Part shown: piece after piece, positions 1-64,000 of the stretch
Position numbering within the stretch: the stretch's first letter is position 1
How the letters are laid out: every line of letters starts with the position of its first letter
Source: Dehalococcoidia bacterium
GTDB lineage: Bacteria; Chloroflexota; Dehalococcoidia; UBA2979
NCBI GenBank assembly: GCA_965237865.1
Contig: OZ250164.1
Location: forward strand, 2,440,142-2,504,141
Direction: 5' to 3'
Length of the DNA stretch: 64,000 nt
The notes under the pieces: model-generated
Told to the model about the DNA's origin: nothing
Databases searched by the model: none
What the model saw: only the letters and a program-made list of their open reading frames with translations
Position numbers and translations under genes: made by a program

Positions 1-173
<173 letters not shown>

Positions 174-177
<4 letters not shown>

Positions 178-1433
178 GATTCGGCCTCCCAGCGTCCGCG
201 GTTGATGGTGCGGCCGGGATCGAACTGCCGCCGCAGCGCGCGCACCAGCGCGCGCTCGCCCTCGCCGAAGGGATCGGCCTCCGCGCGCAGTGCGGGCGGC
301 CCGGCCTCGATCTGCAGGAAGCCGCCGTGCTGCTCGGCGCGGGCGCGCAGCGCGATCACGTCGGAGGCCTCGATGGCGCCTCCCGCCGCGATCACGCTGC
401 CTGCCGTCAGGTGCCCCCAGGCCACGATGCCTCCTGTATCGCTGGTTTCAGTGTCGCTCGTTTCACGGTCGCTGGTTTCAGTGTCGTCGATCGCCTCGAT
501 CGCTTCCAGCGTCGCAGCAACCTCGCTGGCCGGCACGCCGAGGCGCAGCACGACGCCCCGCTCGCCCCCGGCGAGGGCGCGCAGCCGCTCCCACGCGCCC
601 GGCGGCGGCTCGATCGCCGCGCCCCCGGCGCGCTCGACGATCGCCGCCGCGCAGCGGTCCAGCGTCTCCTCGTCGCCCATCGCCTCGAGCAGCGCGTGCG
701 GGTGCGCCTCGAGGCCCGCGACCACAGCGGCCTGCGGCGAGAGCACGGAGAGCGCGCGCAGCGGCAGCGCCAACTCGCGCAGCTCGAAGGCGAGCGCCGC
801 GGCGTCCTCGACGCGCTCGCGGGGCACGGCCAGCGAGCGCGTGGCGGGGGGCAGCGTGGCGAGCTTGAACGAGGCCTCGACGATCACGCCGAAGACGCCG
901 AGCGCGCCGGTGTGCAGGCGGTGCAGGTCGTAGCCGCTGACGTTCTTGACGACGCGCCCGCCCGTGCGCACGAGCTCGCCCGAGGGCGTCGCGACCGTCG
1001 CGCCGAGCAGCAGATCGCGCGCGGCAGGCAGCTGCCCGCGCCAGGCGCCGGGCCGCGCCGTCGCCAGCAGCCCGCCGATCGAGACGCGCCCGTCCGGCGG
1101 CGGGTCGACCGGCAGGTACTGGCCGTACTCGGCGAGCATCGACTGCATCGCGCGCAGGCTCATGCCCGCCCCGACGGTCACGGTCAGGTCGTCCGGCTCG
1201 TAGGCGACGGCGCTATCGAGGCCGGAGAGGTCCAGCGCCACGTCGTAGCGGTCGAGCGGCCGGCCGAGCGAGAGCGCCGTGCGCCCGCCCTGCGGCGACA
1301 CAACCTGCCCCGCCGCGGCGGCCTGGGCGAGCAGCTCCGCGACCTCCTCGGCGGAGCCGGGCCGCCACGCCTGTTCCGGCGTCTTGCCGTCGATCGGGTA
1401 CGCCGCCGGGTCCGGCGCTGCGCCGCTGCTCAT
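174..1433 (-). CDS. glcE: glycolate oxidase FAD-binding subunit GlcE
   Basis: 419-aa ORF with FAD-binding PCMH-type domain signatures (e.g. NVSGYDLHRLHTGALGVFGVIVEASFKL). Operon position between glcD and glcF. Contains a low-complexity (TETSD)n insertion. Confidence 0.85.
437..487. repeat. 15-bp imperfect tandem repeat (~3.3 units) inside glcE, encoding ETSDR/ETSDT repeats
   Basis: Seen directly: gctggtttcagtgtc / gctcgtttcacggtc / gctggtttcagtgtc. In frame (15 bp = 5 codons). Confidence 0.7.
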
Positions 1434-1443
1434 GCCTCGCGGC

Positions 1444-2889
1444 CTAGATGTAGACGCCGGGCGTCGCGAGGTGCCGGCGCACCTCGGCGGCGTGTCCGGA
1501 GGCGCAGCCGTGCCCGGACGGCATGATCTTGCAGGGGTTGAAGGTGTCGCCCGTGCCGAACGCCACGCGCAGGCGCGACATCGCCTCGAGGTCCGCGGGG
1601 GCGAAGATCCAGTCCATGTAGGAGCGCTTCTCCAGGCCGACGCCGTGCTCGCCGGTGATCGAGCCGCCGGCGTCGACGCAGATGCGCATGATCTCGCCGC
1701 CGAGGTCGAGCACGCGCTCGGTCGCGCCCTCGTCGAGCTCGTCGAACATGATGTTGGGGTGCAGGTTGCCGTCGCCGGCGTGGAAGATGTTGGCGCAGCG
1801 GAAGCCGTACTCGTCGGCGAGCCCGTTCACCGCCGCCATCACCTCCGGCAGCTTCGTGCGCGGCACGACACCGTCGAGGATGTAGAAGTTCGGCGAGCTT
1901 GCGCCGATCGCGCCGATCCCGCCCTTGCGCCCCTCCCAGAGCCGCTCCCGCTCCTCCTCGGACTCGGCGACGCGGATCTCGCGCGCGCCCGACCCCAGGC
2001 ACGCCGTCTCGACGCGCTCCACGTCGGCGGCGACCGACTGCGGGACGCCCTCGACCTCGATCAGCAGCACCGCGCCGGCGTCGAGCGGGTAGCCGACGTG
2101 CATTTGCGGCTCGATGATGCGGATGATCGCCTGGTCCAGCATCTCCATCGCCACCGGCAGCACGCCGCCACGGATCACCGCCGAGACCGCCTCCGAGGCG
2201 TCGTCGATGCTGTCGAAGATCGCGAGCATCGTGCGCACGTCGGGTGGCAGGCTGACCAGCGAGACGCAGACCTTGGTGACGATGCCGAGCGTGCCCTCGG
2301 AGCCGCAGAAGACGCCGCGCAGGTCCGGCCCCGGCACGTCCGGCTGCCGCCCGCCGAGCCAGGTCAGCCGCCCGTCCGGCAGCACGACCTCGACGCCGAG
2401 CACGTGGTTGACCGTGCTGCCGTGCGCGAGGGTGTGCGGCCCGCCGGCGTTCGTCCCGACGTTGCCGCCGATGGTGCAGATGCGCTGCGAGGAGGGGTCC
2501 GGCGCGTAGCGCAGCCCGTGCTCGGCGCAGGCGTCCTGCAGCGCGAGGTTGATCACCCCCGGCTCGAGGACCGCGACGCGGTTGACCGCGTCCAGCTCGA
2601 GGATGCGGTTCATACGCGTCAGCACCACGGCCACGCCGCCGAGAATCGGCACCGCGCCCCCCGCCAGCCCCGTCCCGGAGCCGCGAGGCACCACCGGCGC
2701 CCGGTGCCTGCTCGCGATACTGACGGCGGCCGCGACCTCCTCGGCGCTGCCGGGCAGCACCACGGCGTCCGGGCGCGCGCGCTCGATCGTCGCGTCGTAC
2801 TCGTAGCCGAAGAGATCCTCGGGCAGGTGCAGCACGTGCGCCTCGCCGAGGGCGTCCTGCAGCTCGCGGATCAGCTCGTCATTCGCCAT
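1444..2889 (-). CDS. glcD: glycolate oxidase subunit GlcD (FAD-linked oxidase)
   Basis: 481-aa ORF with a FAD-binding domain and a C-terminal FAD-oxidase domain, highly GlcD-like throughout. Lies 10 bp upstream of glcE. Confidence 0.9.
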   Translation of the reverse strand: MANDELIRELQDALGEAHVLHLPEDLFGYEYDATIERARPDAVVLPGSAEEVAAAVSIASRHRAPVVPRGSGTGLAGGAVPILGGVAVVLTRMNRILELDAVNRVAVLEPGVINLALQDACAEHGLRYAPDPSSQRICTIGGNVGTNAGGPHTLAHGSTVNHVLGVEVVLPDGRLTWLGGRQPDVPGPDLRGVFCGSEGTLGIVTKVCVSLVSLPPDVRTMLAIFDSIDDASEAVSAVIRGGVLPVAMEMLDQAIIRIIEPQMHVGYPLDAGAVLLIEVEGVPQSVAADVERVETACLGSGAREIRVAESEEERERLWEGRKGGIGAIGASSPNFYILDGVVPRTKLPEVMAAVNGLADEYGFRCANIFHAGDGNLHPNIMFDELDEGATERVLDLGGEIMRICVDAGGSITGEHGVGLEKRSYMDWIFAPADLEAMSRLRVAFGTGDTFNPCKIMPSGHGCASGHAAEVRRHLATPGVYI

Positions 2890-2911
2890 GAAGCGAGTCT
2901 AGCACCGGCGC

Positions 2912-3280
2912 CCTATCGCCCCTCTCTCTTGGTGAGACGACGGCGAGAGTGAGGGGACCTCCGGCGTGCGCCTACCCCGCCGTTCCCGGCTCCCCCCTCT
3001 CCCTGGGGAGAGGGCGGGGGTGAGGGGCACACCATACTTCCGAGGGGCACGGAGCGTTCGAGGGCGAGCGCGTCCCTCAGTGGGGGGCTGCGCCCCCCAC
3101 ACCCCCATCCCGGAGGAGCGTGCGCTGCGCGCCGCTCGGCCCACCCACCCGCCCTCGGATGTTCTTTCTGTGGGGGCTTCGCCCCCACGCCCCCGTCGGA
3201 TCGGGAGACAAGGCGCCTCTGCCGTAGCGCCCTGGGGTGTCTCTCTCCCTGGAGAGACGGCGAGAGTGAGGGGTCCGCTC
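2912..3280 (+). repeat. dispersed mosaic intergenic repeat element, copy A (full, with core)
   Basis: Core 3082-3196 is GGGGGGCTGCGCCCCCC...GGCCCACCCACCCGCCCTCGGATGTTCTTTCTGTGGGGGCTTCGCCCCCAC. It is flanked by CTCTCCC-N-GGGAGAG hairpins and GAGAGTGAGGGG modules. Near-identical cores occur at 5 other loci in the window. Confidence 0.85.
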
Positions 3281-3284
3281 GAAC

Positions 3285-4325
3285 CTACCCGCCCGCGAGG
3301 CCCGGACCGGCCACCTCGCCGGCGGCGGTCACGACGACGTCGGCGTAGCTGCCCCCGCGCAGCCGCGCGCCCGGCTCGACGAGGGCGCGAATGAGCTCGG
3401 CGTCCTCGATCACGGCGTTGGCGCCGACGACCGTCTCCGCGAGGCTGCAGCCCTCGACCGTCGCGCGCGCGCCGATCAGCGCCGGGCCGGCGATGCGCGA
3501 TTCGCGGACGCGCGCGCCCTCGGCGGCGAGGACCGCGCCGCTGATCTGATTGCCGCCATCCGCGAGCGCCGAGGCACTGCCTGATCCGGAGTCCGCCTCA
3601 ATGCCCGGCAGCAGCCGCGACTGGGCGTGCAGCAGCCCTTCGAGCGTGCCGCCGTCGAGCCACTCGCCGTCGAGCGTCCAGCCGCGCAGCTCGCGGCCCT
3701 CGCCGAGCAGCGCGGCGACGGTCGCGGTGAGGTCGGACTCGCCCTTCGCGTTGATGTAGGGGTTCGTGCGCACACGCTCGACCGCCTCCGGCGCGAGCAG
3801 CCAGAGCCCGACCAGCGCGAGGTTCGAGCGCGGCTGCTCCGGCTTCTCCTCGAGGTCCACGATCCGCTCGCCCTCGAGCAGCGCGACCCCGAAGGCGCGA
3901 GGGTCGTCGACCGCCTGCAGCAGCAGCCCGGCCGTCGCGCCCGAGTCCTCGAAGTGCCGCAGCAGCGCCGGGTCCGCGCCCCGCAGCACGGTGTCGACCG
4001 CCAGCACGGCGACCGTGCGCTCCTCGAGCGCCGCGCCGACCGAGGCGACGGCGTCGCCGGGTCCGTTCGGCTCCCGCTGCACGGCTTCGGAGACCGTGAC
4101 GCCGGGCGGCGCGTGGCTGCGCGCGACCTCGGCGGTCGTCGCGTCCTCGGGACCGACGACCACGGCGATCTCGCGCAGCCCGAGCGAGGCGAGCAGCTCG
4201 AGCGCGTAGACGATCAGCGGGCGGTTGAGCAGCGGGACCAGCGGCTTCGGAGTAGCGGGCGTGATCGGACGCAGCCGCGTCCCCAGCCCCGCGGTCAGCA
4301 CCACGCCAAGCGGCCCTCGCGCCAT
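3285..4325 (-). CDS. sugar-phosphate nucleotidyltransferase (glucose-1-phosphate thymidylyl/uridylyltransferase-like, with C-terminal left-handed beta-helix)
   Basis: N-terminal GVVLTAGLGTRLRPITPATPKPLVP nucleotidyltransferase motif. C-terminal hexapeptide-repeat region. Start chosen at the internal ATG (MARGPLG) preceded by a GGAGGGG RBS; the ORF could extend to 4355. Confidence 0.75.
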   Translation of the reverse strand: MARGPLGVVLTAGLGTRLRPITPATPKPLVPLLNRPLIVYALELLASLGLREIAVVVGPEDATTAEVARSHAPPGVTVSEAVQREPNGPGDAVASVGAALEERTVAVLAVDTVLRGADPALLRHFEDSGATAGLLLQAVDDPRAFGVALLEGERIVDLEEKPEQPRSNLALVGLWLLAPEAVERVRTNPYINAKGESDLTATVAALLGEGRELRGWTLDGEWLDGGTLEGLLHAQSRLLPGIEADSGSGSASALADGGNQISGAVLAAEGARVRESRIAGPALIGARATVEGCSLAETVVGANAVIEDAELIRALVEPGARLRGGSYADVVVTAAGEVAGPGLAGG

Positions 4326-4411
4326 CGTCCGCCCCCCTCCGGGCCAGCATCGCACCGAGGCCCCCGCCCGTCGAATCCGCCCCGCCGGGCCACCGAGGCC
4401 TCACGCGTACA

Positions 4412-7360
4412 ATGATGCCGATGCCGCAAACGACCGAACCGGCCTTCAACAACGAACTCGCGAACGCGCTCCGCGGCAAGCACCCGCGATGGCGCGAGGG
4501 CAATCGCATCGGCTCGGAGCAGACAGGCGTCTTCCAGGACCACCTGGGGCTGCAGCCCGACATCGTAGTCCACCACCCCGGCGGTGCTCCGGTAGTCGTT
4601 GAGACCGAGTTCGAGCCTGCGCGCACAGTCGAGGACGACGCCCGCGCCCGCCTTGGCCTGGTCATCGCGGAGACCGGAGACGCCGTCGAGCAGGCCATCG
4701 CGATCCGCGTCCCGCTCGCTATGCGCGGCGATCAGAGCCACCTCCCCGAACAGATCGCCGCCGCAGAGTTCCGCTACTGCGTCTTCACCCACCGCGAGGG
4801 CGAGCCGCACGATCCCCTGCGCTGGCCCAAGTCGGGCTGGCTCAGCGGCGGCATCGACGACCTCGCGGGTCTGATCGAGCAGACCGCCCTCTCCGAGCGC
4901 CGCATCGCCGAGGGCATGCGCATCCTCGAGGAAGGTGTGGGACAGGCCGCCGCCCGCCTCCGCTCCAACCTCGAACACGATCGGCCCGGCGTGCTGGCGC
5001 AGATCGCCGAGGCGCTCCACCAGGAGGGAGGGGAGCAGACCTCGCGGATGGCGATGGCCATCGTCGCCAATGCACTCACCGTTCACACGAGCATCGCTGG
5101 TGCCCACGACATCCCCCCGCTCGACGAACTGCGCGGCGCCCGCGGGCAGTTGTTGAAGACGAGGGTGCTGGCGACCTGGCGCCGCATCCTGCACGAGATC
5201 AACTACTGGCCGATCTTCAGGATCGCCTCGGACGTGCTGCTGCCCATTCCGAACGGGACGGCGGGCGCGGTGCTTGAGCGCCTGCACGCGGTCGCCGCCG
5301 AGCTCGACGGCATCGGTGTGACCAGCACGCAGGATCTGGCTGGGCAGATGTTTGGCCGGCTGATCACAGACCGGAAGTTCCTCGCGACGTTTTACACGCT
5401 CCCGTCCTCGGCGGCGCTGCTCGCCGAACTCGCTGTCTCGCGGCTGGATGTCGACTGGCCGGATGCCGAGGCGGTGAAGGCGCTGCGCATCGCCGACCTC
5501 GCCTGCGGCACGGGCGTGCTGCTCGCTGCCGCCTACCGCGCGACCGCAGCACGCCACCGCCGCGCCAACGGTGATGACGAGGCGCTGCACCAGGCGATGA
5601 TGGAGCATGCGCTGATCGGCGCCGACATCATGCCCGCCGCCACGCACCTGACCGCCTCGATGCTGTCGAGCGCGCACCCGACCGTGACGTTTGGCAACAC
5701 GCGGGTCTACACGATGCCGTACGGCAGGCAGGGCGAGGAAGCTGGCGACGCCATCGCCATCGGGTCGCTCGACCTTATCGAGAGCGACACGATGCTGGCC
5801 TTGTTCACCACCGGGCGACAGGTTCTGCGCGGTACGGGAGCAGACGAGGAGGCCGAGGGCTTCCAGGAGCTTGTGCTGCCCACCGCCACTGCCGACCTCG
5901 TGATAATGAATCCGCCCTTCACACGACCGACGAATCACGCGGGCATCTACGGGGTACCGGTGCCATCGTTCGCGGGATTCGCGACGACCGACGACGAGCA
6001 GGCGCATATGGCAGCAGCCCTGAAGGGCATCCGCGGGCGACTGACTGACCCTGCGGGCGACGGCAACGCAGGGCTCGCGTCCAACTTTCTCGATCTGGCG
6101 CATCAGAAGGTCACGCCCAAGGGCGTCCTGGCGCTGGTGCTGCCGCTTACGGTGATCTCGGGCGGATCGTGGTCGGCGGCACGCCGCCTGCTCGCGCGCC
6201 ACTATCGTGATGTCACGGTCATTGCTCTGGCCACGACGGGACAATCCACGCGGGCGTTCTCGGCGGACACGGGCATCGGCGAGGCGCTGATCGTGGCGGT
6301 GAAGCGCGACGAGCCGAATGAAGCCGGGGAGGACGATGGCGAGGCGAACTGTCCCACGCTGTACGTCAACCTCGTGCATCGACCGCGGAGCACGGTCGAC
6401 GCTGGGGAAGTCGCTCGCGCGATAGCACAGCTTGCGAATCAAGAGACCGGCTTCATCCACAGCGGTGATGACGAGGTCGGCTGCTACATCCGCGCGTCGC
6501 TTGCGGACGGCGGCTGCGCCTCGCTCCGTGAGCCGCACGTCGCCGCCGCCGCGCTCGGCCTGCCGCACGGCTCACTGCGCCTGCCACGGCTGCCCGAGCC
6601 GTTCGAGATCCCGATCGCCAAGCTCGCCGATCTCGGCGAGCGCGGCCTGGTTGACCGCGACATCGCCGGCGAGGAGCGGAACAGGGCCGGGGTGCCGCGC
6701 GGGCCGTTCGATGTCGTGTTCCGCCGCACCGGGCGAGCCGCGTACCCCATGCTCTGGGGGCATGACGCGAACCGGGAGCGGCGGCTCGCGGTGGAGCCGG
6801 ACAGCGAGGGGCGCGCGCGGCCGGACAGCGACGCGCGGGCGGTCGCTGTCTGGGAAACGGCCACCCGGCTGCACCTCAACCGCGACTTCCGCCTGAACTC
6901 GCAGAGCCTCGCCGCGTGCCTCACGCCGGAACGATCGATCGGCGGCAGGGCGTGGCCGAACTTCAGCGTCGAGGGCGATGCGCGTCGCGAGGAGGCGCTC
7001 GCGCTCTGGGCGAACACCACGCTTGGGCTGATCTGCTTCTGGTGGATCGCCGGGCGGCAGCAGCAGGGTCGCGCCATCCTGACGATCTCGAACCTGCCGT
7101 CGCTGCCGGTCCTTGACGTGCGAGAACTCGACGCGCGACAACTCGGGATCGCTGCGCGAATCTTCGAGGACTTCCGCGACTGGACGTTCCTGCCAGCCAA
7201 CGAGGCGTACCGCGACGACACGCGGAAGGCGCTCGACCGCGCGGTCCTGTGCGACCTGATTGGCCTGCCGGAGTCGATCCTCGAACCGCTCGACGTGCTG
7301 CGCGAGCAGTGGTGCGCGGAGCCGACGGTGCACGGCGGCAAGTCCACGCGGCCCACGTAG
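4412..7360 (+). CDS. large standalone N6-adenine DNA methyltransferase-domain protein (candidate Type IIG/IIL restriction-modification enzyme)
   Basis: 982-aa ORF. SAM-binding motif I (RIADLACGTGVLLAAA) lies upstream of catalytic motif IV (LVIMNPPFT), i.e. gamma-class amino-MTase order. TFYTLPSSAALLAEL matches the motif-X-like region. About 340 aa of N-terminal and about 350 aa of C-terminal (putative TRD) extensions flank the MTase core. No separate R or S genes nearby. Confidence 0.7.
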   Translation: MMPMPQTTEPAFNNELANALRGKHPRWREGNRIGSEQTGVFQDHLGLQPDIVVHHPGGAPVVVETEFEPARTVEDDARARLGLVIAETGDAVEQAIAIRVPLAMRGDQSHLPEQIAAAEFRYCVFTHREGEPHDPLRWPKSGWLSGGIDDLAGLIEQTALSERRIAEGMRILEEGVGQAAARLRSNLEHDRPGVLAQIAEALHQEGGEQTSRMAMAIVANALTVHTSIAGAHDIPPLDELRGARGQLLKTRVLATWRRILHEINYWPIFRIASDVLLPIPNGTAGAVLERLHAVAAELDGIGVTSTQDLAGQMFGRLITDRKFLATFYTLPSSAALLAELAVSRLDVDWPDAEAVKALRIADLACGTGVLLAAAYRATAARHRRANGDDEALHQAMMEHALIGADIMPAATHLTASMLSSAHPTVTFGNTRVYTMPYGRQGEEAGDAIAIGSLDLIESDTMLALFTTGRQVLRGTGADEEAEGFQELVLPTATADLVIMNPPFTRPTNHAGIYGVPVPSFAGFATTDDEQAHMAAALKGIRGRLTDPAGDGNAGLASNFLDLAHQKVTPKGVLALVLPLTVISGGSWSAARRLLARHYRDVTVIALATTGQSTRAFSADTGIGEALIVAVKRDEPNEAGEDDGEANCPTLYVNLVHRPRSTVDAGEVARAIAQLANQETGFIHSGDDEVGCYIRASLADGGCASLREPHVAAAALGLPHGSLRLPRLPEPFEIPIAKLADLGERGLVDRDIAGEERNRAGVPRGPFDVVFRRTGRAAYPMLWGHDANRERRLAVEPDSEGRARPDSDARAVAVWETATRLHLNRDFRLNSQSLAACLTPERSIGGRAWPNFSVEGDARREEALALWANTTLGLICFWWIAGRQQQGRAILTISNLPSLPVLDVRELDARQLGIAARIFEDFRDWTFLPANEAYRDDTRKALDRAVLCDLIGLPESILEPLDVLREQWCAEPTVHGGKSTRPT

Positions 7361-7432
7361 CCGCGCACCCCGCGGGGCGCGAGCGGCTATCATCGCCGCG
7401 GCGCTGCCGCGCGGCGCAGGAGCGGGGGCGGG

Positions 7433-9814
7433 ATGCTGCTGCGAGGGCTCAACGTCGTCGAGATCTCAGCGAGCGGGGCCGCTGCGTGGGCCACGAAGGA
7501 TCTCGCCGACTGGGGCGCGAACGTCGTCGTCCTCGAGCCGCCCGAGGGCAGCCCGCTGCGCGCCGAGCCGCCCTGGTACGAGCGCGAGGGCGAACGCCGC
7601 AGCGCCACCTGGCAGTGGCTCTCGCGCGGCAAGACCGTCGTCGCCGCCGGGCCCGATCTGGCGACGACGCCAGAGGACGCACTCGCGCTCTGCCGCGACG
7701 CCGATCTCGTCGTCGCGGAGCACGAGCCGCTGGCCGCGCTGCTCGGCCTCCGCCCGGCCGAGGTGCGCGCCGCGCTCGAGGGCCACAGCGTCGTCGTACG
7801 CATCGCCGCCTTCGCCCCGGACGGGCCGTACGCGCACTACCGCGCGACGGACCTCGGGATCTGCTCGCTTGGCGGCTGGGCGGGGATGCTGGGCGCGCCC
7901 GATCGGCAGCCGCTGCGCCCGGCGGGCGACCTCGGGACGCGCGCGACGGGGCTGCACGCCCTCGCAGCGGCGCTGTTCGCCCTGCGCCACCGCGAGCGCG
8001 GCGCGGCGCCCTCGTTCGTCGAGGTCTCGGCGCAGGCGGTCGCCGCCGCGCTGCTGACCAGCCCCTGGCTGGCCTACAGCATGTTCGGGACGACTGGCTT
8101 CCGGCGCGCAGCGACCTGGCCGAACGCCTCCGTGCGCTGCAAGGACGGCCACGCCGGCATCCTCCCGCTCACCCACCAGCACTGGGCCTCGCTCTGCGAG
8201 GTGACCGGCATCGCCGACGTGCTCGATGAGCCCGGCGGGCGCGAACTGAGCTACCGCCAGGAGCACGGGGCGGAGCTGTGGGAGCGCGTCCACGAGTGGT
8301 ACGAGCTGCGCACCCGCGAACAGGTCTACTTCGCCGGCCAGGCCGTGCGCGTCCCCTCCGGGCCCGCCGACAGCGTCTCGCAGCGCCTCGCAGACGCGCA
8401 TCTGGAGGCGCGCGGCTTCTTCGAGCGCGCCGTCGTCGACGGCGTGATGCTGCGCGTGCCGCGCGTGCCCTACCGCATCGCGGGCGCTCCGACGCTGCCG
8501 CGCGGCGCGGCGGTCGAGGAGCAGCGCGCGAGCTTCGCGCCCGGCGATGCCGGCACCGCCAGCGACGCCGAGCCGCCGGCGCTGCCGATGGAAGGCGTGC
8601 GGGTGATCGACCTGACGTGGTTCTGGTCCGGCCCCCACGCCACGATGAACCTCGGCGCGTTCGGGGCGGACGTGATCAAGGTCGAGTCGGTGAGCCGGCC
8701 GGACTCCTACCGCTTCACCGGCGCCGCCGCCGGGGAGTCGCAGGCCTGGGAGCGCAACTACCTCTGGAACGACTCCAACCAGAACAAGCGTGGGCTCACC
8801 GTGGACCTCAACACGGAGACCGGCCGGGGGCTCTTCGAGCGGCTGCTGCGCGAGGGCGACGTGATGGTCAGCAACTTCTCGAACCGCGTGCTGCCGAACC
8901 TCGGCTACACCGCGGAGCGCCTGCACGAGATCAACCCGCGGCTGATCAGCGTGACGATGCCGGGCTACGGCCCGGACGGCCCCTGGGGCGACTTCGTCGG
9001 CTTCGGCAGCACCTTCGAGCAGGCCGTCGTCGCGACGATGAACGGCTACGCCGACGACGACCAGCCGCGCCTGATCGGCGGCGCCTGCGACCCGCTCGTC
9101 GGCATGAACGCCGTCGTGGCGATCCAGCTCGCGCTGCGCCATCGCGAGCAGTCCGGCCTCGGCACGACGGTCGAGGTGCCGCAGTGCGAGGTGCTGGACG
9201 CGATGTTCGGGCCGGAGCACATCGCCGTGCAGCACGGCGCGCCGGACCCCGGCCTGCGCGGCAACAAGCACGACCGCATGGTCCCGCACGAGGTCTACCG
9301 GACGGCCGGCGAGGACGCCTGGATCAGCATCGCCGTCGACAGCGACGATCAGTTCGCCGGGCTCGTGAGCGTGCTCGGTCAGCCCGCGCTGTCGGACGAC
9401 CCGCGCTTCGCGAGCGCAGGGGACCGCAAGGCCAACGAGGAGGACCTCGACGCGATCGTCGCCGACGCCGTCCGCGAGCGGGAGCCGCTCGAGCTGGAGG
9501 CGGCGCTGCAGGCGGTCGGCGTCGCCGGCTGCCGCGTCACGCCGCCTCACCGGCTGACGGAGGACGTGGGCCTGCGGCACTTCGGCTTCTTCCAGGAGCT
9601 CACGCGCGAAGTGACCGGCACGCACCTCTACAAGACCTTCCCCTTCCGCTTCAGCGGCTTCCCGGCCGCCCACCGCAGCACCGCGCCGCTGCTCGGCGAG
9701 CACAACCGCGAGGTGCTGAGCGAGCTGCTCGGTCTCGGCGAGGAAGAGCTGGACGCCCTCGAGGCGGCGGGCGAGATCGGCACGACGCCCTCCTGGTCGC
9801 CCACGCCGACGTAG
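7433..9814 (+). CDS. tandem-fused family III CoA-transferase (two CaiB/BaiF domains in one polypeptide)
   Basis: 793-aa ORF. Residues ~1-370 and ~390-793 each resemble CaiB/BaiF family III CoA-transferases. The second domain has the conserved GACDPLVG active-site region. Confidence 0.75.
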   Translation: MLLRGLNVVEISASGAAAWATKDLADWGANVVVLEPPEGSPLRAEPPWYEREGERRSATWQWLSRGKTVVAAGPDLATTPEDALALCRDADLVVAEHEPLAALLGLRPAEVRAALEGHSVVVRIAAFAPDGPYAHYRATDLGICSLGGWAGMLGAPDRQPLRPAGDLGTRATGLHALAAALFALRHRERGAAPSFVEVSAQAVAAALLTSPWLAYSMFGTTGFRRAATWPNASVRCKDGHAGILPLTHQHWASLCEVTGIADVLDEPGGRELSYRQEHGAELWERVHEWYELRTREQVYFAGQAVRVPSGPADSVSQRLADAHLEARGFFERAVVDGVMLRVPRVPYRIAGAPTLPRGAAVEEQRASFAPGDAGTASDAEPPALPMEGVRVIDLTWFWSGPHATMNLGAFGADVIKVESVSRPDSYRFTGAAAGESQAWERNYLWNDSNQNKRGLTVDLNTETGRGLFERLLREGDVMVSNFSNRVLPNLGYTAERLHEINPRLISVTMPGYGPDGPWGDFVGFGSTFEQAVVATMNGYADDDQPRLIGGACDPLVGMNAVVAIQLALRHREQSGLGTTVEVPQCEVLDAMFGPEHIAVQHGAPDPGLRGNKHDRMVPHEVYRTAGEDAWISIAVDSDDQFAGLVSVLGQPALSDDPRFASAGDRKANEEDLDAIVADAVREREPLELEAALQAVGVAGCRVTPPHRLTEDVGLRHFGFFQELTREVTGTHLYKTFPFRFSGFPAAHRSTAPLLGEHNREVLSELLGLGEEELDALEAAGEIGTTPSWSPTPT

Positions 9815-9857
9815 GCGCGCCGGGCACGCGGCGGTACCGTCGCGGTATCCTCCGGAC

Positions 9858-10475
9858 ATGGTCACGGACCTCGCGAATCCCGGGCTGAAGGAGTGGGCCG
9901 TCGTCGTGCGCGCGCTGCGCGATGGCCGGCAGATCATCGACCTGCGCAAGGGCGGCATTCGCGAGGAGGGCCACCGCTTCCGCGTGCGCGCCTCGCGCTT
10001 CTGGCTCTACGAGAGCTACGAGCACCAGCGCCCGGAGCTGATCCGCCCCTCCGAGCGCCCGCTGATCGAGGCCGTCGCCGCCTCGGCGCCCGCGGCGGGC
10101 GAACTGCGCGTCGATGCCTGGGCGGAGATCGCGGAGACGGCGGCGCTGACCGAGCCGGAGCAGGTGGCCGCGCTCGACGGGCAGCACATCTGGACCGCGG
10201 ACTACGCGGAGCAGCGCTTCCGCTGGCGTCCGAAGGCGCCGCTGATCGTGCTCGTGCTGCGCGTGCACCGCCTCGCGGAGGCGCTCACCGTCCCGATCCG
10301 CGAGCACTACGCCGGCTGCACCTCGTGGACGCCGATGGCCGACCTGCCGCCCGACCCGCGCGAGGCCGCCTCCGCGCCCGTCCTCGACGACGCCGCGTTC
10401 GAGCAGCGCCGCGCCGAGCTTCACGCAGCGTTGCCGGGCATCGCCTTCGGCCCGCCGCAGATCGAGGACGAGTAG
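9858..10475 (+). CDS. conserved hypothetical protein (DUF1802-like)
   Basis: 205-aa ORF with a protein-like composition and the KEWAVVVRAL...IIDLRKGGIRE N-terminus. No recognisable catalytic motif. Confidence 0.55.
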   Translation: MVTDLANPGLKEWAVVVRALRDGRQIIDLRKGGIREEGHRFRVRASRFWLYESYEHQRPELIRPSERPLIEAVAASAPAAGELRVDAWAEIAETAALTEPEQVAALDGQHIWTADYAEQRFRWRPKAPLIVLVLRVHRLAEALTVPIREHYAGCTSWTPMADLPPDPREAASAPVLDDAAFEQRRAELHAALPGIAFGPPQIEDE

Positions 10476-10507
10476 CGCGGGCGCGCGGCAGGGCACCCGG
10501 ACCACCG

Positions 10508-10870
10508 TCCGATCCCCTCTCCCCTGGCGGGAGAGGGTTAGGGTGAGGGGGATTCCGGGCGCCGCAGCGCCCTCCGATCCCCTCTCCCGCGGCGGGAGAG
10601 AGGGTCAGGGGACTCCGAGGCCGATCGCGTGTCGCCTGCAGGGGACTGCGCCCCCCACACCCCCATCCCGGACGAGCGCGCTGCGCGGCTCTGGCCCACC
10701 CACCCACCCTCGGATTTCTTTTCTGTGGGGGCTGCGCCCCCACGCCCCCACCCGGATCGGCAGCCGGAACAGAGCCTCGAGGGCGCGCCCTCCGATCCCC
10801 TCTCCCGCCAGGGGAGAGGGTGAGGGTGAGGGGGACTCCGGGCGCCGGAGCGCCCTCGGAACGGGAGTTA
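10508..10870 (+). repeat. dispersed mosaic repeat element, copy B (full, with core 10641-10752)
   Basis: Core GGGGACTGCGCCCCCCACACCCCCATCCCGGACGAGCGCGCTGCGCGG...TTCTTTTCTGTGGGGGCTGCGCCCCCAC. Three CCCCTCTCCC-N-GGGAGAGGGT(G/T)AGGG modules. Sits between convergent gene ends. Confidence 0.85.
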
Positions 10871-10929
10871 CGCAAAGGTCTCGCGAGGGAGAGCGGGAGC
10901 CGGAAGCGGAGGGACCGGAGGGCGTGCTT

Positions 10930-11679
10930 CTACTGGCCCTGCCAGACGGGGTCGCGCTTCTCGGCGAAGGCCTTCGGGCCCTCCTTCGAGTCTTCCGAGG
11001 CGTGCACGACCTTGCTGACCCAGGTGCCGAGGCGAAGCGCCTCGTCGATCTTGGCCAGCCGCCACTCCTGGATCTGCGCCTTTGTGCCCTCCACGGAGAG
11101 CGGGGCGTTCTCGATAATCATCTCCGCGATCTCGATCGCCCGGGGGATCAGTGCGTCCGGTTCGAGCACCTCGGTGACGATGCCCCACTCCAGCGCCTGC
11201 TGCGGCTCGATGCGGTCCGCGGTGAGCAGGATGTAGTTGGCCGCCGAGAGCCCGATCACCCTCGCGAGGTGCTTCGTCGCGTAACCGGCCATGATCCCGC
11301 GCTTCGGCTCGAACAGGCCGAAGTAGGACGCCGTCGAGCAGATCCGGATGTCGCAGTCGAGTGCGGTCTCCATCCCGCCGCCCACGGCGAGCCCGTTGAT
11401 GGCCGCGATGAACGGCTTCGAGTTCCCCGAGTACGGATAGGTCGCTCCGAACTGCCCCTTGAAGGTGCCCTCCGCCATCTCCCGGAGGTCGCCGCCCGCG
11501 CAGAACGCGCGCCCGGAGCCGGTCACGATGCCGACGCGCATCTTCGGGTCGTTGCTGAAGTCCTCGATCGCCTCGGTCAACTGGTTGATCAACTGGCCGC
11601 CGAGGGCGTTGAGCCGCTCGGGGCGGTTGTAGGTGAAGATCGCGTAGTTGTCGCGCTTGTCGTAGATCAGGTCCGGCAT
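10930..11679 (-). CDS. enoyl-CoA hydratase/isomerase (crotonase family)
   Basis: Crotonase fold signatures (AFCAGGDL, LAVGGGMETALDCDIRI). Start set at MPDLIYD (ATG 11677-11679) with a GGAG RBS. The upstream part of the 415-aa ORF is a non-coding extension. Confidence 0.8.
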   Translation of the reverse strand: MPDLIYDKRDNYAIFTYNRPERLNALGGQLINQLTEAIEDFSNDPKMRVGIVTGSGRAFCAGGDLREMAEGTFKGQFGATYPYSGNSKPFIAAINGLAVGGGMETALDCDIRICSTASYFGLFEPKRGIMAGYATKHLARVIGLSAANYILLTADRIEPQQALEWGIVTEVLEPDALIPRAIEIAEMIIENAPLSVEGTKAQIQEWRLAKIDEALRLGTWVSKVVHASEDSKEGPKAFAEKRDPVWQGQ

Positions 11680-11760
11680 CGCCGCATCTCCTCGCTCGCG
11701 CGCGCAGGGTACCCTGTCGGGGCGGCCAATGGGCAGGCCGCACGCGGGGCGGACGGGACG

Positions 11761-12339
11761 ATGGTTGATTCGACAGACGTGGCCCTTCACCTGGACCTCG
11801 AGCGCCTGGAGGCGGGCCTCGACCACATCCGCCGGTCCCCGGCGGACGACGGCCTGCTCCTGATGATCGTCAGACGGCCCGACGTCGACCGGCGCGAGGT
11901 CGTCGAGGAAGGCGGCCTCGACGTTGCGGTCGGCCTCGTTGGTGACAACTGGAAGGACCGCGCAAGCTCGAGCAGCGCCGACGGCGGACCACATCCCGAG
12001 GCGCAGCTCACGATCATCAACTCCCGCGTGCTCGACCTCGTGGCGCAGTCCGGGGACCGCTGGCCGCTCGCAGGCGATCAGCTGGTGATCGACCTCGACC
12101 TGAGCGCGGAGAACCTGCCGCCCGGGACGCGCCTGTCCATTGGCTCCGCGGTGATCGAGATCACCGCGAAGCCGCACACCGGCTGCGCGAAGTTCGCCGG
12201 CCGCTTTGGCAACGACGCGCTCCGCTTCGTCAGCACCCCGCTGGCGATGGAGCTGCGCCTGCGAGGCGTCAACACCCGTGTCGTGCAGTCGGGCACGATC
12301 CGCGCCGGAGATGCGGTCGCGAAGATCGCGGCGCCATGA
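11761..12339 (+). CDS. MOSC domain-containing protein
   Basis: C-terminal PGTRLSIGSAVIEITAKPHTGCAKFAGRFGNDALRF is typical of MOSC (MoCo sulfurase C-terminal) domains. ATG 11761. Stop overlaps the next gene (ATGA). Confidence 0.75.
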   Translation: MVDSTDVALHLDLERLEAGLDHIRRSPADDGLLLMIVRRPDVDRREVVEEGGLDVAVGLVGDNWKDRASSSSADGGPHPEAQLTIINSRVLDLVAQSGDRWPLAGDQLVIDLDLSAENLPPGTRLSIGSAVIEITAKPHTGCAKFAGRFGNDALRFVSTPLAMELRLRGVNTRVVQSGTIRAGDAVAKIAAP

Positions 12340-12791
12340 CCGACGAACGCGCCGACAGCGGCCCGGAGAGCGGCGCGGACAACCGGCAGGACGCGGTCCT
12401 CGAGGCCAACGCGGCGTTCTACCGCGCTTTCGCCGAGCGCGACCTGGAGGCGATGGACCGGCTCTGGGCGCGCGAGGCGCCGGTCGCCTGCACGCACCCC
12501 GCGTGGACCGTGCTGACCGGGCGCGACGACGTGCTGAAGAGCTGGGAGGGCATCCTCACCAACCCGGACGCGCCGACGATCGAGGTGCGGGACGCCATCG
12601 CGCACCGCCTCGGCGACACGGCGATCGTGCTCTGTCGCGAGATCGTGCAGGGCGCGCCGGCCGAGGCGACCAACGTCTTCGTGCTCGAGGGCGGCGAGTG
12701 GCGCATCGCGCACCACCACGCCAGCGCGATCGCGCGCTTCCTCGTCTCCCGCTCCGTGGAGACGGACCCCTTCCGCGACCGCCGCAACTAG
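12336..12791 (+). CDS. SnoaL-like/NTF2-like (DUF4440-type) protein
   Basis: 151 aa with an NTF2-like fold composition. The last 37 nt, including the stop, lie inside the left 72-bp direct repeat. Confidence 0.65.
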   Translation: MTDERADSGPESGADNRQDAVLEANAAFYRAFAERDLEAMDRLWAREAPVACTHPAWTVLTGRDDVLKSWEGILTNPDAPTIEVRDAIAHRLGDTAIVLCREIVQGAPAEATNVFVLEGGEWRIAHHHASAIARFLVSRSVETDPFRDRRN

Positions 12792-12826
12792 CGACGGTTG
12801 TCCGCCGCTACAGCGCGAGGCCGGGC
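12755..12826. repeat. 72-bp perfect direct repeat, left copy (attL-like), bounding the low-GC island
   Basis: Identical to 15527-15598: cgtggagacggaccccttccgcgaccgccgcaactagcgacggttgtccgccgctacagcgcgaggccgggc. Contains the convergent stop codons of the SnoaL-like and ybaK-like genes and an imperfect hairpin TAGCGACGG-ttgt-CCGCCGCTA. Confidence 0.9.
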
Positions 12827-12855
12827 CGCCGCCACGCCCGATGTCGATGCTCAGT

Positions 12856-13407
12856 CTATTCTCTTGAAGCCTCGATCTCCTTGTCTAGAGAGCGGGCTGT
12901 CAGATTTGCAACTATGGACTTGACATCTAAGTTCCGGAGTCGCAGGTATGCAGATATTTCTGGGATAACAGTAACTGATTCTTTGCCCACGCAACTCAAG
13001 CGCAAATGCGTGTTCAATTCTGCGGTTCTTATTGCGATCTCGAGTACAGCAGGCGGTGCGAGTACGTAAAGGCCTACTGCATGAGGCAACCCAGAATCAT
13101 GCACGAGTGCAGTCGGAGAAACCAGTACTGGTAAAATATGCGCCTTCTCATCTCCATCAGCTAGATTCTTTCTCACCCAGTTCACATGGCCCGTAGCCTC
13201 GAGCAATTCAGTCTTCGAGAGTTTCGAGCCCGGGCTCTTGCCGGTCTTTGCTTCGAACACTAGATGAGTCCCGTCAGAGAACGACCAAACGCAATCCGGT
13301 GCGCCATCGTCGGTGGGACGGCTCGTATCAGCGCCAAGCGCATTGCCCAACTCTTCGAGCCCCTGATGATAGGGGGTAGCTTCCGCCTGGCCAAGCCTCC
13401 GAAGCAT
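12856..13407 (-). CDS. PD-(D/E)xK nuclease-like small protein (island gene 2)
   Basis: Canonical PD...(14 aa)...EAK motif (GAPDCVWSFSDGTHLVFEAKTG). First in-frame ATG is 13405-13407. The open frame continues protein-like up to the helicase stop (13520) with a strong GAAGGAG SD overlapping that stop, so the true start may be non-canonical or the two ORFs may be a frameshifted fusion. The ORF-track extent to 13668 begins at TTG inside the helicase. Confidence 0.55.
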   Translation of the reverse strand: MLRRLGQAEATPYHQGLEELGNALGADTSRPTDDGAPDCVWSFSDGTHLVFEAKTGKSPGSKLSKTELLEATGHVNWVRKNLADGDEKAHILPVLVSPTALVHDSGLPHAVGLYVLAPPAVLEIAIRTAELNTHLRLSCVGKESVTVIPEISAYLRLRNLDVKSIVANLTARSLDKEIEASRE

Positions 13408-13519
13408 TTCTGCCTTGCGGTTCTCAAACTGGGGACCTGCCCATCCGGCAGAATCGAGATATGCCCAAACTTCCTCCTCATTGTCGGCAAGCTCACTATC
13501 CTGGCCAATCTCTTCTCCT

Positions 13520-15430
13520 TCAACAGCGGCCAGAGAGCTCGCTAGGAAACCCCGATTGGTCCCGCAGGCAATCGCCCTTTCTGAGACAGTCGGCGGCGGT
13601 TCCGGTCTCCCCCTGCCTACACGACGACATCGCCGCCAAGTACCACCACCAGGCTCGATACCCCGCAAGCTCCGGTGCGGAAACTTGATCGGCGACCTGA
13701 CGCGCGGCCTCGTAGGCCCCGAGCCAGTGGCCGTCCCACGCCCGTTGGGCGAAACGGATCTCAGTGCTCACCACACCGCGAAGTTGGTCATGGAAGGCTG
13801 TGCCCGTCGCAGCCTCTTGTTCCTCTCGCAACTCAGCGACCAGCCGGTCGGCTTCTGCTCGGTATGAATCGTCTGTAAGGAGACCACGTATCATTTCAGT
13901 AAGGTCGTCAGGACTCGTAGCAAAGTCGCGAGTCTTGTTCATTCCCCATTTGACTTCGGCCTGCACGTCCGGTGGGAGGCTTCCGATCACGCTCGCAGTG
14001 CTGGACGCGTCCACGAGGCGTTGACCGAGCCAGAAGACCACTGCGTAGTCCGTATCACCTCGCGTGCAGCGTCCAAGGCCCTGGACAAGACGCGTCCTCA
14101 GGCGACTGCGGAGCACCGGTCCGCAGCGCCATTGACTTAGCAGGTTCCGCTCTAGCGGCGAGAGCGCCGTCGGAGCACCGGCCATCACCAGCAGTCGACA
14201 ATCTTCGTGCGGTAGGTCGATCCCATCGTAGCGACTGAGGGCGAGCACAGCGTTCTGTTTGCTCGTGAAGGGCTCAAGCGATTTTCCGATGGCATCCGCG
14301 CGCAGAACCTCCGCAGCGGGTTCTACGCTCGATGCTAGGGAATTCGCTTCCAACGTTGCACGATACGATGAAGGGGCTAGAAGCAAAGCCCGGCGAGGAA
14401 CTAGCTCTTGGAATGTTCTCGTAACCAAATCCGAAGCTGTCTCCGTGTTCGCGTACATCTCTGGAACGAAAATGAAGCGCCGACCAGAGTGCTGATATTC
14501 GGCTCGAAGTCCGACGGGCTCTTCGATGCCGTATGCCCGGCGGAGGTCGTGCATGCTACCTAGGGTGGCAGACAGAAAGATTCTTTGACGTGTTTCAGCG
14601 AATGGGGCGTGAGACCAAGTCGGAGGAATCAACGGACGGATTGTGATCTCGACAGACGAAACTAGGATCAGGCAAGCATCCAGCTGGTCCCGTATCTGGC
14701 TCCACGCGTAACGGAGATCACCCCGCTCCGCGTCGAGCGCTTCCGTTAGTTCGGCCGTACAAGCGGGACGCATTGATACATCGACGAGGAACGGGTCAGA
14801 GCCTGGGTCGTTCGTATCCTCCAGCCTACGCCGCTGTCGTTCGTCCATAGCCGGTAAGAGAGCTGTCGCCAGCCTTGAGTAGAGCTGAGCATTGGTGCTG
14901 CGCGATACTGACACGGACCACATCGAGGCCACGTAGTCTTCGCCGCCATGAACGTCGTCGAGCACGACAAGCTCCACGTTCTTGATGATCGGATTCACGT
15001 TGAACATATTCGAGTAAGTTGAGATAGCCACCGCATCAGCCGTACGGAAGCGCCCCTCGGCTATCGGATCGCGTGAGCCGGACGGCCCCGAGACATCTGC
15101 GCAGTCGAATCCGCTCCTATTCGCTTCAGCCAGTACTTGGGACGCCAGCTGATTCGTCAGCGTGAGATAGGCCGTTGGCCTCTGGTAGGTTCTGCGGCAC
15201 CACTCAGCTATCGCGAGACCCACGGTAGTCTTGCCGGTACCAGTGGGCAGCTCGATGGCAACGTTTGCGGCTTCATGGTGGTGCTGGTCGTACTGCCGAA
15301 TTACATCTTGTTGTGGACCGCGCAAGAACTCATGCGTCCGCGCCCGATTTCTCGACCCATAGAATGTCGCCTCTACGGAAGCGGGCGCTGATTCTGGTTT
15401 TCCTGTTCGCAAGCTTGGTCGAGCACACAT
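13520..15430 (-). CDS. SF2 DExH-box helicase, ResIII/DinG-like (island gene 1)
   Basis: Motif I IELPTGTGKT, Ia LTNQLASQV, II VVLDDVH (DExH), III FLSATL, VI QGLGRCTRG. 636 aa. Low-GC codon usage unlike its neighbours. Confidence 0.8.
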   Translation of the reverse strand: MCARPSLRTGKPESAPASVEATFYGSRNRARTHEFLRGPQQDVIRQYDQHHHEAANVAIELPTGTGKTTVGLAIAEWCRRTYQRPTAYLTLTNQLASQVLAEANRSGFDCADVSGPSGSRDPIAEGRFRTADAVAISTYSNMFNVNPIIKNVELVVLDDVHGGEDYVASMWSVSVSRSTNAQLYSRLATALLPAMDERQRRRLEDTNDPGSDPFLVDVSMRPACTAELTEALDAERGDLRYAWSQIRDQLDACLILVSSVEITIRPLIPPTWSHAPFAETRQRIFLSATLGSMHDLRRAYGIEEPVGLRAEYQHSGRRFIFVPEMYANTETASDLVTRTFQELVPRRALLLAPSSYRATLEANSLASSVEPAAEVLRADAIGKSLEPFTSKQNAVLALSRYDGIDLPHEDCRLLVMAGAPTALSPLERNLLSQWRCGPVLRSRLRTRLVQGLGRCTRGDTDYAVVFWLGQRLVDASSTASVIGSLPPDVQAEVKWGMNKTRDFATSPDDLTEMIRGLLTDDSYRAEADRLVAELREEQEAATGTAFHDQLRGVVSTEIRFAQRAWDGHWLGAYEAARQVADQVSAPELAGYRAWWWYLAAMSSCRQGETGTAADCLRKGDCLRDQSGFPSELSGRC

Positions 15431-15526
15431 CGTGACCTCTCACAGCATTCGCCATCGCAATTCACGGACCATTGGGTCTAGAACAGTCTACCGTGGCACA
15501 TGCCATCTGAGCGTTTCGCGCTGAGG

Positions 15527-15598
15527 CGTGGAGACGGACCCCTTCCGCGACCGCCGCAACTAGCGACGGTTGTCCGCCGCTACAGCGCGAGGCCGGGC
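15527..15598. repeat. 72-bp perfect direct repeat, right copy (attR-like)
   Basis: Identical to 12755-12826. Contains the authentic 3' end of the ybaK-like gene and a remnant 3' end of the SnoaL gene. Confidence 0.9.
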
Positions 15599-16071
15599 AC
15601 GACCTCGGCGTTCGGGAGGCGCAGCAGCGCCGAGGGCGCGACCGCGAGCTTCGTCGAGCGGCCGCCGCCGCCCACGATCACCTCGTCGAGGTCCATGACG
15701 CGCTCGTCGATGTAGAGCGCCAGATCCTCGGGCAGGCCGAACGGGGTGACGCCGCCGATCAGCATGCCGGTCAGCTCGCGCGTCTCCTCGGGCGAGGCGA
15801 ACGAGGCCTTGCGCACGCCCAGCAGCGGGCGCACCGCGTGGTTGACGTCGAGCCGCGTGGTCGCCAGCACGAGGCAGGCGCAGTAGCGCAACTCGCCGCG
15901 CTTGGAGACGACGATGATGGTGTTGCCGGAGGTCTCCGGCGGGTAGCCGTAGTGCTCGCAGAACGCCGCCGTGTCCGCCAGTTCCGGATCGACCTCGATC
16001 AGCTCGTAGGACTCGCCGAGGGCGTCCAGCGCCGCGAGGGCGCGCGCCGCCGGGTCGTCGCCGGACGTCAT
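15580..16071 (-). CDS. YbaK/ProX-like aminoacyl-tRNA (Cys-tRNA(Pro)) deacylase
   Basis: 163 aa with a YbaK-fold signature (IIVVSKRGELRYCACLV...GMLIGGVTPFG). Confidence 0.75.
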   Translation of the reverse strand: MTSGDDPAARALAALDALGESYELIEVDPELADTAAFCEHYGYPPETSGNTIIVVSKRGELRYCACLVLATTRLDVNHAVRPLLGVRKASFASPEETRELTGMLIGGVTPFGLPEDLALYIDERVMDLDEVIVGGGGRSTKLAVAPSALLRLPNAEVVPGLAL

Positions 16072-16182
16072 CGCTCGCTCCCGTCGCTCAGTCGCCGACC
16101 GGTGGTGCGCAGCCGCACCCGGCCACGTTGCGTGTTAGCTCGCATGTGCTACTCTCCGGTCCCGAACTCACCAGGAGGAATC

Positions 16183-16626
16183 ATGCCAGACGTCCAGCCC
16201 ATCCCCGACGGCTACACCGCGATCACGCCCTACCTCGTCGCCGAGGACGCATCGGGCCTCATCGACTTCCTCACGAACGCCTTCGGCGCCATCGAGCGCA
16301 TGCGCATGCCCATGCCCGACGGCTCCGTCGCCCACGCCGAGGTCGAGATTGGCGGCGCCGCCGTCATGCTCGGCTCCGCCATGCCCCCCGAGTTCCCGCC
16401 CACCAGCGCGCAGACCCACCTCTACGTCGAGGATGTCGACGGGGCCTACGCCCAGGCCCTGAGTGCGGGAGCCGCCGGCGTGGCCGAGCCGGCCGACCAG
16501 TTCTACGGCGACCGCATCGCCCGCGTGATCGACCCCGCCGGAAACACCTGGTCGATCGCCACCCACATCGAGGACGTGACCGACGAGCAGATCATGGAGC
16601 GCATGGCCGCGATGGGCGAAGGCTAG
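16183..16626 (+). CDS. VOC family protein (glyoxalase/PhnB-like)
   Basis: ATG 16183 after an AGGAGGA RBS. 147 aa, glyoxalase-fold composition (HAEVEIGGAAVMLG...GDRIARVIDPAGNTWSI). Confidence 0.75.
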   Translation: MPDVQPIPDGYTAITPYLVAEDASGLIDFLTNAFGAIERMRMPMPDGSVAHAEVEIGGAAVMLGSAMPPEFPPTSAQTHLYVEDVDGAYAQALSAGAAGVAEPADQFYGDRIARVIDPAGNTWSIATHIEDVTDEQIMERMAAMGEG

Positions 16627-17492
16627 CCGCCGTCTGGCCGCGCCGCCTCCATGAAGGTGCGCAGCGCGTCGATGTGATCGCCGGGCGTCGCCAGCCCGAG
16701 GTCCATCGTGAGCACGTGGACGCGGTCCGCGCCCGCCTCCTGCAGCCGCTCGGCGAAGGCGGCCTGCTCCTCGGGAGCACCGTGGACCGAGACGGAGGTG
16801 GCGATGCCGATCTCCGCGGGGTCGCGGCCCGCGCGCTGCGCCGCCTCGCGGATCGCCTCGACGCTGCGCCCAAGAAACTCCAGGTCGCCCCGGCCCGCGA
16901 TCCAGCCGTCGCCGATGCGCCCGATGCGGTCGAGCACGACCTGCGCGGTGCCGCCCATCCAGATCGGGATCGAGCGGCCCGGGCGCGGGTTGATGCCCGC
17001 GGCCGGGACGCGGTCGAAGCGCCCCTCGAACTCCACGATCGGCTCCGACCAGAGCCGCCTCAGCAGGCCCACCTGCTCCTCGAGACGCCGCCCGCGCGTG
17101 CTGAAGTCCTGGCCCAGCGACTCGTACTCGAGGTAGTTCCAGCCGCTGCCGACGCCGAGGATCAGCCGCCCGCCGCTCAGGATATCCACCTCCGCCGCCT
17201 GCTTCGCGACGAGCGCCGTCTGGCGCTGCGGGAGGATCACGACGCCGCTGACCAGCTCGATGCGCTCCGTCAGGCCGGCGAGGTAGCAGAAGAGCGCGAG
17301 CGGTTCGTGGAAGGTGCTCATGTAGGTGTAAGGCCACGTCCCGCCGCGTCCTTCCGGATCGGCGCCGAGCACGTGGTCGTAGGCGAGCAGGTAGTCATAG
17401 CCGAGGGCCTCCACCGCCTGTGCGTAGTCGCGGATCGCGATCGGGTCGATCCCGATTTCGGTCTGGGGGAAGACTGCCCCGTAGCGCATCAA
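16623..17492 (-). CDS. LLM class F420-dependent oxidoreductase
   Basis: 289 aa, luciferase-like monooxygenase fold (TIGR03619-like): VILPQRQTALVAKQAAEVDILSGGRLILGVGSGW. Confidence 0.8.
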   Translation of the reverse strand: MMRYGAVFPQTEIGIDPIAIRDYAQAVEALGYDYLLAYDHVLGADPEGRGGTWPYTYMSTFHEPLALFCYLAGLTERIELVSGVVILPQRQTALVAKQAAEVDILSGGRLILGVGSGWNYLEYESLGQDFSTRGRRLEEQVGLLRRLWSEPIVEFEGRFDRVPAAGINPRPGRSIPIWMGGTAQVVLDRIGRIGDGWIAGRGDLEFLGRSVEAIREAAQRAGRDPAEIGIATSVSVHGAPEEQAAFAERLQEAGADRVHVLTMDLGLATPGDHIDALRTFMEAARPDGG

Positions 17493-17543
17493 CTGCTCCT
17501 CGTCCTCGCTGTCCGCGCCGATCTCGCCGCCGTCGGGCTGGCG

Positions 17544-17693
17544 TCAGCCCGTGTAGTCCTTGTGCGGGAAGGTCGCGTCGTGGGTCTCCTCGCAGGCCTC
17601 GCAGACGGCGTGCGCGCAGCGCATGCAGGCCCGCGCGGTGGTCGCCCCGCAGTGGCGGCAACTCGCGGTCATGGGACCGCTGCGGTACGGCAT
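17544..17693 (-). CDS. small Cys-rich zinc-ribbon protein
   Basis: CRHCGATTARACMRCAHAVCEACEE. Start uncertain among 17693, 17672 and 17789. No clear RBS. Confidence 0.35.
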   Translation of the reverse strand: MPYRSGPMTASCRHCGATTARACMRCAHAVCEACEETHDATFPHKDYTG

Positions 17694-17777
17694 GAGCGCA
17701 CGATAGCAGCCCCGCCGATCGGGGGCGGGGTTGCCCAAGACGCCGCGAGCGGCAAAGATTCCGGCAGGAGGTCGCCG

Positions 17778-18014
17778 ATGGTCATCCACGCCACGAGGGT
17801 CGACTACCGCAACGCGTTCGCCGGGCTGGTCTTCCCCGCCTCGAAGGACGAGATCGTGCGCCGCTCGCGCATGATCGGCGGCATCGACCGCGAGGTGTTC
17901 GCGATCCTTGATGCGATCGCGCCGCGTCGCTACGCCGACAGGGACGACCTCGACGCCGCGATCCGCGAGGTCTACGTGGCCCGCGGCGAGGACACCGAGG
18001 CGCTCCCCGTCTAG
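17778..18014 (+). CDS. DUF2795 family small protein
   Basis: ATG 17778 after a GGCAGGAGG RBS. 78 aa with VDYPASKDEIV...LPDRRYADRDDL resembling DUF2795. It is the C-terminal tail of a spurious 628-aa ORF. Confidence 0.6.
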   Translation: MVIHATRVDYRNAFAGLVFPASKDEIVRRSRMIGGIDREVFAILDAIAPRRYADRDDLDAAIREVYVARGEDTEALPV

Positions 18015-18033
18015 CCGCCCGGGCGCCGCCGCC

Positions 18034-26529: not shown

Positions 26530-27435
26530 CTACCCGACCAGCGTGAGCAGCACCGTCAGCGTCGCCACGCTCACCAGCGTCGAGGTCACCACCGAGCGCG
26601 TCACGAACTGCGGGCGCACGTCGAACTCCGTCGCCACGATCGTCGCGATCACCGCCGTCGGCATCCCGCCGAGCACGATCACCACGTCGCGCGTGACGCC
26701 CTCGAGGCCCAGCGCCAGCGCCGCGCCGAGGGCGACCAGCGGGCCGAGCAGCAGCCGCAGCGCGGATGCCGCGGCGCCGTCCGCCAGCTCGCCGAGGTCG
26801 CCGAGGCCGCGCCCCAGCTGCAGCCCGAGCACCACCAGCATCGCCGGCACGGCGGCGTCCGCGAGCGTCGCGATCGGGGCCTCGATCGTGACCGGGAGAT
26901 CGACGTCCAGCCCGTTCGCCGCCAGGCCGAGCGCGGCCGCGTAGAGCGCCGGGTAGCCGAACGGCGCGACCAGCGCGCGCCTCGACGAGCCGCTCGGCAG
27001 CGTTACGATCACGATCCCCACCGAGGTGACCAGCGTGGCGTTGACCACCCAGGTCAGCACCGCGACCTGCACGCCCGCCTCGCCGAAGGCGAGCAGCGCG
27101 ACCGCGATGCCCATGTTGCCGGTGTTGAGCGAGGTGACCACCAGCGCGAAGGCCGCGCGCTGCGGCGGTTGGTGCCTCACCAGCAGCGACCAGGCGCTCG
27201 CGGCCGCGTAGCCGACGACGTAGATGATCACGGCGACCGCCGCGATCCGCAGCGAGAGCCCCGCCGCCAGCTCCGAGTTCGCCAGCGAGTCGTAGACCAG
27301 CGCCGGCGTGAAGAGGAAGAAGACGACCGCCGAGAGCGGCTCGGCGGGCACCCCTCGCCAGCGCCCGACCACCGCACCGAGCGCGGCGACGAGCATGACG
27401 GGCAGCACGACCTCGAAGAAGACGCTCAGCACGGC
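26530..27435 (-). CDS. AEC family transporter (auxin-efflux-carrier/malate permease-like)
   Basis: About 10 TM helices, typical AEC composition. Probable GTG start 27435 with a GGAGG RBS; the ORF extends to 27471. Confidence 0.7.
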
Positions 27436-27554
27436 ACGCCTCCGCAGCGCTTCGCAGGCGCCGCCCGCCACGCGCGATCACGAGTCCGACGCGCACGCCC
27501 CCGCCAGGACGCGCGCCTCGGCGCCCTGCTCGCGCGTGCGGGCCGGAGCGTTCC

Positions 27555-28553
27555 TCAGCGAAAGGCCGGCAGCACCTGCTCGCCGACGGCGCGCAGCGTC
27601 GCGTTGTGGTCCTCGAGCGACTCGGCGTTGATGCCGATGCTGAGCTTCGTCGCGCCGAGCGCGAGCTGCTCCTCGATCAGGCGCGGGGCGTCGGCGAGGG
27701 TGTCCTTCGAGATGCGGGCGGTGAGCCAGATCCCGAGCGGCTCCTCGCGCGCCTCGATCGCCTCGCGTTCGCGTTCCAGCGCCTCGGCCATCCAGGCGTA
27801 GGTCTTGGAGTGCGGCACGTGGATGCCGGGGTGCTCCTGCCCCAGCGCCTGGACCAGCTCGGCGTAGGGATCGACGGGGCCGCCCTCGTCGGTGCTGCCG
27901 ATCGTGAAGTCCGTGCTGCCGGCGTCCCCGGAGAGGCCGTGCCCGACGATCGGGCCCCAGCCCGTCCCGTAGCGGATCGCGCGCCGCAGCGCGCGCAGGT
28001 TGCCGCCGTGAATCCAGACCTCCGGATGCGGCTTCTGGACTGGGAACGAGGCGAGCTTGACCTCGCTGAAGCTGACGTGCTCGCCGGAGAACGAGGCGTA
28101 CTCGTTCGTCCACAGCTCGATCATCGCCGCCAGGTACTCGTCGGCGATCGCGCCGCGGTTGGCGAAGTCCAGGCCGAGCGTGTCGTACTCCTCGGCGAGG
28201 TAGCCGGCCGCAAGGCCGATGCAGAGGCGGCCGCCGGACAGCTTGTCGATCGTGGCCAGTTCGTTCGCCATCACCGCGGGGTTGCGGTAGGGGATGTTGA
28301 TCGTCGCCGAGGCGATGCCGATCCGCTCCGTGTGGGCCGCGAGGAAGCCGAGCAGCGGCATCGGGTCGTAGCTGTTCGTCGCGTAGGAGGGCTGCCACGC
28401 GGGCGGCTCGAGGAAGTGGTCGTAGACCGCGATCTCGTCGAAGCCGACCTCCTCGCCGATGTGGGCGATCTCGACCAGCGACTCCGGGCTGATCCAGTCC
28501 GGGTTCATGAACTTCAGGTAGATCGGCGTGGTAAACGAGAACTGGAGCGCCAT
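27555..28553 (-). CDS. LLM class flavin-dependent oxidoreductase
   Basis: 332 aa, luciferase-like TIM-barrel signatures (VAVYDHF..., SGGRLCIGLAAG). Confidence 0.8.
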   Translation of the reverse strand: MALQFSFTTPIYLKFMNPDWISPESLVEIAHIGEEVGFDEIAVYDHFLEPPAWQPSYATNSYDPMPLLGFLAAHTERIGIASATINIPYRNPAVMANELATIDKLSGGRLCIGLAAGYLAEEYDTLGLDFANRGAIADEYLAAMIELWTNEYASFSGEHVSFSEVKLASFPVQKPHPEVWIHGGNLRALRRAIRYGTGWGPIVGHGLSGDAGSTDFTIGSTDEGGPVDPYAELVQALGQEHPGIHVPHSKTYAWMAEALEREREAIEAREEPLGIWLTARISKDTLADAPRLIEEQLALGATKLSIGINAESLEDHNATLRAVGEQVLPAFR

Positions 28554-28684
28554 CGCGAACCCCCTTGCGCGGCGTCACTATACATGGCGCGCGAGAGGCG
28601 CCGGACGGGCGCCGCGGGGTGCTAGAGTGAGCGCTGGCCCCCGAGGACAGCACGGGCCTCGAGGGCGTGCCGGAGGTTGCGGTC

Positions 28685-29152
28685 ATGCGCACGGAGATTC
28701 AGTACAGGGGCGACGGCATGGCGCGGGTCTCGCTGCTCTTCCGCCGCGAGGGACGGGACCCCGAGGACATCTGGATCCGCTCCGAACTGGAGCGCTACCC
28801 GGTCCCGCCCAAACGCACGCTCGAGTGGGAGCGCCAGGGCGAGCAGTTCGACGTCATGCAGTACGGCCAGTGCGTCATCGGCGGGCTGATGTACGACATC
28901 GAGAAGCACCAGATGCTCTGCGACCGCATCCGCGAGCTGTGCGGCGACGAACTGGCCTCGGGCATGCCGGACGCCAATGAGCGCGAGGTGCTGGTCTCCG
29001 AGGCCGCGAGGGAGTTCCACGGCGCGGCGAAGATCAGCTGGGACGAGCACGACCGCAAGTCCGTGGCGATCGACGAGCCGCCGCTGCGGGCGCGCGTGCT
29101 CGAGCTGATCGAGTCGGGCGTTGAGAGCGAGGACGCCGCGGCGCCCGCGTAG
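28685..29152 (+). CDS. hypothetical protein
   Basis: ATG 28685 with a GGAGG RBS 8 nt upstream (alternative GTG 28667). Protein-like composition, no recognisable motif. Confidence 0.5.
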   Translation: MRTEIQYRGDGMARVSLLFRREGRDPEDIWIRSELERYPVPPKRTLEWERQGEQFDVMQYGQCVIGGLMYDIEKHQMLCDRIRELCGDELASGMPDANEREVLVSEAAREFHGAAKISWDEHDRKSVAIDEPPLRARVLELIESGVESEDAAAPA

Positions 29153-29196
29153 GCGGGCGGCGGGCGAGCACGCGGAAGCAAGAGACGGAGGACGGC

Positions 29197-29400
29197 ATGG
29201 CGATTCAGGTGCAGCTGCGGGACGACGGGCCCTACATCATCCGCGGCACGGACATCGAGGTGCTGGACGCGGACGGCAACGCGCTCCCCTACGAGGGCAG
29301 TGCGGTCGCGCTCTGCCGCTGCGGCCAGTCAGACAACAAGCCGTTCTGCGACGGCACGCACCGCCCGGCCGGCTTCGAGAGCGCCCCGCGCGCCGAGTAG
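29197..29400 (+). CDS. CDGSH iron-sulfur domain protein
   Basis: CRCGQSDNKPFCDGTH matches the CDGSH-type [2Fe-2S] motif. Good RBS (GGAGGA). Confidence 0.8.
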   Translation: MAIQVQLRDDGPYIIRGTDIEVLDADGNALPYEGSAVALCRCGQSDNKPFCDGTHRPAGFESAPRAE

Positions 29401-29409
29401 TCCTGAGTC

Positions 29410-29850
29410 TCATCCCCGAGAGAGGGGCGCGGGCACCCGCTCTCCCCGGGGGGTGAGGGCCACGCCATACTTCCGAGGGCCAAGGAGCCTTCGAGGGCAG
29501 GCGCGCGTCTCCTGTGGGGGGCGCAGCCCCCCACGCCCCCATCCCGGACGAGCACGCGCTGCGCGCCGCTCCGGGCCCACCCACCCGCCCTCGGATTTTC
29601 TTTCTGTGGGGGCAGAGCCCCCACACCCCCGCCGGATCAGCGCACGCGGCGTGGCCTTCGCGGGCGCACCGAACTCCCGATGGCGTCCGGCTCCCTCTCC
29701 CCGAGTGGGAGAGGTGGGGGTGAGGGGTCCGCCGCGCGCCAGCGCGGCCAGCGAGGGCAGACGAGACCTTCGAGGGCAGGCGATGACGGAAGACCGGTCC
29801 AGGGCCAGGGCGCTCCGGCTCCCTAACCCCAGGGAGAGAGGGGGCCGGGC
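29410..29850 (+). repeat. dispersed mosaic repeat element, copy E (full, core 29514-29632)
   Basis: Core GGGGGGCGCAGCCCCCCACGCCCCCATCCCGGACGAGCACGCGCTGCGCGCCGCTCCGGGCCCACCCACCCGCCCTCGGATTTTCTTTCTGTGGGGGCAGAGCCCCCAC, plus hairpin and GTGAGGGG modules. Confidence 0.85.
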
Positions 29851-29888
29851 AGCACCTCGCCCGTCCTCGTAGTCCCGCGCCGCGCCCG

Positions 29889-30482
29889 CTACTTGCGGAC
29901 GCCGCCGAAGGGAAAGTGTGGCGACCCGGGGAAGCGCAGGAAGCCGGGGTCCGGAGGCGCGAGCGTGCCGATCGGACGCTCGGCGCGCTCGATCGTGACG
30001 AAGGCGCGGGGGGCGATCGAGCGGATCGCGCCGAGCACGCGCCGCAGCCCGCGGCGGCGCACCAGCAGCGTCGAGACCTCGACCGGGCCCTGGAGCCCAT
30101 GGCCCTCGATGCGCGTCACGCGGTAGCCGCGGTCGCGCAGCCGTGAGGCGACATCGATCGCCGGGTCGTTGTTGATCACCTGCACGAGACGGTACCCGAG
30201 CGCGATCCGCTCCTCGATCCAGCCGCCGAGCAGCACGCCGCAGGCGAACCCCGCGGCATAGCCGACGATCAGCAGCGGGTTGCCGAGGTGCGTCACCACG
30301 CCGCCGGTGGCGGCCAGCCAGATCGCCACCTCGATGAAGCCCAGCAGCGCCGCGATCCAGCGCGATCCGGCGACGAGCAGCACGATCCGCAGGGTCCCGA
30401 TCGTGGTGTCCACGATGCGGGCCCCGAAGATCAGGAGGGGCAGGACCAACAGTTCGAATTCCACGGGTGCTTCTCGCCGCAA
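29889..30482 (-). CDS. UPF0316/DUF2179 family membrane protein
   Basis: N-terminal TM segments and a C-terminal DUF2179-like domain (YRVTRIEGHGLQGPVEVSTLLVRRRGLRRV). Confidence 0.6.
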   Translation of the reverse strand: MRREAPVEFELLVLPLLIFGARIVDTTIGTLRIVLLVAGSRWIAALLGFIEVAIWLAATGGVVTHLGNPLLIVGYAAGFACGVLLGGWIEERIALGYRLVQVINNDPAIDVASRLRDRGYRVTRIEGHGLQGPVEVSTLLVRRRGLRRVLGAIRSIAPRAFVTIERAERPIGTLAPPDPGFLRFPGSPHFPFGGVRK

Positions 30483-30611
30483 TGGGCTACTGCGAAGGCG
30501 CTATGAATACGTTCGCTCTCCCGGTGCTGGCGCGCAAGGGGCGGCGCTCAGGCGTGCGCGCGGCTAGACTGCGCGCCGCGTCGCACGTGTCCTGCGGGAG
30601 GGGCGGACGGG

Positions 30612-30989
30612 ATGCCGGAGCAAGCTGCCGAGGGGCCGATCGAGCGGATTAGCGCGGTCACCCTGACGACCGCGGACATGGCGCGCGCCGTCGAGTTCTA
30701 TGCCTCGCTCGGGTTCGTGCTGCGTTACGGCGGGCCGGACGCCGGCTTCACCAGCTTCATCTTCGCCGAGGGCTACCTCAACCTGATCGCCGAGGGCGAG
30801 CCGCCCGGCTGGTGGGGACGCGTGATCTTCTACGTCTACGACGTCGATGCGCTCTACGCGCGGGCGCTGGAGCTCGGCTACGGGCCGCAGGCGCCGCCGC
30901 GCGACGCGCCCTGGGGCGAGCGCTTCTTCCACCTCACGGACCCGGACGGGCACGAACTGAGCTTCGCCTCGCCCCTCCGGCCGGCGTAG
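30612..30989 (+). CDS. VOC family protein (glyoxalase/bleomycin-resistance fold)
   Basis: 125 aa ending ...GERFFHLTDPDGHELSFASP, typical of VOC proteins. Confidence 0.75.
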   Translation: MPEQAAEGPIERISAVTLTTADMARAVEFYASLGFVLRYGGPDAGFTSFIFAEGYLNLIAEGEPPGWWGRVIFYVYDVDALYARALELGYGPQAPPRDAPWGERFFHLTDPDGHELSFASPLRPA

Positions 30990-31005
30990 GAGCAGCGCTC
31001 GGGGG

Positions 31006-31794
31006 CTAGCGCCCCTCGTGCTCCACGATCAGCCGCGCGAGGTCGTCCGGGCGCTCCAGCTCGAGCCAGTGACCCGCGCCGTCGAGGACCTCGAGGCGCG
31101 CGTTCGGCAGCTTCTCGGCGTAGAGCGCGCCGCTGTTGACGGGCACCACCGCGTCCTCGCTGCCCCACGCCACCAGCGTCGGCGTGTGCACGCTCGGGAG
31201 CAGATGGGGCAGCGCCATGTTGTGCATGTACGGCTTCCAGCCGACGCGGGTCGTCATCTCGCGGTTGATGTCCCAGACCATCAACTGATCGATGTCCGAT
31301 TCCTCGCCGAACATCTCCTCGAAGGTTCCCTCGGCTGCGAAGCCCGTGCGCACGTAGTCCTCGTGGCTCACGAGGAACTGGTCGAAGATCTCGCCCTGCT
31401 CGGGCTTCATGCCCATCGCGGCGGCGAGGGTGAGCTTGTTGATGCGCGCCTGCGCCGTGGTGGCGAGCTCGGCGGCGACGTAGCCACCGAAGCCGAGGCC
31501 GACGACGCTCGCCGCCGGGAGATCGAGTTCGTCGAGGGTGAGGCCCGCGAGGGCCACGATGTCGCGCACGTTGCGCGCCCACTCCGGGCGCACCGACTTG
31601 CCGAATCCCGGTAGATCGGGGAGGTAGACCGTGAAGCTCTCGGCGAGGCGCTCGTAGAAGCTGGTCCAGGCGTGCGCGCCGATGTCGTGATGGATCACGA
31701 AGAGCGGGGCGCCGCTGCCGCCCGTGCGGACGAACACCTCGCCGCCCGCGACCTCGACCGTCAGCTCCTGGTGCGTCATCGAGGCAGTCGTCAT
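31006..31794 (-). CDS. alpha/beta hydrolase
   Basis: HHDIGAHAW..., nucleophile elbow VGLGFGGYVA (GxGxG), C-terminal GHWLELERPD. Confidence 0.8.
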   Translation of the reverse strand: MTTASMTHQELTVEVAGGEVFVRTGGSGAPLFVIHHDIGAHAWTSFYERLAESFTVYLPDLPGFGKSVRPEWARNVRDIVALAGLTLDELDLPAASVVGLGFGGYVAAELATTAQARINKLTLAAAMGMKPEQGEIFDQFLVSHEDYVRTGFAAEGTFEEMFGEESDIDQLMVWDINREMTTRVGWKPYMHNMALPHLLPSVHTPTLVAWGSEDAVVPVNSGALYAEKLPNARLEVLDGAGHWLELERPDDLARLIVEHEGR

Positions 31795-31998
31795 TCTGCT
31801 TCCCCCAGCCTTCGCAGCAGCCTCGGCGCCCGTGCGTCATCGAGCGGGGCGGCTGCCTGCCCATAGTGCCGCGCCGAATCGCCTGGCGCGAGCCTGCCGC
31901 TGCGTCGCGGCCCACGTTGTACGCGCGTGCGCCCGCCAACATACACTCTCGCGGGGGCTCACGATGCGCCCTCGTGGCAGCGAGCCCAGGGAGGCGAC

Positions 31999-32535
31999 AT
32001 GGAGACGATGGCACAACGCTCGTTCCTCGAGCGGGTAATCGGGGCGGCGCGGCTCAACAGCAGCGTCTACGAGGAAGTCGAGCACGACCGCGACGGCACG
32101 AAACAGGCCGCGGTGCTCGTGGTCCTCGGCTCGATCGCCGCGGGCATCGGAGCGATCGCCGACGGCGGGATTCTAGGCCTCGTGTACGGGGTCGTGTTCG
32201 GACTGCTGGCCTGGGCGGTCTACGCCTGGATCACCTACTTCATCGGAACCCGCCTGCTGGCGGGTTCGGAGACGAGCGCGGACTGGGGCGAGCTCGCGCG
32301 CACCCTCGCCTTCGCGAACGGGCCGCGCTTGCTGCTGGTGATCGGCATCGTGCCGGTGCTCACCGAGTTTGTCAGCACGATCGTGGGCCTCTGGGTGCTG
32401 ATCGCGACGGTCGTGGCGGTGCGCGCCGCGCTCGACATCGGCACGGGGCGGGCGATCGCTGTGGCGCTGATCGGCTGGATCCCGTTCGCCATCATCATGA
32501 GCATCGCGTACGCGCTCGCCGGCGGCGTCGCGTAG
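31999..32535 (+). CDS. Yip1-domain membrane protein
   Basis: ATG 31999 after a GGGAGG RBS. 4-5 TM helices with a Yip1-like composition. Confidence 0.55.
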   Translation: METMAQRSFLERVIGAARLNSSVYEEVEHDRDGTKQAAVLVVLGSIAAGIGAIADGGILGLVYGVVFGLLAWAVYAWITYFIGTRLLAGSETSADWGELARTLAFANGPRLLLVIGIVPVLTEFVSTIVGLWVLIATVVAVRAALDIGTGRAIAVALIGWIPFAIIMSIAYALAGGVA

Positions 32536-32593
32536 CGCCGCGCGGCCGCGCGCGGACTCGCGCGCGAGGAGGCGAGCGGAGGACGGGGCACCG

Positions 32594-33823
32594 ATGACCG
32601 CGAGCGAGCAGGCGGCGCAGAGCGAAGGCGCGCGCGCCGCCACGCAGGCGAACGAGGCGCGCGCCGCCGCCGCGGTGCAGACCGGCGCGACCTGGGAGGA
32701 GGCGTGCGACGCCGTCCTCGCCGCGCTCGACCTCGACACCAAGCCGGACCTCGCGCTCGTCTTCGTCGATTCGCGCTTTGCGGACGACTACGCCGCCGTG
32801 CTGGAGCGCCTGCGCACCGCAACCGGCGCGCGGCGGCTGGCCGGGGCGAGCGGGATGGGCGTGATCGGCCCAGGCCACGAGGCCGAGGACCAGCCCGCGA
32901 TCTCGCTGCTCGCGCTCAGCCTGCCCGGCGCCACGATCACCACGCTCGCGATCGGCTCGAACGACGCCGCCGCCGCCGCGCTCGACCGCATCGAGGCGGC
33001 GTCGGCGCAGGCGTGGCTGCTGTTCGCCGACCCCTTCAGCACGGACGCCGAGTCGCTGATTGGCGCGATCGGCGAGCGCAAGCCGGGCGCGACGATACTC
33101 GGCGGGCTCGCCTCGGCGCAGCCGATGCAGCGCAACACCGCCGTCTTCCTCGACGGCGCGGTGCGCGAGTCCGGCGCCGTGCTGGTCGGCATCGGCGGCG
33201 CCTTCGGCATCCACACGATCGTCGCGCAGGGCGCGGAGCCGATCGGCCAGCCGTGGACGGTCACGGAGTGCGAGGGCAACGTCGTGCGCAGCATCGGCTC
33301 GCGGCCCGCGCTGGAGGTGCTGCAAGAGACGCTCGCCGCGCTGGACACCGCGACGCGGGAGCGGGCGCAGCGCAACCTGCTGGTCGGCCTCGCGATGGAC
33401 GAGTACCGCCATCAGCATGCGCGCGGGGACTTCCTGATCCGCAACATCCTCGGCGGCGACCGCGAGAGCGGCGCGATCGCGATCAACGCCACGCCGCGCG
33501 TGGGACAGACGCTGCAGTTCCAGTTCCGGGACGCGGAGGCCGCCGACCTCGATCTGCGCGAGCATCTGCGGGTGCTGCGCACGCGGCTCGCGCCGGGCGA
33601 GCAGGTGCTCGGCGCGCTGCTCTGCTCCTGCAACGGGCGCGGACAGGGCCTCTTCGGCGAACCGCACCACGACGCGCAGGCGCTGGAGCAGGCGCTGGGC
33701 CCGACGCCGACCGCCGGGATGTTCTGCAGCGGCGAGATCGGCCCCGTCGGCGGCAAGACCTTCGTACACGGCTTCACCGCCAGCATCGCGCTGCTCACCT
33801 CGCGCGGATCCGGGAAGCGATGA
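32594..33823 (+). CDS. FIST (FIST-N/FIST-C) signal-transduction domain protein
   Basis: 409 aa, FIST N- and C-domain layout (...LLCSCNGRGQGLFG...GMFCSGEIGP). Confidence 0.65.
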   Translation: MTASEQAAQSEGARAATQANEARAAAAVQTGATWEEACDAVLAALDLDTKPDLALVFVDSRFADDYAAVLERLRTATGARRLAGASGMGVIGPGHEAEDQPAISLLALSLPGATITTLAIGSNDAAAAALDRIEAASAQAWLLFADPFSTDAESLIGAIGERKPGATILGGLASAQPMQRNTAVFLDGAVRESGAVLVGIGGAFGIHTIVAQGAEPIGQPWTVTECEGNVVRSIGSRPALEVLQETLAALDTATRERAQRNLLVGLAMDEYRHQHARGDFLIRNILGGDRESGAIAINATPRVGQTLQFQFRDAEAADLDLREHLRVLRTRLAPGEQVLGALLCSCNGRGQGLFGEPHHDAQALEQALGPTPTAGMFCSGEIGPVGGKTFVHGFTASIALLTSRGSGKR

Positions 33824-34857
33824 CGCGGATCGTCGTCACCTTCGCCCTCGAACCCGAGCACGCCGACCGGATCCGCGCCGCCGACCCCGGCCTCGAGGTC
33901 TCCGTGCTCGGCCAGGACCTGCTCGCCGCGCTGCGCGGCAAGCGGCGCTTCCCCAGCGAGCGCCAGGCGGCGACACCCCTCGATGAGCTCGAGACGGCGC
34001 TCGCCGATGCGGAGGTGCTGTTCGGGTTCTGGGGTGGCGCGCTGCCGAGCCTGGTGTGCGCCGGGGATCTGCCGGAGAAGCTGCGCTGGGTGCAACTCAC
34101 CTCGGCGGGCACGGATCGCGTCGACCCCGCGCTGATCCGTGCCGGACTGACGTTCACGACCGTGAGCGGGCTGCACGCCACGCCGATCGCCGAGTCCGTG
34201 CTCGGCTACATGCTGATGTTCGAGAAGGGCTGGCCGGCGCTCTGGCGCAGGCAGGCAGAGCACACGTACGACCGCATGATCGTGCCGAGGATCCTCGCCG
34301 GCCGGACCGTCGGCGTCGTCGGCATGGGCGCGATCGGGCTCGAGTGCGCGCGGCTCGCGAAGGCGCTCGGCTGCCGCGTGCTCGGCATCCGCCGCTCCGT
34401 CGCCGAGCGCGGGCCGGACACCGTCGCCGACGAGGTGCTCCCGCCGGGCGCCCTCGACGAGCTGCTGGCGGAGAGCGACCACGTCGTGCTGGCCGTGCCG
34501 CTCACCGAGGAGACGCGCCGCATGATCGGCGCGGCCCAGCTGCGCACGATGGGCGCGCGCGCCGAGCGCTCCTACCTGATCAACATCGCGCGCGGCGAGG
34601 TCGTCGACGAGACGGCGCTGACCGAGGCGCTGCGCGAGGGCGTCATCGCCGGCGCCGCCCTCGACGTGTTCGAACGCGAGCCGCTGCCCGAGGACAGCCC
34701 GCTCTGGGAGCTGGACAACGTGATCATCACGCCGCACATCAGCGGCGGAGTCGCGAACTACAACGAGCTGGCGACCTCGATCTTCTGCGACAACCTGCGC
34801 CGCTACCTCGACGGCGAGCCGCTGCGCAATATCGTCGACCCCGATCGCGGCTACTGA
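33820..34857 (+). CDS. D-isomer-specific 2-hydroxyacid dehydrogenase (NAD-binding)
   Basis: ATGA overlap with the FIST gene. GVVGMGAIGLECARLAKALGCRV Rossmann motif. Catalytic R/E/H arrangement (NIARGEVVDE...TPHISG). Confidence 0.85.
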   Translation: MTRIVVTFALEPEHADRIRAADPGLEVSVLGQDLLAALRGKRRFPSERQAATPLDELETALADAEVLFGFWGGALPSLVCAGDLPEKLRWVQLTSAGTDRVDPALIRAGLTFTTVSGLHATPIAESVLGYMLMFEKGWPALWRRQAEHTYDRMIVPRILAGRTVGVVGMGAIGLECARLAKALGCRVLGIRRSVAERGPDTVADEVLPPGALDELLAESDHVVLAVPLTEETRRMIGAAQLRTMGARAERSYLINIARGEVVDETALTEALREGVIAGAALDVFEREPLPEDSPLWELDNVIITPHISGGVANYNELATSIFCDNLRRYLDGEPLRNIVDPDRGY

Positions 34858-34869
34858 GGGAGGTTGCGG

Positions 34870-35700
34870 ATGGCCGGGCTCGAGTTGACCGGGTTCGAGG
34901 GCAAGGTGGCGATCGTCACCGGCGCGGGCCGCATGCGCTCGATCGGCCGCTGCATCGCCGTGGAACTGGCGAAGGCCGGCGCGCACGTCGCCGTCACCGG
35001 CACGGGCCGCCCGCCCGAGCGTTACCCCGACGACGAGAAAGAGGCTGGCTGGCGCGACATCCACTCCGTCGCCGAGGAGGTCGAGGCCGCCGGGCGGCGC
35101 GCGCTGCCGCTGGTCAGCGACGTCAGCGACCCGGAGGCGGTGCAGACGCTGCTCGATCAGGTGATCGAGGAGTTCGGGCGCGTCGATTTCGTGATCAACA
35201 ACGCGGCGTTCGCGCGCGGCCCGGACCGCATGCCCGCGGTCAAGCTCCCGATCGACGTGTGGCAGCGGGTGATCGACGTGAACCTCAACGGCACGTTCTA
35301 CATGTCGCACTACTTCGGGCAGCGCCTGATCGAGCAGGACGAGGGCGGCGCGATCGTCAACATCTCCTCGGTAGCGGGGAAGCGGCTGAGCGTGAACGCC
35401 TCGGCCTACGCCTCGAGCAAGGCGGGCATCCACGCGCTGACGGGCTGCATGGCGGGCGAGATGGGGCGCTATAACATCCGCGTGAACACGATCTGCCCCG
35501 GCACCGTCGACACCTTCCGTATGGACGACATCCCGCGCGGCCGGGTCTGGGACGAGCGCGTGGCGGCGAGTACGCCGCTGGGGCGCGCCTCGGACGGCTC
35601 GGACATCGCCTGGATGGCAGTCTACCTGTGCAGCGACCAGGGCAACTGGATCACGGGCCAGAGCATCAACGTCGATGGCGGCGCGGTGGTGCAGCACTAG
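34870..35700 (+). CDS. SDR family oxidoreductase
   Basis: VTGAGRMRSIGRCIA, NNAA, YASSKAGIHAL. Confidence 0.8.
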   Translation: MAGLELTGFEGKVAIVTGAGRMRSIGRCIAVELAKAGAHVAVTGTGRPPERYPDDEKEAGWRDIHSVAEEVEAAGRRALPLVSDVSDPEAVQTLLDQVIEEFGRVDFVINNAAFARGPDRMPAVKLPIDVWQRVIDVNLNGTFYMSHYFGQRLIEQDEGGAIVNISSVAGKRLSVNASAYASSKAGIHALTGCMAGEMGRYNIRVNTICPGTVDTFRMDDIPRGRVWDERVAASTPLGRASDGSDIAWMAVYLCSDQGNWITGQSINVDGGAVVQH

Positions 35701-35735
35701 CCTGGACTGCTTCCGGGCGGCTGCCGCGGCTCAGG

Positions 35736-35990
35736 CTATCTCGTGCCTCGCAGGCGAGGATCGAGCACGTCCCGGAGCCCGTCCCCGAACATGTTGAATG
35801 CGTAGACCGTGAGGGCGATGGCCAACCCGGGGAAGAGCGCCAGGTACGGGTGCCTCGTCATCTCCTGCTGCGCGTCCTGCAGCATGCGGCCCCAGGACGG
35901 GAACGGCGGCGGAATCCCCAGGCCGAGGAATGAGAGCGTCGACTCGATCAGGATGACGAACCCGATCTGCACGGAGATGCTCGATCGACT
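35736..35990 (-). pseudogene. C-terminal fragment of a peptide ABC transporter permease (DppC/OppC-like)
   Basis: LSFLGLGIPPPFPSWGRML...FNMFGDGLRDVLDPR corresponds only to the last ~80 aa of a permease. No upstream remainder. Confidence 0.6.
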
Positions 35991-36027
35991 GCCCGGGCCA
36001 CCCGGCCGGCAGGGCTCCGTGCCGGCT

Positions 36028-36363
36028 CAGCTTCGAGGACACCTCGAACCCGGCCGCGTCCAGCTTCGAGGTGTTGTAGACGACCTCGTCGAGGGAGTCG
36101 CGGTCCAGGGCCAGCGAAATCGCCCGGCGCACGCGCACGTCCGCCCACGGCGCGCTGCCGTCGCGCGGGTCGCCGAAGGCCAGGAAGCCCCAACCGAGCG
36201 CCTTGTAGGGCCAGATCTTGAGGGCGTCCCCGACCTCTTCCTGGAGCTCTGGCAGGGAGTTCGGATCCTGGTTCCCGGCGTAGTCCACGTTGCCGGACTT
36301 GAGCTGCACCAGACGGTTCGCTGAGCTCGGAATGACCGTGGCTTCCACGCCGTCGAACCAGGG
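36028..36363 (-). pseudogene. family-5 ABC substrate-binding protein gene, distal fragment (separated from its 5' part by IS21)
   Basis: FTPWFDGVEATVIPSSANRLVQLKSGNVDYAGNQ... continues the SBP reading frame that stops at the IS21 right end. The frame degenerates after ...FEVSSKLS. Confidence 0.55.
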
Positions 36364-36498
36364 TGTGAATCGCCAGGATCTATTTACCACCAAACGGCGA
36401 GATCGCCAGGGTCTTTTGACCACTTCGCCAGGGTCTATTGACCACCCGGGCCGCCGGTACGGCCAGCATCGTCTGCATCCCCAGGGAAGGGAGCAGCG

Positions 36499-38079
36499 AT
36501 GGCCTACCGGGAGGTGCATTGCGTGGAGATCAGGGAAGTCATCCGCCGCTGGCAGGCGGGACTCAGCCAGCGCCGGATCGCTGGCGGCACGGGAGTGTCG
36601 CGGCCGACGGTGCGGCGCTACATCGAGGCGGCGGAGGCGGCCGGGCTTGAGCCCGGCGGTCCCGAGCCGAGTGAGGAGCAGCTCGCCCGCCTGGCGACGC
36701 TGAGCCGGACCGGGCCGCGGCAGGCGGAGGCGCCGAGCGAGCAGCTGCTGGCGCCGTGGGCGGAGCAGATCGAGGGCTGGCTGACGGCCGAGCGCCTGCA
36801 GGTGACGCGGGTCCAGGAGCTGCTGGCCGAGCGCGGCTGCGAGGTCTCGTACAGCTCGCTGCGGCGCTTCATCCGGCGCCGCGGCTGGCGCCAGCGGCAG
36901 CCTGTGACCGTGCGCATGGAGGACGGGCCGCCGGGCGAGGTCGCCGAGATGGACTTCGGCCGGCTCGGCCTGGTCACGGATCCCGAGAGCGGCCGCCGGC
37001 GCACGGTGTGGGCGCTGATCGTGGTCTGGCGCTACTCGCGGCACTGCTTCGTCTGGCCCACCACCAGCCAGCAGCTGGGGGCGGTGATCGAGGGCCTGGA
37101 GGCGGCCTGGGCCTGTTTCGGGGGCGTGCCCCGCTACCTCGTCATCGATAACTTCCCGGCCGCCGTGGCCGGGGCCGACGCGCTGCACCCGCGCTTCACG
37201 CGGGGCTTCCTGGAGTACGCCCGCCACCGCGGCTTCATCAGCGACCCCGCACGCGTGCGCCGGCCCCGCGACAAGCCGCGCGTCGAGCGCAGCGTCCCGT
37301 ACGTGCGCGAGCGCTTCTTCAAGGGTGCCCAGTTCCGGGACCTCGCCGAGATGCGCTCCGTCGCCCGGCGCTGGTGCCTGGAGGTGGCGGGGCAGCGCAT
37401 CCACGGCACGACCCGCAGGCGCCCGCTCGAGGTCTTCCAGGAGGAGGAGCGCCCGCTGCTCGCCCCGTGGGACGGGGAACCGTACGAGCTGCCCGACTGG
37501 CGTACGGCGACGGTCCACGCAGACCACCACGTCGCCTGCCAGTACGCACTCTATTCGGTGCCGTCGGAGCTCTGCCCGCCGGGGCAGAAGGTGGAGGTGC
37601 AACTCGGCGCGAAGCTGGTGCGCATCTACCACCGCGGCGCGCTGCTCAAGGTCCATCCGCGCCAGCAGCGCGGCGGCCGGGCCACCGACCCGAACGACTA
37701 CCCGGCAGAGCTCAGCCCCTACACGCGGCGTGCGCCCGAGCAGATCCAGCGGCGCGCGGCCGAGCTGGGCGAGGCCGTGGGCAGCTACGCCGAGCGGCTC
37801 TTCGAGGGACCCCTGCCCTGGGCGAAGCTCCGGCAGGGCCACAAGCTGCTGCGGCTCGCGGAGCGCTACTCCCCCGCCCGCCTCGATGCCGCCTGCCTGC
37901 GGGCGCTCGAGGTCGAGCTGATCGACGTGCGCCGGCTCGAGCGCATCCTCGTCGAGGCCCTCGAGCAGGAGACCACCCCGCAGCAGCCGCCCGGGCCCCC
38001 GCCGCCGGGCCGCTTCGCCCGCCCCGGCGCCGTCTTCGCACTGACCGCCACGCAGACCACGACAGGAGCGTCACGATGA
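36499..38079 (+). CDS. istA: IS21 family transposase IstA
   Basis: N-terminal HTH, DDE integrase core (...VWALIVVWRYSRHCFVW...), 526 aa. Stop overlaps the istB start (ATGA). Confidence 0.9.
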   Translation: MAYREVHCVEIREVIRRWQAGLSQRRIAGGTGVSRPTVRRYIEAAEAAGLEPGGPEPSEEQLARLATLSRTGPRQAEAPSEQLLAPWAEQIEGWLTAERLQVTRVQELLAERGCEVSYSSLRRFIRRRGWRQRQPVTVRMEDGPPGEVAEMDFGRLGLVTDPESGRRRTVWALIVVWRYSRHCFVWPTTSQQLGAVIEGLEAAWACFGGVPRYLVIDNFPAAVAGADALHPRFTRGFLEYARHRGFISDPARVRRPRDKPRVERSVPYVRERFFKGAQFRDLAEMRSVARRWCLEVAGQRIHGTTRRRPLEVFQEEERPLLAPWDGEPYELPDWRTATVHADHHVACQYALYSVPSELCPPGQKVEVQLGAKLVRIYHRGALLKVHPRQQRGGRATDPNDYPAELSPYTRRAPEQIQRRAAELGEAVGSYAERLFEGPLPWAKLRQGHKLLRLAERYSPARLDAACLRALEVELIDVRRLERILVEALEQETTPQQPPGPPPPGRFARPGAVFALTATQTTTGASR

Positions 38080-38849
38080 CCGCCACGACCGCCGAACTCC
38101 GACCGCTGCTCAAGCGCCTCAAGCTGGGCCCGATGCTCGACACCCTGCCCGAGCGCATCGCTCTCGCGAGGCGCGACGGGCTCGACTACGCCGACTTCCT
38201 GCAGATCGTCCTCGCCGGCGAGGTGAGCCGCCGCGACCACGGGCGGCTGGAACTGCGCCTCCGCCAGGCCGGCTTCGAGCAGCTCTGCAGGCTCGAGGAC
38301 TTCGACTGGTCGGCACAGGTCCGCCTCGACCGCAGGCTGCTCGACGCCGCCTGCTCGCTGCGCTTCCTCGACCGCCGCGAGCACGTCCTGCTCGTCGGCC
38401 CCGTCGGCGTCGGCAAGAGCTTCCTCGCCCAGGCGCTCGGCTACGCCGCCGTCCGCTCCGGGCACAGCGTCCGCTTCGTGACTGCCGACCAGTACTTCCG
38501 CGAGCTGGCGCAGGCCCGGGCCGACCACTCCACCGAGAAGACGTTCCGCGCCTTCCTCGCCCCCGACCTGCTGATCCTCGACGACCTCGGGCTCCACCGG
38601 CTCAGCGCACAGCAGTCGATCGACCTCTACGAGCTGGTCATCGGCCGCCACCGCAGCTCCAGCTTCGTCATCACCTCCAACCGCGCCGTCGAGGAGTGGC
38701 TCGGCCTCTTCGACGACCCGATCCTCGGCAACAGCGCCCTCGACCGGCTCGCCAACGCCAGCTACCAGATCGTGATCGAGGGCGAGAGCTACCGCCAGCG
38801 ACTCTCGCCGCACCGCGCCCTGCTCGAGCGGCCGCAAGGAGGTGATTGA
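38076..38849 (+). CDS. istB: IS21 family ATP-binding helper IstB
   Basis: Walker A GPVGVGKS, Walker B LLILDDLG, 257 aa. Confidence 0.9.
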   Translation: MTATTAELRPLLKRLKLGPMLDTLPERIALARRDGLDYADFLQIVLAGEVSRRDHGRLELRLRQAGFEQLCRLEDFDWSAQVRLDRRLLDAACSLRFLDRREHVLLVGPVGVGKSFLAQALGYAAVRSGHSVRFVTADQYFRELAQARADHSTEKTFRAFLAPDLLILDDLGLHRLSAQQSIDLYELVIGRHRSSSFVITSNRAVEEWLGLFDDPILGNSALDRLANASYQIVIEGESYRQRLSPHRALLERPQGGD

Positions 38850-38948
38850 CGACACAGACAGGCACTGATATCAAGCCGCGTACCGGCTGCCCAGGGTGGT
38901 CAAATGACTCTGGCGACGACTGGTAAGAAGACCCTGGCGATCGACACA

Positions 38949-39789
38949 GGGGATGTCGAGCCCCAGTACCTTCGCCTGCCACCAGTTGGGATTGCGCTTC
39001 AGCGTGTAGCCGGTGTCCGCGTCCGCGGATTCGAGGATGAACGGCCCGTAGCCGATCATCGTGTTCGCGGGATCGAACGAGCCGCCCGGCCGCGACTCCA
39101 CCGGCATCATGGTGATCGTGAAGATGTCGGCGAGGCGGTTCATGAAGCTCGCCTGCGGCCCGATCATGTTGATCACGAAGCTGCTGGCGTCGACCGCGTC
39201 CCAGTCGCCGATCGCCGCCGCGAACTGGCCGCGCTCCGGCGCGGGCTCGAGGCCGTCGAGGCCCTGGTGGTGGTTGAACGAGTACAGGATGTCGCCGGAG
39301 TCCATCGGACGGTTGATCGGCTCGGTGATCATCGCGTCGGGCCGGATGTGGAACGTGTACTTCAGGCCGTCGGGCTGGATCTCCCAGCTGTCCGCGAGGT
39401 CGGGCTGCACACCGAGCACCGGCTGGTTCGCGAACGTCGAGCCGACCACGCCCACCAGGCCGCCGTAGACCCCCGCTGAGAGCGCCTTGGTCGTGGGGTC
39501 GCGGGTCGTCATCGGATCCAGCGAGGCCAGAGGGCGGCTCAGCGTTTCACGGAAGATCCCGCCCCGCTTGCCGTCGAGGCGAGCCGTCGGCTCCAGCCGG
39601 ACGGGCGATCGCTGCTCGAAGCTGCGGCCTGCCTCAGGCGTTGCTGCCGCAGGCGTTGCTGCCGCAGGCGTTGCTGCCGATGAGCGCTGCGGCAGTGAGT
39701 CCCACGGCTCCCAGCGCCGCTCCACGGAGCAGCCCCCTCCTGCCGATCCAGTCGAGGCCGAGGCGGGTCGCGTCTTCGTTTTGGGTCAT
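38949..39789 (-). pseudogene. family-5 ABC substrate-binding protein gene, 5' part (Tat-type signal peptide then frameshift at 15-bp tandem repeat; interrupted by IS21)
   Basis: MTQNEDATRLGLDWIGRRGLLRGAALGAVGLTAAALIGSNACGSNACGSNA* sits in one frame. The SBP body (GGIFRETLSRPLASLDP...KRNPNWWQAKVLGLDIP) is in another frame and runs into the IS21 end at 38948. Confidence 0.6.
39636..39680. repeat. 3 x 15-bp perfect tandem repeat (aggcgttgctgccgc) in the SBP signal-peptide region
   Basis: Seen directly. Encodes GSNAC x3 in one frame and AATPA x3 in the other. Confidence 0.8.
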
Positions 39790-39979
39790 GGTCCTCCACT
39801 CGCTTGGCCGAAGGTTCGCGTGACTCCACAACGCCGGAAGTCCAGTGGCTACGCGCTCGGCCACAGGACGGAATTGGCCGCGCAGCGGCGTTGGGCAGCC
39901 TGCCACCAGCCGCGGATCAGTCATGCGCAGGTCGTCCGCTCGCAACGCTATCTTTGTCTCCACGCACTGCGCTGCCTTC

Positions 39980-39995
39980 TTGACTCGACGGGCGG
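39980..39995 (+). promoter_or_regulatory. 16-bp motif TTGACTCGACGGGCGG (copy 1) 47 bp upstream of the secreted-protein gene; identical copy at 42700-42715
   Basis: Exact 16-mer shared by two promoter regions. Begins with a -35-like TTGACT. Confidence 0.4.
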
Positions 39996-40041
39996 ATGCT
40001 GCATCACTAGGCTGACCTGGAGTCGAGACAGGGAGATCCGG

Positions 40042-42678
40042 ATGGGCAACCGAACGCACATCAGCACGGGGATCCGGATCGGAACGCGAGCACTGGCGAT
40101 GGCCTGCGCTGCCATCGTGCTGATCGCCGCGGTGCTGGTACTGGACGCGCCCCGTCCCGCCCGTGCGCAGACGGCGCCGGACTGCGAGGTCATCGACCTC
40201 GGCGCCCTCACCGAGGGGGACGGCGGACTGCATGCGAGCGGGCGCTGGACGACCGAGGACTGCGACTCGCGCTTCCGCATCGACAGCGATGCGCATAGCT
40301 ACCGCTTCCAGCTCGCCGAGGGTGATCGGATCAGAATCGACCTGGTCTCCGACGACGCTGATTCCTACCTCTACCTGCTGGCTGAGGATGAGAGCCGCAT
40401 CACCGACAACGACGACGGCGGCGCCGACCTCGACGCACGCATCGAGCGCGACCTGGCAGCGGGCACCTACGTCGTCGAAGCCACTACGGTCGGCGGACGC
40501 GGACGCGGTCCGGCGGACTTCACGCTGTCCATCACCCACGTCGCCGGTTGCGAGCCGGTCCATCTGGGCACACTCGATCCGGGCGTCGATCTGACTGCAT
40601 CCGGCACCTGGACGATCGACACTTGCGGCTCATTCGTCGTCGCGGAACACCCCGCCTACGCCTACTCCTTCACCCTGCCGCAGAGCGGTCGTGTGCTCAT
40701 CGACCTGATATCGGCAGACGGCGACCCAGTGCTCTCGCTGGCGACGTCCGACGGGCGTTTTATCGGCGCCAACGACGACGGTGGCGGCATTCGCAACGCC
40801 CGCATCGAGCAATACCTGGCGGCGGGTACCTACCTGCTCGAGGCGACAACGTATCTGCAGCGTGACCTCCAGCCTCTGACGGCTGACTTCGACCTCGTGG
40901 TCCACCTGGTGGACGAGGAGGCGAGGCAGCACCGCTTCCAGCTCAAGATCGAGGAGACCCACGTCCCCGACCAGGTGATCGCGGGCGTGCCCTTCGCCGT
41001 TCACTACCGGGCCGGCAATCCGGGCGGCGGCGACCTGGGGGACGTCGGCGGCAGGGTCGTGCTATACGCAGTAGCGCCCCGTGTGTTCGAGCGGACCCCC
41101 TCGATCGCCGCAACGTCTGAACGGTGGCAGGCCGGCGTCTCCTACCACTCCGGCGCCCAGACGGCGAGCGCGACAAGTGTCGCGACCGTCGAGGTAACGC
41201 CGCTTACGGTCACACTCAACGAACCCGGCCCTTCGTGGGTGTTCGTCGCGATCATCGCGTTCGACGAAACGGGCGAGGAGATCGCATTCCACGGCATCTG
41301 GCGGAACCTGATGGTCCTCAGCGGCCCGGCCTTCGATCCGCTCACGGTGAACGTCGACGGCGCGGGCTACACCGTCGCTGCCGAGGCGGACGACGAGGGC
41401 TGGGTCGCGTTCTCAGTCGCCTCCGTCGCCGACCCGGACGCCGAAGTCGACGTGTCGCCGTACGTGAGGGCGATCTACACCGCGGGCGTGCAGACGCAGC
41501 TGCTCGACGGCATCTTCGAGCGACCGGCGATCGCCGCGCTCGGCCAACTGCCCGAGGCGGTCATGGATGCCATGACAGCGGGGGTGGCGGACCTCTCTTC
41601 GGAAACCCTGCTCGCGGCGGTCGGGCGCCACTACGCCGACGCGGTCGCCGCATCCGGGCTCGGCGAGGCGTTCGCCGGGGGCGAGCTGGTCTCGCCGGCG
41701 GCGGTCGAGGCGCTGACGCTCAGCGCTGCGGAGTCAGCGGCTGCCGAGTACGCACCGCTGGCCGCCTCCTGGATTGCGCTCCAGGCGCGGATCGACGGCG
41801 GCGAGGCGCTCTCCTTCGAGGACGCGTTCGGCGTCCACACCGATCTCGCCTATGCCGAGGCCGTGCTCTCGCCGGCCGCGATGGCCGGAGCGATCGTGAG
41901 CGCGGAACGCGCCGCCGCTGGGGACGGGTCGGCTCCCGCCGTCCAGAGGATGGTCTCGGACCTCCAGGAACGGGCCTCCTGCAGCGCCGGCCCGGCCGAG
42001 CTGCGCGCCGCCCTCGAGGCGGCTGGCGCCGCGGACGTGGACGCGCTGCTCGCTCTCCACTTCGAGCTGCGCTACGCGCTGCCGGTCCACGGTCAGGCGA
42101 CAGACGCCGCGCTCTGCGCCGCACTGGACTCCAACATCGAGGTCGCGCGGTTCATGCGCCTTCTGGCGATCGACCGCAGCGAGGTACACCAGCTGCTCGT
42201 GCCACCGCTTGCGCCGGCGCCGGAGCCGGAGCCGCCGATGGCCCCGGCCACGCACCGGCTGTGGATCACGGTCCGGCTCGCTGACGACGGCCGGCTCGAG
42301 CACGGCGTGCTACTCGCCGACGGCCGGCTGGTCCTCCCGAGGAAGCGGTTCCTGGATATCGACGCCGAGGTCGACCGCTGGAAGATCAGCACCATGATCG
42401 AGGCGGAGGACGGGCAAGCCATCGGGCGGATCCGCGCGCGACGCCTGGCCGATGGCCGCGTCGAGCTGGGCTTCCGCGACGCCAATGGCATCGCGATCGC
42501 GCCCGACATCCTCTACGTACCGGCCGAGCTGCCGCCGGGCCTCTGGCTGCGGAGCAGTCAGATCGTCGCGCCGGCGCCGGCCAGGGTACCGGGGGCAGAG
42601 CCGGAGCCGGAGACCGCGCCGGAACAAGAGACGGAATCGCCGGACTTGCCGTCCGCCGGCGGAGGTGGAGCGCAGTAA
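40042..42678 (+). CDS. large secreted protein with two tandem N-terminal PPC-like (pre-peptidase C-terminal) domains
   Basis: ATG 40042 after a GGGAGA RBS. Signal/TM peptide RALAMACAAIVLIAAVLVLDAPRPARAQ. Two ~125-aa repeats (CEVIDLGAL...AGTYVVEATT / CEPVHLGTL...AGTYLLEATT). Ala-rich C-terminal region. Function unknown. Confidence 0.65.
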   Translation: MGNRTHISTGIRIGTRALAMACAAIVLIAAVLVLDAPRPARAQTAPDCEVIDLGALTEGDGGLHASGRWTTEDCDSRFRIDSDAHSYRFQLAEGDRIRIDLVSDDADSYLYLLAEDESRITDNDDGGADLDARIERDLAAGTYVVEATTVGGRGRGPADFTLSITHVAGCEPVHLGTLDPGVDLTASGTWTIDTCGSFVVAEHPAYAYSFTLPQSGRVLIDLISADGDPVLSLATSDGRFIGANDDGGGIRNARIEQYLAAGTYLLEATTYLQRDLQPLTADFDLVVHLVDEEARQHRFQLKIEETHVPDQVIAGVPFAVHYRAGNPGGGDLGDVGGRVVLYAVAPRVFERTPSIAATSERWQAGVSYHSGAQTASATSVATVEVTPLTVTLNEPGPSWVFVAIIAFDETGEEIAFHGIWRNLMVLSGPAFDPLTVNVDGAGYTVAAEADDEGWVAFSVASVADPDAEVDVSPYVRAIYTAGVQTQLLDGIFERPAIAALGQLPEAVMDAMTAGVADLSSETLLAAVGRHYADAVAASGLGEAFAGGELVSPAAVEALTLSAAESAAAEYAPLAASWIALQARIDGGEALSFEDAFGVHTDLAYAEAVLSPAAMAGAIVSAERAAAGDGSAPAVQRMVSDLQERASCSAGPAELRAALEAAGAADVDALLALHFELRYALPVHGQATDAALCAALDSNIEVARFMRLLAIDRSEVHQLLVPPLAPAPEPEPPMAPATHRLWITVRLADDGRLEHGVLLADGRLVLPRKRFLDIDAEVDRWKISTMIEAEDGQAIGRIRARRLADGRVELGFRDANGIAIAPDILYVPAELPPGLWLRSSQIVAPAPARVPGAEPEPETAPEQETESPDLPSAGGGGAQ

Positions 42679-42699
42679 GGGCAGACGAGCCTCCACGCT

Positions 42700-42715
42700 T
42701 TGACTCGACGGGCGG
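42700..42715 (+). promoter_or_regulatory. 16-bp motif TTGACTCGACGGGCGG (copy 2) 80 bp upstream of the crotonase gene
   Basis: Identical to 39980-39995. A TAGCGT -10-like hexamer sits 17 bp downstream of TTGACT. Confidence 0.4.
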
Positions 42716-42794
42716 GGCGGCGTAGCGTTGCGCAGCGCCCGCGCAGGGCGGGAGCACGACGGAACGCACGAGCACACGCAAGGAGACTGCACGC

Positions 42795-43586
42795 ATGGCC
42801 GTACTCGAAACCCGTATGGAGGGCTACACATTTGTGATGACCCTCAACCGGCCCGAGTCGATGAACGCCTTCAACTCAGAGCTGATCGCCGCAGTCGGCG
42901 AAGCCTGGGTGCAGGTGCGCGAGGATTCCAACATCCGCAGCGTGATCATGACCGGCGCCGGCGACCGCGCCTTCAGCGCGGGCGCTGACCTGAAGCAGAT
43001 GGCGCAGCGCAACGCCGCCGCTGGCGGCGCGCCTCCGCGCAACACCTTCTGGGACCAGGCCTCCCCGCAGCTCTACCGCGGCCTCGAGCTGTGGAAGCCG
43101 ATCATCGCCGCGGTCAACGGCTTCGCCCTCGGCGGCGGCTGCGAGACCGCGATGGCCTGCGACATCCGCATCGCCTCGGAGAACGCCTCGTTCGGCCTCC
43201 CCGAGGTCGCCCGCGGCATCATCCCCGGGGCCGGCGGCACGCAGCGCATCCCGCGCCTCGTGCCCTTCGGGGTGGCGCTCGAGCTGCTGATGACCGGCCG
43301 CCGCATCCCGGCGGCGGAGGCCCACCGCATCGGCCTCGTCAACCACGTGGTCCCGGCCGACCAGTTGATGGACAAGGCGCTCGAGATCGCCGCCGAGATC
43401 GGCGCTAACGCCCCGCTGGCCGTCATGGCGGCGAAGGAAGCGGCCTACCGCGGCCTCAACACCACGCTGCAGGAGGGTCTGCGCATCGAGAACTTCGAGT
43501 CGCAGGCGATCCGCCACACGGACGACGCCAAGGAGGGCCCGCGCGCCTTCGCCGAGAAGCGCGAGGCCAACTACCAGGGCCGCTAA
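42795..43586 (+). CDS. enoyl-CoA hydratase/isomerase (crotonase family)
   Basis: AFSAGADLKQ, AAVNGFALGGGCETAMACDIRIAS, 263 aa. Confidence 0.85.
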   Translation: MAVLETRMEGYTFVMTLNRPESMNAFNSELIAAVGEAWVQVREDSNIRSVIMTGAGDRAFSAGADLKQMAQRNAAAGGAPPRNTFWDQASPQLYRGLELWKPIIAAVNGFALGGGCETAMACDIRIASENASFGLPEVARGIIPGAGGTQRIPRLVPFGVALELLMTGRRIPAAEAHRIGLVNHVVPADQLMDKALEIAAEIGANAPLAVMAAKEAAYRGLNTTLQEGLRIENFESQAIRHTDDAKEGPRAFAEKREANYQGR

Positions 43587-43614
43587 CGCCCTCGACTCCC
43601 AGGCCGAGCACGAT

Positions 43615-43645
43615 GGGGCCGCCCGCATGGGCGGCCCCGTTGCTG
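43615..43645 (+). terminator. GC-rich hairpin (10-bp perfect stem GGGGCCGCCC / GGGCGGCCCC, 4-nt loop) downstream of the crotonase gene; putative intrinsic terminator
   Basis: Seen directly 29 nt after the stop. Followed by GTTGCTGTC; the U-tract is weak, as is common in high-GC genomes. Confidence 0.35.
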
Positions 43646-43759
43646 TCAGCGGGCGGGACGTTCGCGGAACTCGGGAGGAATGCGGACGCTGCGCGCTTCG
43701 GCTCGGTGGCGCACACCGGGAGCGGAGACGACGCGAGCGCGCTCGGCCTAATCCCTTTC

Positions 43760-44080
43760 GTGGGGAGCGGAGGGGTCGAGGGTGAGGGCTTACCTGGGCG
43801 CGAGGAGGGGTCGGGAGCAGCGAGAGACGCCCACCGGTCCAGGCGGGGGCGTGGGGGCTCCGCCCCCACATGGAAGAAAGAATCCGGGGCGGGTGGGTGG
43901 GCCGAGCGGCGCGCAGCGCACGCTCCTCCGAGATGGGGGGGGTGCGGGGGCCGCACCCCCCAGACAGACGCACAATCGCTCTCGAAGGCTCCTTGCCACC
44001 CGGAGGTATGGCGTGCCCCTCACCCCCGCCCTCTCCCCCGGGAGAGGGCGCCGGACCGCCCTCGAACGGGAGTTTCGCGA
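43760..44080 (-). repeat. dispersed mosaic repeat element, copy F (reverse orientation, core 43843-43972)
   Basis: Reverse complement of the core: ...CCCCCATCTCGGAGGAGCGTGCGCTGCGCGCCGCTCGGCCCACCCACCCGCCCCGGATTCTTTCTTCCATGTGGGGGCGGAGCCCCCAC. Plus a CTCTCCCCCGGGAGAG hairpin. Confidence 0.85.
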
Positions 44081-44165
44081 ACGTCTCCTCAGGGGGCGGC
44101 GGCGCGGCCCGCGCGGCGCGGTCGCGTATCATGCGGCGGGTGCTCGCAGGCGCGGGCCCGCAGCC

Positions 44166-45383
44166 ATGGAGTGTGCGCGCGTGAAGTTCTACTTCTTCCA
44201 CCTCATGCCCTACCGCCACCTGCCGGACGACTTCCGCGACGCCCACCACAGCGTCTGGGTCGACATCCCCTCCAACCTGCTCGACCCGCGGAAGACGGGC
44301 GAGCTCTACGACGAGTACATGGACGAGCTCGTGCTCGCCTCGACGCTGGGCTACGACGGGGTGTGCGTGAACGAGCACCATCAGAACGGCTACGGGCTGA
44401 TGCCCTCGCCGAACATCATCGCCGCCGCGCTCGCGCGCCAGACGAAGGACGTCGCGATCGTCCTGCTCGGCGACAGCATCGCGCTCTACAACCCGCCGAC
44501 CCGCGTCGCCGAGGAGATCGCGATGCTGGACTGCATGAGCGGGGGCCGCATCGTCGCGGGCTTCCCCGTCGGCACGAGCATGGACACGAACTACTGCTAC
44601 GGGCAGAACCCGGTGACGCTGCGCGAGAAGTACCGCGAGGCGGAGCAGCTGATCACGCGCGCCTGGGCGGAGCCGGAGCCGTTCGCCTTCAATGGGCGCT
44701 ACACGCAGCTGCGTTACGTCAACGTCTGGCCGCGGCCGATCCAGGAGCCGCGCCCGCCGATCTGGATTCCCGGCGGCGGCTCCGTCGAGACCTGGGACTG
44801 GGTCTGCCAGCGCGGGCACATGTACGCCGCGCTCTCCTTCTCCGGCTTCAAACGCTCCCAGAAGACCTTCGAGGAGTTCTGGCCCGTCGTCGATTCCTAC
44901 GATCTGCCGCGCAATCCCTACCGCGCGGGCATCATCCAGTTCATCGGCGTCGGCGACAGCGAGGAACACGCCGAGGAGCTCTACGCGGAGCACCTCGAGT
45001 GGTTCTACAACAAGACGCAGCACATCTACGGCGGCTTCATCGACGCGCCCGGCTACCGCACCGAGAATACGATCGCGGGCGGCTTCACCACCGAGTACAC
45101 GGACGTGCGCATCACCGAACGCAAGTGGGCGCAGCTGGTCGACGAGGGCGTGATCATCCACGGGACGCCCAGGCAGGTGACCGAGAAGCTCGAGTGGCTG
45201 ATCAAGGAGATCAACCTCGGCGCGATCATGGTGATGGCGCACTTCGGCTCGATGCCGCGTGACACCGCCGAGTACAACATGACGCGGATCGCGCGGGAGG
45301 TGCTCCCCAACCTGCGGCACATCCACTCCGAATGGGAAGACGAGTGGTACCCGCAGCACGCGCGGAGAGCCCCCGGTGCCTGA
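44166..45383 (+). CDS. LLM class flavin-dependent oxidoreductase (luciferase-like monooxygenase)
   Basis: VKFYFFHLMPY... N-terminus and TIM-barrel LLM signatures. Start is ATG 44166 or GTG 44181. Confidence 0.8.
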   Translation: MECARVKFYFFHLMPYRHLPDDFRDAHHSVWVDIPSNLLDPRKTGELYDEYMDELVLASTLGYDGVCVNEHHQNGYGLMPSPNIIAAALARQTKDVAIVLLGDSIALYNPPTRVAEEIAMLDCMSGGRIVAGFPVGTSMDTNYCYGQNPVTLREKYREAEQLITRAWAEPEPFAFNGRYTQLRYVNVWPRPIQEPRPPIWIPGGGSVETWDWVCQRGHMYAALSFSGFKRSQKTFEEFWPVVDSYDLPRNPYRAGIIQFIGVGDSEEHAEELYAEHLEWFYNKTQHIYGGFIDAPGYRTENTIAGGFTTEYTDVRITERKWAQLVDEGVIIHGTPRQVTEKLEWLIKEINLGAIMVMAHFGSMPRDTAEYNMTRIAREVLPNLRHIHSEWEDEWYPQHARRAPGA

Positions 45384-46179
45384 GCAGGAGCAGCGCCTCG
45401 TCCGCACCTTCGACGGCAGCGTCGAGGTGCCCGTCCGCATCGTCGGCGAGGGGCCGCCGCTGCTCTACCTGCACGGCACGTTCGGCCTCGTCGAGGACGA
45501 GTTCATCGACGCGCTCGCGGAGAGCGCGACCGTCTACGCCCCCTCCCCGCCCGGCTTCGAGGGCTCGGCGGGCGCGGAGTTCGTCTACGAGAACGTCACG
45601 GAGATCACGCTGCACCACGACGACCTGCTCACGGCGCTCGGGCTCGAGGAGCCGATCGACGTGGTGGGGCACTCCTTCGGGGCGTTCCTGGCGCAGGAGA
45701 TCGCCGCCTTCTTCCCGGCGCGCGTGCGGCGGCTGGCGCTGATCAGCGCGCTCGGCCTCTGGCTCGAGGAAGCCCCGCAGCCGGATCTCTTCGGACTCAC
45801 CCCCGGCACGCTCGGACGCACGATCTTCGCCGACACCGAGAGCCCGGCGGCGCGGCGCATGTTCACGCCTCCCTCCGACCGCGAGGAGGCGCGGCTCTGG
45901 AACCGCGCCCGGCGGCGCGGGCTGATCGGCGCCGCCAAGTACCTCTGGCCGCTGCCCGACAAGGGCTTCGCGCGCCGCGCCTACCGCGTGCGCGCGCCCT
46001 CGCTGCTGCTCTGGGGCGCCGAGGATGCCGTCGTCCCGCCCGACCCCTACGTCGATGCCTACCGCTCGCTGCTGCCGGACGCGACCGCGGAGCTGATCCC
46101 CGGCGCGGGCCACATGGTGGTGGAGGAGGCGCCGGCCGAGGCCGCCCGCGCCGTGCTCGGCCACCTGCGCGGAGCCTGA
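45376..46179 (+). CDS. alpha/beta hydrolase
   Basis: LLYLHGTFG, nucleophile elbow VVGHSFGAFLA (GHSxG), C-terminal GHMVVEEAP. Confidence 0.8.
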   Translation: MPEQEQRLVRTFDGSVEVPVRIVGEGPPLLYLHGTFGLVEDEFIDALAESATVYAPSPPGFEGSAGAEFVYENVTEITLHHDDLLTALGLEEPIDVVGHSFGAFLAQEIAAFFPARVRRLALISALGLWLEEAPQPDLFGLTPGTLGRTIFADTESPAARRMFTPPSDREEARLWNRARRRGLIGAAKYLWPLPDKGFARRAYRVRAPSLLLWGAEDAVVPPDPYVDAYRSLLPDATAELIPGAGHMVVEEAPAEAARAVLGHLRGA

Positions 46180-46187
46180 CGGCGCGC

Positions 46188-46811
46188 GTGCGGGAACTCG
46201 ACGCCCTCGAGCGGCTCGCGAGCGCGGACTCGCTGCGCATCGGACTGGTCTCGGACACGCACATCCCGGAGGCGATGCCTCAGCTCTGGCCGCAGGTCTT
46301 CACGGCCTTCCGCGGCGTGGACTGCATCCTGCACGCCGGGGACATCCACGACCTCTCGGTGATCGACGAGCTCTCCGAAGTCGCGCCCACCTACGTGGCG
46401 CGCGGGAACGGCGACGACGGATCAGGCGGGCGTCCCGTGCAGCCCGAGGACCCGCGGCTGCGCGAGGGCTGGCTGCTGGAGCTCGCCGGGCTGCTCGTGG
46501 GCATCGCGCACACGGTCCCCGTCCCCGCCGCGGCCGGGTGGACGCTGGAGCGGGCGATGCAGCGCTACTGCGGCCGCACGGACCTGGACGTGATGATCTT
46601 CGGCGACACCCACTCCGAGTGGGTCGAGTGGGTCGACGGCGTGCTCTGCGTGAACCCCGGCTCGCCGACGCTGCCGCGGAACCTGCGGGCGCGCCTCGGC
46701 ACGATCGGCTTCCTCGAGATCGCGAACGGCCGCCCGCGCCCGAGCATCTGGCAGCTCACCGAGCACGGCATCGCCGCCTTCGACTGGGCGCGCTGGCGCC
46801 GCCCGGTCTAG
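46188..46811 (+). CDS. metallophosphoesterase (YfcE-like)
   Basis: LVSDTHIP, ILHAGDI, GNGD, IFGDTH calcineurin-like motifs. Confidence 0.8.
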   Translation: MRELDALERLASADSLRIGLVSDTHIPEAMPQLWPQVFTAFRGVDCILHAGDIHDLSVIDELSEVAPTYVARGNGDDGSGGRPVQPEDPRLREGWLLELAGLLVGIAHTVPVPAAAGWTLERAMQRYCGRTDLDVMIFGDTHSEWVEWVDGVLCVNPGSPTLPRNLRARLGTIGFLEIANGRPRPSIWQLTEHGIAAFDWARWRRPV

Positions 46812-46821
46812 GGGCGCGGCG

Positions 46822-47883
46822 CTACGCGGCGGCGGGGGTGCGCTCCATCTCGCCGTAGGACGGGATCGTCTTGATCTCCGCCATGAGTTCCTTGATGTGC
46901 TCCTCGTCGTCGGGATCCTCGATCTCGGCTCTGAGGTGGATCTCGGTGTTGAGACCGCCGTAGACCTCGCGCATCTTGCCGGCGATCTCGTCCCAGGTGC
47001 CGACGATGGCGAACTTCTCGAGGAAGTCGTCGTCGATGATCTTCACCATCTCATCCCACTTTTGCTCGATCGAGAGGCGGTGCAGCAGCATCGCCTCGTC
47101 CTGGAGGCCCGCCATGTGCATGGCGTCGTGGTAGCTGCGCGTCGAGGCGTAGAACGACATCCAGCGCTTCAACTCGGCCATCTCGCCGACGAGCTTCTCC
47201 TCGTTCTTCGCCGTGACGACGAAGCCGCCGCCGGAGATCACCATGTCCTTCAGATCCCTGCCCGAGCGGCGCGCACCCTCCTCAAGCGCGGGGACCAGCA
47301 CCTGGTCGCGGTACGCCCAGCTCATCATCCTGTGCCAGAGCACGCCGTCCCCGACCTCGGTGGCCAGCCGCGTGTTCAGCGGACGCACCGCAGCGAGCAC
47401 GATCGGCGGGTCCGGGTAGTCGATCGGGCCGGGGTTCCAGTTCCAGGCGTCGAGGGTGTAGCGATAGTACTTGCCCTCGTAGTTCGGCTTCTCGCCGGTC
47501 CGCCAGGTGTGCCAGCAGGCGCGCATCATCTCTATGTACTCGCGCAGGCGCGGGTTGGGCGGGCCCCAGGGCACGGAGAAGCGCCGCTCGTTGTGGCCCT
47601 TGACCTGGGTACCCATGCCGAGGATGAAGCGCCCGCCGGAGTACTCCTGGAGATCCCACCCGTGGTTCGCCATCACGTACGGCGAGCGCGCGAAGGCGAC
47701 CGTGACGTTGCTGCCGATCCGCACGTGCTCGCTGTGCTCGGCCACGAGCGCGAGCGCGGTGAACGGGTTGTGCTGGGCCTCGGGCACCCAGAGCGTGTCG
47801 AAGCCCATCGCCTCGCGCTGGCGCGCGAACGCCGGGGCCTCCCCCATCTTCTTGTGGGGGTGCAGTCCGCACGTCACCCTCAT
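46822..47883 (-). CDS. LLM class F420-dependent oxidoreductase (tandem paralog 1)
   Basis: 353 aa, MRVTCGLHPH... About 90% identical to 47958-49019. GGGAGAGGATG RBS. Confidence 0.85.
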   Translation of the reverse strand: MRVTCGLHPHKKMGEAPAFARQREAMGFDTLWVPEAQHNPFTALALVAEHSEHVRIGSNVTVAFARSPYVMANHGWDLQEYSGGRFILGMGTQVKGHNERRFSVPWGPPNPRLREYIEMMRACWHTWRTGEKPNYEGKYYRYTLDAWNWNPGPIDYPDPPIVLAAVRPLNTRLATEVGDGVLWHRMMSWAYRDQVLVPALEEGARRSGRDLKDMVISGGGFVVTAKNEEKLVGEMAELKRWMSFYASTRSYHDAMHMAGLQDEAMLLHRLSIEQKWDEMVKIIDDDFLEKFAIVGTWDEIAGKMREVYGGLNTEIHLRAEIEDPDDEEHIKELMAEIKTIPSYGEMERTPAAA

Positions 47884-47957
47884 CGCGCTGCATCCTCTCC
47901 CGCCGGCTGCGCCCGCCTCCCGCGGAAGCCGGCCCGCGGGAGGCCAGTCACCTCGTA

Positions 47958-49019
47958 CTACGCAGCGGCGGCCGTGCGCTCCATCTCGCCGTACGGCGGG
48001 ATCGCCTTGATCTCCGCCATCACTTCCTTGATGTGCTCCTCATCGTCCGGATCCTCGATCTCGGCGCTGAAGCTGATCTCGGTGTTGAGGCCGCCGTAGA
48101 CCTCGCGCATCTTGCCGGGGATCTCGTCCCAGGTGCCGATGATCGCGAACTTATCCAGGAAGTCGTCGTCGATGATCTTCACCATCTCCGCCCACTTCTG
48201 CTCGATCGAGAGGCGGTGCAGCAGCATCGCCTCGTCCTGGAGGCCGGCCATGTTCATCGCGTCGTGGTAGCTGCGGGTGGAGGCGTAGAAGGACATCCAG
48301 CGCTTCTGCTCCGCCATCGCCTCGACCAGCTTCTCCTCGTTCTTCGCCGTGACGACGAAGCCGCCGCCGGAGATCACGAGGTCCTTCGGGTCCTTGCCGG
48401 CGCGGCGCGCGCCCTCCAGCAGCGCGGGGACCAGCACCTGGTCGCGGTAGGCCCAGCTCATCATCCCGTGCCAGAGCACGCCGTCGCCCACCTCGGAGGC
48501 CAGCCGCGTGTTGAGCGGACGCACCGCGGCCAGCACGACCGGCGGGTCCGGGTAGTCGATCGGGCCGGGGTTCCAGTTCCAGGCGTCGAGGGTGTAGCGG
48601 TAGTACTTGCCCTCGTAGTTCGGCTTCTCGCCGGTGCGCCAGGTGTGCCAGCAGGCGCGCATCATCTCCACGTACTCGCGCAGGCGCGGGTTGGGCGGGC
48701 CCCATGGCACCGAGAAGCGGCGCTCGTTGTGGCCCTTGATCTGCGTGCCCATGCCGATGATGAAGCGCCCGCCGGAGTACTCCTGGAGGTCCCAGCCGTG
48801 GTTCGCCATCACGTACGGCGAGCGCGCGAAGGCGACCGTCACGTTGCTGCCGATGCGCACGTTCTCGCTGTGCTCGGCGACAAGCGCGAGCGCGGTGAAC
48901 GGGTTGTGCTGGGCCTCGGGCACCCAGAGCGCGTCGTAGCCCATCTCCTCGCGCTTGCGCGCGAAGGCCGGAGCCTCGCCCATGTTCTTGTGGGGGTGCA
49001 GTCCGCACGTGACCCTCAT
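47958..49019 (-). CDS. LLM class F420-dependent oxidoreductase (tandem paralog 2)
   Basis: 353 aa. The duplication unit (~1.14 kb) includes ~40 bp of 3' flank. Confidence 0.85.
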   Translation of the reverse strand: MRVTCGLHPHKNMGEAPAFARKREEMGYDALWVPEAQHNPFTALALVAEHSENVRIGSNVTVAFARSPYVMANHGWDLQEYSGGRFIIGMGTQIKGHNERRFSVPWGPPNPRLREYVEMMRACWHTWRTGEKPNYEGKYYRYTLDAWNWNPGPIDYPDPPVVLAAVRPLNTRLASEVGDGVLWHGMMSWAYRDQVLVPALLEGARRAGKDPKDLVISGGGFVVTAKNEEKLVEAMAEQKRWMSFYASTRSYHDAMNMAGLQDEAMLLHRLSIEQKWAEMVKIIDDDFLDKFAIIGTWDEIPGKMREVYGGLNTEISFSAEIEDPDDEEHIKEVMAEIKAIPPYGEMERTAAAA

Positions 49020-49465
49020 CGCGTCGCATCCTTTCCTGCCGGCTGCGCCGGCGCACTGCGGAAGCCGGCCCGCGAGCCGTCCACCGTGATCTTACGGTGC
49101 GCGATGCGCCAGCCTCTGGCGTCGCGCCTCAGCCTGTCCTCGTATACGCCGCTCGTGCCCGGCCGCACGTCACCATCGTCGAGGTGCAGTACGAGCAAGT
49201 CTAGCGTCATCGAGGCCTCGTCCCCGTCGCCCTCGATGACGGGGTTGCTGGTCCAGTGCTTGCGGGTGTGCGCCTGCGCGGCCCGCGCGCGGAACTCCTC
49301 GACGATCGCGTCGCGGCCCCGCCGCGCACCGCGCGCGGAGGATTCCCAGACGGCGTCCTCCGTGAACACGCCCTCGAGCGCCTCGGGGTCGCCGCGGTCG
49401 AGCGCCCGGCAGTAGCGGGCGGCGACCTCGATGATGTCGAGCCGGTCATCGCAGGAGAGCGGCAC
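49016..49465 (-). CDS. SnoaL-like / NTF2-like protein (array member 1)
   Basis: MPLSCDDRLDIIEVAARYCRALD..., NTF2-like fold. ATGA overlap with the upstream LLM gene. Confidence 0.7.
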   Translation of the reverse strand: MPLSCDDRLDIIEVAARYCRALDRGDPEALEGVFTEDAVWESSARGARRGRDAIVEEFRARAAQAHTRKHWTSNPVIEGDGDEASMTLDLLVLHLDDGDVRPGTSGVYEDRLRRDARGWRIAHRKITVDGSRAGFRSAPAQPAGKDATR

Positions 49466-49507
49466 GGCGTTCCTTCCCGGCCTCGTCCGTTCTGCGCCCC
49501 GCCACCG

Positions 49508-49903
49508 TCAGGCGGCCGGCGGCGCGTCGCTGTGGACCTTGCGGTGCGTGAACTTCCATTGCCCGTCCACGCGCTTGAGCGTGTCGTGGTACACGCCGGA
49601 CACGCGGATTGTCGGCGGGCCGGAGACGTCGAAGGTGACGAGGTAGACCTTCGCCGTCGCGTCGTCGCCGTCGCCCTCGATCAGGATGTTGTTGTTCCAG
49701 TGGCGGATCCGGTTGCTCTGATCGCGCCCGCGCACGAACGCGAGCAGCTCCTCGCGTCCGCTGACGGCGCCGGCGCTGCCCTCGAAGACGGCGTCGTCGG
49801 TGAAGGTGTCGGCCCACTCCTCGGGCTTGCTGCTGTCGATCGCGTGGTTGTAGCGGGCCATCAACTCCGTGATGTCGAGTTGGTCCTCGATTGAGAGCGG
49901 CAT
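49508..49903 (-). CDS. SnoaL-like / NTF2-like protein (array member 2)
   Basis: MPLSIEDQLDITELMARYNHAID... Confidence 0.7.
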   Translation of the reverse strand: MPLSIEDQLDITELMARYNHAIDSSKPEEWADTFTDDAVFEGSAGAVSGREELLAFVRGRDQSNRIRHWNNNILIEGDGDDATAKVYLVTFDVSGPPTIRVSGVYHDTLKRVDGQWKFTHRKVHSDAPPAA

Positions 49904-49952
49904 GGCGTCCTCCGTCCTTTCCGCGAGGCGATGCCTCGCACAGTGAGGCTGC

Positions 49953-50333
49953 TTACTGGTCCGGGTGAACCTTGCGATGGCTGAACTTCCACTCGCCGTC
50001 GAGGCGCACGAGCGTGTCGTGGTAGATGCCGCTCGCCAGCAACTCCACCGCCTCGTCCTCGCCGACCCCCGTGCGGACGAGGTAGACCTTCGCCGTGGCG
50101 TGGTCGCCGTCGCCCTCGATGATCGGGCTGCTCAGCCAGTGCTTCCACTGGGCGCTGCCGCCACCTGCCTGCGCCAGCTCCGCGCGGCCCCGCGCGGTTC
50201 TCATGCTGCCCTCGAACAGCGCGTCCTCGGTGAAGGTATCGGCGAAGCCCTCCCCGTCGCCGCTGTCGGCGCAGTGATTGTATTGGGCCATCAGGTCCAG
50301 GATCGCGAGGCGGTCGTCAACGGATAGCGGCAT
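49953..50333 (-). CDS. SnoaL-like / NTF2-like protein (array member 3)
   Basis: MPLSVDDRLAILDLMAQYNHCAD... Start ATG 50331-50333. Upstream ORF extension is non-coding. Confidence 0.7.
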   Translation of the reverse strand: MPLSVDDRLAILDLMAQYNHCADSGDGEGFADTFTEDALFEGSMRTARGRAELAQAGGGSAQWKHWLSSPIIEGDGDHATAKVYLVRTGVGEDEAVELLASGIYHDTLVRLDGEWKFSHRKVHPDQ

Positions 50334-50362
50334 AGGCGTCCTCTCCCGGTTCCTCGCGCCGC

Positions 50363-50761
50363 TCAGTCCTGGCGGGCGTGCACGCGGAGCTCGCGCTTCG
50401 CGAACAGCCAGCCCTCCGGCTCGCGCCGCAGCGTGTCCTCGTACGTCCCGACCATCCGAGGGCGGAACGGCCCGTCGACGCCGAGCAGCAGCAGGTACTG
50501 CCGGATCGTCGCGGCGTCCCCGTCGCCCTCGATGATCGGGCTGTTCGTCCAGTGCCTCCAGGTGTGGGAGTGCGGCGCGCGGGTGCGGGCGTGCTCGCGG
50601 ATCGCCTCGCGGCCGGTGATCACGCCGGAGGTGTCGGAGTCCCACACGCCGTCCTCGGTGAAGGTCTCCGCCCGCGTGTCCACGTCGCCGCTGTCCACGG
50701 CGTGGTTGTAGCGCGTCACGAGGGCGCGAATCGCCATCCGGTCCTCGACAGATAGCGGCAT
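50363..50761 (-). CDS. SnoaL-like / NTF2-like protein (array member 4)
   Basis: MPLSVEDRMAIRALVTRYNHAVD... Start ATG 50759-50761. Confidence 0.7.
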   Translation of the reverse strand: MPLSVEDRMAIRALVTRYNHAVDSGDVDTRAETFTEDGVWDSDTSGVITGREAIREHARTRAPHSHTWRHWTNSPIIEGDGDAATIRQYLLLLGVDGPFRPRMVGTYEDTLRREPEGWLFAKRELRVHARQD

Positions 50762-50763
50762 CG

Positions 50764-51192
50764 CTACTCCTCCGCCCGCCGTCCGCCGGCGCCGTCCGCA
50801 TCGACGACGATGCGCCGCCGGCTGAAGCGCCACGCGCCGTCCACCCGCCGCAGCTCGCCCTCGTAGCGCCCGTACAGGCGCGGCTCGACGCTGTCGCGGC
50901 GGCTGAGCACGAGGAGAGACATCGCCAGCCGGGCCGCGTCGCCGTCACCCGGCACGCCCTCGATGATCGCGTTGCTGTTGAAGTGGCGGCGGCGGCGCCA
51001 GCCATCCGGGCGCGAGGCGATGTAGTGGGCGATGGCGGGCCGCCCGGTGATCGGCCCGGTGGCGGTCGCCTCGATCACGCCGTCGTCGGTGAAGAGCGCG
51101 GCAACGCCCTCGTGGTCGCCCGAATCGACCGCGTGGTTGTAGCGCGCGGCGAGATCGAGAATCTCAAGCCGGTCGTCGACGGATGGCGACAT
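50764..51192 (-). CDS. SnoaL-like / NTF2-like protein (array member 5)
   Basis: MSPSVDDRLEILDLAARYNHAVD... Start ATG 51190-51192. Confidence 0.7.
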   Translation of the reverse strand: MSPSVDDRLEILDLAARYNHAVDSGDHEGVAALFTDDGVIEATATGPITGRPAIAHYIASRPDGWRRRRHFNSNAIIEGVPGDGDAARLAMSLLVLSRRDSVEPRLYGRYEGELRRVDGAWRFSRRRIVVDADGAGGRRAEE

Positions 51193-51315
51193 TCGCGGAC
51201 CCCCCGAAGCGGGGCGACGATAGCACATCGCGCACCTCGCTCCCGCGTCCCGCGCCGCCGCGCCCCGGCGGCCCGCTATCCTTGGCCACGGACGCCCGGC
51301 GGGGAGGGTGGCGCG

Positions 51316-51906
51316 ATGGCGGACTACGACGAGCGGACGGCGCTGCTGGTGGTGGACGTGCAGAACGACTTCGCCTCGCCGGAGGGCAGCCTCTACGTCG
51401 ACGGCGCGGCCGGCGCGATCGCCCGCACGAACGAGGAGATCGCGCGCGCCCTCGAGGGCGGCGCGTTCGTCGTCTACTCGCAGGACTGGCACCCGGAGCA
51501 CACCCCGCACTTCGCGCAGGACGGCGGCGTCTGGCCGGTGCACGGCGTCGGCGGCAGCTGGGGCGCCGAGCTGCACCCGGACCTCGTGGTCGCCGAGGGC
51601 GCACCGCTGGTGCGCAAGGGCGCCGACGGCAGCGACGCCTACTCCGCCTTCAGCCAGCGCGATCCGCAGAGCGGCGAGCAGGCGGCCACGGAGCTGGAGG
51701 CGCTGCTGCGTGAGCGAGCCATCGAGCGCGTCGTGATTGCGGGGCTGGCCACGGACTACTGCATCAAGGAGACGGCGCTGGACGCACGGCGGCTCGGCTT
51801 CCCGACGACCGTGATCGCGGACGCGATCAGCGCCGTGAACCTCGAACCCGGCGACGGCGAGCGCGCGCTCGCGGCGATCCGCGAGGCGGGCGCCACGATC
51901 GAGTGA
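51316..51906 (+). CDS. pncA: nicotinamidase/pyrazinamidase (isochorismatase family)
   Basis: ALLVVDVQNDF, catalytic Cys in ATDYCIK, 196 aa. Directly upstream of pncB. Confidence 0.85.
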   Translation: MADYDERTALLVVDVQNDFASPEGSLYVDGAAGAIARTNEEIARALEGGAFVVYSQDWHPEHTPHFAQDGGVWPVHGVGGSWGAELHPDLVVAEGAPLVRKGADGSDAYSAFSQRDPQSGEQAATELEALLRERAIERVVIAGLATDYCIKETALDARRLGFPTTVIADAISAVNLEPGDGERALAAIREAGATIE

Positions 51907-51913
51907 GCCCCTC

Positions 51914-53296
51914 GTGAGCGCGACGCCACTCGGAGGCGGCCTCGACGAGCCGGGCCGTGCGCTGTTCACGGACCTCTACCAGCTCACGATGCTGCAGGCC
52001 TACGCCGAGCACGGACTGACCGCCCGCGCCACGTTCGAGCTGTACGCCCGCTCGCTGCCCTCGAATCGCAACTACCTGCTGGCCTGCGGCCTCGACGACG
52101 CGCTCTCTTACCTCGAAGGGCTGCACTTCGGAGACGAGGCGCTCGCCGCGCTGGAGCGCGGCGGACGCTTCCCGCCGAGCTTCCTCGACTGGCTCGGCGG
52201 CCTGCGCTTCACGGGCGACGTGTACGCGATGCCCGAGGGCACGCCCGCCTTCGCCGGCGAGCCGCTGCTCACCGTCGAGGCGCCACTGCCGGAAGCACAG
52301 CTCGCCGAGACGTACCTGCTCAACCAGCTGCACCTGCAGACGCTGATCGCCTCGAAGGGCGCGCGCATCGTCGAGGCGGCGCGGGGGCGGCCGGTGGTGG
52401 ACTTCGGCACGCGGCGCGCACACGGCACGGACGCGGCGCTGAAGGCGGCGCGCGCGCTCTACCTCGCGGGCATGGCCGCGACCTCCAACGTGCTCGCCGC
52501 CGAGCGCTACGGCATCCCGGCGACCGGCACGATGGCGCACAGCTACGTGCAGGCCCACGACGACGAGGCCGAGGCCTTCCGCAGCTTCGTCGCGACCCAC
52601 CCCGACACCGTCCTGCTCGTCGACACCTACGACACCGCCGAGGGCGTGCGCCGCGTGGCGCGGCTCGCGGCGGAGCTGGGCGACGCCTTCCGCGTGCGGG
52701 CCGTGCGGCTCGACTCCGAGCCCCTTGCCGAGCTGGCGCGGGAGGCGCGCGCGATCCTCGATGCGGCCGGGCTGGAACGCGTGGAGATCGTCGCCAGCGG
52801 AGGCCTCGACGAGACGCGGATCGCGGAGCTCGTCGCCGCGGGCGCGCCGATCGACGCCTTCGGCGTGGGCACGCGGGCGGTGTCCTCGGCGGACGCGCCC
52901 ACCTTCGACGCCGTCTACAAGCTGGCCGCCTACGACGGCCGCGGGCGGATCAAGCTCTCGGCGGAGAAGGAGACGCTGCCCGGCCGCAAGCAGGTCTTCC
53001 GCCGTCGCGACGCCGCTGGCCTCGCGAGCGGCGACATCCTCGCGCGCGCGGACGAGCGCCTCGAGGGCGAGCCGCTGCTCGTGCCCGTGATGCGCGGCGG
53101 CGAGCGCCTCGATGCGGGGATGCGGACGCTGGCGGAGGCGCGGGAGCGCGCGGCGACGGAGCGCGAACGGCTCCCCGCCTCGCTCCGTGAGCTGCAGGCG
53201 GCGGCCGAGCCGTACCCGGTGGAGGTGAGCGCGGCGCTGCAAGCCGAGGCGCAGACCCTGCGCGACGAGCTGCGGCGCGGGCGGCCCGCGCCGTAG
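51914..53296 (+). CDS. pncB: nicotinate phosphoribosyltransferase
   Basis: 460 aa, LFTDLYQLTMLQAY..., GTMAHSYV, type II PRTase family. GTG start. Confidence 0.85.
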   Translation: MSATPLGGGLDEPGRALFTDLYQLTMLQAYAEHGLTARATFELYARSLPSNRNYLLACGLDDALSYLEGLHFGDEALAALERGGRFPPSFLDWLGGLRFTGDVYAMPEGTPAFAGEPLLTVEAPLPEAQLAETYLLNQLHLQTLIASKGARIVEAARGRPVVDFGTRRAHGTDAALKAARALYLAGMAATSNVLAAERYGIPATGTMAHSYVQAHDDEAEAFRSFVATHPDTVLLVDTYDTAEGVRRVARLAAELGDAFRVRAVRLDSEPLAELAREARAILDAAGLERVEIVASGGLDETRIAELVAAGAPIDAFGVGTRAVSSADAPTFDAVYKLAAYDGRGRIKLSAEKETLPGRKQVFRRRDAAGLASGDILARADERLEGEPLLVPVMRGGERLDAGMRTLAEARERAATERERLPASLRELQAAAEPYPVEVSAALQAEAQTLRDELRRGRPAP

Positions 53297-53311
53297 CAGC
53301 AGCGGCGGGCG

Positions 53312-53620
53312 CTACTCGCCTCGCGAGCCCTCGGACGACTCGCGCAAGTCGACGCGCGCCTCGGCGCCGGGGAGCGCGCGCAGCAGCGCGTCGGCCTCGC
53401 GGAAGGACGGGGAGGCGAGCCAGGCCTCGGCTGCGGCGCGGCTGCGCCACCACGTGGTCAGCAGCAGCGAGCGGCGCGAGAGCCAGCGGTGGACGCTCAG
53501 GCAGCCCTGCTGCGAGCGCGTGCGGCGATCGAGCGCGCGCACCGCCCAGAAGGCGCGCGGCATCGAGCGCATCCGGCTCAGATGCCAGGAGGTGAGCAGC
53601 AGCACTCGCGCCTCGTCCAT
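53312..53620 (-). CDS. hypothetical protein (small alpha+beta, possibly ABM/DUF3291-like)
   Basis: 102-aa ORF convergent with pncB. No recognisable motif. Confidence 0.4.
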   Translation of the reverse strand: MDEARVLLLTSWHLSRMRSMPRAFWAVRALDRRTRSQQGCLSVHRWLSRRSLLLTTWWRSRAAAEAWLASPSFREADALLRALPGAEARVDLRESSEGSRGE

Positions 53621-53657
53621 GACCCGACCCTAGCAGCCTGTCAGCCGCGGGGCGCGC

Positions 53658-54773
53658 TCAGCGCGAGTCCTCGAGGATGCGCACGACCAGCCGGATGATG
53701 CGCCAGCCGTCGCGCAGCATGTGCTCGACGTTGCCGGGGTCCGGCTCGACGTGCTGGAAGAGATCGAGGCGGTGATAGATGTCGGGCTCACGCGCCTCGG
53801 CCATCGCCCCGGACTCGGTCCAGGGGATGAACTCGTCGCTGCGGTCGTGGAGCAGGTAGAACGGGGCGCGCAGTCCGTCGATCGCGTAGCGCGGGCTCAC
53901 GGCCGCGAGGTGCGCGCGCTGCTCCGGCGGCAGCGCCTGCAGCAGCGCCTCGGCGCGAGCGAGCGACGGGCGTTGCAGCAGCTCCGCCACCGCCGACCCG
54001 CCGGCGCTCTGCGGCGTCCCGCCGGCCTCGATCGCCGCGCGCTCGGCCTCGGGCAGCCCGGCGAGCAGCGTGTTGCGCACGACGCGGCGCGCGATGCCCG
54101 CCGGCTCCCAGTCCTCGACGCCGTCCGGACCGCGGAAGCTGTATGAGGTCACGGCGGCGGCCAGCGACGCGGCGTCGTAGTAGGGCCCGAGCGCGACCAC
54201 GTAGGCGACCCGATCGGCGATCTGCGGCTGCGAGGCGGCGACGATCGCCAGCGAGCCGCCCGCGGAGAGCGCCACGTAGCCGACCCGGTCCTGACGCACC
54301 CGCGGATGCGCGGCGAGCGCCTCGAAGGCTCCGGCCAGCCTCGGGATCTCGCTGGGAAGCACAACCGCAGCGTTGAGGTCGTCGGACTCGGTGAGCAGCA
54401 CGGCGAAGCCGACGCGGGCGAGGCCGCCGGTGAGGCTCAGGACGCGCTCATCGTCCGCCGGAGCGGGATCGGCGCCGAGGACGAGGATGATCGCCGGCTG
54501 CTGGTCGTCGCCGGCCGGCAGCGTCAGCTGCCCGCGGCCGCTGCCCTCGCCGCCCCACTCGAAATCCTCGATGGTGGGCGCGTGCGTGGCCCAGGCGAGG
54601 GGCCGCACCGGCAGCTGCAGCACCACGTCGGCGCTAAAGGCGGTGGCGCGCAGGTAGGAGTGCGCCGTGGGCAATGCAGCGACGACGGCCAGCAGCACCA
54701 GCAGCGCCGCGACGGCCCTGACCCGTCGCCGCACGCTCCAGTCATCGATGCGCCCCGGATGCAGCCGGTGCAT
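53658..54773 (-). CDS. secreted/membrane-anchored alpha/beta hydrolase (dienelactone-hydrolase-like)
   Basis: N-terminal TM/signal segment AVAALLVLLAVVAALP. Nucleophile elbow ALSAGGSLA (GxSxG-like). 371 aa. Confidence 0.6.
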   Translation of the reverse strand: MHRLHPGRIDDWSVRRRVRAVAALLVLLAVVAALPTAHSYLRATAFSADVVLQLPVRPLAWATHAPTIEDFEWGGEGSGRGQLTLPAGDDQQPAIILVLGADPAPADDERVLSLTGGLARVGFAVLLTESDDLNAAVVLPSEIPRLAGAFEALAAHPRVRQDRVGYVALSAGGSLAIVAASQPQIADRVAYVVALGPYYDAASLAAAVTSYSFRGPDGVEDWEPAGIARRVVRNTLLAGLPEAERAAIEAGGTPQSAGGSAVAELLQRPSLARAEALLQALPPEQRAHLAAVSPRYAIDGLRAPFYLLHDRSDEFIPWTESGAMAEAREPDIYHRLDLFQHVEPDPGNVEHMLRDGWRIIRLVVRILEDSR

Positions 54774-54815
54774 GGCGCGATGGTACGCGGGATGCGGGCG
54801 GCTTGCGGCGAATTC

Positions 54816-55232
54816 CTAGCGGTGGAGCAGTTCGGCGAGGTTGACCGACGGTATGTGCATCCGCCCGAAGCCGCTGACGCCCGTGACGGACTCGATCACG
54901 CCCCGCGCAGCGCCAAACAAGATCGCCGAGCCGTTGTACTCCAGCATCCGCAGCGGGTGACCCCGATCCTCGTCACCAAGCTGAAGCTCGAACACGCCGA
55001 CGATCGTGAGGTCGATCGAGCGAGCCTCGCCCTGCGCGACTCTCAGCCTCAGGGTGACCAGGTACTCATCAGCCTCCGATTCGAGGATCTCGGGGCGCGA
55101 GACGCGCACAGTGGTATCCGGCAGATCTGCCGGAATCTCCTCGTCTTCTTCGTACTCGAGCCGCTCGATCCAGAAGCGCCGGAGGTTGAGCGCTGCCTGA
55201 CCCGCCTGACGGAGCCGAAGCTTGGGGGCCAT
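54816..55232 (-). CDS. SecB-like chaperone of a toxin-antitoxin-chaperone (TAC) system
   Basis: C-terminal ILFGAARGVIESVTGVSGFGRMHIPSVNLAEL aligns with the SecB signature [32 protein letters not shown]. 138 aa. ATG 5 nt after the higA stop. Confidence 0.75.
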   Translation of the reverse strand: MAPKLRLRQAGQAALNLRRFWIERLEYEEDEEIPADLPDTTVRVSRPEILESEADEYLVTLRLRVAQGEARSIDLTIVGVFELQLGDEDRGHPLRMLEYNGSAILFGAARGVIESVTGVSGFGRMHIPSVNLAELLHR

Positions 55233-55237
55233 CTGCG

Positions 55238-55606
55238 CTACGCGGCTGCGGCCAGCACGGGCGCCGGGGCCGTCTCATCGACACTCGTCCGGAACACGGT
55301 GACCGGGCGGCAGTCGCGGCGGGAGAGACGCCGGGCGGACCTGGCCGGCTTGAGCTGCAGATCGACGCGGCAGTCGAGGCCGATCGCCACCGCGACGATG
55401 CTCTTGAGCGTCAGGTTGTCGTTGCCGCGCAGGATCTGGCTGATGCGCGCGCGGCTCACGCCGATCTCCCGCGCGAGGTCGGCCTGCGTCATGCCCCGCT
55501 CCTCCATGCGCGCCACGATCTGCTCGCCGATGTCGATGGCGACCTTCGTGAACTCGTAGTCGGGGTCGCCCTGAAACTCGTCGATCCAGTCCTGGAGCCT
55601 CAGCAT
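55238..55606 (-). CDS. higA: HigA-like HTH (XRE) antitoxin with C-terminal chaperone-addiction (ChAD) extension
   Basis: MTQADLAREIGVSRARISQILRG HTH. About 35-aa C-terminal tail beyond the HTH domain. GAGGGGA RBS. Confidence 0.75.
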   Translation of the reverse strand: MLRLQDWIDEFQGDPDYEFTKVAIDIGEQIVARMEERGMTQADLAREIGVSRARISQILRGNDNLTLKSIVAVAIGLDCRVDLQLKPARSARRLSRRDCRPVTVFRTSVDETAPAPVLAAAA

Positions 55607-55618
55607 GTTCTCCCCTCT

Positions 55619-55912
55619 TCACTCACCGATCTCGCTCCGCACTTCCTGGTGGAGCCGCGCACCTGTGTTCAGTTCCCGCCGGGGCGTGCGGTTCGACTTC
55701 TTTGTGAAGCCGTGCAGCAGGACGATCCGGCTGCCGGAGAGATAGCACCAAAAAACCCGTTGCTGGGCCGACCTGAACTCTAGAAAGTCCTGCCCCGTGA
55801 TGGGAACGGATTTGCCCGGACTGTACAGCGGCCCGTGATCCGCGACTCTCTCGAAGTGCGCCGCGAGCCGCGCACGGTCGATATCGGGGAGCCCTTCCAG
55901 GAAGTCCGTCAC
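55619..55912 (-). CDS. higB: HigB-like toxin (Gp49/DUF891, RelE/ParE superfamily)
   Basis: RIVLLHGFTKKSNRTPRRELNTGARL matches the Gp49-like HigB C-terminal signature. Start set at GTG 55910-55912 after AGGAGTGGAGG. The ORF extends to GTG 56008. Confidence 0.65.
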   Translation of the reverse strand: MTDFLEGLPDIDRARLAAHFERVADHGPLYSPGKSVPITGQDFLEFRSAQQRVFWCYLSGSRIVLLHGFTKKSNRTPRRELNTGARLHQEVRSEIGE

Positions 55913-56000
55913 CGGACTGGCGCCTCCACTCCTTTCGTAGAGCAGTAGCGAGAAGCGTGCTCCTTCGTGGAATGGCCTCAGCGGCAATGTTAAGTCCTGA

Positions 56001-56014
56001 CTTGACACTCGTCA
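56001..56014. promoter_or_regulatory. 14-bp palindrome TTGACACTCGTCAA in the higB promoter region (candidate HigA operator, overlapping a -35-like TTGAC)
   Basis: Seen directly, upstream of the TAC operon on its coding strand. Confidence 0.4.
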
Positions 56015-56057
56015 ATCGCCGGACGGCGGCGCACCGCGCGTCGCGCGTCGCGCACCC

Positions 56058-56489
56058 CTACCCGGAGATCAGCGCGTCCAGGGAGAGCGGGCCGGAGCCA
56101 CCGAGGATGAGCGCGACGAGTATGGCGATCAGCAGGAGATCGAGTTCGTAGCCCTGCGCGTTCTCGTTGCCCGCGAACGGCAGGCGCAGCTTCACGGCGT
56201 TCGTGTACGTCGCCACCACCATCATCAGCGCCAGAGGGATCGCGACCCAGTGCGTGAACAACCCGAGGATCAGCGCGAGGCCGCCGACCACCTCGAGGCT
56301 CGCGACCAGCCGCGCCGTCGGCTGCCCCAACGGGTAGCCGAGTTCGCCCAGCCACGAGCCGAAGCCGCTGATGCCGCGCTGGAACTTGCCGTACCCGGCG
56401 TGCACGAAGACCACGCCGGCCGCCAGACGTAGTGGCACGGTGACCCAATCGAGCATGCAGTCGCGGAACGGCTCGGTCAGCAAGTCCAT
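56058..56489 (-). CDS. DoxX family membrane protein
   Basis: 4-TM DoxX layout (VFVHAGYGKF...). Confidence 0.7.
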   Translation of the reverse strand: MDLLTEPFRDCMLDWVTVPLRLAAGVVFVHAGYGKFQRGISGFGSWLGELGYPLGQPTARLVASLEVVGGLALILGLFTHWVAIPLALMMVVATYTNAVKLRLPFAGNENAQGYELDLLLIAILVALILGGSGPLSLDALISG

Positions 56490-56517
56490 GCGGCCCCCGC
56501 CCCGGCTGGCTGCCGGA

Positions 56518-56964
56518 CTACGCGCCCTCGCGCAAGGGCAGCCTGACGACGGCCACGCCCTGCAGCGGACGCTCGCCGCGATCGTTCTCGAAGTAGACGT
56601 CGATCCGCACGCGGCCGCCGCCCTCGGCCGGCTCGGCGTCGATGATCAGGCCGAGCAAGCGCAAGGCGTCCTCTTGCAGCACGGGGCGGCGGAAGTTGAT
56701 GTCGATCGACTCAAGCTCGCCCTCGGGGCCCATCCAGTCGGTCACGAGGCGGGTGAGCACGGACATGCTCAGCGCGCCGGGCACGATCGGGCGCTCGAAG
56801 CCGAGCTTCCTTGCGCGCACGGGATCGGTGAAGCGGCCCTGCGTGTCCTCGGCCGGGCCGCCCGGCTCAAGATCGATGTATTCGAGGACCTGCGCGCGCT
56901 GCGCGGTCCACGCGCTCTCGATCTCGTCGCCGACGTCGATGTCGTCGAAGTATGGCTGGCTCAT
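56518..56964 (-). CDS. MaoC-like (R)-hydratase hotdog domain protein, C-terminal-type subunit
   Basis: Start ATG 56962-56964 overlaps the upstream gene stop. Hotdog fold. Confidence 0.7.
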   Translation of the reverse strand: MSQPYFDDIDVGDEIESAWTAQRAQVLEYIDLEPGGPAEDTQGRFTDPVRARKLGFERPIVPGALSMSVLTRLVTDWMGPEGELESIDINFRRPVLQEDALRLLGLIIDAEPAEGGGRVRIDVYFENDRGERPLQGVAVVRLPLREGA

Positions 56965-57392
56965 TCGCCGACCTGCCGATGCACGGTGGTCTGGTCGGAG
57001 TAGGCGACGTCTTCGCCGTCCTGATTGCGGTAGGTGAGGCGCCGCACGGTGAAGACCATCGTGCCGCTGCGCCCGGTCTTGGCGTAGACCTCCTTGGCCT
57101 GCGCGTAGCCGGTCAGCGTGTCGCCGACGTGCACCGGCGCGAGCATCTCGAGGCGGGAGCCGGCGTGGAAGGTGACGTTGCCGAAGCGCACGCGCGGGTC
57201 CGGGCCCGGCGCGAAGCGCATGCGCTGCAGGAAGCTCGGCGGCGCCTGCTGCTCCTCCACGTAGCGCGGGTTGGTCTCGCCGACGACCTTGCAGTAGAGC
57301 TGGAGCCGCTCCGCGGTTACCTCGAGGGTGCCCACGTGGCGCTCGACGCCGATCACGCTCTCGTCGTACTCGAACAGGGGTTCGTCGCTCAT
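56961..57392 (-). CDS. MaoC-like dehydratase N-terminal-type hotdog subunit
   Basis: 143 aa, FAS1-like dehydratase/MaoC N-terminal composition. Forms a two-gene hotdog pair with the downstream gene. Confidence 0.7.
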   Translation of the reverse strand: MSDEPLFEYDESVIGVERHVGTLEVTAERLQLYCKVVGETNPRYVEEQQAPPSFLQRMRFAPGPDPRVRFGNVTFHAGSRLEMLAPVHVGDTLTGYAQAKEVYAKTGRSGTMVFTVRRLTYRNQDGEDVAYSDQTTVHRQVGE

Positions 57393-57486
57393 TCGCCTGC
57401 CGTCCTGCCGGAGCCGCCTGCCCGGTCATCGGGCAGCCTGGCCATTCTTGAGTGTGGCCGCGAGGCCGTCAAACGTGCACCGCCTC

Positions 57487-58644
57487 TCAGCGGCTCACCT
57501 CGACCCAGTCGCCCGTCGCGACGGCCTCGAGGGCGGCCTCGTCCGGCTCGACGCCGAGGCCGGGCGTCGAGGGCACGCGCAGCACGCCCGCGTCCGGGAC
57601 GAGCGGCCTCGCGACGAGGTCGGCGGCGAGGTGCTCCGCCGTGCCCAGCCCGTGCGCGAACCCGCCCCACGCGGCGAGCGCATCGACCGCCGCGGCGAGG
57701 TGCAGCGCTGCAGCCAGGCCGAGGCTCGAATCGAAGGTCGTGGTGACGACGCAGCCGACATCCGCCCACGCCGCGTTCCGGGCAAGATCGAGGGCGGCCC
57801 GGATCCCGCCGAGGCGCATCGGCTTGAGCACCAGCAGATCGGCCGCGCCGGCATCGAGGACGCGCTGCGCGTCCGCTTGGTCGGCAACCGACTCGTCGGC
57901 GGCGATGCGGCAGATTCCCTCGGCGCGCAAGCGCGCCAGGCCCGCGAGGTCCGCGGCGGGCAAGGGCTGCTCGACGTACTCGATGTCGTAGCGAGCGAGG
58001 CCCCGGAGCGCGGCGGCGGCGGTCGCGGCGTCCCAGCCGCCGTTGGCGTCGAGGCGCAGGCGTGCGTCAGGCGCGGCCTCACGCGCGGCCTCGACGCGCC
58101 GACGGTCGTCCTCGAGCGGGACGGCGGCGACCTTGAGCTTGAGCGTGCCGTAGCCCGCGGCGACGGCGGCCGCGGCCTGCTCGCGCACCCACTCCGGCGG
58201 ACCGTCGCCGATCACGGCGTTCACGCGGAGCTCGCGGACCGCGCCTCCACCCAGGATCGCGGCGATGCGGAGGCCCCTGCGTTGCCCCTCGAGGTCGAGC
58301 CGCGCGCAGTCGAGGGCGCAACGCAGCGCCGCGGCAGCGGCCGAGCGCGGCCCCGCGGGCGGCCCCTCGCCGGCGAGCAGGCGCGGGGCCCACTCGCCGA
58401 GCAGGCGCAGCACCTCGGGCGCTCCTCCGTCGCCGCCCCCGGGGAGCGGCGAAGCCTCGCCGAAGCCGCGACGGTCCTCGGCGTCGCGCAGCTCGACGAG
58501 GACGCCCTCGCGCTCCTCGATCGCGCCCGCGGCGGTAGCGATCGGAGCGCGCAGCGCGAGGCGGAAGGGCCGCCAGCGGACGCCGGCGAGCGGCGCCTCG
58601 CTGGACGGCGTCGGCGCCGCGGAGCCGCTGCGCTCGGCGGTCAC
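57487..58644 (-). CDS. menC: o-succinylbenzoate synthase (enolase superfamily, MR/MLE family)
   Basis: Enolase-superfamily motifs (KLKV, LRLDANGGW, EQP). Located within the men cluster downstream of menA. Confidence 0.75.
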   Translation of the reverse strand: MTAERSGSAAPTPSSEAPLAGVRWRPFRLALRAPIATAAGAIEEREGVLVELRDAEDRRGFGEASPLPGGGDGGAPEVLRLLGEWAPRLLAGEGPPAGPRSAAAAALRCALDCARLDLEGQRRGLRIAAILGGGAVRELRVNAVIGDGPPEWVREQAAAAVAAGYGTLKLKVAAVPLEDDRRRVEAAREAAPDARLRLDANGGWDAATAAAALRGLARYDIEYVEQPLPAADLAGLARLRAEGICRIAADESVADQADAQRVLDAGAADLLVLKPMRLGGIRAALDLARNAAWADVGCVVTTTFDSSLGLAAALHLAAAVDALAAWGGFAHGLGTAEHLAADLVARPLVPDAGVLRVPSTPGLGVEPDEAALEAVATGDWVEVSR

Positions 58645-58651
58645 GAGGCGG

Positions 58652-59578
58652 CTAGAGCGCGGCGCCGAGGGCGACGAGCAGGCCGAGGGCGAGGTGCAGC
58701 CGCGCGGTCGCCCGCAGCGCGGCGTTGAGCGTCGGGCCGTCCTCGCTGCGCAGGACGGCGCGCAGCGGGCCGATCGCCAGCGGGAGGGCTATCAGCGCGA
58801 GCAGCGCCTGCGGGCCGAAGCCGATCGGCCAGAGCGCCACCGCGACGAGCCAGGCGAGGGCGAGCGTGGCGCTGAACTGCCAGCGCGAGAGCCGCCGCCC
58901 GAGCATCACGGCGAGCGTGCGCTTCCCCACGACAGCGTCCGTCTTGATGTCGCGGATGTTGTTCACGATCAGGATCGCGGAGACCGTGAGGCCCACGGGC
59001 ACGGCCGCCGCCAGCGCGACGGCGCTGAGCTCCCCGGCCTGCACGTAGTAGGTGCCACCGACGGCGACGAGGCCGAAGAAGAGGAAGGTGAACACCTCGC
59101 CCAGGCCGCGGTAGCCGAACGGCCACGGCCCGCCGGTGTAGGCGATCGCCGCGAGGATCGAGCCGACTCCGGCGGCGATCACGGGCCAGCCCGCGACGGC
59201 GGTGAGATAGAGGCCAACCAGCGCCGCGACGGCGAAGGCGATCCACATCGCGATCAGCACCTGGCGCTGGCTGAGCAGCCCGAGCTGCGTGACGCGCGGC
59301 GGACCGATCCGCTCCGCGGTGTCCGCCCCCCTGCGGAAGTCCGAGACGTCGTTCGCGAGATTCGCGCCGACCTGGATCGCGAGCGCGCCGAGCAGCGCGG
59401 CGAGCGCCGGGCCGAGGCTGAAGCGATCGTCGTGGACGGCGACGCCGGCGCCGACGGCGACAGGCGCGACGGCGGCGGTCAGCGTCGGCAGCCGCGCGGC
59501 CAGCACCCAGACACCAAGGCCGGACGGGCCGTCGCGCGAGGGCGTCACGCGCATCGCTCCCTCGGCCCCGCCGCTCAC
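58652..59578 (-). CDS. menA: 1,4-dihydroxy-2-naphthoate polyprenyltransferase
   Basis: UbiA-family TM prenyltransferase with NDVSDFRRGAD... Asp-rich motif. 308 aa. Confidence 0.8.
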   Translation of the reverse strand: MSGGAEGAMRVTPSRDGPSGLGVWVLAARLPTLTAAVAPVAVGAGVAVHDDRFSLGPALAALLGALAIQVGANLANDVSDFRRGADTAERIGPPRVTQLGLLSQRQVLIAMWIAFAVAALVGLYLTAVAGWPVIAAGVGSILAAIAYTGGPWPFGYRGLGEVFTFLFFGLVAVGGTYYVQAGELSAVALAAAVPVGLTVSAILIVNNIRDIKTDAVVGKRTLAVMLGRRLSRWQFSATLALAWLVAVALWPIGFGPQALLALIALPLAIGPLRAVLRSEDGPTLNAALRATARLHLALGLLVALGAAL

Positions 59579-59594
59579 GCCGCGGCCCCCCGAC

Positions 59595-60437
59595 TCACGG
59601 GAGGCGCGGGAACTTCGAGAAGTCCGGCTGGCGCTTCTCCAGGAAGGCGTTCTTGCCCTCCTTGCCCTCGTCGGACATGTAGAACAGCGAGGTCGCGTCC
59701 CCGGCGAGCTGCTGGATGCCGGCGAGGCCGTCCGTGTCGGCGAGGAAGGACATCTTCAGGAAGCGCAGCGCCGTGGGGCTGAGCTCGAGGATCTCGTTTG
59801 CCCATTGCACGCCCTCGGCCTCGAGATCCTCGGGCGGGACGACCTCGTTGACGAGGCCCATGTCGAGCGCCTGCTGCGCGCTGTACTGGCGGCAGAGGAA
59901 CCAGATCTCGCGCGCCTTCTTGTGCCCCACGATGCGCGCCAGCTGCGTGGCCCCGAGGCCGGCGTCGAAGGAGCCGACACGCGGACCGGTCTGCCCGAAG
60001 ATCGCCGTCTCCGAGGCGATCGAGAGGTCGCAGATCACATGCAGCACGTGCCCGCCGCCGATCGCGTAACCGTTGACCAGCGCGATCACCGGCTTCGGCA
60101 TCGATCGGATGTAGCGCTGCAGCGGCAGCACGTTGAGGCGCGGCACGCCGTCGTCGCCGACGTAGCCGCCCTCGCCGCGCACCCGCTGGTCGCCACCGGA
60201 GCAGAAGGCGCGCGTCCCCGCGCCGGTGAAGAGCACCACGCCCACATCGGCGTCGTGGTGCGCTTCCGTGAACGCGTGCAGCATCTCGTCGACGGTCAGC
60301 GGCCGGAAGGCGTTGTGCACCTCCGGGCGGTTGATCGTGATCTTCGCGATGCCGCCCGAGGTCTCGTACATGATGTCGGTGTAGTCGCCGGCCTTCCGCC
60401 ACGCGACCACGCCGGGTGCGCCATCTGCCTCGCTCAT
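59595..60437 (-). CDS. menB: 1,4-dihydroxy-2-naphthoyl-CoA synthase
   Basis: Crotonase fold with MenB-specific segments ([20 protein letters not shown]...). Start ATG 60435-60437. Confidence 0.9.
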
Positions 60438-60478
60438 CGCGTCCCCCTGCCGTGCTGCCTCGCTGCCGTTCTGCCTCG

Positions 60479-61336
60479 TCAACCGGCGGCTTCGTCCGCA
60501 CGCCGGGCGGGGGCGTACACGCGGCGCAGGTGATCCTCCACCAGCCGCGCGAACGCCTCGGGCCGTTCGAGGTGCGCGGCGTGGCCGGCGCCCTCGATCA
60601 CACGCATCGTAGCGTCCGGCAGCGTGCGCGCCATATCCCGCGCGATCGCGACGTACTTCTCGTCGAGCGAGCCGGCGAGCAGCAGCGTCGGCGCGGCGAT
60701 CGAGGGCAGCCGATCGTGCAGCGGCGCCTGCGCTCCCGCGCCCATCCCGCGCAGCGAGTTCGCGAGTCCGTGGGCGCGCTGTGCGAGCCGCGTGGCGCGC
60801 ACGGCGGCCCGCGCCTCCTCGGGCAGCGCGAGTTGCGAGGCGAAGAGCGGCAGCCGCTCCCACTCGTCGACGAAGGCCTCGACGCCATCGCGCTCGATGC
60901 GCTGCGCCAGTGCCTCGTCGGAGGCGAGCCGCGCCTCGCGCTCGGCGTCGTCCGTGATGCCGGGGGAGGCGCCCTCAAGCACCAGCGCGGCGACGGCCCG
61001 CGGGTGGTCCGCGGCGACCTGCAGGGCGACCCGCCCGCCGAGCGAGTAGCCGAGCCAGGCGGCGCGCTCGTGACCGAGTTCGCGCAGCAGCGCGACGAGG
61101 TCGGCGGCGGCGCGGCGGATCGCGTAGCGCTCGACCCCCCCGGGGGCGTCGGAGCGTGCGTGGCCGACGAGGTCCGGCGCGATCGTCCGGTACCCGCCCG
61201 CGAGGCGGCCCGTGAGATCGCGCCATGTGTCCGCGGAGCCCGTGAAGCCGTGCAGCAGCACCAGCGGCGGATCCTCGCCTGCGGCATCGACGTGGATCGC
61301 GAGGCCGTCGATCACGACGGAGGCCGCGCCGTCCAT
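60479..61336 (-). CDS. menH: 2-succinyl-6-hydroxy-2,4-cyclohexadiene-1-carboxylate synthase (alpha/beta hydrolase)
   Basis: [19 protein letters not shown] nucleophile elbow, between menD and menB. Start ATG 61334-61336 overlaps the menD stop by 1 nt. Confidence 0.8.
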
Positions 61337-63177
61337 CAGCGCGTCGTGGCGGGAGTAGCCGGCGTGGCGTCGAGATCCCGCTCGCGCAGGGCGGCGTCCG
61401 CGCGCGCCCACAGCTCGCGATGCAGCTCGACGTTGCGCTCGCGCTCCGTGCGCAGTTCGAGCACGGTCAGGCCGGGCGTCGCGAGCGCGCCGCCGATCGC
61501 CTCGTGCCACTCGCCGAGCGCGGGCCGCCGCAGGCGTCCGCCGAAGGTGCGGGTCGCGCCCTCGAAGTCGAGCCCGTGCGGCGTGCCGAACCAGTCCTCG
61601 AACTGCCCGGCCGCCTGCTCGCGCTGGGGCAGGAAGTGGAAGATGCCCCCGCCGTCGTTGTTGACGAGCAGCACGAGCAGCGAGAGGCCGTACTGGCGCA
61701 GCGGCCAGAGCCCGTTGAGGTCGTGCAGGAACGAGAGATCGCCCACCAGCACGGCGACCGGGCCCTCGCCCGCCGCGGCGGCCCCGACGGCCGTCGAGAC
61801 CACGCCGTCGATACCCGAGGCCCCGCGCGTGCCGACGATGCGGAAGCGCCGCGAAGTCGCGGGGAAGAACGAGTCGAGATCGCGTACCGGCATCGAGTTG
61901 CCGGCGACGAGCGTCGCGCCGTCCGGCAGGGCGGCCGCGAGCACAGCGGGCGGCAAGCCCTCGAACGGCTCGTCGAGGTCGGCGATCGCCTCCGCGAGCG
62001 CACGGCGGACCGCGGCGTTGGCGCCGGTCCAGTGCGCGAGCCAGGCGCCGTCCGGCGCGGTGCGCGCGGCGCTGCGGGCAGGGTCGTCGGCGGTGCCGCG
62101 GAACGCGCCCGGCCTGCGCGCGGCCAGCGCGGCGACGGCGGCCTCGCAGAGCGCGGCGGGGTCCGCCTGCAGCATCGCCGTGGCGTTCGCGTCGGGGTCG
62201 CGCCAGCCGCCGGGGACGTCGACGGCCAGCTGCGGGACGCCCTCCAGGCCCGCCAGGTACTGCGCCAGCGGCTTCGAGGTCGGCGCCGCGCCGAAGCGCA
62301 GCACTGCCTCGGGCGCCTCGCTGGAGGCGGCGAAGCGCGGGGAGCGCAGCAGCACGTCGTAGGTCTCGACCACGTGCGTCAGGGGGTGCGTGCCCGCGCG
62401 CAGGCCGGAGAGCGGGTCGGGGAGCACCGGCCAGCCGAGCGCCGCGGCGAGATCGGTGATCGCGCGCGCGGGCAGATCGCCGTTCGCGGGTCCGCAGACG
62501 ATCAGCCCGCGCCGCCCGTCCGCGGCCTCGAGCAGCGTCGCGGCAGCCTCGGCGGCATCGCGGCGAGGGGGCGGCGATACGGCGACCGTGGGCGCGGTGG
62601 AGGCCTCGAGGGCGGCCTCCCAGCCGGGCTCGATCAGCGGCTCGCGCAACGGGATGTTGAGCTGCACCGGACCGGCGGGCGGCCCGGAGGCGACCGCTAC
62701 CGCGCGGGCCGCGCTGCGCCGCGCGTACGCCTCGAGGGCGGGTGAGCCATCGGCGACCGGCAGCTCGGCAAACCAGCGCACGTGGCGGCCGTAGAGGCCG
62801 TGCTGCTCGATCGTCTGGTTCGCGCCGGTGTCGCGCAGCTCGGGCGGTCTGTCGGCGGTGAGCGCGATCAGCGGAACGCGCGAGAGGGACGCCTCGGCGA
62901 TCGCGGGGTGCAGGTTCGCGGCGGCGGTGCCGGAGGTGGTGACGACGGCCACAGGCTCGCGCAGTTGCCGCGCGAGGCCGAGCGCGAAGTACGCCGCCGC
63001 GCGCTCGTCGAGGTGCAGCCATGTGCGGATGCCCTCGAGCCGGTCGAGCGCCAGCACGAGCGGCGTGGAGCGCGAACCGGGGGCGATCACCGCGTGCCGC
63101 ACGCCGCTCTCGCGCAGTTGCCGCACGAGGGCGCCGACGAGGCGATACGCCGCGTTCGCGGACGGCGCGCCGCTCAC
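61336..63177 (-). CDS. menD: 2-succinyl-5-enolpyruvyl-6-hydroxy-3-cyclohexene-1-carboxylate synthase (ThDP-dependent)
   Basis: 613 aa with a ThDP-binding fold (VVTTSGTAAANLHPAIAEA..., GDLSFLHDLNGL). GTG start 63177. Confidence 0.85.
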   Translation of the reverse strand: MSGAPSANAAYRLVGALVRQLRESGVRHAVIAPGSRSTPLVLALDRLEGIRTWLHLDERAAAYFALGLARQLREPVAVVTTSGTAAANLHPAIAEASLSRVPLIALTADRPPELRDTGANQTIEQHGLYGRHVRWFAELPVADGSPALEAYARRSAARAVAVASGPPAGPVQLNIPLREPLIEPGWEAALEASTAPTVAVSPPPRRDAAEAAATLLEAADGRRGLIVCGPANGDLPARAITDLAAALGWPVLPDPLSGLRAGTHPLTHVVETYDVLLRSPRFAASSEAPEAVLRFGAAPTSKPLAQYLAGLEGVPQLAVDVPGGWRDPDANATAMLQADPAALCEAAVAALAARRPGAFRGTADDPARSAARTAPDGAWLAHWTGANAAVRRALAEAIADLDEPFEGLPPAVLAAALPDGATLVAGNSMPVRDLDSFFPATSRRFRIVGTRGASGIDGVVSTAVGAAAAGEGPVAVLVGDLSFLHDLNGLWPLRQYGLSLLVLLVNNDGGGIFHFLPQREQAAGQFEDWFGTPHGLDFEGATRTFGGRLRRPALGEWHEAIGGALATPGLTVLELRTERERNVELHRELWARADAALRERDLDATPATPATTR

Positions 63178-64000
63178 ATAGCACCCCCGCTCAGGGCGCT
63201 GGTGAGCGGGCGGAACTTGAGCTCGATCTCGGCCAGTTCGGCGTTCGGCAAGGAGTCGCCGGTGATGCCGGCGCCGGAGAAGAGCCAGGCGCGCCGTCCG
63301 CGGATCAGCGCCGAGCGCAGCCCCACCGCGAACTCGCCGTCGCCCGCGCCGTCCATCCAGCCGACCGGCCCCGCGTACCAGCCGCGATCGAAGCGCTCGT
63401 GCCGCGCGATCACCTCACGGGCGCGAGCGACCGGCCAGCCGCAGACCGCCGGCGTCGGGTGCAGGCGTCCGACCAGATCGAGGATGTCGACCCCCGGCAA
63501 GGCGCGCGCCCGCACCTCCGTGGCGAGGTGCTGGATGTTGTGCAGGCGCAGCAACTCCGGGCGGTTGGGCGCCTCCAGATCGCCGGCGAGGCTGGAGACG
63601 CCCTCACGCAGGGCGCGCACGACGATCTCGTGCTCGATGCGCTCCTTGGCGTTGCGCAGCAGCTCCTCGCCGAGCTGCTCGTCCTCCTCGGGCGTGCGGC
63701 CGCGGCGGGCGGAGCCCGCGAGGCCGAGCGTGCTGACGGCGTCGCCGCGCAGTCCGGCGAGCTGCTCCGGGCTGGCCCCGAGGAAGATCGCGTCGCCGCG
63801 GCGGAAGCTGAACAGATAGCAGTGCGGGTAGTCGGCGCGCAGTTGCGCGAGCGCCGCGCCGGGGTGGATCGGCGCAGCGGCCTCGATCTCACGCACCGAG
63901 GCGAGGACGGCCTTCTCGTAGAGCCCCTCGCGGACCTCGGCGGCGATCTCGGCGACGGAGGAGGTGAGCGCCGGGCGGTTGATGTCCCAGAGCACGCGCA
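63174..64000 (-). CDS. menF: isochorismate synthase, C-terminal part (gene continues beyond window end)
   Basis: Chorismate-binding-enzyme C-terminal signatures (...GGRRAWLFSGAGITGDSLPNAELAEIELK). No in-window start. Confidence 0.75.
   Translation of the reverse strand, partial: RVLWDINRPALTSSVAEIAAEVREGLYEKAVLASVREIEAAAPIHPGAALAQLRADYPHCYLFSFRRGDAIFLGASPEQLAGLRGDAVSTLGLAGSARRGRTPEEDEQLGEELLRNAKERIEHEIVVRALREGVSSLAGDLEAPNRPELLRLHNIQHLATEVRARALPGVDILDLVGRLHPTPAVCGWPVARAREVIARHERFDRGWYAGPVGWMDGAGDGEFAVGLRSALIRGRRAWLFSGAGITGDSLPNAELAEIELKFRPLTSALSGGAM

Follow-up and report, generated by a model that had tools for sequence, protein, structure and literature searches.

The repeat that recurs along the 64-kb window (the whole stretch of DNA analysed here, with a G+C content of 72%) probably represents a mosaic, REP/BIME-like family of extragenic repeats that extends across a lineage of high-GC Chloroflexota. 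It is an undescribed repeat system of this uncultured lineage, and our literature search found no bacterial description of the exact core motifs. The umbrella reading proposed in an earlier note, that of a non-coding, dispersed, mosaic family resembling REP/BIME elements or MITEs, was borne out, in that the copies are non-coding, occur lineage-wide, lie behind genes and are gained and lost. The family makes up much of the long intergenic regions of the lineage and marks rapid structural change between close species.

Core copies and accessory modules in the window

With an nhmmer profile of the cores, we detected exactly five copies in the window, four on the plus and one on the minus strand, at E-values of 1e-17 to 1e-31. 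These matches (3081-3200, 10641-10755, 20715-20853, 29515-29636 and 43838-43960) agree with the four direct cores and one inverted core described previously. The core 17-mer GGCCCACCCACCCGCCC, allowing up to two mismatches, occurred five times (at 3138, 10693, 20790 and 29574 on the plus strand and at 43887-43903 on the minus strand), against 0.04 occurrences in shuffled sequence. The earlier count of at least six loci held for these five cores but not for 18968-19071, where accessory modules stand without a core. Short modules are indeed shuffled around the core, and A, B, C, D and M1 were found in variable order, as follows.

2921..2958 (+): M1 module, left copy of a ~35-nt imperfect direct duplication flanking a ~290-bp insert
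2993..3027 (+): A-module, hairpin CCCTCTCCC-TGGG-GAGAGGG followed by GGGGGTGAGGGG, of the IS110 target type, with a G4 motif on the '+' strand of the core
3032..3065 (+): B linker CCATACTTCCGAGGG..GGAGCGTTCGAGGGC, between the A-module and core copy 1; further copies at 29465-29498 (+) and 43978-44011 (-)
3066..3200 (+; nhmmer 3081-3200): core copy 1, by motif search and nhmmer; 5' part with a CGTC..CAG lead-in, hairpin H1 (GGGGGG-CTGCG-CCCCCC), a C-rich tract and hairpin H2 (GAGCGTGCGC-TGC-GCGCCGCTC); 3' part with the 15-mer CCCACCCACCCGCCC, a T-rich spacer, hairpin H3 (GTGGGGGC-TTC-GCCCCCAC) and a GCCCCC tail
3140-3154: 15-mer CCCACCCACCCGCCC of core copy 1, G4 motif on the minus strand
3227-3245: IS110-end-like relic GCGCCCTGGGGTGTCTCTC, preceding M1'
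3239..3276 (+): M1' module, right copy of the duplication flanking the ~290-bp insert
10515..10550 (+): A-module, with a second, degenerate one at about 10576-10612
10641..10755 (+): core copy 2, H1 imperfect, H2 short
10695-10709: 15-mer CCCACCCACCCACCC of core copy 2, a linker variant
10798..10834 (+): A-module, 3' of core copy 2
10859-10875 (-): D motif TTGCGTAACTCCCGTTC
18968..19071 (+): modules without a core, namely a D motif (19018-19034) and, up to the IS110 junction, the left half of an A-module, whose last bases are GGGAGAG
19072..20564 (-): IS110-family insertion sequence of 1493 bp, transposase at 19093-20316
20565..20602 (+): right half of the split A-module (GGGCGGGGGGTGAGGGG), then C-module hairpin CCGCCGCGCGCCAGCGCGGC
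20715..20853 (+): core copy 3, H1 collapsed, 15-mer within 20792-20807; at the apex of H2, a ~32-nt insertion that contains a further hairpin, GCGGGG-ATA-CCCCGC
29515..29636 (+): core copy 4, H1 loop flipped (CGCAG), H3 loop AGA, 15-mer at 29576-29590
29691..29748 (+): A-module (29691-29727) and C-module (29729-29748), on the 3' side of core copy 4
43838..43960 (-): core copy 5, inverted, with the G-rich strand of its 15-mer on the plus strand at 43886-43901
43978..44080 (-): B linker (43978-44011), A-module (44016-44048) and D motif (44064-44080), all on the 5' side of core copy 5 as the element reads

Anatomy of the core

The core is a unit of 120-150 nt with fixed polarity, in which three GC-rich hairpins (H1, H2 and H3) are separated by C-rich single-stranded tracts; the earlier note had described a double hairpin and missed H2. 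One unit of ~21-25 nt, a G5-6 hairpin with a C5 tail, occurs twice in the core, as H1 and as H3, and H2 follows the pattern GAGCxxGCGC-TGC-GCGCxGCTC. H3 has a T-rich tract in front of it when the C-rich strand is read, and hence an A-rich tract behind it on the opposite strand. The 5' hairpin G6-CTGCG-C6, formerly ascribed to every core, is clean at 3082 and 29514, has collapsed at 20708 and is imperfect in the other two copies (10641 and 43843). Across the aligned cores the stems of H1 and H3 are invariant, and 38 of the nhmmer matches (181 in all, see below) begin at H2, that is, without H1.

Copies differ by indels of 1-2 nt, H2 ranges from 17 to 28 nt in length, and all 46 short H2 variants (46/46) fold into a hairpin. 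Its compensatory classes (GAGCG..CGCTC, GAGCC..GGCTC, GAGCAC..GGCTC and GGGGG..CCCC) stem from a small number of events and from a bulge that shifts. The hairpin-forming ability of the core and its C3 tracts are conserved. Of the H3 loops, 126 of 130 fall into five reverse-complement pairs (TGC 50/GCA 12, TCC 21/GGA 11, TTC 14/GAA 2, TAC 10/GTA 1 and TTT 3/AAA 2); this inversion of hairpin loops is a DNA-level event. The core is non-coding, because the indels are not multiples of three and the ~32-nt insertion in H2 breaks the frame. A peptide encoded in the core is ruled out by these frame-breaking differences between copies, which upholds the earlier view that coding was unlikely.

Distribution in related genomes

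A scan of genomes with a pattern containing the 15-mer motif gathered at least 108 eight-kb blocks from about nine related 'Dehalococcoidia bacterium' MAGs. In 928 kb (the window plus 108 listed blocks), nhmmer returned 181 core matches and 73 distinct full-length cores. The concern that the copies might be confined to the window was thereby dispelled, the matches being spread over the window and at least 108 blocks of about nine relatives. The window is syntenic with related MAGs at 88-94% identity, and the genes beside the copies differ from copy to copy. The core pattern had no match in the viral contigs scanned, and a blastn search of 72,556 plasmids with one core was equally without a match.

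Genomic context and readings at the RNA level

We counted the contexts of 114 element-bearing intergenic regions with genes from our own GC3-based caller; the loci had been gathered by the motif-containing pattern, so that the counts (61 convergent, 41 tandem and 12 divergent, against 130, 447 and 113 in background intergenic regions) carry an ascertainment bias. The convergent share was 54% in the element-bearing regions versus 19% in the background. The former statement that copies sit between convergent, divergent and tandem genes alike is true for the five window copies, but convergent neighbours are strongly over-represented in the 114 regions. The median intergenic length was 528 nt with the element and 76 nt overall. 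Copies lie mostly downstream of genes, chiefly between convergent genes, and paired copies point their 5' ends at the ends of genes: where convergent genes enclose an array of mixed orientation, it reads '+...-' in 12/12 cases, and in single-copy convergent regions the 5' side of the core was nearer the gene end 33 times versus 14 (p=0.008). Between tandem genes, 27 copies were co-oriented and 24 antisense, so that orientation is unbiased per copy, and both window copies in a tandem context run antisense to their genes, which together weaken the case for a simple 3'-UTR or terminator role.

Within positions 1-20000 of the window, four hairpin-plus-T terminators were found, against 4.4 expected by chance, and none of these terminator-like sites (0/4) fell in the repeat regions scanned. 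No U-tract stands behind the core hairpins in either orientation, and an intrinsic (Rho-independent) terminator is ruled out by the lack of a U-tract following them. Neither in nor beside the copies scanned was a promoter-like site seen.

These observations bear on a rival reading, possible though unlikely in our estimation, according to which the core would be a cis-acting RNA element or a small-RNA family on the C-rich sense strand. It would serve as a portable terminator of the factor-dependent (Rho-type) kind or as a 3'-UTR module, with loading at the C-rich, G-poor tracts and with H1-H3 as pause or protective hairpins. Such a reading is favoured by the H2 hairpin kept through compensatory changes, by C tracts conserved far beyond their linkers, by the core 5' end that faces the incoming gene in convergent regions, and by canonical intrinsic terminators that do not exceed chance. 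It also draws on a separate dispersed family with a tract-plus-hairpin module on the metagenome contig PVBE010746133.1, co-oriented with the upstream gene in 4/4 determinable cases, and on the L051 copy, which starts directly after a stop codon. On the other side stand the unbiased orientation between tandem genes, the absence of promoter-like sites in or beside the scanned copies, and the flip-flop of the hairpin loops, which belongs to the DNA level. Folding and Rfam weigh against it as well. Alignment and folding gave a divided answer: the cores align in invariant blocks with compensatory change in H2, but RNAalifold on 53 cores returned a covariation term of about zero (-0.03) and mis-paired H1 and H2, because H1/H3 are invariant and the bulge in H2 shifts. 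Since the H1/H3 stems never vary, they hold no information for or against RNA pairing. Rfam 15, run on the whole window at the gathering threshold, had no match at the repeats, and one copy searched at E up to 10 yielded sub-threshold, chance-level matches only; the Rfam check suggested earlier therefore gave nothing at either the gathering or the permissive threshold. The "structured RNA" option of the earlier note is thus left with weak support, as compensatory change is seen in H2 alone and Rfam offers no match. Additionally, the G-rich strand folded more stably in 73/73 cores, which is expected from G-U pairing and says nothing on the functional strand.

If, as we prefer, the cores form a mosaic REP/BIME-like family, copies would spread and be reshuffled through recombination and template switching at hairpins or repeats, or through an enzyme acting in trans, and would persist where insertion is harmless. 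Once transcribed into 3' UTRs, their stable hairpins and C-rich, G-poor tract may influence transcript 3'-end formation, be it by termination/insulation between convergent genes or by exonuclease protection, as proposed for REP/BIME.

The C-tract and putative G-quadruplex motif

The 15-mer CCCRCCCRCCCRCCC reads CCC-R-CCC-R-CCC-R-CCC, and the complementary strand carries a G-quadruplex motif whose loops are one base long, (G3Y)3G3; the G-rich strand GGGCGGGTGGGTGGG is thus a putative G-quadruplex. Over 169 copies we counted 15, 9 and 31 changes at linker positions 4, 8 and 12, respectively, and 0-3 at each of the 12 C positions, and the variation keeps the loops pyrimidines on the G strand. Among 60 copies sampled independently of the motif, a sample that offsets in part the ascertainment bias of the motif-based collection, the four C3 tracts were kept in 52/60, and 22 of the 30 variant copies differed solely at the linkers. 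The GGGYGGGYGGGYGGG G4 motif (four G3+ tracts, loops of 1-7 nt, scored at sequence level) is present in 5/5 window cores and 52/60 of these unbiased copies. The window contains five short-loop G4 motifs, one in each of the five cores, and 11 of its 13 canonical G4 motifs lie within repeat modules, against a total of about 5 expected. The A-module is a true overlap of hairpin and G4, and the G4 block of the core sits beside a hairpin, not within it. The centre described before as highly conserved is so, but its G-quadruplex/C-tract nature and the hairpin loop flips had gone unnoticed. To our knowledge, sequence-level evidence for purifying selection on a bacterial G-quadruplex or C-tract motif is scarce. 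The 15-mer offers an unusually clean signature, in which loop positions almost alone vary across well over a hundred copies, and the core family provides many natural replicates for testing such selection.

The module also occurs outside the lineage. Among the matches listed, exact single copies of CCCACCCACCCGCCC plus T-rich spacer, G5 hairpin and C5 were found in an Oscillospiraceae MAG and a Vampirovibrionales MAG, and 30 specified bases are identical between the Chloroflexota cores and these unrelated MAGs, which a lineage-specific repeat does not account for. In the family on PVBE010746133.1 the hairpin stem co-varies (CGGGGGGT/ACCCCCCG versus GTGGGGGC/GCCCCCAC of the Chloroflexota core), and two copies have a broken C3 tract. 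An Rfam search of the loci outside the lineage had no match. As the cross-lineage matches are few and of low complexity (CCCAC-type units), independent origin or horizontal transfer is possible. It is conceivable, if rather unlikely, that (C3-R)3-C3 with T-rich spacer, G5 hairpin and C5 is a functional unit conserved across distant bacterial lineages, in which selection maintains either a one-base-loop G-quadruplex or the recognition of the C tracts, and that it serves as a hitherto overlooked, orientation-dependent gene-end signal. In that case, the unit may be a G4- or Rho-type termination/insulation signal, or the site of a conserved nucleic-acid enzyme that also spreads the module. Such recurrence, if real, would point to a shared recognition factor.

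A related proposal, which we consider doubtful, takes as the functional unit a conserved DNA/RNA G-quadruplex beside the G5 hairpin, recognised by a widely conserved protein or acting as a polymerase roadblock, with the repeat as its vehicle. The confinement of variation to three loop positions with pyrimidines kept on the G strand, the concentration of the window's G4 motifs in cores and repeat modules, the recurrence of the module in the two unrelated MAGs and in the metagenome family with its co-varying stem, and the precedent of G4-hairpin motifs in E. coli intergenic repeats (PMC5100583) would all fit this putative unit. However, a C-tract-binding protein or a Rho-type site would yield the identical conservation pattern, the C3 tract is broken in those two metagenome copies, and the listed matches in other lineages are few and low in complexity.

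Gain and loss of copies

Copy number varies between close relatives. At the orthologous site of window positions 2889-3285, four relatives hold 0, 1, 1 and 2 cores, and the ~290-bp insert flanked by M1 and M1' is absent from one relative (L096). Copy number differs in ~30 pairs of orthologous intergenic regions (e.g., 3 vs 7 and 1 vs 4), with a range of 0 to 7 cores per orthologous site and several clean 0-vs-1 cases. Insertions have duplications of variable length at their flanks (8, about 35 and about 36 nt), and one locus bears a ~225-nt tandem unit with an H1-H3 deletion. The core is a DNA-level repeat that has been gained, lost, tandemly duplicated and H1-H3 deleted among species ~90% identical.

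Core identity was 87.6% between paralogues within a genome, 87.3% between copies of different genomes and 91% between orthologues. There is no sign of recent bursts, because within-genome paralogues are no more alike than between-genome copies. This identity plateau suggests a constraint on individual copies, which is not predicted for a purely selfish repeat. Cores on the plus and minus strands are interspersed along four chromosomes, and a replichore-linked orientation, as expected for IS200/IS605-type single-strand insertion, is ruled out by this arrangement.

Improbable, to our mind, is a classical MITE, a non-autonomous deletion derivative of a transposon, mobilised in trans by a transposase that would recognise the terminal hairpins H1/H3. 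The presence/absence and copy-number polymorphism at orthologous sites would suit it, as would H1 and H3 being one palindromic unit at both ends. Direct duplications of the kind looked for at copy ends do flank insertions, one of them a clean 8-nt repeat (GGCTAGCG), but their length varies (8, about 22-35, about 36 and about 39 nt), whereas target duplications made by a transposase are of fixed length. Furthermore, no dedicated transposase was found in the 928-kb sample, nor any transposase gene bracketed by cores or parent element; the genes between neighbouring cores are ordinary metabolic genes or IS110, whose target is another module. A tblastn search of the window and the 108 listed loci (928 kb) with an approximate E. 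coli RAYT query (E<3) gave no match. The many copies without H1 and the lack of extra similarity within genomes also speak against a MITE.

The chance that the similarity is an artefact of GC-rich low complexity or local segmental duplication is practically nil: the window is GC-rich and the motifs abound in C and G runs, but the cores align in blocks of invariant sequence, unlike generic GC-rich similarity, the 17-mer far exceeds its frequency in shuffles, the nhmmer matches are strong, and copies occur in at least 108 blocks of relatives, at non-syntenic sites with different flanking genes, which refutes this reading.

An IS110-family element inserts into the A-module

The insertion sequence at 19072..20564 lies between the GGGAGAG and GGGCGGGG halves of one A-module. 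Its transposase matched DEDD_Tnp_IS110 (1.7e-38; PF01548 and PF02371). In 7/7 IS110 insertions, the element sits between GGGAGAG and GGGCGGGGGTGAGGGG of an A-module of the form CTCTCCC-N4-GGGAGAG followed by GGGCGGGGGTGAGGGG, the right side of which is also written GGG(C)GGGGGTGAGGGG. The A-module is a specific target of this IS110-family element, and the core is not targeted. The earlier report of one copy as an IS110 target held for a module of the family, the target being the accessory A-module and not the core. The non-coding region of the IS110 element contains a 7-mer match (GGGAGAG) to the target.

Comparison with known repeat families

REPs are found downstream of ORFs, between convergent or unidirectional genes, and form GTAG- and CGTC-tagged superfamilies, the CGTC-REP stems having A/T first pairs (PMC3733652). 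Like the REP/BIME elements of Enterobacteriaceae and Pseudomonas, the present family consists of short GC-rich palindromes that are extragenic, high in copy number and mosaic with other motifs, mainly located behind ORFs, arranged in inverted pairs, variable in content between relatives and targeted by IS110. Unlike them, it has no GTAG tag in the aligned cores, where GTGG sits inside the H3 stem, and no RAYT was found in the 928-kb sample. Many copies carry CGTC/TGTC ~10 nt 5' of H1, but the H1/H3 stems lack the A/T first pairs of the CGTC-REP description. Moreover, a REP is a single 20-40-nt palindrome, whereas the unit here is a 120-150-nt three-hairpin array with invariant single-stranded C tracts and a G4 motif of selection-like conservation.

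Pneumococcal BOX, Neisseria Correia/NEMIS, enterobacterial ERIC and the small non-coding repeats of Deinococcus are likewise 100-200 nt long, modular or mosaic, lineage-restricted and predicted to be strongly structured, and they are co-transcribed with their neighbours, as the present cores may be. They are not known to have any sequence relationship to the core, and the core is without fixed terminal inverted repeats or target duplication. For the C3-tract/G4 module and its occurrence beyond the lineage, we know of no counterpart in BOX-type repeats.

G-quadruplex-hairpin motifs have been described in E. coli intergenic repeats (PMC5100583), and a G4-forming repeat is enriched in Xanthomonas and Nostoc (PMC4692102). 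The core shares with these a G4-capable sequence in conserved intergenic repeats with alternative hairpins, but differs in sequence and architecture: its (G3Y)3G3 motif forms one block, has loops of one base and stands next to a hairpin.

Finally, REPs are known targets of IS110 elements (PMC1525189, PMC11208160), and the target sites of IS110/IS1111 in REPs are recognised through a bridge or seek RNA (PMC1525189, PMC11208160, PMC11187229). As with IS110/IS1111 in REPs, the element here enters a repeated palindromic module at the same exact point in 7/7 copies; unlike in REPs, that module is the accessory one, and the A-modules are landing pads for an IS110 element of the bridge-RNA type.

Copies and distribution of the repeat

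The five core copies described in the earlier note were confirmed. With up to two mismatches, the 17-mer GGCCCACCCACCCGCCC occurs five times in the window versus 0.04 times in dinucleotide-preserving shuffles, and a core profile, built from four copies and then run on the window, finds exactly five cores (E-values of 1e-17 to 1e-31) at the places assigned to them:

3081-3200 (+), core copy 1; 17-mer match at 3138
10641-10755 (+), core copy 2; 17-mer match at 10693
20715-20853 (+), core copy 3; 17-mer match at 20790
29515-29636 (+), core copy 4; 17-mer match at 29574
43838-43960 (-), core copy 5; 17-mer match at 43887-43903

A sixth proposed locus, 18968-19071, holds accessory modules and no core. 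The window has a G+C content of 72%, and generic GC-rich low complexity can be dismissed as the source of the similarity, the core alignment being made of long invariant blocks with variable loops and spacers in between rather than of diffuse likeness.

Local segmental duplication fails likewise. A pattern scan of one genome per species (CCCACCCACCCNCCC-N10-26-GTGGGGGC-NNN-GCCCCCAC) gave at least 108 eight-kb blocks with a match, and, among the matches listed, nearly all blocks come from about nine MAGs, assembled from long reads under the title 'Dehalococcoidia bacterium', whose chromosomes measure 3.1-3.6 Mb; since several blocks are syntenic with the window at 88-94% nucleotide identity, the window belongs to a close relative of these MAGs. 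The profile yields 181 core matches in the window and the 108 blocks listed, 73 of them distinct full-length cores, and the core family is therefore genome-wide and lineage-wide. No match to the core was found in viral contigs and plasmids, the Rfam search that had been suggested returned no family at the repeats (gathering scores or E up to 10), and literature searches on the exact motifs gave no bacterial description. The umbrella interpretation of the earlier note, a dispersed mosaic family of MITE/REP-like kind, is supported, and on balance we favour a family of extragenic, REP/BIME-like mosaic repeats not described before, a DNA-level hairpin repeat that accumulates behind genes and supplies target sites for IS110.

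Architecture of core and modules

Read on its C-rich strand, defined as '+', the core has eight parts, with accessory modules around it in variable order and, within the window, always in the orientation of the core:

Core part 1: lead-in, ..GCGCGTC-N-CCTG
Core part 2: hairpin H1, GGGGGG-CTGCG-CCCCCC
Core part 3: single-stranded tract, ACACCCCCATCCCGGA
Core part 4: hairpin H2, GAGCxxGCGC-TGC-GCGCxGCTC
Core part 5: GG, then the 15-mer CCCACCCACCCGCCC
Core part 6: TCGGA and a T-rich spacer
Core part 7: hairpin H3, GTGGGGGC-NNN-GCCCCCAC
Core part 8: tail, GCCCCC-GCCGGATC
A-module: CCCTCTCCC-N4-GGGAGAGGG-GGGGGTGAGGGG
B module: CCATACTTCCGAGGG..TTCGAGGGC
C module: CCGCCGCGCGCCAGCGCGGC
D module: TTGCGAAACTCCCGTTC
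M1: fifth accessory module

H1 with tail and H3 with tail are two copies of one unit; in one relative a core deletion runs exactly from the H1 unit to the H3 unit, and H1 is wholly absent in 38 core matches. In about one copy in four, H2 has a ~32-nt apical insertion with a hairpin of its own (GCGAGG-GATA-CCTCGC or GCGGGG-ATA-CCCCGC). Indels of 1-2 nt, H2 lengths ranging over 17-28 nt and this 32-nt insertion distinguish the copies; the embedded peptide is therefore unconserved and the core non-coding, as had been presumed.

Indications of constraint on the core

All short variants of H2 (46/46) fold into a 9-10-bp hairpin, with compensatory classes (G..C, C..G, AC..G, GGGG..CCCC) that represent few independent events only. 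The column-based consensus fold of the cores has a covariation term of -0.03, a lack of signal explained by the invariance of H1 and H3 and by an H2 bulge without a constant position.

Among 169 copies of the 15-mer, substitutions number 15, 9 and 31 at the three linker positions (nearly all exchanges between A and G) and 0-3 at each of the twelve C positions. The loci had been collected by a pattern containing the 15-mer, and the recount was therefore made on 60 copies found by the 5' half only, lying in loci whose retrieval did not depend on them; the four C3 tracts are kept in 52 of these 60, and of the 30 variant copies, 22 have changes in the linkers only. The complement, GGG-Y-GGG-Y-GGG-Y-GGG, is a G-quadruplex (G4) motif with one-base loops. 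Short-loop G4 motifs occur in the 64-kb window in the five cores only, of its 13 canonical G4 motifs (~5 expected in total) 11 fall within repeat modules, and in the A-module a G4 motif on the opposite strand overlaps the hairpin. Judged from sequence, the target of the constraint could be any of a G-quadruplex, a C-tract-binding factor or a C-rich RNA.

Core identity is 91% between orthologues, and the comparison of same-genome paralogues (87.6%) with non-orthologous copies across genomes (87.3%) shows no trace of recent bursts. The level of divergence seems to have reached a plateau, since not all positions are free to change.

Hairpin inversion and insertion

The loop triplets of H3 pair as reverse complements (TGC 50/GCA 12, TCC 21/GGA 11, TTC 14/GAA 2, TAC 10/GTA 1, TTT 3/AAA 2), five pairs that cover 126 of 130 loops, and H1 loops likewise occur as CTGCG and CGCAG. 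Since a three-base reverse complement cannot come from independent point changes, the hairpins have inverted repeatedly, which is a DNA-level event.

Core number also varies at orthologous sites. Where the window has one core (2889-3285), the related blocks L096, L085 and L100 have none (a single M1), one and two, respectively, and core numbers are unequal in about 30 pairs of orthologous intergenic regions, e.g., 3 versus 7, 1 versus 4 and 2 versus 5. Clean pairs of filled and empty sites show insertions with flanking direct duplications:

L028 2516-2523 versus L073 1102-1411: 8 nt, GGCTAGCG, duplicating the stop codons of both convergent genes
L057 6052-6088 versus L102 4443-4691: ~36 nt, the last ~12 codons and stop of a gene
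Window 2921-2958 and 3239-3276: ~35 nt, M1 module

Target-site duplications, which had been proposed as a check, are thus present and of no fixed length, and this variability argues against a classical transposase. In the searched 928 kb, tblastn with one E. coli RAYT sequence as query found no RAYT-like gene. Insertion and reshuffling may proceed by template switching, slippage or recombination among the repeated hairpin modules, which fits the variable duplication length; alternatively, an enzyme acting in trans may be responsible. One locus has a tandemly duplicated composite unit of ~225 nt. At the gene ends with stop-codon or last-codon duplications, both flanking genes keep intact ends, and in L102 the diverged left copy now serves as the C-terminus of the gene.

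The genes that separate neighbouring cores belong to ordinary metabolism or to the IS110 element. Synteny between the window (38947 onwards) and the block L047 (2863 onwards) stops near the L047 core at 3355-3470, and the repeats may mark rearrangement breakpoints.

Gene context

By a purpose-written GC3-based gene caller, which makes the counts approximate, element-bearing intergenic regions are convergent in 61 cases, tandem in 41 and divergent in 12 (background 130, 447 and 113), with a median length of 528 nt versus 76 nt overall. Convergent regions with both orientations have the order '+...-' in 12/12, so that the 5' end of each core faces the incoming gene, and for convergent regions with one copy only, it is the 5' side that is closer to a stop codon in 33 cases versus 14 (p=0.008). 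Tandem-gene regions have no per-copy orientation bias (27 co-oriented, 24 antisense), both tandem copies of the window being antisense to the genes. Along four chromosomes + and - copies are interspersed, and orientation is therefore independent of replichores. No U-tract follows any hairpin in either orientation, and canonical terminator-like sites are not in excess in window 1-20000 (4 found versus 4.4 expected). Such a context would fit an influence on transcript 3' ends, which is inferred. At 29300-29400 (+), the ORF that terminates at 29400, just ahead of core copy 4, has the tail ..CDGTHRPAGFESAPRAE, which we take to resemble a CDGSH-type iron-sulfur domain.

Elsewhere in the window, five tandem paralogous small ORFs (~49016-51190 (-), ~131-149 aa, period ~430 bp) have 60-80% nucleotide identity (repeat families D3-D9), and two adjacent paralogous 353-aa ORFs (46822-47883 and 47958-49019 (-)) have 92% identity across a compared stretch of 300 nt. 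G+C falls to 62-63% at 12000-16000 from ~72% elsewhere, with low GC3 (0.64) in the ORF 13520-15325; this segment may be horizontally acquired.

The 3' module in unrelated lineages

Thirty specified bases of the 3' module recur outside the lineage of these MAGs, among the matches listed and on a metagenome contig. In an Oscillospiraceae MAG the module lies between, and antisense to, a putative RelA/SpoT-like ORF and a putative D-aminoacyl-tRNA deacylase (dtd) ORF, the latter read from its N-terminal sequence only; in a Vampirovibrionales MAG it directly follows a stop codon, co-oriented with that gene. A scan of metagenome contigs with a variant pattern found, on the 111-kb PVBE010746133.1, a separate dispersed family of five copies in 15 kb, which differs in its 5' part and has in common with the core CCCACCCACCCGCCC, the T-rich spacer, the G5 hairpin and the C5 tail. 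Its hairpin stem differs among copies yet stays paired (GTGGGGGC/GCCCCCAC, CGGGGGGT/ACCCCCCG), and in 4/4 determinable cases a copy has the orientation of its upstream gene. By a back-of-envelope estimate, chance alone would give well below one such exact match across the entire collection. These motifs are of low complexity, however, the genome scan speaks for the matches listed, and the recurrence may stem from horizontal transfer or independent origin.

Selection-like conservation of the G-quadruplex/C-tract motif, hairpin loops that flip-flop, target duplications that vary in length and in some cases include stop codons, and this recurrence in unrelated lineages are unusual features, and they leave room for a more general, previously unrecognised gene-end signal, which we regard as improbable.

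IS110 and comparison with REPs

The IS110 element (19072-20564 (-), 1493 bp; transposase Pfam DEDD_Tnp_IS110, 1.7e-38) sits within an A-module, with GGGAGAG on one side and GGG(C)GGGGGTGAGGGG on the other, as do six copies in related loci (7/7). The suggestion that one repeat copy is an IS110 target was right in spirit, the target being the accessory A-module and not the core. Beside core copy 1, the 19-mer GCGCCCTGGGGTGTCTCTC (3227-3245 (+)) repeats the sequence at which a real IS110 end joins its target (compare 19067-19085); common to three relatives at the orthologous site (window; L085 ~7350-7375; L100 ~3830-3850) and absent from L096, it seems to be what is left of an IS110 end. The 5' non-coding region upstream of the transposase (20317-20564 (-)) contains CCAGGGAGAGACC, with the 7-mer GGGAGAG in common with the target, and CTGGGGTGTCG, resembling the IS end CCTGGGGTGT; both would be compatible with bridge-RNA guide segments.

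The only gathering-score Rfam hit in the window, Ms_AS-4 ('Actinobacteria sRNA', 62.9 bits, 19411-19492 (+)), is antisense inside the transposase ORF (19093-20316 (-)) and probably reflects conservation of that gene rather than an independent sRNA.

The genomic context of the core copies matches that described for REPs (PMC3733652), and the insertion in the A-module parallels the known targeting of REPs by IS110-family elements (PMC1525189, PMC11208160, PMC11187229).

Follow-up and report, generated by a model that had tools for sequence, protein, structure and literature searches.

A probable single-gene anti-phage cassette with a divergent, frameshifted Hna homologue, bounded by a perfect 72-bp repeat, in a Dehalococcoidia genome

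RESULTS

A foreign island lies between two convergent core genes

Our analysis of the window (the whole 64,000-nt stretch of Dehalococcoidia DNA) reveals an inserted island of 2700 bp that lies, as the original prediction had placed it, between the convergent genes SnoaL_3 and YbaK/tRNA_edit, whose stop codons face it. The features of the locus are:

12336–12791, plus strand: left flanking core gene, SnoaL_3/DUF4440 family, syntenic in related Dehalococcoidia genomes
12755–12826, no strand: left copy of a 72-bp repeat, comprising the real SnoaL 3′ end (37 nt, stop TAG at 12789–12791), a 16-nt spacer (12792–12807), and then the last 19 nt of the YbaK-like gene as a pseudo-copy (its stop, complement CTA, at 12808–12810)
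12827–15526, minus strand: inserted island, with an hna-family gene as its sole cargo
12856–13581, minus strand: shifted-frame 3′ part of the gene (241 codons plus stop), comprising the linker and the C-terminal PD-(D/E)xK nuclease (NUC) domain
13246–13299, minus strand: catalytic motif, P95-D96...E110-A111-K112 in the fragment, corresponding to D712/E726/K728 in the repaired protein
~13578–13583, minus strand: frameshift site (+1 nt), in the linker before the nuclease domain
13520–15430, minus strand: 5′ part of the gene, the helicase ORF (636 aa), with SF2 DinG/XPD-like HEL1–HEL2 modules
15431–15526, minus strand: upstream region within the island (96 bp), with a Shine-Dalgarno-like GAGAGG at 15436–15441, 5 nt before the ATG
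15527–15598, no strand: right copy of the 72-bp repeat, comprising the SnoaL 3′ end as a pseudo-copy, then the spacer, and finally the real YbaK-like 3′ end (stop at 15580–15582)
15580–16071, minus strand: right flanking core gene, YbaK/tRNA_edit protein (aminoacyl-tRNA editing domain)

The island is compositionally foreign. Its GC content is 57.8% (local range 52–62%) versus 71.9% for the remainder of the window, its GC3 is 0.52–0.63 versus 0.98 in the flanking genes, and the 64 kb contain no other low-GC patch. The compact, low-GC character proposed for it is real, although its GC content is not as low as the ~50% originally given. No integrase or transposase is present in the island, the hna-family gene being its only content; no terminal inverted repeats are present at its ends; and no tRNA gene that could have served as a target is present in the window. 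A consensus scan of the 96-bp upstream region revealed no sigma-70-type promoter, and the promoter and terminator scan detected nothing in that region or past the stop codon.

The two ORFs are halves of one gene

Together, in colinear order, the two ORFs of the island make up one Hna-family coding sequence that a 1-nt insertion interrupts. In particular, both ORFs match a single PADLOC model, PDC-S28 (846 profile positions in total), at consecutive positions: the helicase ORF matches positions 37–612 (E = 5.6e-81), and the nuclease frame matches positions 678–843 (E = 2.4e-15), with the 3′ part as a whole corresponding to positions ~660–843. A tblastn comparison locates a single frame switch at 13577–13581, and deletion of any single base within 13578–13583 yields an 857-aa ORF colinear with homologues; specifically, deletion of 13582 or 13583 yields the junction DCLERAIACGTN, where the closest homologue has DCLERAVGCGVN. 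As sequenced, the last ~19 codons of the helicase ORF are out of frame after the frameshift and run to a premature stop (13520–13522), and the two ORFs overlap by 149 nt in different frames. Most of the best homologues, 112 of 120, are single proteins and at least 800 aa long. What had been read as two co-directional genes is one frameshifted gene on the minus strand, and the 'reversed gene order' and 'shorter helicase' of the original prediction are artefacts, because a split fusion protein was read as two genes.

Since the frame is interrupted within the linker that joins the helicase module to the nuclease module, two folded polypeptides are conceivable; moreover, helicase–nuclease pairs such as HamAB exist (PMC12278908). 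A genuine two-gene Hachiman-like system, with a helicase and a small nuclease translated separately, is nevertheless very unlikely. The nuclease frame has no credible start of its own: a TTG at 13668 has a Shine-Dalgarno spacing of 1 nt, and an ATG at 13407 has no Shine-Dalgarno sequence and would cost the first 58 residues. The overlap of the frames and the prevalence of fused homologues also argue against separate translation, as does the lack of a conserved split site in the family. A recurrent natural split was considered and rejected, as the breaks in the short homologues L194 and L195 fall elsewhere and both lie on contigs of 2x-coverage long-read data.

Hachiman had been named as the nearest analogue, a proposal that found no support: Pfam, PADLOC, and the fold search gave no DUF1837/HamA or HamB signal, with no Pfam match for the small ORF, no Hachiman model match in PADLOC, and no HamA among the fold matches. 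Hachiman resembles the locus in coupling an SF2 helicase to a PD-(D/E)xK-type effector nuclease in an anti-phage, DNA/SSB-responsive system, but it comprises two proteins in the order HamA–HamB, with the nuclease gene upstream, whereas the locus has one gene with the helicase part first and a fold closest to Hna. Hachiman is an analogue, not a family-level relative. The locus is a useful reminder that a fusion protein broken by one frameshift can pass for a novel two-gene system in 'reversed order'.

The helicase half retains the SF2 motifs

The prediction of a 636-aa SF2 helicase with motifs I, II, III, and VI holds. Motif I (Walker A, PTGTGKT) comprises residues 62–68 (15227–15247), motif II (DDVH) comprises residues 158–161 (14948–14959), motif III is SAT, and motif VI (QGLGRCTR) comprises residues 450–457; in an alignment of 34 family members, all four fall at family-invariant positions. 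The Pfam families DEAD, ResIII, and Helicase_C_2 score above cut-offs in the helicase ORF, the PADLOC model typeIV_DinG matches over HEL2 (E = 8.7e-22), and the family profile gives ~1e-11 against XPD structures.

Weak model and structure matches to DinG, YoaA, and XPD over the ATPase core would suit a housekeeping repair helicase of the DinG/XPD/YoaA type, working with a partner protein. That reading has a negligible probability and is effectively refuted: the NCBIfam scores are 29.6 bits for YoaA (cut-off 680) and 21 for DinG (cut-off 789), ten syntenic relatives lack the gene, its composition is foreign, and its full-length match is to Hna. CasDinG (type IV-A CRISPR), ExoDinG, and XPD-Rad3 share the DinG/XPD-type helicase core, but they match only partially, over the ATPase core, without full-length similarity and without cas genes near the locus. 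A further difference is that the prototype Hna protein is reported to have no Fe-S cluster (PMC13381803).

The nuclease half has a PD-(D/E)xK fold

The predicted fold of the C-terminal fragment contains a PD-(D/E)xK core (pLDDT 92.5), in agreement with the nuclease fold originally proposed for the small ORF, and its best structural match is Hna (9yhn). Fold prediction was needed for this identification, because the fragment alone matches no Pfam or NCBIfam family and its sequence match to Hna in the PDB is weak (E = 0.15). The PD...EAK motif is present downstream of the helicase as predicted, with a spacing of x13 (D96...E110-A-K112) rather than x14. Residues D712, E726, and K728 of the repaired protein are invariant in the family, and K728 aligns with Hna K729, the residue at which alanine substitution abolishes exonuclease activity (PMC13381803).

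The gene belongs to the Hna family

The island is, with high confidence, a recently acquired single-gene anti-phage cassette carrying a divergent, frameshifted homologue of Hna (PADLOC PDC-S28), a known single-protein system whose name stands for helicase-nuclease abortive infection. The repaired protein matches Hna chain 10uj_A over residues 23–755 (E = 4.4e-29), the family profile A1 matches the same chain over positions 14–806 (E = 4e-62), and hhalign comparison with the pSymA Hna gives a probability of 100 and E = 2.4e-40 over 721 columns (PDB entries 10UJ and 9YKJ are Hna). Authentic Sinorhizobium meliloti Hna (L196:2983–5517) matches both PDC-S28 sub-models over their full length, PDLC04986 with 1020 bits and PDLC04987 with 400 bits, which shows that the PADLOC candidate PDC-S28 is the Hna family. 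The protein shares ~22% sequence identity with the prototype and no more than 52% with any database sequence.

Comparison with the prototype (S. meliloti pSymA, SMa2245; PDB 10UJ/9YKJ/9YHN) reveals the same domain order, HEL1–HEL2 followed by PD-(D/E)xK; a similar length, 845 aa versus 857 aa for the repaired protein, with colinearity over ~720–790 positions; and shared Walker A, DDxH, motif VI, and nuclease D...ExK motifs. Both are single-gene cassettes without partner genes, and both show evidence of horizontal transfer. The differences are that the window gene falls in PDLC04987, the second PDC-S28 sub-model (PDLC04986 for the prototype), that its host belongs to the Dehalococcoidia (Chloroflexota) rather than the proteobacteria, and that its frame is broken by the 1-nt insertion, leaving the nuclease unfused as sequenced.

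S. meliloti Hna confers abortive-infection phage resistance and is an SSB-triggered 3′–5′ ssDNA exonuclease held as an ATP-inhibited dimer, with a published mechanism and cryo-EM structures (PMC13381803), and hna undergoes extensive horizontal transfer (PMC12445080). By analogy with the S. meliloti protein, an intact copy at this locus would be an ATP-bound, auto-inhibited dimer; a phage single-stranded-DNA-binding protein would destabilise the dimer on infection; and the freed processive 3′–5′ ssDNA exonuclease would degrade DNA, aborting infection. Trigger, substrate polarity, and regulation are extrapolated here from the prototype, since identity to it is only ~22%.

The defence role originally proposed is supported, as the family is validated as anti-phage and the closest homologues lie in classic defence islands, adjoining CBASS CD-NTase, RES, AIPR, SIR2, and methylase genes; the description of the cassette as uncharacterised is not, as its family has a published mechanism and structures. 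For defence biology the result is an ordinary one, adding a divergent Hna homologue in Chloroflexota.

The copy as sequenced is most likely inactive

As sequenced, the gene would yield a 636-aa helicase without its nuclease. Because of this, and because no convincing independent nuclease start is present, this copy is, on its sequence, most likely inactive: either the gene has only recently become a pseudogene, or it is otherwise intact and the frameshift is a base-calling error. The +1 frameshift ends the helicase frame at 13520, so that no uninterrupted helicase–nuclease polypeptide is encoded, and we therefore class the gene as an allele with a frameshift, possibly a pseudogene, and do not count it as a system of demonstrable function.

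It is possible, though we do not consider it probable, that the extra base reflects an error in sequencing or in the consensus and that the genome carries an intact 857-aa Hna homologue and a working defence gene. All family-invariant residues are intact in both halves and no further stops or frameshifts are present; the insertion of the island was very recent (see below), leaving little time for decay; and the other truncated homologues lie on 2x-coverage long-read contigs, from which it follows that indel errors do occur in such data. Against an error, the context of the extra base, CTCAGAAAGGG, contains no long homopolymer, only runs of 3, which is a mild argument for a real mutation, and the source is a 3.48-Mb contig, suggesting a well-covered assembly. 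In addition, abortive-infection nucleases are often toxic when acquired and are quickly inactivated.

A perfect 72-bp target duplication brackets the island

A perfect direct repeat of 72 bp flanks the island on both sides (12755–12826 and 15527–15598; 100% identity; spacing 2772 bp); it is present in two copies only in the window, with 0 matches expected by chance. The 72 bp are target sequence duplicated by the insertion. We infer that the insertion event was very recent, from the perfect identity of the repeat copies and the un-ameliorated composition of the island. The original prediction started and ended at the outer ends of this repeat, which it did not itself mention. The repeat was also considered as a structured element (terminator or attC-like), an idea rejected because its folding is no better than that of shuffled sequences (z = 0.44).

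The bracketing repeats are attL/attR-like, and the island encodes no tyrosine or serine recombinase. Because no recombinase was identified, the insertion route can only be inferred: most likely, either att-type site-specific recombination would have been supplied in trans, or a circular intermediate would have integrated by a single crossover (Campbell-type integration). The insertion footprint is the feature of more lasting interest, namely a fresh 2.7-kb one-gene island with a perfect 72-bp target duplication and without a recombinase, and it makes the island a clean natural example for how single defence genes get shuttled into hotspots.

CIMEs are cis-mobilisable, integrase-less islands bounded by att repeats. 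The island resembles CIME-type islands in having compact cargo without a recombinase and direct repeats through which the target genes regain their 3′ ends; it differs in that neither a cognate integrase nor a parent element was identified, in that the repeat is 100% target-like, and in that repeat lengths at comparable loci range from 66 to ~281 bp.

The insertion site is a cargo hotspot, and similar footprints occur at other loci

The gap between the convergent genes is a cargo hotspot in this Dehalococcoidia clade. In related Dehalococcoidia with the same synteny, the gap holds other cargo, VapBC or REP elements (the latter detected with a relaxed pattern, a first pattern having found none), and the YbaK-type protein has 91–94% protein identity in ten related Dehalococcoidia MAGs. 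Matches in IMG/VR viral contigs are distant relatives only and give no donor information, because they are only 21–32% identical.

Footprints of a similar kind occur elsewhere: in the relative L003, a 66-nt footprint in the same hotspot surrounds an unrelated 200-aa ORF, without a helicase; in L086, a ~145-bp direct repeat brackets a lone Hna-family gene, without an integrase; and in L129, a ~281-bp repeat brackets an Hna-family gene and a methyltransferase, also without an integrase. An additional ORF inside the L129 repeats was considered as an integrase and ruled out, being the SAM methyltransferase.

The occurrence of repeat-bracketed, integrase-less Hna-family genes in the window, L086, and L129 would suit a reading in which the helicase–nuclease is not cargo but the enzyme that mobilises a novel, compact element with long target duplications. 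We regard this reading as highly improbable. Such repeats occur at ~3–5% of roughly 100 family loci; the L003 footprint surrounds an unrelated ORF and is therefore not tied to hna; terminal inverted repeats are lacking and repeat lengths are highly variable; and for Hna itself a defence phenotype and exonuclease chemistry have been demonstrated, and no strand transfer has been reported (PMC13381803).

With the hna-family gene taken as cargo, we suggest, speculatively and with low confidence, that single cargo genes of the defence or TA type may be moved, both in this lineage and outside it, by an undescribed integrase-less route that leaves long, variable-length target duplications regenerating flanking 3′ ends. 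Candidate agents would be a recombinase system acting in trans or a circle-mediated 'cassette' pathway with a single crossover, in either case targeting convergent-gene gaps. Two further loci, L137 (29 bp, in a tRNA-His T-arm) and L122 (48 bp, AT-rich), have repeats that we treated as equivocal and left out of the repeat count.

A single Hna-family gene in two frames

The low-GC island at 12827–15526 had been read as an uncharacterised system of two genes. Our analysis identifies its cargo as a new, divergent member of a known family, that of Hna (helicase-nuclease abortive infection protein), in an unusual host phylum. Two frames, both on the minus strand, carry the gene as sequenced:

13520–15430, minus strand: helicase ORF, 636 aa, with Pfam domains DEAD, ResIII, and Helicase_C_2
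13668 to 12856, minus strand: open nuclease frame, downstream of the helicase ORF

PADLOC matches both ORFs to one single-gene candidate defence system, PDC-S28, at consecutive positions of its 846-position profile (helicase, 37–612; small ORF, 678–843); in neither Pfam nor NCBIfam does the nuclease frame match a family. Among 5.8 billion proteins searched, the 636-aa product has an exact match on a 3.48-Mb contig; the closest relative beyond it is only 52% identical, and 112 of the 120 best hits are single proteins 800 aa or longer. Four full-length homologues align to the window by tblastn as two colinear segments with a frame change at 13577–13581, and removal of one base at 13578–13583 yields an 857-aa ORF, the junction of which (DCLERAIACGTN) resembles that of the closest homologue (DCLERAVGCGVN). 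The helicase ATG is preceded by GAGAGG at 5-nt spacing; for the nuclease frame, neither candidate start is convincing, as TTG at 13668 has a Shine-Dalgarno sequence only 1 nt away and ATG at 13407 has none. The family has no conserved split, because the few other short homologues examined, L194 and L195, which come from 2x-coverage long-read contigs, break at other positions. The "gene pair", "reversed order", and "shorter helicase" of the original prediction are thus products of a +1 frameshift in one fusion gene.

The repaired 857-aa protein aligns over residues 23–755 with PDB 10uj_A (845 aa; also 9ykj and 9yhn; E = 4.4e-29), and a 34-sequence family profile aligns with 10uj_A over positions 14–806 (E = 4e-62). 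These entries are Sinorhizobium meliloti Hna (PMC13381803). The next-best profile matches, to XPD/Rad3, reach ~1e-11 and cover the N-terminal ATPase core only. We retrieved authentic hna from pSymA (L196:2983–5520, 845 aa), and hhalign of its product with the family profile gives a probability of 100 (E = 2.4e-40, 721 columns, 22% identity). In the reciprocal test, PDC-S28 model PDLC04986 gives authentic Hna a full-length score of 1020 bits, and PDLC04987 gives it 400 bits. PDC-S28 and the Hna family are therefore one and the same, with the window gene on the PDLC04987 branch. Survey hits named PDC-S28, a "phage defence candidate" in PADLOC-DB v2.0.0, can be read as experimentally validated Hna.

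All family-invariant residues are present, in the helicase (Walker A PTGTGKT, DDVH, SAT, and QGLGRCTR) and in the nuclease (P711-D712...E726-A727-K728). Residue K728 of the repaired protein aligns with Hna K729, alanine substitution of which abolishes nuclease activity (PMC13381803). An AlphaFold2 model of the C-terminal fragment (pLDDT 92.5) has as its top structural match the Hna monomer 9yhn (E = 1.3e-6, TMq 0.58), followed by Nt.BspD6I, HindIII, and Hjc, confirming the predicted PD-(D/E)xK nuclease; neither HamA nor Cap4 is among the matches listed. The suggested analogy with Hachiman finds no support in Pfam, PADLOC, or the listed fold matches, and Hachiman, type IV CRISPR CasDinG, and a DinG/XPD/YoaA repair helicase are rejected by the Pfam, PADLOC, NCBIfam, profile, and fold searches. 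Every sequence and fold comparison, the reciprocal test included, places the gene in the Hna/PDC-S28 family. The helicase-nuclease fusion is interrupted as sequenced, so we do not count the locus as a demonstrably functional Hna system.

State of the gene and possible mechanism

The frameshift context, CTCAGAAAGGG, contains no long homopolymer and, apart from the extra base, all features of the gene are intact, a state that, judged from the sequence, would fit either very recent inactivation or an error. We consider it fairly likely that the extra base is a real frameshift. This hna copy is probably inactive as sequenced, because its product would be a helicase without its nuclease.

Characterised Hna is an ATP-bound, auto-inhibited dimer that is triggered by phage SSB, has 3′-5′ ssDNA exonuclease activity, and acts by abortive infection (PMC13381803). 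By homology, an intact copy of the window gene would form an auto-inhibited dimer with ATP bound, phage SSB would destabilise the dimer, and a processive 3′-5′ ssDNA exonuclease would thereby be released, leading to abortive infection. We infer this Hna-like mechanism from a prototype with 22% identity. The closest homologues are set in typical defence islands, next to CD-NTase, RES toxin, SNF2, and HATPase genes (L081) or AIPR, DNA methylase, SIR2, and transposase genes (L083); together with the family assignment, this upholds the defence-type island of the original prediction.

Boundaries of the island

The 2700-bp island has a GC content of 57.8%, above the ~50% first estimated, versus 71.9% in the remaining window; this is ~7 SD under other 2.7-kb windows, and the island is the only such low-GC patch in the 64 kb. 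GC3 is 0.52–0.63 in the island versus 0.98 in the two flanking genes. As predicted, two convergent genes flank the island:

12336–12791, plus strand: SnoaL_3-family gene, left flank, convergent with the YbaK-type gene
12755–12826 and 15527–15598: perfect 72-bp direct repeat, two copies, bracketing the island
15580–16071, minus strand: YbaK-type aminoacyl-tRNA-editing gene, right flank, convergent with the SnoaL_3 gene

The positions 12755 and 15598 of the original prediction are the outer ends of this repeat, which its text omits. The repeat has no further copy in the window, where chance expectation is 0 matches. Its 72 bp are made up of the final 37 nt of the SnoaL gene, 16 nt of spacer, and the final 19 nt of the YbaK-like gene. 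The two stop codons were therefore separated by just those 16 nt before the insertion, which duplicated 72 bp of target. The empty site would have read ...GCGCTGTAG-CGGCGGACAACCGTCG-CTAGTTGCGG..., in single copy. The perfect duplication of host sequence makes an assembly artefact unlikely, since a chimera would not produce one. Terminal inverted repeats are missing from the island, and the 72-bp repeat has no special fold. From translations alone, the ORFs in 10930–12339 and 16170–17492 are presumably ordinary metabolic genes, resembling an enoyl-CoA hydratase, a MOSC-domain protein, a glyoxalase/VOC protein, and an F420-dependent LLM-class oxidoreductase.

Long target duplications at other loci

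We searched ~100 loci of the Hna family for direct repeats on either side of the gene, with the window's 72-bp repeat, which was recovered, as positive control. Two further solid cases (L086 and L129, from unrelated metagenomes) and two equivocal ones (L122 and L137) emerged, and a related Dehalococcoidia locus (L003) has a repeat of its own:

L003, 8574–8639 and 9184–9249: 66-nt direct repeat, bracketing a 610-bp cargo with a 200-aa ORF
L086, 392–540 and 3722–3870: repeat of ~145 bp, 91–93% identity, around a lone hna homologue
L129, 5609–5889 and 10041–10321: repeat of ~281 bp, 92–94% identity, around an hna homologue and a SAM methyltransferase gene

The L086 and L129 repeats duplicate coding sequence of the adjoining gene, in L129 the 3′ end of a DUF1801 gene. 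The L003 copies match at 48 of 66 positions (73% identity; at most 37 in shuffles). The YbaK-like gene's 3′ end lies in the first copy, and the cargo ORF, which has only a weak DUF4145 match, takes its stop codon from the second. The L003 footprint is of the same kind as that in the window, but older. In 1.1 Mb of unrelated control loci from outside the REP-rich clade, no such repeat pairs occur.

None of the islands in the window, L003, L086, and L129 encodes a recombinase, and L086 and L129 lack an integrase. The widely varying duplication lengths count against a fixed-stagger transposase, and the footprint around the non-helicase cargo of L003 counts against Hna as the mobility enzyme. Three routes remain, with none favoured over the others: site-specific recombination of the att type, provided in trans as with CIME-like elements; a single crossover, mediated by RecA, of a circular intermediate carrying the target segment; and end-joining capture at a staggered break.

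A cargo hotspot between the YbaK-like and SnoaL genes

The flanking YbaK-like protein led to ten related Dehalococcoidia (Chloroflexota) MAGs (91–94% amino-acid identity), nine of which keep the convergent YbaK/SnoaL arrangement. The helicase island is found in none of their loci. The gap between the two genes spans 200–1400 bp and varies in content:

L001, L004, L005: GC-rich REP-like palindromes
L002, L008, L009: VapBC pair
L003: VapBC and the extra 200-aa ORF
L006, L010: decayed remnants of such cargo

PIN (E = 1e-14) and RHH/VapB domains confirm the VapBC pair at L002:10543–11207, and VapBC in L002, L008, L009, and L003 lies exactly at the island's site, equivalent to window 12792–12807. 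The varied content thus marks the site as a small cargo hotspot. Discovery potential is confined to the integrase-less, long-duplication footprint, which recurs both at the hotspot and at a few other Hna-family loci.

REP/MITE-like GC-rich palindromic units (CCCCTCTCCC-N3-9-GGGAGAGGG, then TTAGGGTGAGGGGG) also occur in the window at 10510–10840 and at ~2995, 19051, 29693, and 44029, the pattern giving 11 strand-matches at seven window sites, with 0 expected by chance. In L001, L004, and L005 the gap is filled by these same units, which are the source of most background repeat pairs in this clade.

Follow-up and report, generated by a model that had tools for sequence, protein, structure and literature searches.

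A putative Hna-type defence gene between two perfect native 72-bp repeats in a Dehalococcoidia genome: a possible recombinase-independent insertion

For most genes that bacterial hotspots have gained by horizontal transfer, no vehicle can be identified. Integrase-less islets flanked by att sites are known as cis-mobilisable elements (CIMEs; ICESt1/ICESt3 family). Defence islands that target tRNA or tmRNA genes and have tyrosine integrases are also known (PMC12595487). The locus described here resembles both, in that direct repeats covering the 3′ end of a host gene enclose a defence cargo, and in that mobilisation would occur in trans. In those systems, however, the att sites are specified by the element (14-27 bp in the cited examples) and a cognate integrase family is present in the same lineage, whereas here both 72-bp copies are native to the lineage and we found neither a cognate integrase nor a parent element.

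Transposon target-site duplications likewise place the same native sequence to the left and right of an insert. The longest known to us, those of the IS1202 group, measure about 27-28 bp, and those of casposons are 14-15 bp; a repeat of 72 bp is far longer, and the analogous cases described below vary from 25 to 253 bp. Terminal inverted repeats (TIRs) were sought at the ends of the insert and not found. A transposon or IS is not supported, given the lack of TIRs, of a transposase, of ends shared with analogous units and of a short target duplication of fixed length. Integron gene cassettes offer another parallel, being single-gene and recombinase-less with repeats of ~60-140 bp and often a defence gene as cargo. 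This identity is not supported either, because the repeat here is built from host gene ends, lacks an attC-like fold (fold z ~0) and has no attI or IntI nearby, with no IntI-like gene among the window proteins scanned.

A different kind of precedent comes from illegitimate and template-switch models, namely HFIR and SPDIR in naturally transformable bacteria, and FoSTeS/MMBIR and NHEJ capture in eukaryotes. These involve no dedicated recombinase and give variable junctions, and backward re-entry or overlapping ends would yield an insertion flanked by a duplication. To our knowledge they are documented for short patches or eukaryotic rearrangements, and not for kb-scale foreign genes with 25-250-bp duplications in bacterial chromosomes. 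Our search of the literature for such a footprint yielded nothing beyond islands with integrases and cases from eukaryotes or organelles.

The cargo is related to Hna, a defence protein and 3′-5′ ssDNA exonuclease (PMC13381803) for which extensive horizontal transfer has been reported (Sinorhizobium meliloti; PDB 9YHN/9YKJ/10UJ; PMC13381803, PMC12445080). Homology to the solved Hna chain (10uj_A/9yhn/9ykj) runs along nearly the full length, but it is distant (phmmer E=4.4e-29, residues 23-755 against 22-757), and PADLOC files the cargo under the candidate family PDC-S28, a name for which our literature search gave a single mention, in a survey. The copy here also differs in being frameshifted, and its defence role is putative, as judged from sequence.

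The insert and its cargo

The analysis covered a 64-kb window of a genome of roughly 3.48 Mb (Dehalococcoidia MAG), whose features of interest are listed in Table 1.

Table 1. Positions of the repeat copies, the insert and the surrounding features in the 64-kb window
Feature	Position	Strand	Remarks
SnoaL_3/DUF4440 host gene, intact	12336..12791	+	ORF table, domain search
Left copy of 72-bp direct repeat	12755..12826	none	true SnoaL-like 3′ end 12755-12791; spacer 12792-12807; redundant last 19 nt of ybaK 12808-12826
Imperfect palindrome over both stop codons	12789..12810; second copy 15561-15582	none	9-4-9
Foreign insert, 2,700 bp	12827..15526	-	57.8% GC vs 71.9% host
3′ flank of inserted gene, 29 bp	12827..12855	-	GC-rich; duplicated host hairpin comes next
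Hna-type (PADLOC PDC-S28 family) helicase-nuclease gene, putative	12856..15430	-	857 aa after removal of one frameshift
ORF2, 270 aa, C-terminal PD-(D/E)xK-like nuclease part	12856..13668	-	different frame; PDC-S28 profile positions 678-843, E=2.4e-15
ORF1, 636 aa, two SF2 helicase domains (DEAD/ResIII + Helicase_C_2)	13520..15430	-	PDC-S28 profile positions 37-612, E=5.6e-81
Frameshift site	13582 (approx.)	-	one extra base between codons CTC (Leu) and GAA (Glu); comparison with homologues
5′ flank of inserted gene, 96 bp	15431..15526	-	GAGAGG RBS-like motif ahead of ATG
Right copy of 72-bp direct repeat	15527..15598	none	redundant last 37 nt of SnoaL-like gene 15527-15563; spacer 15564-15579; true ybaK 3′ end 15580-15598
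YbaK/tRNA_edit host gene, intact	15580..16071	-	identical to database protein P0249
IS110-family transposase	19093..20430		elsewhere in window
rve/Mu-type transposase	36499..38079		elsewhere in window
3′ end of SnoaL_3 gene, including TAG	repeat positions 1-37		ORF table
16-nt spacer	repeat positions 38-53
Last 19 nt of YbaK/tRNA_edit gene, stop included	repeat positions 54-72		ORF table

The DNA between the repeat copies has a GC content of 57.8%, compared with 71.9% in the rest of the window, and is the sole strongly low-GC stretch there; no other repeat-bounded low-GC island was found in the 64 kb. The view of the first-pass annotation that this is a foreign and recent insertion is upheld, as is its statement that the island has no integrase or transposase, since only the hna-like gene is encoded. 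The insert comprises that one gene with flanks of 96 and 29 bp and no spare coding room, and so shows no remnants that would mark it as a larger element after erosion. A sigma-70-type promoter was not detected in the 5′ flank, nor a terminator of its own in the 3′ flank. A search elsewhere in the window for the terminal 23-mers of the insert, which would point to local origin or filler DNA, gave no matches. Neither the island nor the syntenic 6-8 kb around it encodes a recombinase, the syntenic neighbours being housekeeping genes; the closest transposase gene lies at a distance of 3.5 kb and belongs to an unrelated type (IS110 family).

The cargo is predicted to be an Hna-type SF2-helicase/PD-(D/E)xK-nuclease defence gene, with a Walker A motif (GTGKT), a DDVH box and a C-terminal D...EAK nuclease motif. 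Its reading frame is broken into ORFs of 636 and 270 aa. The frameshift lies outside any long homopolymer and may be real rather than a sequencing error. The frameshift-corrected protein retains 120/122 invariant columns of the family alignment, which fits a recent arrival of the gene. Among 5.8 billion proteins, the closest homologue shares no more than 52% identity with it, and the clade thus shows no resident element family.

The 72-bp repeat

The 72-mer, CGTGGAGACGG...GAGGCCGGGC, is present in exactly two copies in the window, as had been claimed, and dinucleotide shuffles lead to an expectation of 0 such matches. A scan of the 64 kb that allowed <=3 mismatches still gave 0 mismatches between the copies. 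The repeat does cover the ends of both convergent genes; the share of the ybaK-like gene, put at 20 nt in the first-pass annotation, is actually 19 nt (37+16+19=72). An imperfect hairpin, TAGCGACGG-TTGT-CCGCCGCTA, was correctly noted in each copy. This palindrome is likely to be a shared bidirectional terminator, although its 9-4-9 form fits a recombinase core and a shared terminator equally. A fold test of the 72-mer gave z ~0, with no attC-like or otherwise special folding.

Each half of the repeat is single-copy in ~27 related contigs, and as far as is visible the repeat does not belong to a genome-wide repeat family, in agreement with the earlier reading. The two identical copies have lineage-specific features, namely the 16-nt spacer, which is found in 0 of the ~27 relatives, and a ybaK Pro codon absent from most of them. 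Judged by these features the repeat is native host sequence in both copies: because both hold the spacer and the Pro codon, the duplicated copy came from the lineage itself, and a foreign attP is unlikely. The attL/attR resemblance proposed initially is, in the classical form of a pair derived from an element-borne attP, not favoured on the same grounds.

The site in relatives and similar footprints elsewhere

The SnoaL-like/ybaK-like intergenic site is hypervariable among the ~27 related Dehalococcoidia contigs, which were located by way of protein clusters and a single genome scan; it holds VapBC, REP-like repeats and IS pile-ups, and this target site turns over rapidly in the clade. The insert, the duplication and a compact empty site with the 16-nt spacer were each found in 0 of these contigs. 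Exact look-ups of the YbaK, SnoaL and ORF1 proteins of the window matched no indexed contig, and neither a conspecific genome nor a second copy of the arrangement was found.

Similar footprints do recur elsewhere. Recombinase-free inserts with 25-253-bp duplications of local gene ends are present at 5/81 other hna-like loci, and small cassettes bounded by local duplications lie at the 3′ end of ybaK in three further lineages. The duplication lengths form a continuous range: 25 nt in L078 (perfect), 29-42 nt in L139 (the 3′ half of tRNA-His), 35-42 nt in L025, 37 nt in L163, 48 nt in L118, 66 nt in L012 (z ~12 against shuffles), 127 nt in L091 and 253 nt in L124. No integrase adjoins L139, L118, L091 or L078, and the repeat-bounded hna units have no conserved ends or arm sequences in common. 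L012 also has an older repeat, its second at this ybaK end, which begins 23 nt within the gene (19 nt here), together with further scraps of the ybaK end. Unrelated cargo, such as TetR/SRPBCC, a C39 peptidase and a HEPN-like protein, is also found in repeat-bounded units.

The enrichment of direct repeats around hna-like genes is modest (about p=0.05). Strong direct repeats were found in 4/67 gene-centred hna flanks and in 0/72 shifted windows, and inverted controls reached a maximum of 13 nt. A self-mobile hna gene as a general rule was rejected, since most hna-like genes have no flanking repeats and reside in type I R-M operons, ICE/defence islands or proviruses. Of the homologue loci fetched, for example, the two closest (L003 and L004) belong to ICE/defence islands and lack flanking repeats, and none of 30 proviral loci has bounding repeats. 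One widespread allele is in every case part of a type I R-M operon, with hsdS on one side and hsdM on the other.

Possible origins of the insertion

The explanation to which we tentatively lean is a recent, duplicative and recombinase-independent insertion of a foreign defence gene between convergent host genes, the joining mechanism, the order of events and the role of selection being the parts that we infer. In this scenario, 2.7 kb of foreign DNA with one putative Hna-type abortive-infection defence gene entered the 16-nt terminator region between the SnoaL-like and ybaK-like genes. Entry was duplicative, in that the right joint, on the original sequence, lies 72 bp to the left of the left one; this native segment of 72 bp thus stands on both sides of the insert, and both host genes and the hairpin at their stop codons stayed intact. 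The duplication would have been made in situ by an illegitimate event. Foreign DNA may have been joined to broken ends that overlapped or were staggered, or the template may have been switched twice, re-entry falling 72 bp behind the point of exit. Selection may keep just those outcomes that spare both genes. The 1-nt frameshift would have disabled the gene at insertion or soon after, and the perfect repeats would now permit precise loss of the insert via homologous recombination. We know of no established bacterial pathway for duplicative illegitimate insertion of kb-scale foreign genes. Other points against a recombinase-independent event are that the imperfect palindrome could be the core site of a recombinase, and that the tRNA-His repeat of L139 and the older repeat inside the ybaK end of L012 are classical signs of targeting by a tyrosine integrase. 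A recombinase acting in trans may be encoded outside the visible 64 kb of the ~3.48-Mb genome.

The locus preserves a very recent event base for base, with one defence gene and two perfect native copies of 72 bp. If this locus and the older cases from other phyla do reflect recombinase-independent duplicative insertion, the footprint would provide a searchable signature for the damage-free addition of integrase-less defence islets and small cassettes at gene ends, and would also explain how such inserts may be lost precisely. A broader proposal, which we consider doubtful, is that the variable, recombinase-free gene-end duplications of 25-250 bp are the footprint of a general, undescribed duplicative route for single genes or mini-cassettes, notably Hna-type ones, into intergenic terminators, with the 72-bp repeat as a fresh example. 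If instead a trans-acting recombinase was responsible, the locus would define, for an uncultured lineage of Dehalococcoidia, an integrative cassette stripped down to its cargo, together with its attachment site.

Such att-type integration, the strongest competing explanation, is somewhat unlikely in our judgement, although a number of observations point towards it. The 72 bp would then be the identity block of attL and attR, and either a small integrase-less circle was integrated by a tyrosine recombinase in trans, as for a CIME, or a larger element later lost all but the cargo gene next to its att site. The repeat spans gene 3′ ends and contains an imperfect palindrome, the site is a hotspot with differing cargo in relatives, the L139 repeat is the 3′ half of a tRNA gene, and the older second repeat of L012, with its similar inner boundary and ybaK-end scraps, resembles serial integration. 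However, no recombinase is encoded nearby, either here or beside the four analogous units noted above; remnants of other element genes are absent; the cargo has no close relative in the clade; the analogous units share no arm sequences; and an attP would have to match the lineage-specific spacer and two host gene ends over 72 bp without a difference. In a Campbell-type single crossover, a conspecific cell in which the arrangement was already present would have released a circle made up of the insert and one copy of the 72 bp, and RecA would have integrated this circle at the native 72-mer. Two perfect native copies result automatically, the observed arrangement is the exact product of one crossover, and model bacteria need less than 72 bp of homology for RecA-dependent recombination. 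We nevertheless regard it as quite unlikely, because a non-replicating circle of 2.77 kb requires a transfer route, no conspecific genome or second copy was found, and the origin of the first repeat-flanked copy is only moved elsewhere.

The remaining explanations are less probable still. A transposition-like insertion with a very long staggered cut, made by an enzyme in trans or by the Hna-like helicase-nuclease itself, would turn the 72 bp into a true target-site duplication; it would account for identical native repeats, and the nuclease and helicase domains of the cargo and the recurrence of hna-like genes as repeat-bounded solo units are in its favour. We consider it improbable, given the 25-253-bp spread of repeat lengths without conserved ends, the many hna-like genes that lack flanking repeats in R-M operons, ICE/defence islands and proviruses, the unrelated cargo that is repeat-bounded as well, and the characterisation of Hna as an exonuclease of defence (PMC13381803). 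Finally, an artefact of long-read metagenome assembly, such as the threading of a circular element with the same 72-mer into the chromosome path, is suggested by the MAG origin of the contig and the perfection of the repeat. It is highly improbable, because the 2.7-kb insert is shorter than typical long reads, and analogous structures with imperfect repeats, for which graph collapse is not possible, are found in independent short-read and long-read assemblies.

The insert and its cargo gene

The first-pass annotation described an island bounded by a perfect 72-bp direct duplication spanning two convergent stop codons, and two identical copies of this 72-mer were located in the window. No third copy occurs there at three or fewer mismatches, and none is expected from shuffles. 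The division of the repeat into a SnoaL-like gene end and a spacer agrees with the ORF table, whereas the share of the ybaK-like gene, annotated as 20 nt, was counted as 19 nt. The stop codons of both genes are overlapped by an imperfect palindrome, TAGCGACGG-TTGT-CCGCCGCTA.

The intervening 2,700 bp have a GC content of 57.8%, compared with 71.9% in the rest of the window, and are the sole strongly GC-deviant stretch across the 64 kb. An hna-like gene takes up the insert apart from a 96-bp upstream and a 29-bp downstream flank. Neither terminal inverted repeats nor a terminator belonging to the insert itself was found, and domain and profile scans of its ORFs revealed no recombinase, in line with the annotation.

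ORF1 and ORF2 match the N- and C-terminal portions of a single PADLOC profile, PDC-S28 (positions 37-612, E=5.6e-81, and 678-843, E=2.4e-15, respectively), and relative to 860-aa homologues they are divided by a single extra base at ~13582, between the minus-strand codons CTC and GAA. Removal of this base gives a protein of 857 aa that retains 120 of the 122 columns invariant in 27 homologues, including Walker A, the DDVH box and the C-terminal D...E-A-K nuclease motif. In a search of solved structures, the corrected protein matches the 10uj_A/9yhn/9ykj chain (845 aa) over nearly its full length (E=4.4e-29). The chain belongs to Hna from Sinorhizobium meliloti, an abortive-infection defence system that consists of one SF2-helicase/PD-(D/E)XK protein and has 3'-5' exonuclease activity on ssDNA (PMC13381803); extensive horizontal transfer has been reported for Hna (PMC12445080). 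The exact ORF1 has one entry in a collection of 5.8 billion proteins, in which the next-best homologue reaches just 52% identity. The object is a putative defence islet with one Hna-type gene, set in a hypervariable intergenic hotspot between convergent genes; its unusual trait is a long, perfect, native target duplication at its flanks without any recombinase.

The two repeats show no mismatches across 144 bp, the gene is intact apart from the one frameshift, and the composition of the insert is still far from that of the host; together these indicate a recent acquisition, as the annotation had proposed. A perfect 72-bp repeat would be deletion-prone. Because the frameshift site lies outside any long homopolymer, the frameshift may be genuine, the alternative being a consensus error; possibly it relieved a new host of the toxic effects of an abortive-infection nuclease.

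Coordinates of the insertion, of repeat-bounded units at other loci and of further features of the window
Location	Strand	Feature	Detail
12755-12826; 15527-15598		72-mer copies	
12336..12791	+	SnoaL_3/DUF4440 gene	last 37 nt, including TAG, form repeat part 1 (ORF table, Pfam)
		16-nt spacer	repeat part 2 (ORF table)
15580..16071	-	YbaK/tRNA_edit gene	last 19 nt, including stop, form repeat part 3 (ORF table, Pfam)
13520..15430	-	ORF1	636 aa; DEAD/ResIII and Helicase_C_2 domains
12856..13668	-	ORF2	270 aa; overlaps ORF1
L091:412-3869		127 nt, 93%	3' end of flanking cupin-like gene; encloses hna alone
L118:685-3506		48 nt, 87.5%	repeat without assigned gene; encloses hna alone, 2,774-bp unit
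L139:4856-7763		29-42 nt, about 90%	3' half of tRNA-His; encloses hna alone, 2,846-bp unit
L124:4673-9357		253 nt, 94%	3' end of upstream DUF1801 gene; encloses hna and methyltransferase
L163:4897-8472		37 nt, 89%	5' end of DUF1156 methylase gene; encloses hna and Abi_C gene
L012:8470-9165		66 nt, 48/66 matches	ybaK end; VXOS01000104.1, Chloroflexi MAG SB0662_bin_38
L078:8457-10468		25 nt, perfect	last 12 nt of ybaK plus GC hairpin; 2-kb TetR/SRPBCC/DUF4386 cassette; Actinomycetota MAG32
L025:8418-9352		35-42 nt	ybaK end; 0.9-kb C39-peptidase pair; Entotheonella palauensis
19093-20430	-	IS110-family transposase gene	DEDD_Tnp_IS110 and Transposase_20
3016-3215; 10497-10860; 19033-19071; 29449-29713		REP-like palindromes	intergenic
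24979-26355	-	Fic/DOC-domain gene	
36499-38079	+	transposase	rve integrase core, Mu-transposase C-terminal domain
46822-49019; 21387-22500		tandem paralogue pairs	
49085-51192	-	five tandem ~430-bp units	64-82% identity to reference unit

The site in relatives and the origin of the repeat

Through the YbaK and SnoaL proteins about 27 contigs from relatives were reached, every one of them labelled as a Dehalococcoidia or Chloroflexi MAG, with YbaK identities of 91-98%. The genes flanking the site keep a conserved order (ECH, MOSC, SnoaL / YbaK, glyoxalase, luciferase-like, SDR), but the SnoaL-YbaK interval is not conserved (L001-L019, L199-L206). At least 13 contigs carry a VapBC (RHH+PIN) pair there, at least eight have REP-like palindromic repeats spanning 198-485 bp, three show either a rearrangement or IS elements with a group II intron, and one has VapBC with a further small gene; the state of the interval differs even among contigs with an identical SnoaL protein. 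Two relatives, L005 and L006, carry IS110/IS5/DDE elements there, together with a group II intron RT. In the window an IS110-family gene lies 3.5 kb from the island and adjoins a REP-like palindrome; such genes are also found near ybaK in L005 and L016. The GC-rich palindrome family of the window (CCCTCTCCC...GGGAGAGGG then GGGTGAGGGG) also fills the spacer of several relatives.

None of the ~27 relatives has an hna-like gene at the site, the 16-nt spacer of the window, a single-copy empty site or the duplicated arrangement without an insert. Each half of the 72-mer is single-copy in every one of them, so as far as these contigs show it is not a repeat family; neither of the findings named in the annotation as refuting it was encountered. 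The window spacer is similar to the ybaK-proximal bases of VapBC-bearing alleles (edges AACTAG versus AACCGG), and for this reason VapBC was probably lost in this lineage before hna was gained, the spacer having the look of a VapBC deletion product.

Both copies of the 72-mer hold the lineage-specific spacer and a Pro codon at the ybaK end, a position occupied by Ser or Ala in most relatives. Because of these shared features, the redundant copy must have been duplicated from this lineage's own DNA, which disfavours an attP from a foreign 58%-GC element. After a classical tyrosine-recombinase event only a pre-existing block of identity is left as a repeat, and an incoming element is not expected to bear 72 bp of a strain-specific host-gene junction. 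This leaves duplication in situ at insertion, or Campbell recombination of a circle in which the native 72-mer was already present, the latter presupposing an earlier repeat-flanked copy in a conspecific. The underlying observation is confirmed, and the first-pass interpretation, attL/attR-like or Campbell-type integration, is supported in part.

Since only 16 nt separate the stop codons and the hairpin overlaps both, DNA inserted without any duplication would interrupt the end of a gene or the hairpin that the two genes share. With a duplication that covers the hairpin, both genes are spared and the newcomer obtains a terminator, and we therefore infer that selection would retain such an outcome.

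Repeat-bounded units at other loci

The family profile retrieved 79 metagenomic hna-like loci, of which 67 were testable for repeats between the 1.5-kb flanks on each side of the gene. Direct repeats far above background (34-165 bits) were present in four; the maximum in inverted-orientation controls was 26 bits (13 nt), and none of 72 shifted windows of the same loci gave a repeat of 30 bits or more. At 4/67 versus 0/72 (roughly p=0.05), the enrichment around hna-like genes is suggestive rather than strong. Self-comparison of all 81 loci (674 kb) gave about a dozen independent repeat pairs, five of which enclose an hna-like gene, on unrelated metagenomic contigs. The repeats around these five, 29-253 nt long, consist of local sequence, and no integrase was seen within or next to the units. 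Three of the five units (L091, L118 and L139) contain that gene and nothing else, with no recombinases among the tested flanking ORFs; these three and the window insert share no common terminal sequence.

Hna-like genes mostly lack bounding repeats, and we therefore rejected the gene as an autonomous element and regard it as cargo. Among the homologue loci retrieved, the two closest (L003, L004) have it inside ICE/defence islands, none of 30 proviral loci has bounding repeats, and one allele, P0113 (L207-L216; at least 24 contigs), is always between hsdS and hsdM of a type I R-M operon. The P0113 loci have a Fic/RhuM gene upstream, an alternative housing of the same defence gene.

The same footprint also surrounds cargo other than hna. 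In L012, a member of the clade, the repeat (shuffles give 36±1 matches) begins 23 nt inside the same ybaK end, compared with 19 nt in the window, and encloses a ~0.6-kb insert. Its one ORF, with an R-x4-H HEPN-like motif (weak DUF4145 match), runs into a diverged copy of the ybaK C-terminal codons, and extra ybaK-end scraps lie at 8508-8521 and 9150-9165. In the distant lineages L078 and L025, small recombinase-free cassettes directly follow ybaK.

Possible modes of insertion

We tentatively prefer, at somewhat below an even chance, a duplicative, recombinase-independent insertion whose two joints would be offset by 72 bp in the "overlapping" sense. Foreign DNA might be captured between staggered or overlapping ends, or copying might proceed by two template switches with backward re-entry, and selection would then filter for intact neighbour genes. 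This joining mechanism is a proposal, and we know of no experimental precedent in bacteria for kb-scale duplicative insertion of this kind. The reading agrees with the native origin of the two copies, with the sharply bounded repeats and with the lack of element ends, and it agrees equally with the continuous 25-253-bp length range and the diversity of targets and cargo among the analogous units. That the window insert is a fresh example of a general route of this sort is possible but unlikely.

Integration of the att type, by a recombinase in trans or from a larger element later trimmed, is possible if somewhat unlikely: the palindrome within the repeat, the tRNA-His repeat of L139 and the second case at the ybaK end, that of L012, speak for it, but the 72-bp identity is native, the regions examined contain no cognate recombinase or parent element, and the analogous units have no arms in common. 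Homologous Campbell integration from a conspecific would account for spread, yet it leaves the origin of the arrangement unexplained, and we think it quite unlikely. Variable repeat lengths and repeat-bounded units with unrelated cargo make a very long stagger cut by an enzyme, possibly the helicase-nuclease itself, very unlikely, and an assembly artefact is highly improbable given analogous imperfect-repeat structures in independent assemblies.

Elsewhere in the window, the Fic/DOC-domain gene, which lies in a local GC dip (~0.63 around 26001), may be another acquired gene. One tandem pair, at 46822-49019, is of luciferase-like monooxygenase genes (92% identity over 300 nt) and the other, at 21387-22500, of short-chain dehydrogenase genes (83%), and the five-unit array appears to consist of small SnoaL_4-like paralogues.

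Follow-up and report, generated by a model that had tools for sequence, protein, structure and literature searches.

The 64,000-nucleotide stretch of DNA analysed here (the window), from an uncultured member of the Dehalococcoidia (Chloroflexota), carries an operon of three minus-strand open reading frames. The first encodes a toxin of the Gp49/HigB family, in the RelE superfamily (55619..55987, 122 aa, with a TTG start at 55987), the second an XRE-HTH antitoxin (55238..55606, 122 aa) and the third a SecB-like chaperone of the SecB-TA/HigC type (54816..55232, 138 aa). The genes are separated by gaps of only 12 nt (55607-55618) and 5 nt (55233-55237), exactly as the original prediction had placed them. 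Since this three-gene arrangement recurs in 15 distinct related loci, it is not a product of chance. The reading frame earlier assigned to the toxin does end at 55619 and does contain RIVLLHGFTKKSNRTPRRE, but its start had to be moved. The longest frame opens with a GTG at 56008 (129 aa), and this start is ruled out by a 1-nt deletion found in three related loci (L005, L006 and L009). The deletion lies just upstream of the TTG at 55987 and shifts the frame, so the identical DNA preceding the TTG must be regulatory and not coding. At the level of DNA alignment, a TTG or GTG is kept at this position and codons 2-4 differ at third positions only. Gene callers annotate the same 122-aa toxin in L013, L015, L016 and L019, and an AGGA Shine-Dalgarno sequence stands 7 nt ahead of the TTG. 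The shorter version called in L001, starting at V33 (97 aa), was also ruled out: it would lack residues 12-32, a stretch conserved at the protein level that aligns to HigB of Streptococcus pneumoniae (PDB 6af3).

The toxin matches the Pfam Gp49 model PF05973 with 49 bits (GA cutoff 23.9; E 6.7e-13) over model positions 1-87 of 90. It is also related to S. pneumoniae HigB (6af3), with an E-value of 1.6e-4 for the single sequence and 5e-8 with a profile, and this profile matched no other PDB chain. Its predicted Gp49/HigB identity is thus borne out. In the profile alignment to 6af3, R72, R77 and K96 of the toxin align with R68, R73 and K92 of S. pneumoniae HigB, a mapping that relies on a chain-to-native offset of 20 that we counted ourselves. 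These three residues correspond to the catalytic positions R68, R77 and K95 of the HigB toxin of the Mycobacterium tuberculosis (Mtb) toxin-antitoxin-chaperone (TAC) system (PMC9098466). R77 and K96 are invariant in nine alleles, and R72 is a lysine in other alleles. From its family membership and the conserved catalytic positions, the protein is predicted to be a ribosome-dependent mRNA endonuclease.

The toxin genes of two related loci, L002 and L017, look frameshifted, meaning either that the toxin may be dispensable or that the frameshifts are assembly errors. That of L002 consists of one extra G within a G-run and is probably an assembly error; both loci come from long-read assemblies. 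A loss of the toxin from L002, L003 and L004, where none had been called, was considered and rejected, the gene being present in all three and intact in L003 and L004. The frameshifts could speak for a decayed or domesticated module with an inactive toxin, in which the HTH protein and the chaperone regulate neighbouring genes, such as DoxX or the gene for a 371-aa hydrolase-like protein (p371). The chromosomal position of the operon, fixed across one lineage, and the invariance of the HTH and of the operator are in line with this idea. We nevertheless consider it very unlikely: the window and most loci have an undamaged toxin reading frame, the residues at the catalytic positions and a GFTKK motif are invariant, and third positions vary as expected of coding DNA. 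Moreover, the toxin and the antitoxin N-terminus stay together when parts of the operon are exchanged (see below), as expected if neutralisation matters.

Directly upstream of the toxin start lies a region (55987..56015, minus strand; TTGACGAGTGTCAAGTCAGGACTTAACAT) that we regard as a candidate HigA operator and/or promoter. The 14-bp element TTGACACTCGTCAA, originally described as a palindrome, is not a perfect one: pairing is limited to five bases at either end (TTGAC/GTCAA), and the four nucleotides between them are not palindromic; it does overlap the -35-like hexamer TTGACG, as had been proposed. This inverted repeat, TTGAC-N4-GTCAA, is overlapped by a near-palindrome, GTcAAGTC-ag-GACTTaAC (7/9 pairs). 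The core of the region is invariant in nine loci whose coding sequences are just 42-68% identical, and the 27-nt motif occurs once in the window. Within 2 kb a single site resembles a promoter, the sigma70-like TTGACG-17-TAACAT, where 0.1 would be expected. Its -10-like hexamer directly adjoins the TTG start assigned to the toxin gene, which means either that the site does not serve the toxin cistron as its promoter or that our picture of the start or of the transcript structure is incomplete. A function of the inverted repeats at the RNA level is unlikely, because the AAGTC and GACTT arms are 2 nt apart, a spacing too short for a hairpin loop.

The antitoxin passes the Pfam HTH_3 model (46 bits against a GA of 23), in agreement with the HTH identity foreseen for it, and matches HTH_37 as well. 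With the HigA equivalog model TIGR02607 of NCBIfam it scores 25.9 bits, under the cutoff of 47.7. It is an XRE/HTH_3-HTH_37 protein and can be called HigA by partnership and gene order only. Three parts can be distinguished: an N-terminal segment (residues 1-22), an XRE-type HTH core (about residues 23-87; 55346-55540) and a C-terminal extension (residues 88-122). The core is 88-95% identical between alleles; the N-terminus and the tail vary. AlphaFold models the HTH helices with a pLDDT of about 80, against values below 50 for residues 1-12, 89-95 and 102-122. The whole tail, at about 40-50 and without secondary structure, is predicted to be disordered. The extension of about 35 residues past the HTH that had been announced from the sequence is therefore present, and it strictly co-occurs with the chaperone in sister loci.

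Tail alignments reveal a motif, RRLSRRDCRPV (residues 92-102; 55301..55333, minus strand), as the candidate core of a chaperone-addiction segment (ChAD), with C99 as its anchor. Other alleles have an aromatic residue, W, Y or F, in the cysteine column (RDW, QDW, RDY). The motif is found in all chaperone-linked alleles and in no chaperone-less allele. In the window itself it is basic with a cysteine, without the aromatic pattern that matters in the ChADs of Mtb and Escherichia coli. The RRDCRP part may resemble the basic, cysteine-containing C-terminal tail of SecA that binds SecB. Published ChADs have aromatic anchors (PMC6377645; bioRxiv 10.1101/2024.02.24.581848), which the W/Y/F column echoes. 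At its very end the tail carries LAAAA (residues 118-122; 55241..55255, minus strand). Among 73 homologues whose C-termini were compared, Ala-Ala ends every anchor-bearing antitoxin (32/32) and none of the short-tailed ones (0/37). This terminus is a candidate ClpX-type degron, like those demonstrated by experiment for Mtb HigA1 (Val-Ala) and CmdA (Ala-Ala) (PMC8165232; bioRxiv 10.1101/2024.02.24.581848). A degron in or beside the ChAD is not universal among TACs, the E. coli HigA being independent of ClpXP.

The third protein falls short of the Pfam SecB model PF02556 (20.9 bits against a cutoff of 26; E 3.5e-4; residues 55-135), so that of the Pfam matches anticipated at the outset those to PF05973 and HTH_3 hold and the one to SecB stays below threshold. 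It is also under the cutoffs of the NCBIfam SecB models TIGR00809 (21.9 versus 143 bits) and NF004392 (18.1 versus 102.8 bits). Because the chaperone alone does not reach the Pfam threshold, its SecB membership needs evidence from profiles and fold. A HMMER search of PDB sequences with the chaperone alone or with a close-family profile gave no match, and homology to SecB emerged only after the profile had been widened by a search of 1.8 billion representatives. The resulting family profile matches E. coli SecB over its full length (E 1.5e-11), and 45 of 57 relatives in the chaperone family match Pfam SecB. The C-terminal signature noticed originally is real, AILFGAARGVIESVTGVSGFGRMHIPSVNL aligning to E. 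coli SecB. The protein also models as a SecB fold, which the original prediction had made a check of its own: AlphaFold gives a pLDDT of 83.3 with five strand segments and two helices, and Foldseek finds, with probability 1.0, the SecB structures 1qyn and 1fx3 (E. coli and Haemophilus influenzae) at a TM of 0.65-0.75 and Mtb Rv1957 with its ChAD peptide (5mtw) at 0.64-0.71. A weak full-length match to the PADLOC model PD-T4-9_C, the chaperone of CmdTAC, was obtained as well (E 6.2e-5). The first 90 or so residues, which form the beta-sheet, are hypervariable, and conservation is high in residues 91-138, the C-terminal helices (86% in close genomes). We therefore place this protein in the SecB family as a divergent member, distinct from the export equivalog.

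Comparison of sister loci links this protein to the antitoxin tail. In the 15 distinct related loci with the anchor motif and the Ala-Ala end, the chaperone gene is present in 15/15. Four sister loci at the same DoxX/p371 site (L012, L015, L016 and L018) have a 23-residue tail without anchor or Ala-Ala, and the chaperone is present in 0/4, with toxins 73-77% and antitoxin cores 88-90% identical to those of the window. These counts are not phylogenetically independent, most of the loci representing one syntenic lineage. The same data bear on the simpler idea that an ordinary two-component HigBA happens to lie beside a general SecB export chaperone, the tail being irrelevant to the chaperone. 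The SecB homology of the third protein and its well-conserved C-terminal helices would fit that idea, but its gene is absent at this site exactly where the tail is short, and a housekeeping chaperone would not be so lost. In addition, the half of the protein that binds substrates is hypervariable and changes together with the tail, the 22 bits obtained are far from the 143-bit SecB equivalog cutoff, the 5-nt gap suggests translational coupling, and a different genome has a second copy, beside transposases, that is accompanied by a toxin and an antitoxin of its own. Finally, in a by-eye mapping on the profile alignment, D20 of E. coli SecB, a contact with SecA, is replaced by arginine (R24), while E24 and E77 are retained as E28 and D74. 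Mtb SecB-TA likewise has an arginine (R32) at the D20 position (PMC6377645). A mere neighbourhood of HigBA and an export SecB is thus, in our opinion, extremely improbable.

The operon has a mosaic structure. Identity between tails tracks identity between the N-terminal 90 residues of the chaperones (Spearman 0.70) and not identity between toxins (-0.09); residues 1-22 of the antitoxin co-vary, more weakly, with the toxin. The loci L003 and L010 have toxin DNA that is 100% identical, and their tails and the 5' two-thirds of their chaperone genes are 50-63% identical; L008 and L009 show the converse. The tail together with the beta-sheet half of the chaperone hence assorts independently of the toxin together with the antitoxin N-terminus. 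On average the cassettes are about 61-66% identical in genomes with flanks that are 93-95% identical, and synonymous sites within them are saturated (45-60% amino-acid identity). In some pairs of loci the cassettes are more alike than the flanks, which suggests recent exchange. The mosaic pattern is a matter of observation; its selective cause is uncertain. We tentatively propose that an effector cassette (toxin and antitoxin N-terminus) and a sensor/stability cassette (ChAD tail and chaperone beta-sheet half) may be exchanged independently at one fixed site, by recombination at the operator, the HTH core and the chaperone C-terminal helices, chaperone dependence being gained or lost with the tail. 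The locus could then be a naturally modular, hypervariable one of immune type, although we would not bet on it. If this is true, nature would here offer the equivalent of the ChAD/chaperone swaps and hybrid TACs obtained by engineering, and selection on chaperone-client specificity, for instance by phages, would be implied.

A mobile or defence context had been described as frequent for TACs, and the window does not provide it. The neighbours are housekeeping genes (DoxX, menaquinone and NAD-salvage genes), with the 371-aa hydrolase-like gene nearby, and no recognised defence genes were found adjacent to the operon. In relatives, nevertheless, the site is a variable hotspot, with a ThsB-type TIR gene in five related loci. 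Two related copies, L011 and L019, lie among PIN toxins or transposases. An origin from a mobile element was rejected, as a search of IMG/VR viral contigs yielded no relatives, a plasmid search returned only a distant Cupriavidus SecB, and no tRNA was found in the window. These observations weigh on both sides of the possibility that the same three parts serve in anti-phage abortive infection, which would refine the role of the operon and not its parts. The variable beta-sheet of the chaperone would then sense a phage structural protein, which by competing with the tail would expose the antitoxin to degradation and unleash the toxin, as has been demonstrated for E. coli HigBAC. Two hypervariable cassettes with signs of recent exchange, the TIR gene at the same site, the weak match of the chaperone to PD-T4-9_C and published precedent (bioRxiv 10.1101/2024.02.24.581848; PMC11618068) all favour such a role. 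On the other hand, besides the housekeeping neighbourhood and the lack of viral relatives, the diversity could also reflect competition between addiction modules or old balanced alleles, and the lineage has neither a cultured phage nor a cultured host. We regard abortive infection as a possible role, somewhat short of a probable one.

Taken together, the locus is in all likelihood a chromosomal TAC operon of the HigBA type. TACs are a known kind of system, and we infer chaperone dependence here from the sequence. The product of the first gene would be an RNase of the Gp49/HigB family that cleaves mRNA on the ribosome. The N-terminus of the antitoxin probably neutralises it, and the HTH probably represses the operon through the invariant inverted repeats just upstream. 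The disordered 35-residue tail would carry both the chaperone-addiction motif RRLSRRD-C-RPV and the terminal Ala-Ala degron. Most likely this tail is protected by the dedicated SecB-like chaperone, which would bind it by the surface of its beta-sheet and in this way maintain the antitoxin in solution and out of reach of degradation of the ClpXP type. Were the chaperone titrated away or lost, the antitoxin would be destroyed or aggregate and the toxin would be freed. Such a mechanism is known for the characterised members (PMC5105189, PMC6377645, PMC8165232, bioRxiv 10.1101/2024.02.24.581848).

No other case of a chaperone built into a toxin-antitoxin switch is as well understood as that of the TACs, and recent work has shown that these systems sense phage proteins. 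The present locus reveals no new mechanism. It adds uncultured Chloroflexota to the range of TACs, the chaperone being so divergent that it misses the Pfam threshold, and it constitutes a natural experiment, in which alleles predicted to depend on the chaperone and alleles that lack it occupy one site in close genomes. Recombinants in which tail and chaperone are exchanged as a pair, whatever the toxin, give comparative support to the ChAD and chaperone as an autonomous, transferable specificity module. The locus also supplies matched sequence sets on chaperone-client specificity.

The architecture is, as initially recognised, that of the Mtb TAC (HigB1 Rv1955, HigA1 Rv1956 and SecB-TA Rv1957), with the same toxin-antitoxin-chaperone order and with a third protein whose fold matches Rv1957. 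Both systems have a Gp49-like RelE-fold toxin, the equivalents of K95, R77 and R68 being kept here, an XRE-HTH antitoxin whose disordered C-terminal extension has a small aliphatic dipeptide at its end, and a SecB-fold chaperone with arginine at the position mapped, here by eye, to D20. They differ in that the chaperones have no similarity detectable by HMMER (13-16% identity in a structural alignment) and in that the tail is 35 aa long here and about 46 in Mtb. The basic cysteine motif RRLSRRDCRPV takes the place of two W-containing repeats (WHRLSSYR and WARHISVR), the C-terminus is Ala-Ala instead of Val-Ala, and the host belongs to the Chloroflexota and not to the Actinobacteria. The TAC of Geobacter lovleyi (Glov_3492/3491 and its SecB-TA), compared here by its description, is similar in its HigBA unit, in its short ChAD (30 aa, against 35 here) and in its cognate, specific SecB-like chaperone. 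For this and other HigBA TACs, Bordes et al. (2016) reported that ChAD sequences are not conserved between systems and that the ChAD/chaperone pair is transferable (PMC5105189). This transferability matches the natural cassette exchange described here, although modularity is deduced from natural recombinants at one locus in our case and from engineered chimeras in theirs. With E. coli HigBAC and with CmdTAC (PD-T4-9) the operon would share a SecB-like chaperone guarding a ChAD-tagged antitoxin, and in all of them the chaperone may be a variable sensor. The Ala-Ala ClpX degron of CmdA is a further likeness, as is the weak match of the chaperone to PD-T4-9_C, which was the only CmdTAC model matched. 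In contrast, the ChAD of E. coli HigA is 96 aa long with four aromatic anchors, and CmdT is an ADP-ribosyltransferase, unlike the Gp49 toxin found here. Phage defence has been demonstrated for HigBAC and CmdTAC, whereas for the present operon it is a possible role. Lastly, the two-component Gp49/HigB-HigA systems, such as HigBA of S. pneumoniae (PDB 6af3/6af4), have the same toxin family and the same toxin-first order. The chaperone-less sister alleles belong to this kind, to which the operon in the window adds an antitoxin tail and a third gene.

The three minus-strand ORFs of the putative toxin-antitoxin-chaperone (TAC) operon lie as first described: the toxin ORF (stop end 55619; start reassigned below to 55987, 122 aa), the antitoxin (55238–55606, 122 aa) and the SecB-like third gene (54816–55232, 138 aa), separated by 12 nt and 5 nt, respectively. 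Gene order and the family and fold assignments are established here. In line with the original prediction, the first protein belongs to the Gp49/HigB family (PF05973, 49 bits, threshold 23.9) and the second is an XRE-type HTH antitoxin (HTH_3, 46 bits versus 23; HTH_31, HTH_26 and HTH_37 also match). The latter scores under the NCBIfam HigA equivalog cutoff (25.9 versus 47.7), and the NCBIfam and Pfam assignments agree in kind.

The third protein was predicted to be SecB-like. Its own match to Pfam SecB is sub-threshold (20.9 bits versus 26, E 3.5e-4, residues 55–135), and fold and family profile carry the assignment. It is distant from export-SecB equivalogs (NCBIfam, 22 bits versus a cutoff of 143), and neither the single sequence nor a profile built from the 20 relatives nearest to it gave a sequence match in PDB. 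Among 1.84 billion representatives searched with a profile, 425 relatives were found at E<=1e-3. Of the 57 used for comparison, 45 match Pfam SecB individually (best E 6.5e-15), and their joint profile matches SecB of E. coli (E 1.5e-11) and H. influenzae (E 2e-11) over the full length. In the AlphaFold2 model (pLDDT 83.3, pTM 0.77) the chain forms a beta-sheet and then two helices, a long one and a short one at the C-terminus. Its top twelve Foldseek matches in PDB are all SecB or Rv1957, each with probability 1.0, with TM of 0.65–0.75 for E. coli (1qyn, 5jtl) and H. influenzae (1fx3) SecB and 0.64–0.71 for M. tuberculosis Rv1957 in complex with the ChAD (chaperone-addiction) peptide (5mtw). 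The third gene is thus modelled as a SecB fold. There is also a weak full-length match (E 6.2e-5) to PADLOC PD-T4-9_C, which we take to be the CmdTAC chaperone model.

The predicted RelE/HigB-fold homology of the toxin is borne out by S. pneumoniae HigB (6af3), which is matched by the toxin alone (E 1.6e-4) and by a profile of nine alleles (E 5e-8). The catalytic residues R68/R77/K95 of M. tuberculosis have been equated with R68/R73/K92 in S. pneumoniae and K54/R61/R81 in RelE (Mansour et al., PMC9098466). By alignment to 6af3, allowing for a 20-residue tag offset counted by hand, the equivalents are R72, R77 and K96 (122-aa numbering). R77, K96 and the GFTKK motif are unchanged in all nine alleles and position 72 is R or K, so that the toxin looks catalytically competent. 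The toxin genes of two related loci, L002 (4231–4621) and L017 (2647–2977), look frameshifted. In L002 a G-run is one G longer than in L003 and L004; the L017 gene is split into two tblastn pieces and called as 72 aa only. Either the toxin has become a pseudogene in loci that keep antitoxin and chaperone, or the long-read assemblies contain homopolymer errors here.

Alignment of the intergenic region between the upstream DoxX gene and the toxin from nine loci revealed an essentially invariant block, TTGAC-N4/5-GTCAAG(T/G)CAGGACTTAAC, followed by toxin coding sequence that is just 42–68% identical between alleles. Directly after the block comes TTG (GTG in locus L009), the next three codons (CCN CTN AGN) vary at third positions only, and in three loci the frame upstream is lost through a 1-nt indel that falls between TAAC and TTG. 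On these grounds the toxin start is TTG 55987, with AGGA seven bases upstream, and the same features rule out GTG 56008. Gene callers independently gave a 122-aa toxin in four related loci. The TTGAC/GTCAA arms of the proposed 14-bp palindrome are real, but its centre of 4 nt (5 nt elsewhere) is not palindromic; a second near-palindrome, GTcAAGTC-ag-GACTTaAC, overlaps this inverted repeat. As predicted, the repeat overlaps a -35-like element, the TTGACG of the only sigma70-like site in a promoter scan (TTGACG-17-TAACAT, 56015–55987, minus strand; 1 observed versus 0.1 expected). The -10 hexamer ends at the first base of the TTG start codon, so the site cannot in any ordinary manner be promoter to a transcript containing that start. 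Site and start codon are both conserved across loci and, taken simply, at most one of the two assignments can be right. Since the upstream DNA is invariant and the antitoxin HTH nearly so (88–95% identity), the two would fit an operator-repressor pair. Between the DoxX stop and this block, a GC-rich run, both tandem and palindromic (GCGCGAC GCGCGAC GCGCG, 56029–56053) and not conserved in the other aligned loci, may be a 3' hairpin of DoxX.

The antitoxin has the predicted C-terminal extension past the HTH, the candidate ChAD (residues 88–122). AlphaFold models the HTH core with confidence and gives a pLDDT under 50 for residues 1–12, 89–95 and 102–122 and no secondary structure for the tail, which is thus predicted to be disordered. 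Homologues share the motif R(L/P)SRRDCRP(V/I) and a terminal Ala-Ala, and other alleles have W, Y or F in the Cys column (C99, the anchor), as in RDW, QDW and RDY. These residues recall the aromatic ChAD anchors of M. tuberculosis (108-WHRLSSYR-115, PMC6377645) and E. coli HigA (bioRxiv 10.1101/2024.02.24.581848). Terminal Val-Ala of M. tuberculosis HigA1 (PMC8165232) and Ala-Ala of CmdA (bioRxiv 10.1101/2024.02.24.581848) are experimentally shown ClpX degrons. Of the 73 antitoxin homologues parsed, Ala-Ala ends all 32 that bear the anchor versus none of 37 with an alternative 23-residue tail.

Of the first 11 related loci, 10 carry the operon at the same chromosomal site, between DoxX and a 371-aa protein gene, with putative menaquinone genes (ECH, UbiA, MR_MLE/MenC-type) upstream and ABM, NAPRTase and isochorismatase genes downstream. 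The chaperone gene is present at all 15 distinct loci with an anchor and Ala-Ala tail, including L013, L017, L019 and L020, whose tails are longer or of the W type. At the same site, four loci (L012, L015, L016, L018) have a short-type tail and no chaperone gene; their toxins are 73–77% and their antitoxin cores 88–90% identical to those of the window. By our own arithmetic, 15/15 versus 0/4 gives a Fisher p of ~3e-4, which overstates independence because the loci are kin. In these four, a convergent ThsB-type TIR gene (PF08937, 127 aa) takes the place of the chaperone after the TA pair. This gene, absent from the window, separates the TA or TAC module from the 371-aa protein gene in five related genomes (L012 3377–3760, L013 3904–4287, L015 3375–3758, L016 3352–3735, L018 2904–3287; minus strand in locus orientation), with no ThsA-like partner among the called genes of these loci. 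In this respect the site acts like a small hotspot of variation. The conserved 371-aa protein gene (53658–54773, minus strand), 42 nt downstream of the chaperone, borders the site with or without the chaperone and is therefore no part of the TAC. Its product has an N-terminal hydrophobic segment and a sub-threshold alpha/beta-hydrolase-type match (BD-FAE, 19 bits versus 26.8); none of the loci has a Pfam family recorded for it. Two TAC copies, apparently of one genome, are found away from this site: one (L011, OZ253555.1) among three PIN/VapC-like ORFs, the other (L019, ERZ26694896 contig, RDW-type tail) between an rve/Mu-type and an IS110 transposase.

Toxin and flank relatedness are uncorrelated in protein identity matrices (Spearman -0.24 and -0.08). 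The window and L010 share 97% identity in DoxX and 45% in the toxin; with L012 the values are 61–71% for the flanks and 74% for the toxin. Sliding-window DNA identity from DoxX to the 371-aa protein gene revealed sharp breakpoints between alleles. L003 and L010 are 100% identical from the operator across the toxin as far as the 5' end of the antitoxin gene; identity is ~90% over the HTH core, drops to 50–63% over the tail and first two-thirds of the chaperone, and then rises to 82–98%. L008 and L009 display the converse pattern, and L003 and L009 have flanks 98–100% identical with both cassettes diverged. In the first two pairs, identity breaks at the operator region, within the HTH core and in the C-terminal third of the chaperone. 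Tail identity tracks the N-terminal 90 residues of the chaperone (rho 0.70) and not the toxin (rho -0.09), whose best correlate is the antitoxin N-terminus (0.44). Breakpoints and correlations thus define two independently assorting cassettes around conserved anchors, toxin plus antitoxin N-terminus and tail plus the beta-sheet half of the chaperone. As the L003/L010 flanks are just ~88–98% identical versus 100% across the toxin cassette, recent recombinational import of this cassette between lineages is implied. The co-variation lends independent comparative support to a putative interaction of the tail with the chaperone sheet, and would fit contact of the antitoxin N-terminus with the toxin. 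The pattern agrees with the conclusion from experiments that ChAD and chaperone together form a specific module that can be transferred (PMC5105189).

By analogy to TACs that have been characterised, the toxin would cleave mRNA on the ribosome, and the antitoxin would neutralise it and repress the operon. The tail would render the antitoxin unstable or degradable unless bound and protected by the SecB-like tetramer, and chaperone loss or titration would free the toxin. Phage defence, stress response and plain addiction are candidate roles; the hypervariable cassettes and the TIR gene next to the module in relatives lean towards the first. The mobile or defence context noted as frequent for TACs was not found: its surroundings in the window are housekeeping genes and, bar one distant plasmid SecB, relatives are absent from the viral and plasmid collections searched, so a mobile origin at this locus is not supported. 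Elsewhere in the window, an IS110-family transposase ORF (19093–20430, minus strand; DEDD_Tnp_IS110, E 2.3e-38, and Transposase_20) contains an antisense Rfam match (19411–19492, plus strand; 62.9 bits versus GA 50) to the actinobacterial sRNA family Ms_AS-4. This position suggests that the family follows IS110 elements and is not a lineage-specific RNA.

We regard it as quite likely that the locus functions as a TAC with this architecture. The closest known systems are M. tuberculosis HigB1-HigA1-Rv1957, the HigBA-type TACs of Bordes et al., among them that of G. lovleyi with a 30-aa ChAD, and E. coli HigBAC. As far as sequence can tell, the locus would work like these, as proposed from the M. 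tuberculosis architecture. It differs from them in its lineage (Chloroflexota), in a chaperone below the Pfam threshold with 13–20% identity to solved SecBs, in a basic, Cys-anchored ChAD motif and in its fixed chromosomal site. That ChADs vary was known before; what adds interest to this locus is the shuffling of cassettes and the sister alleles that lack the chaperone.
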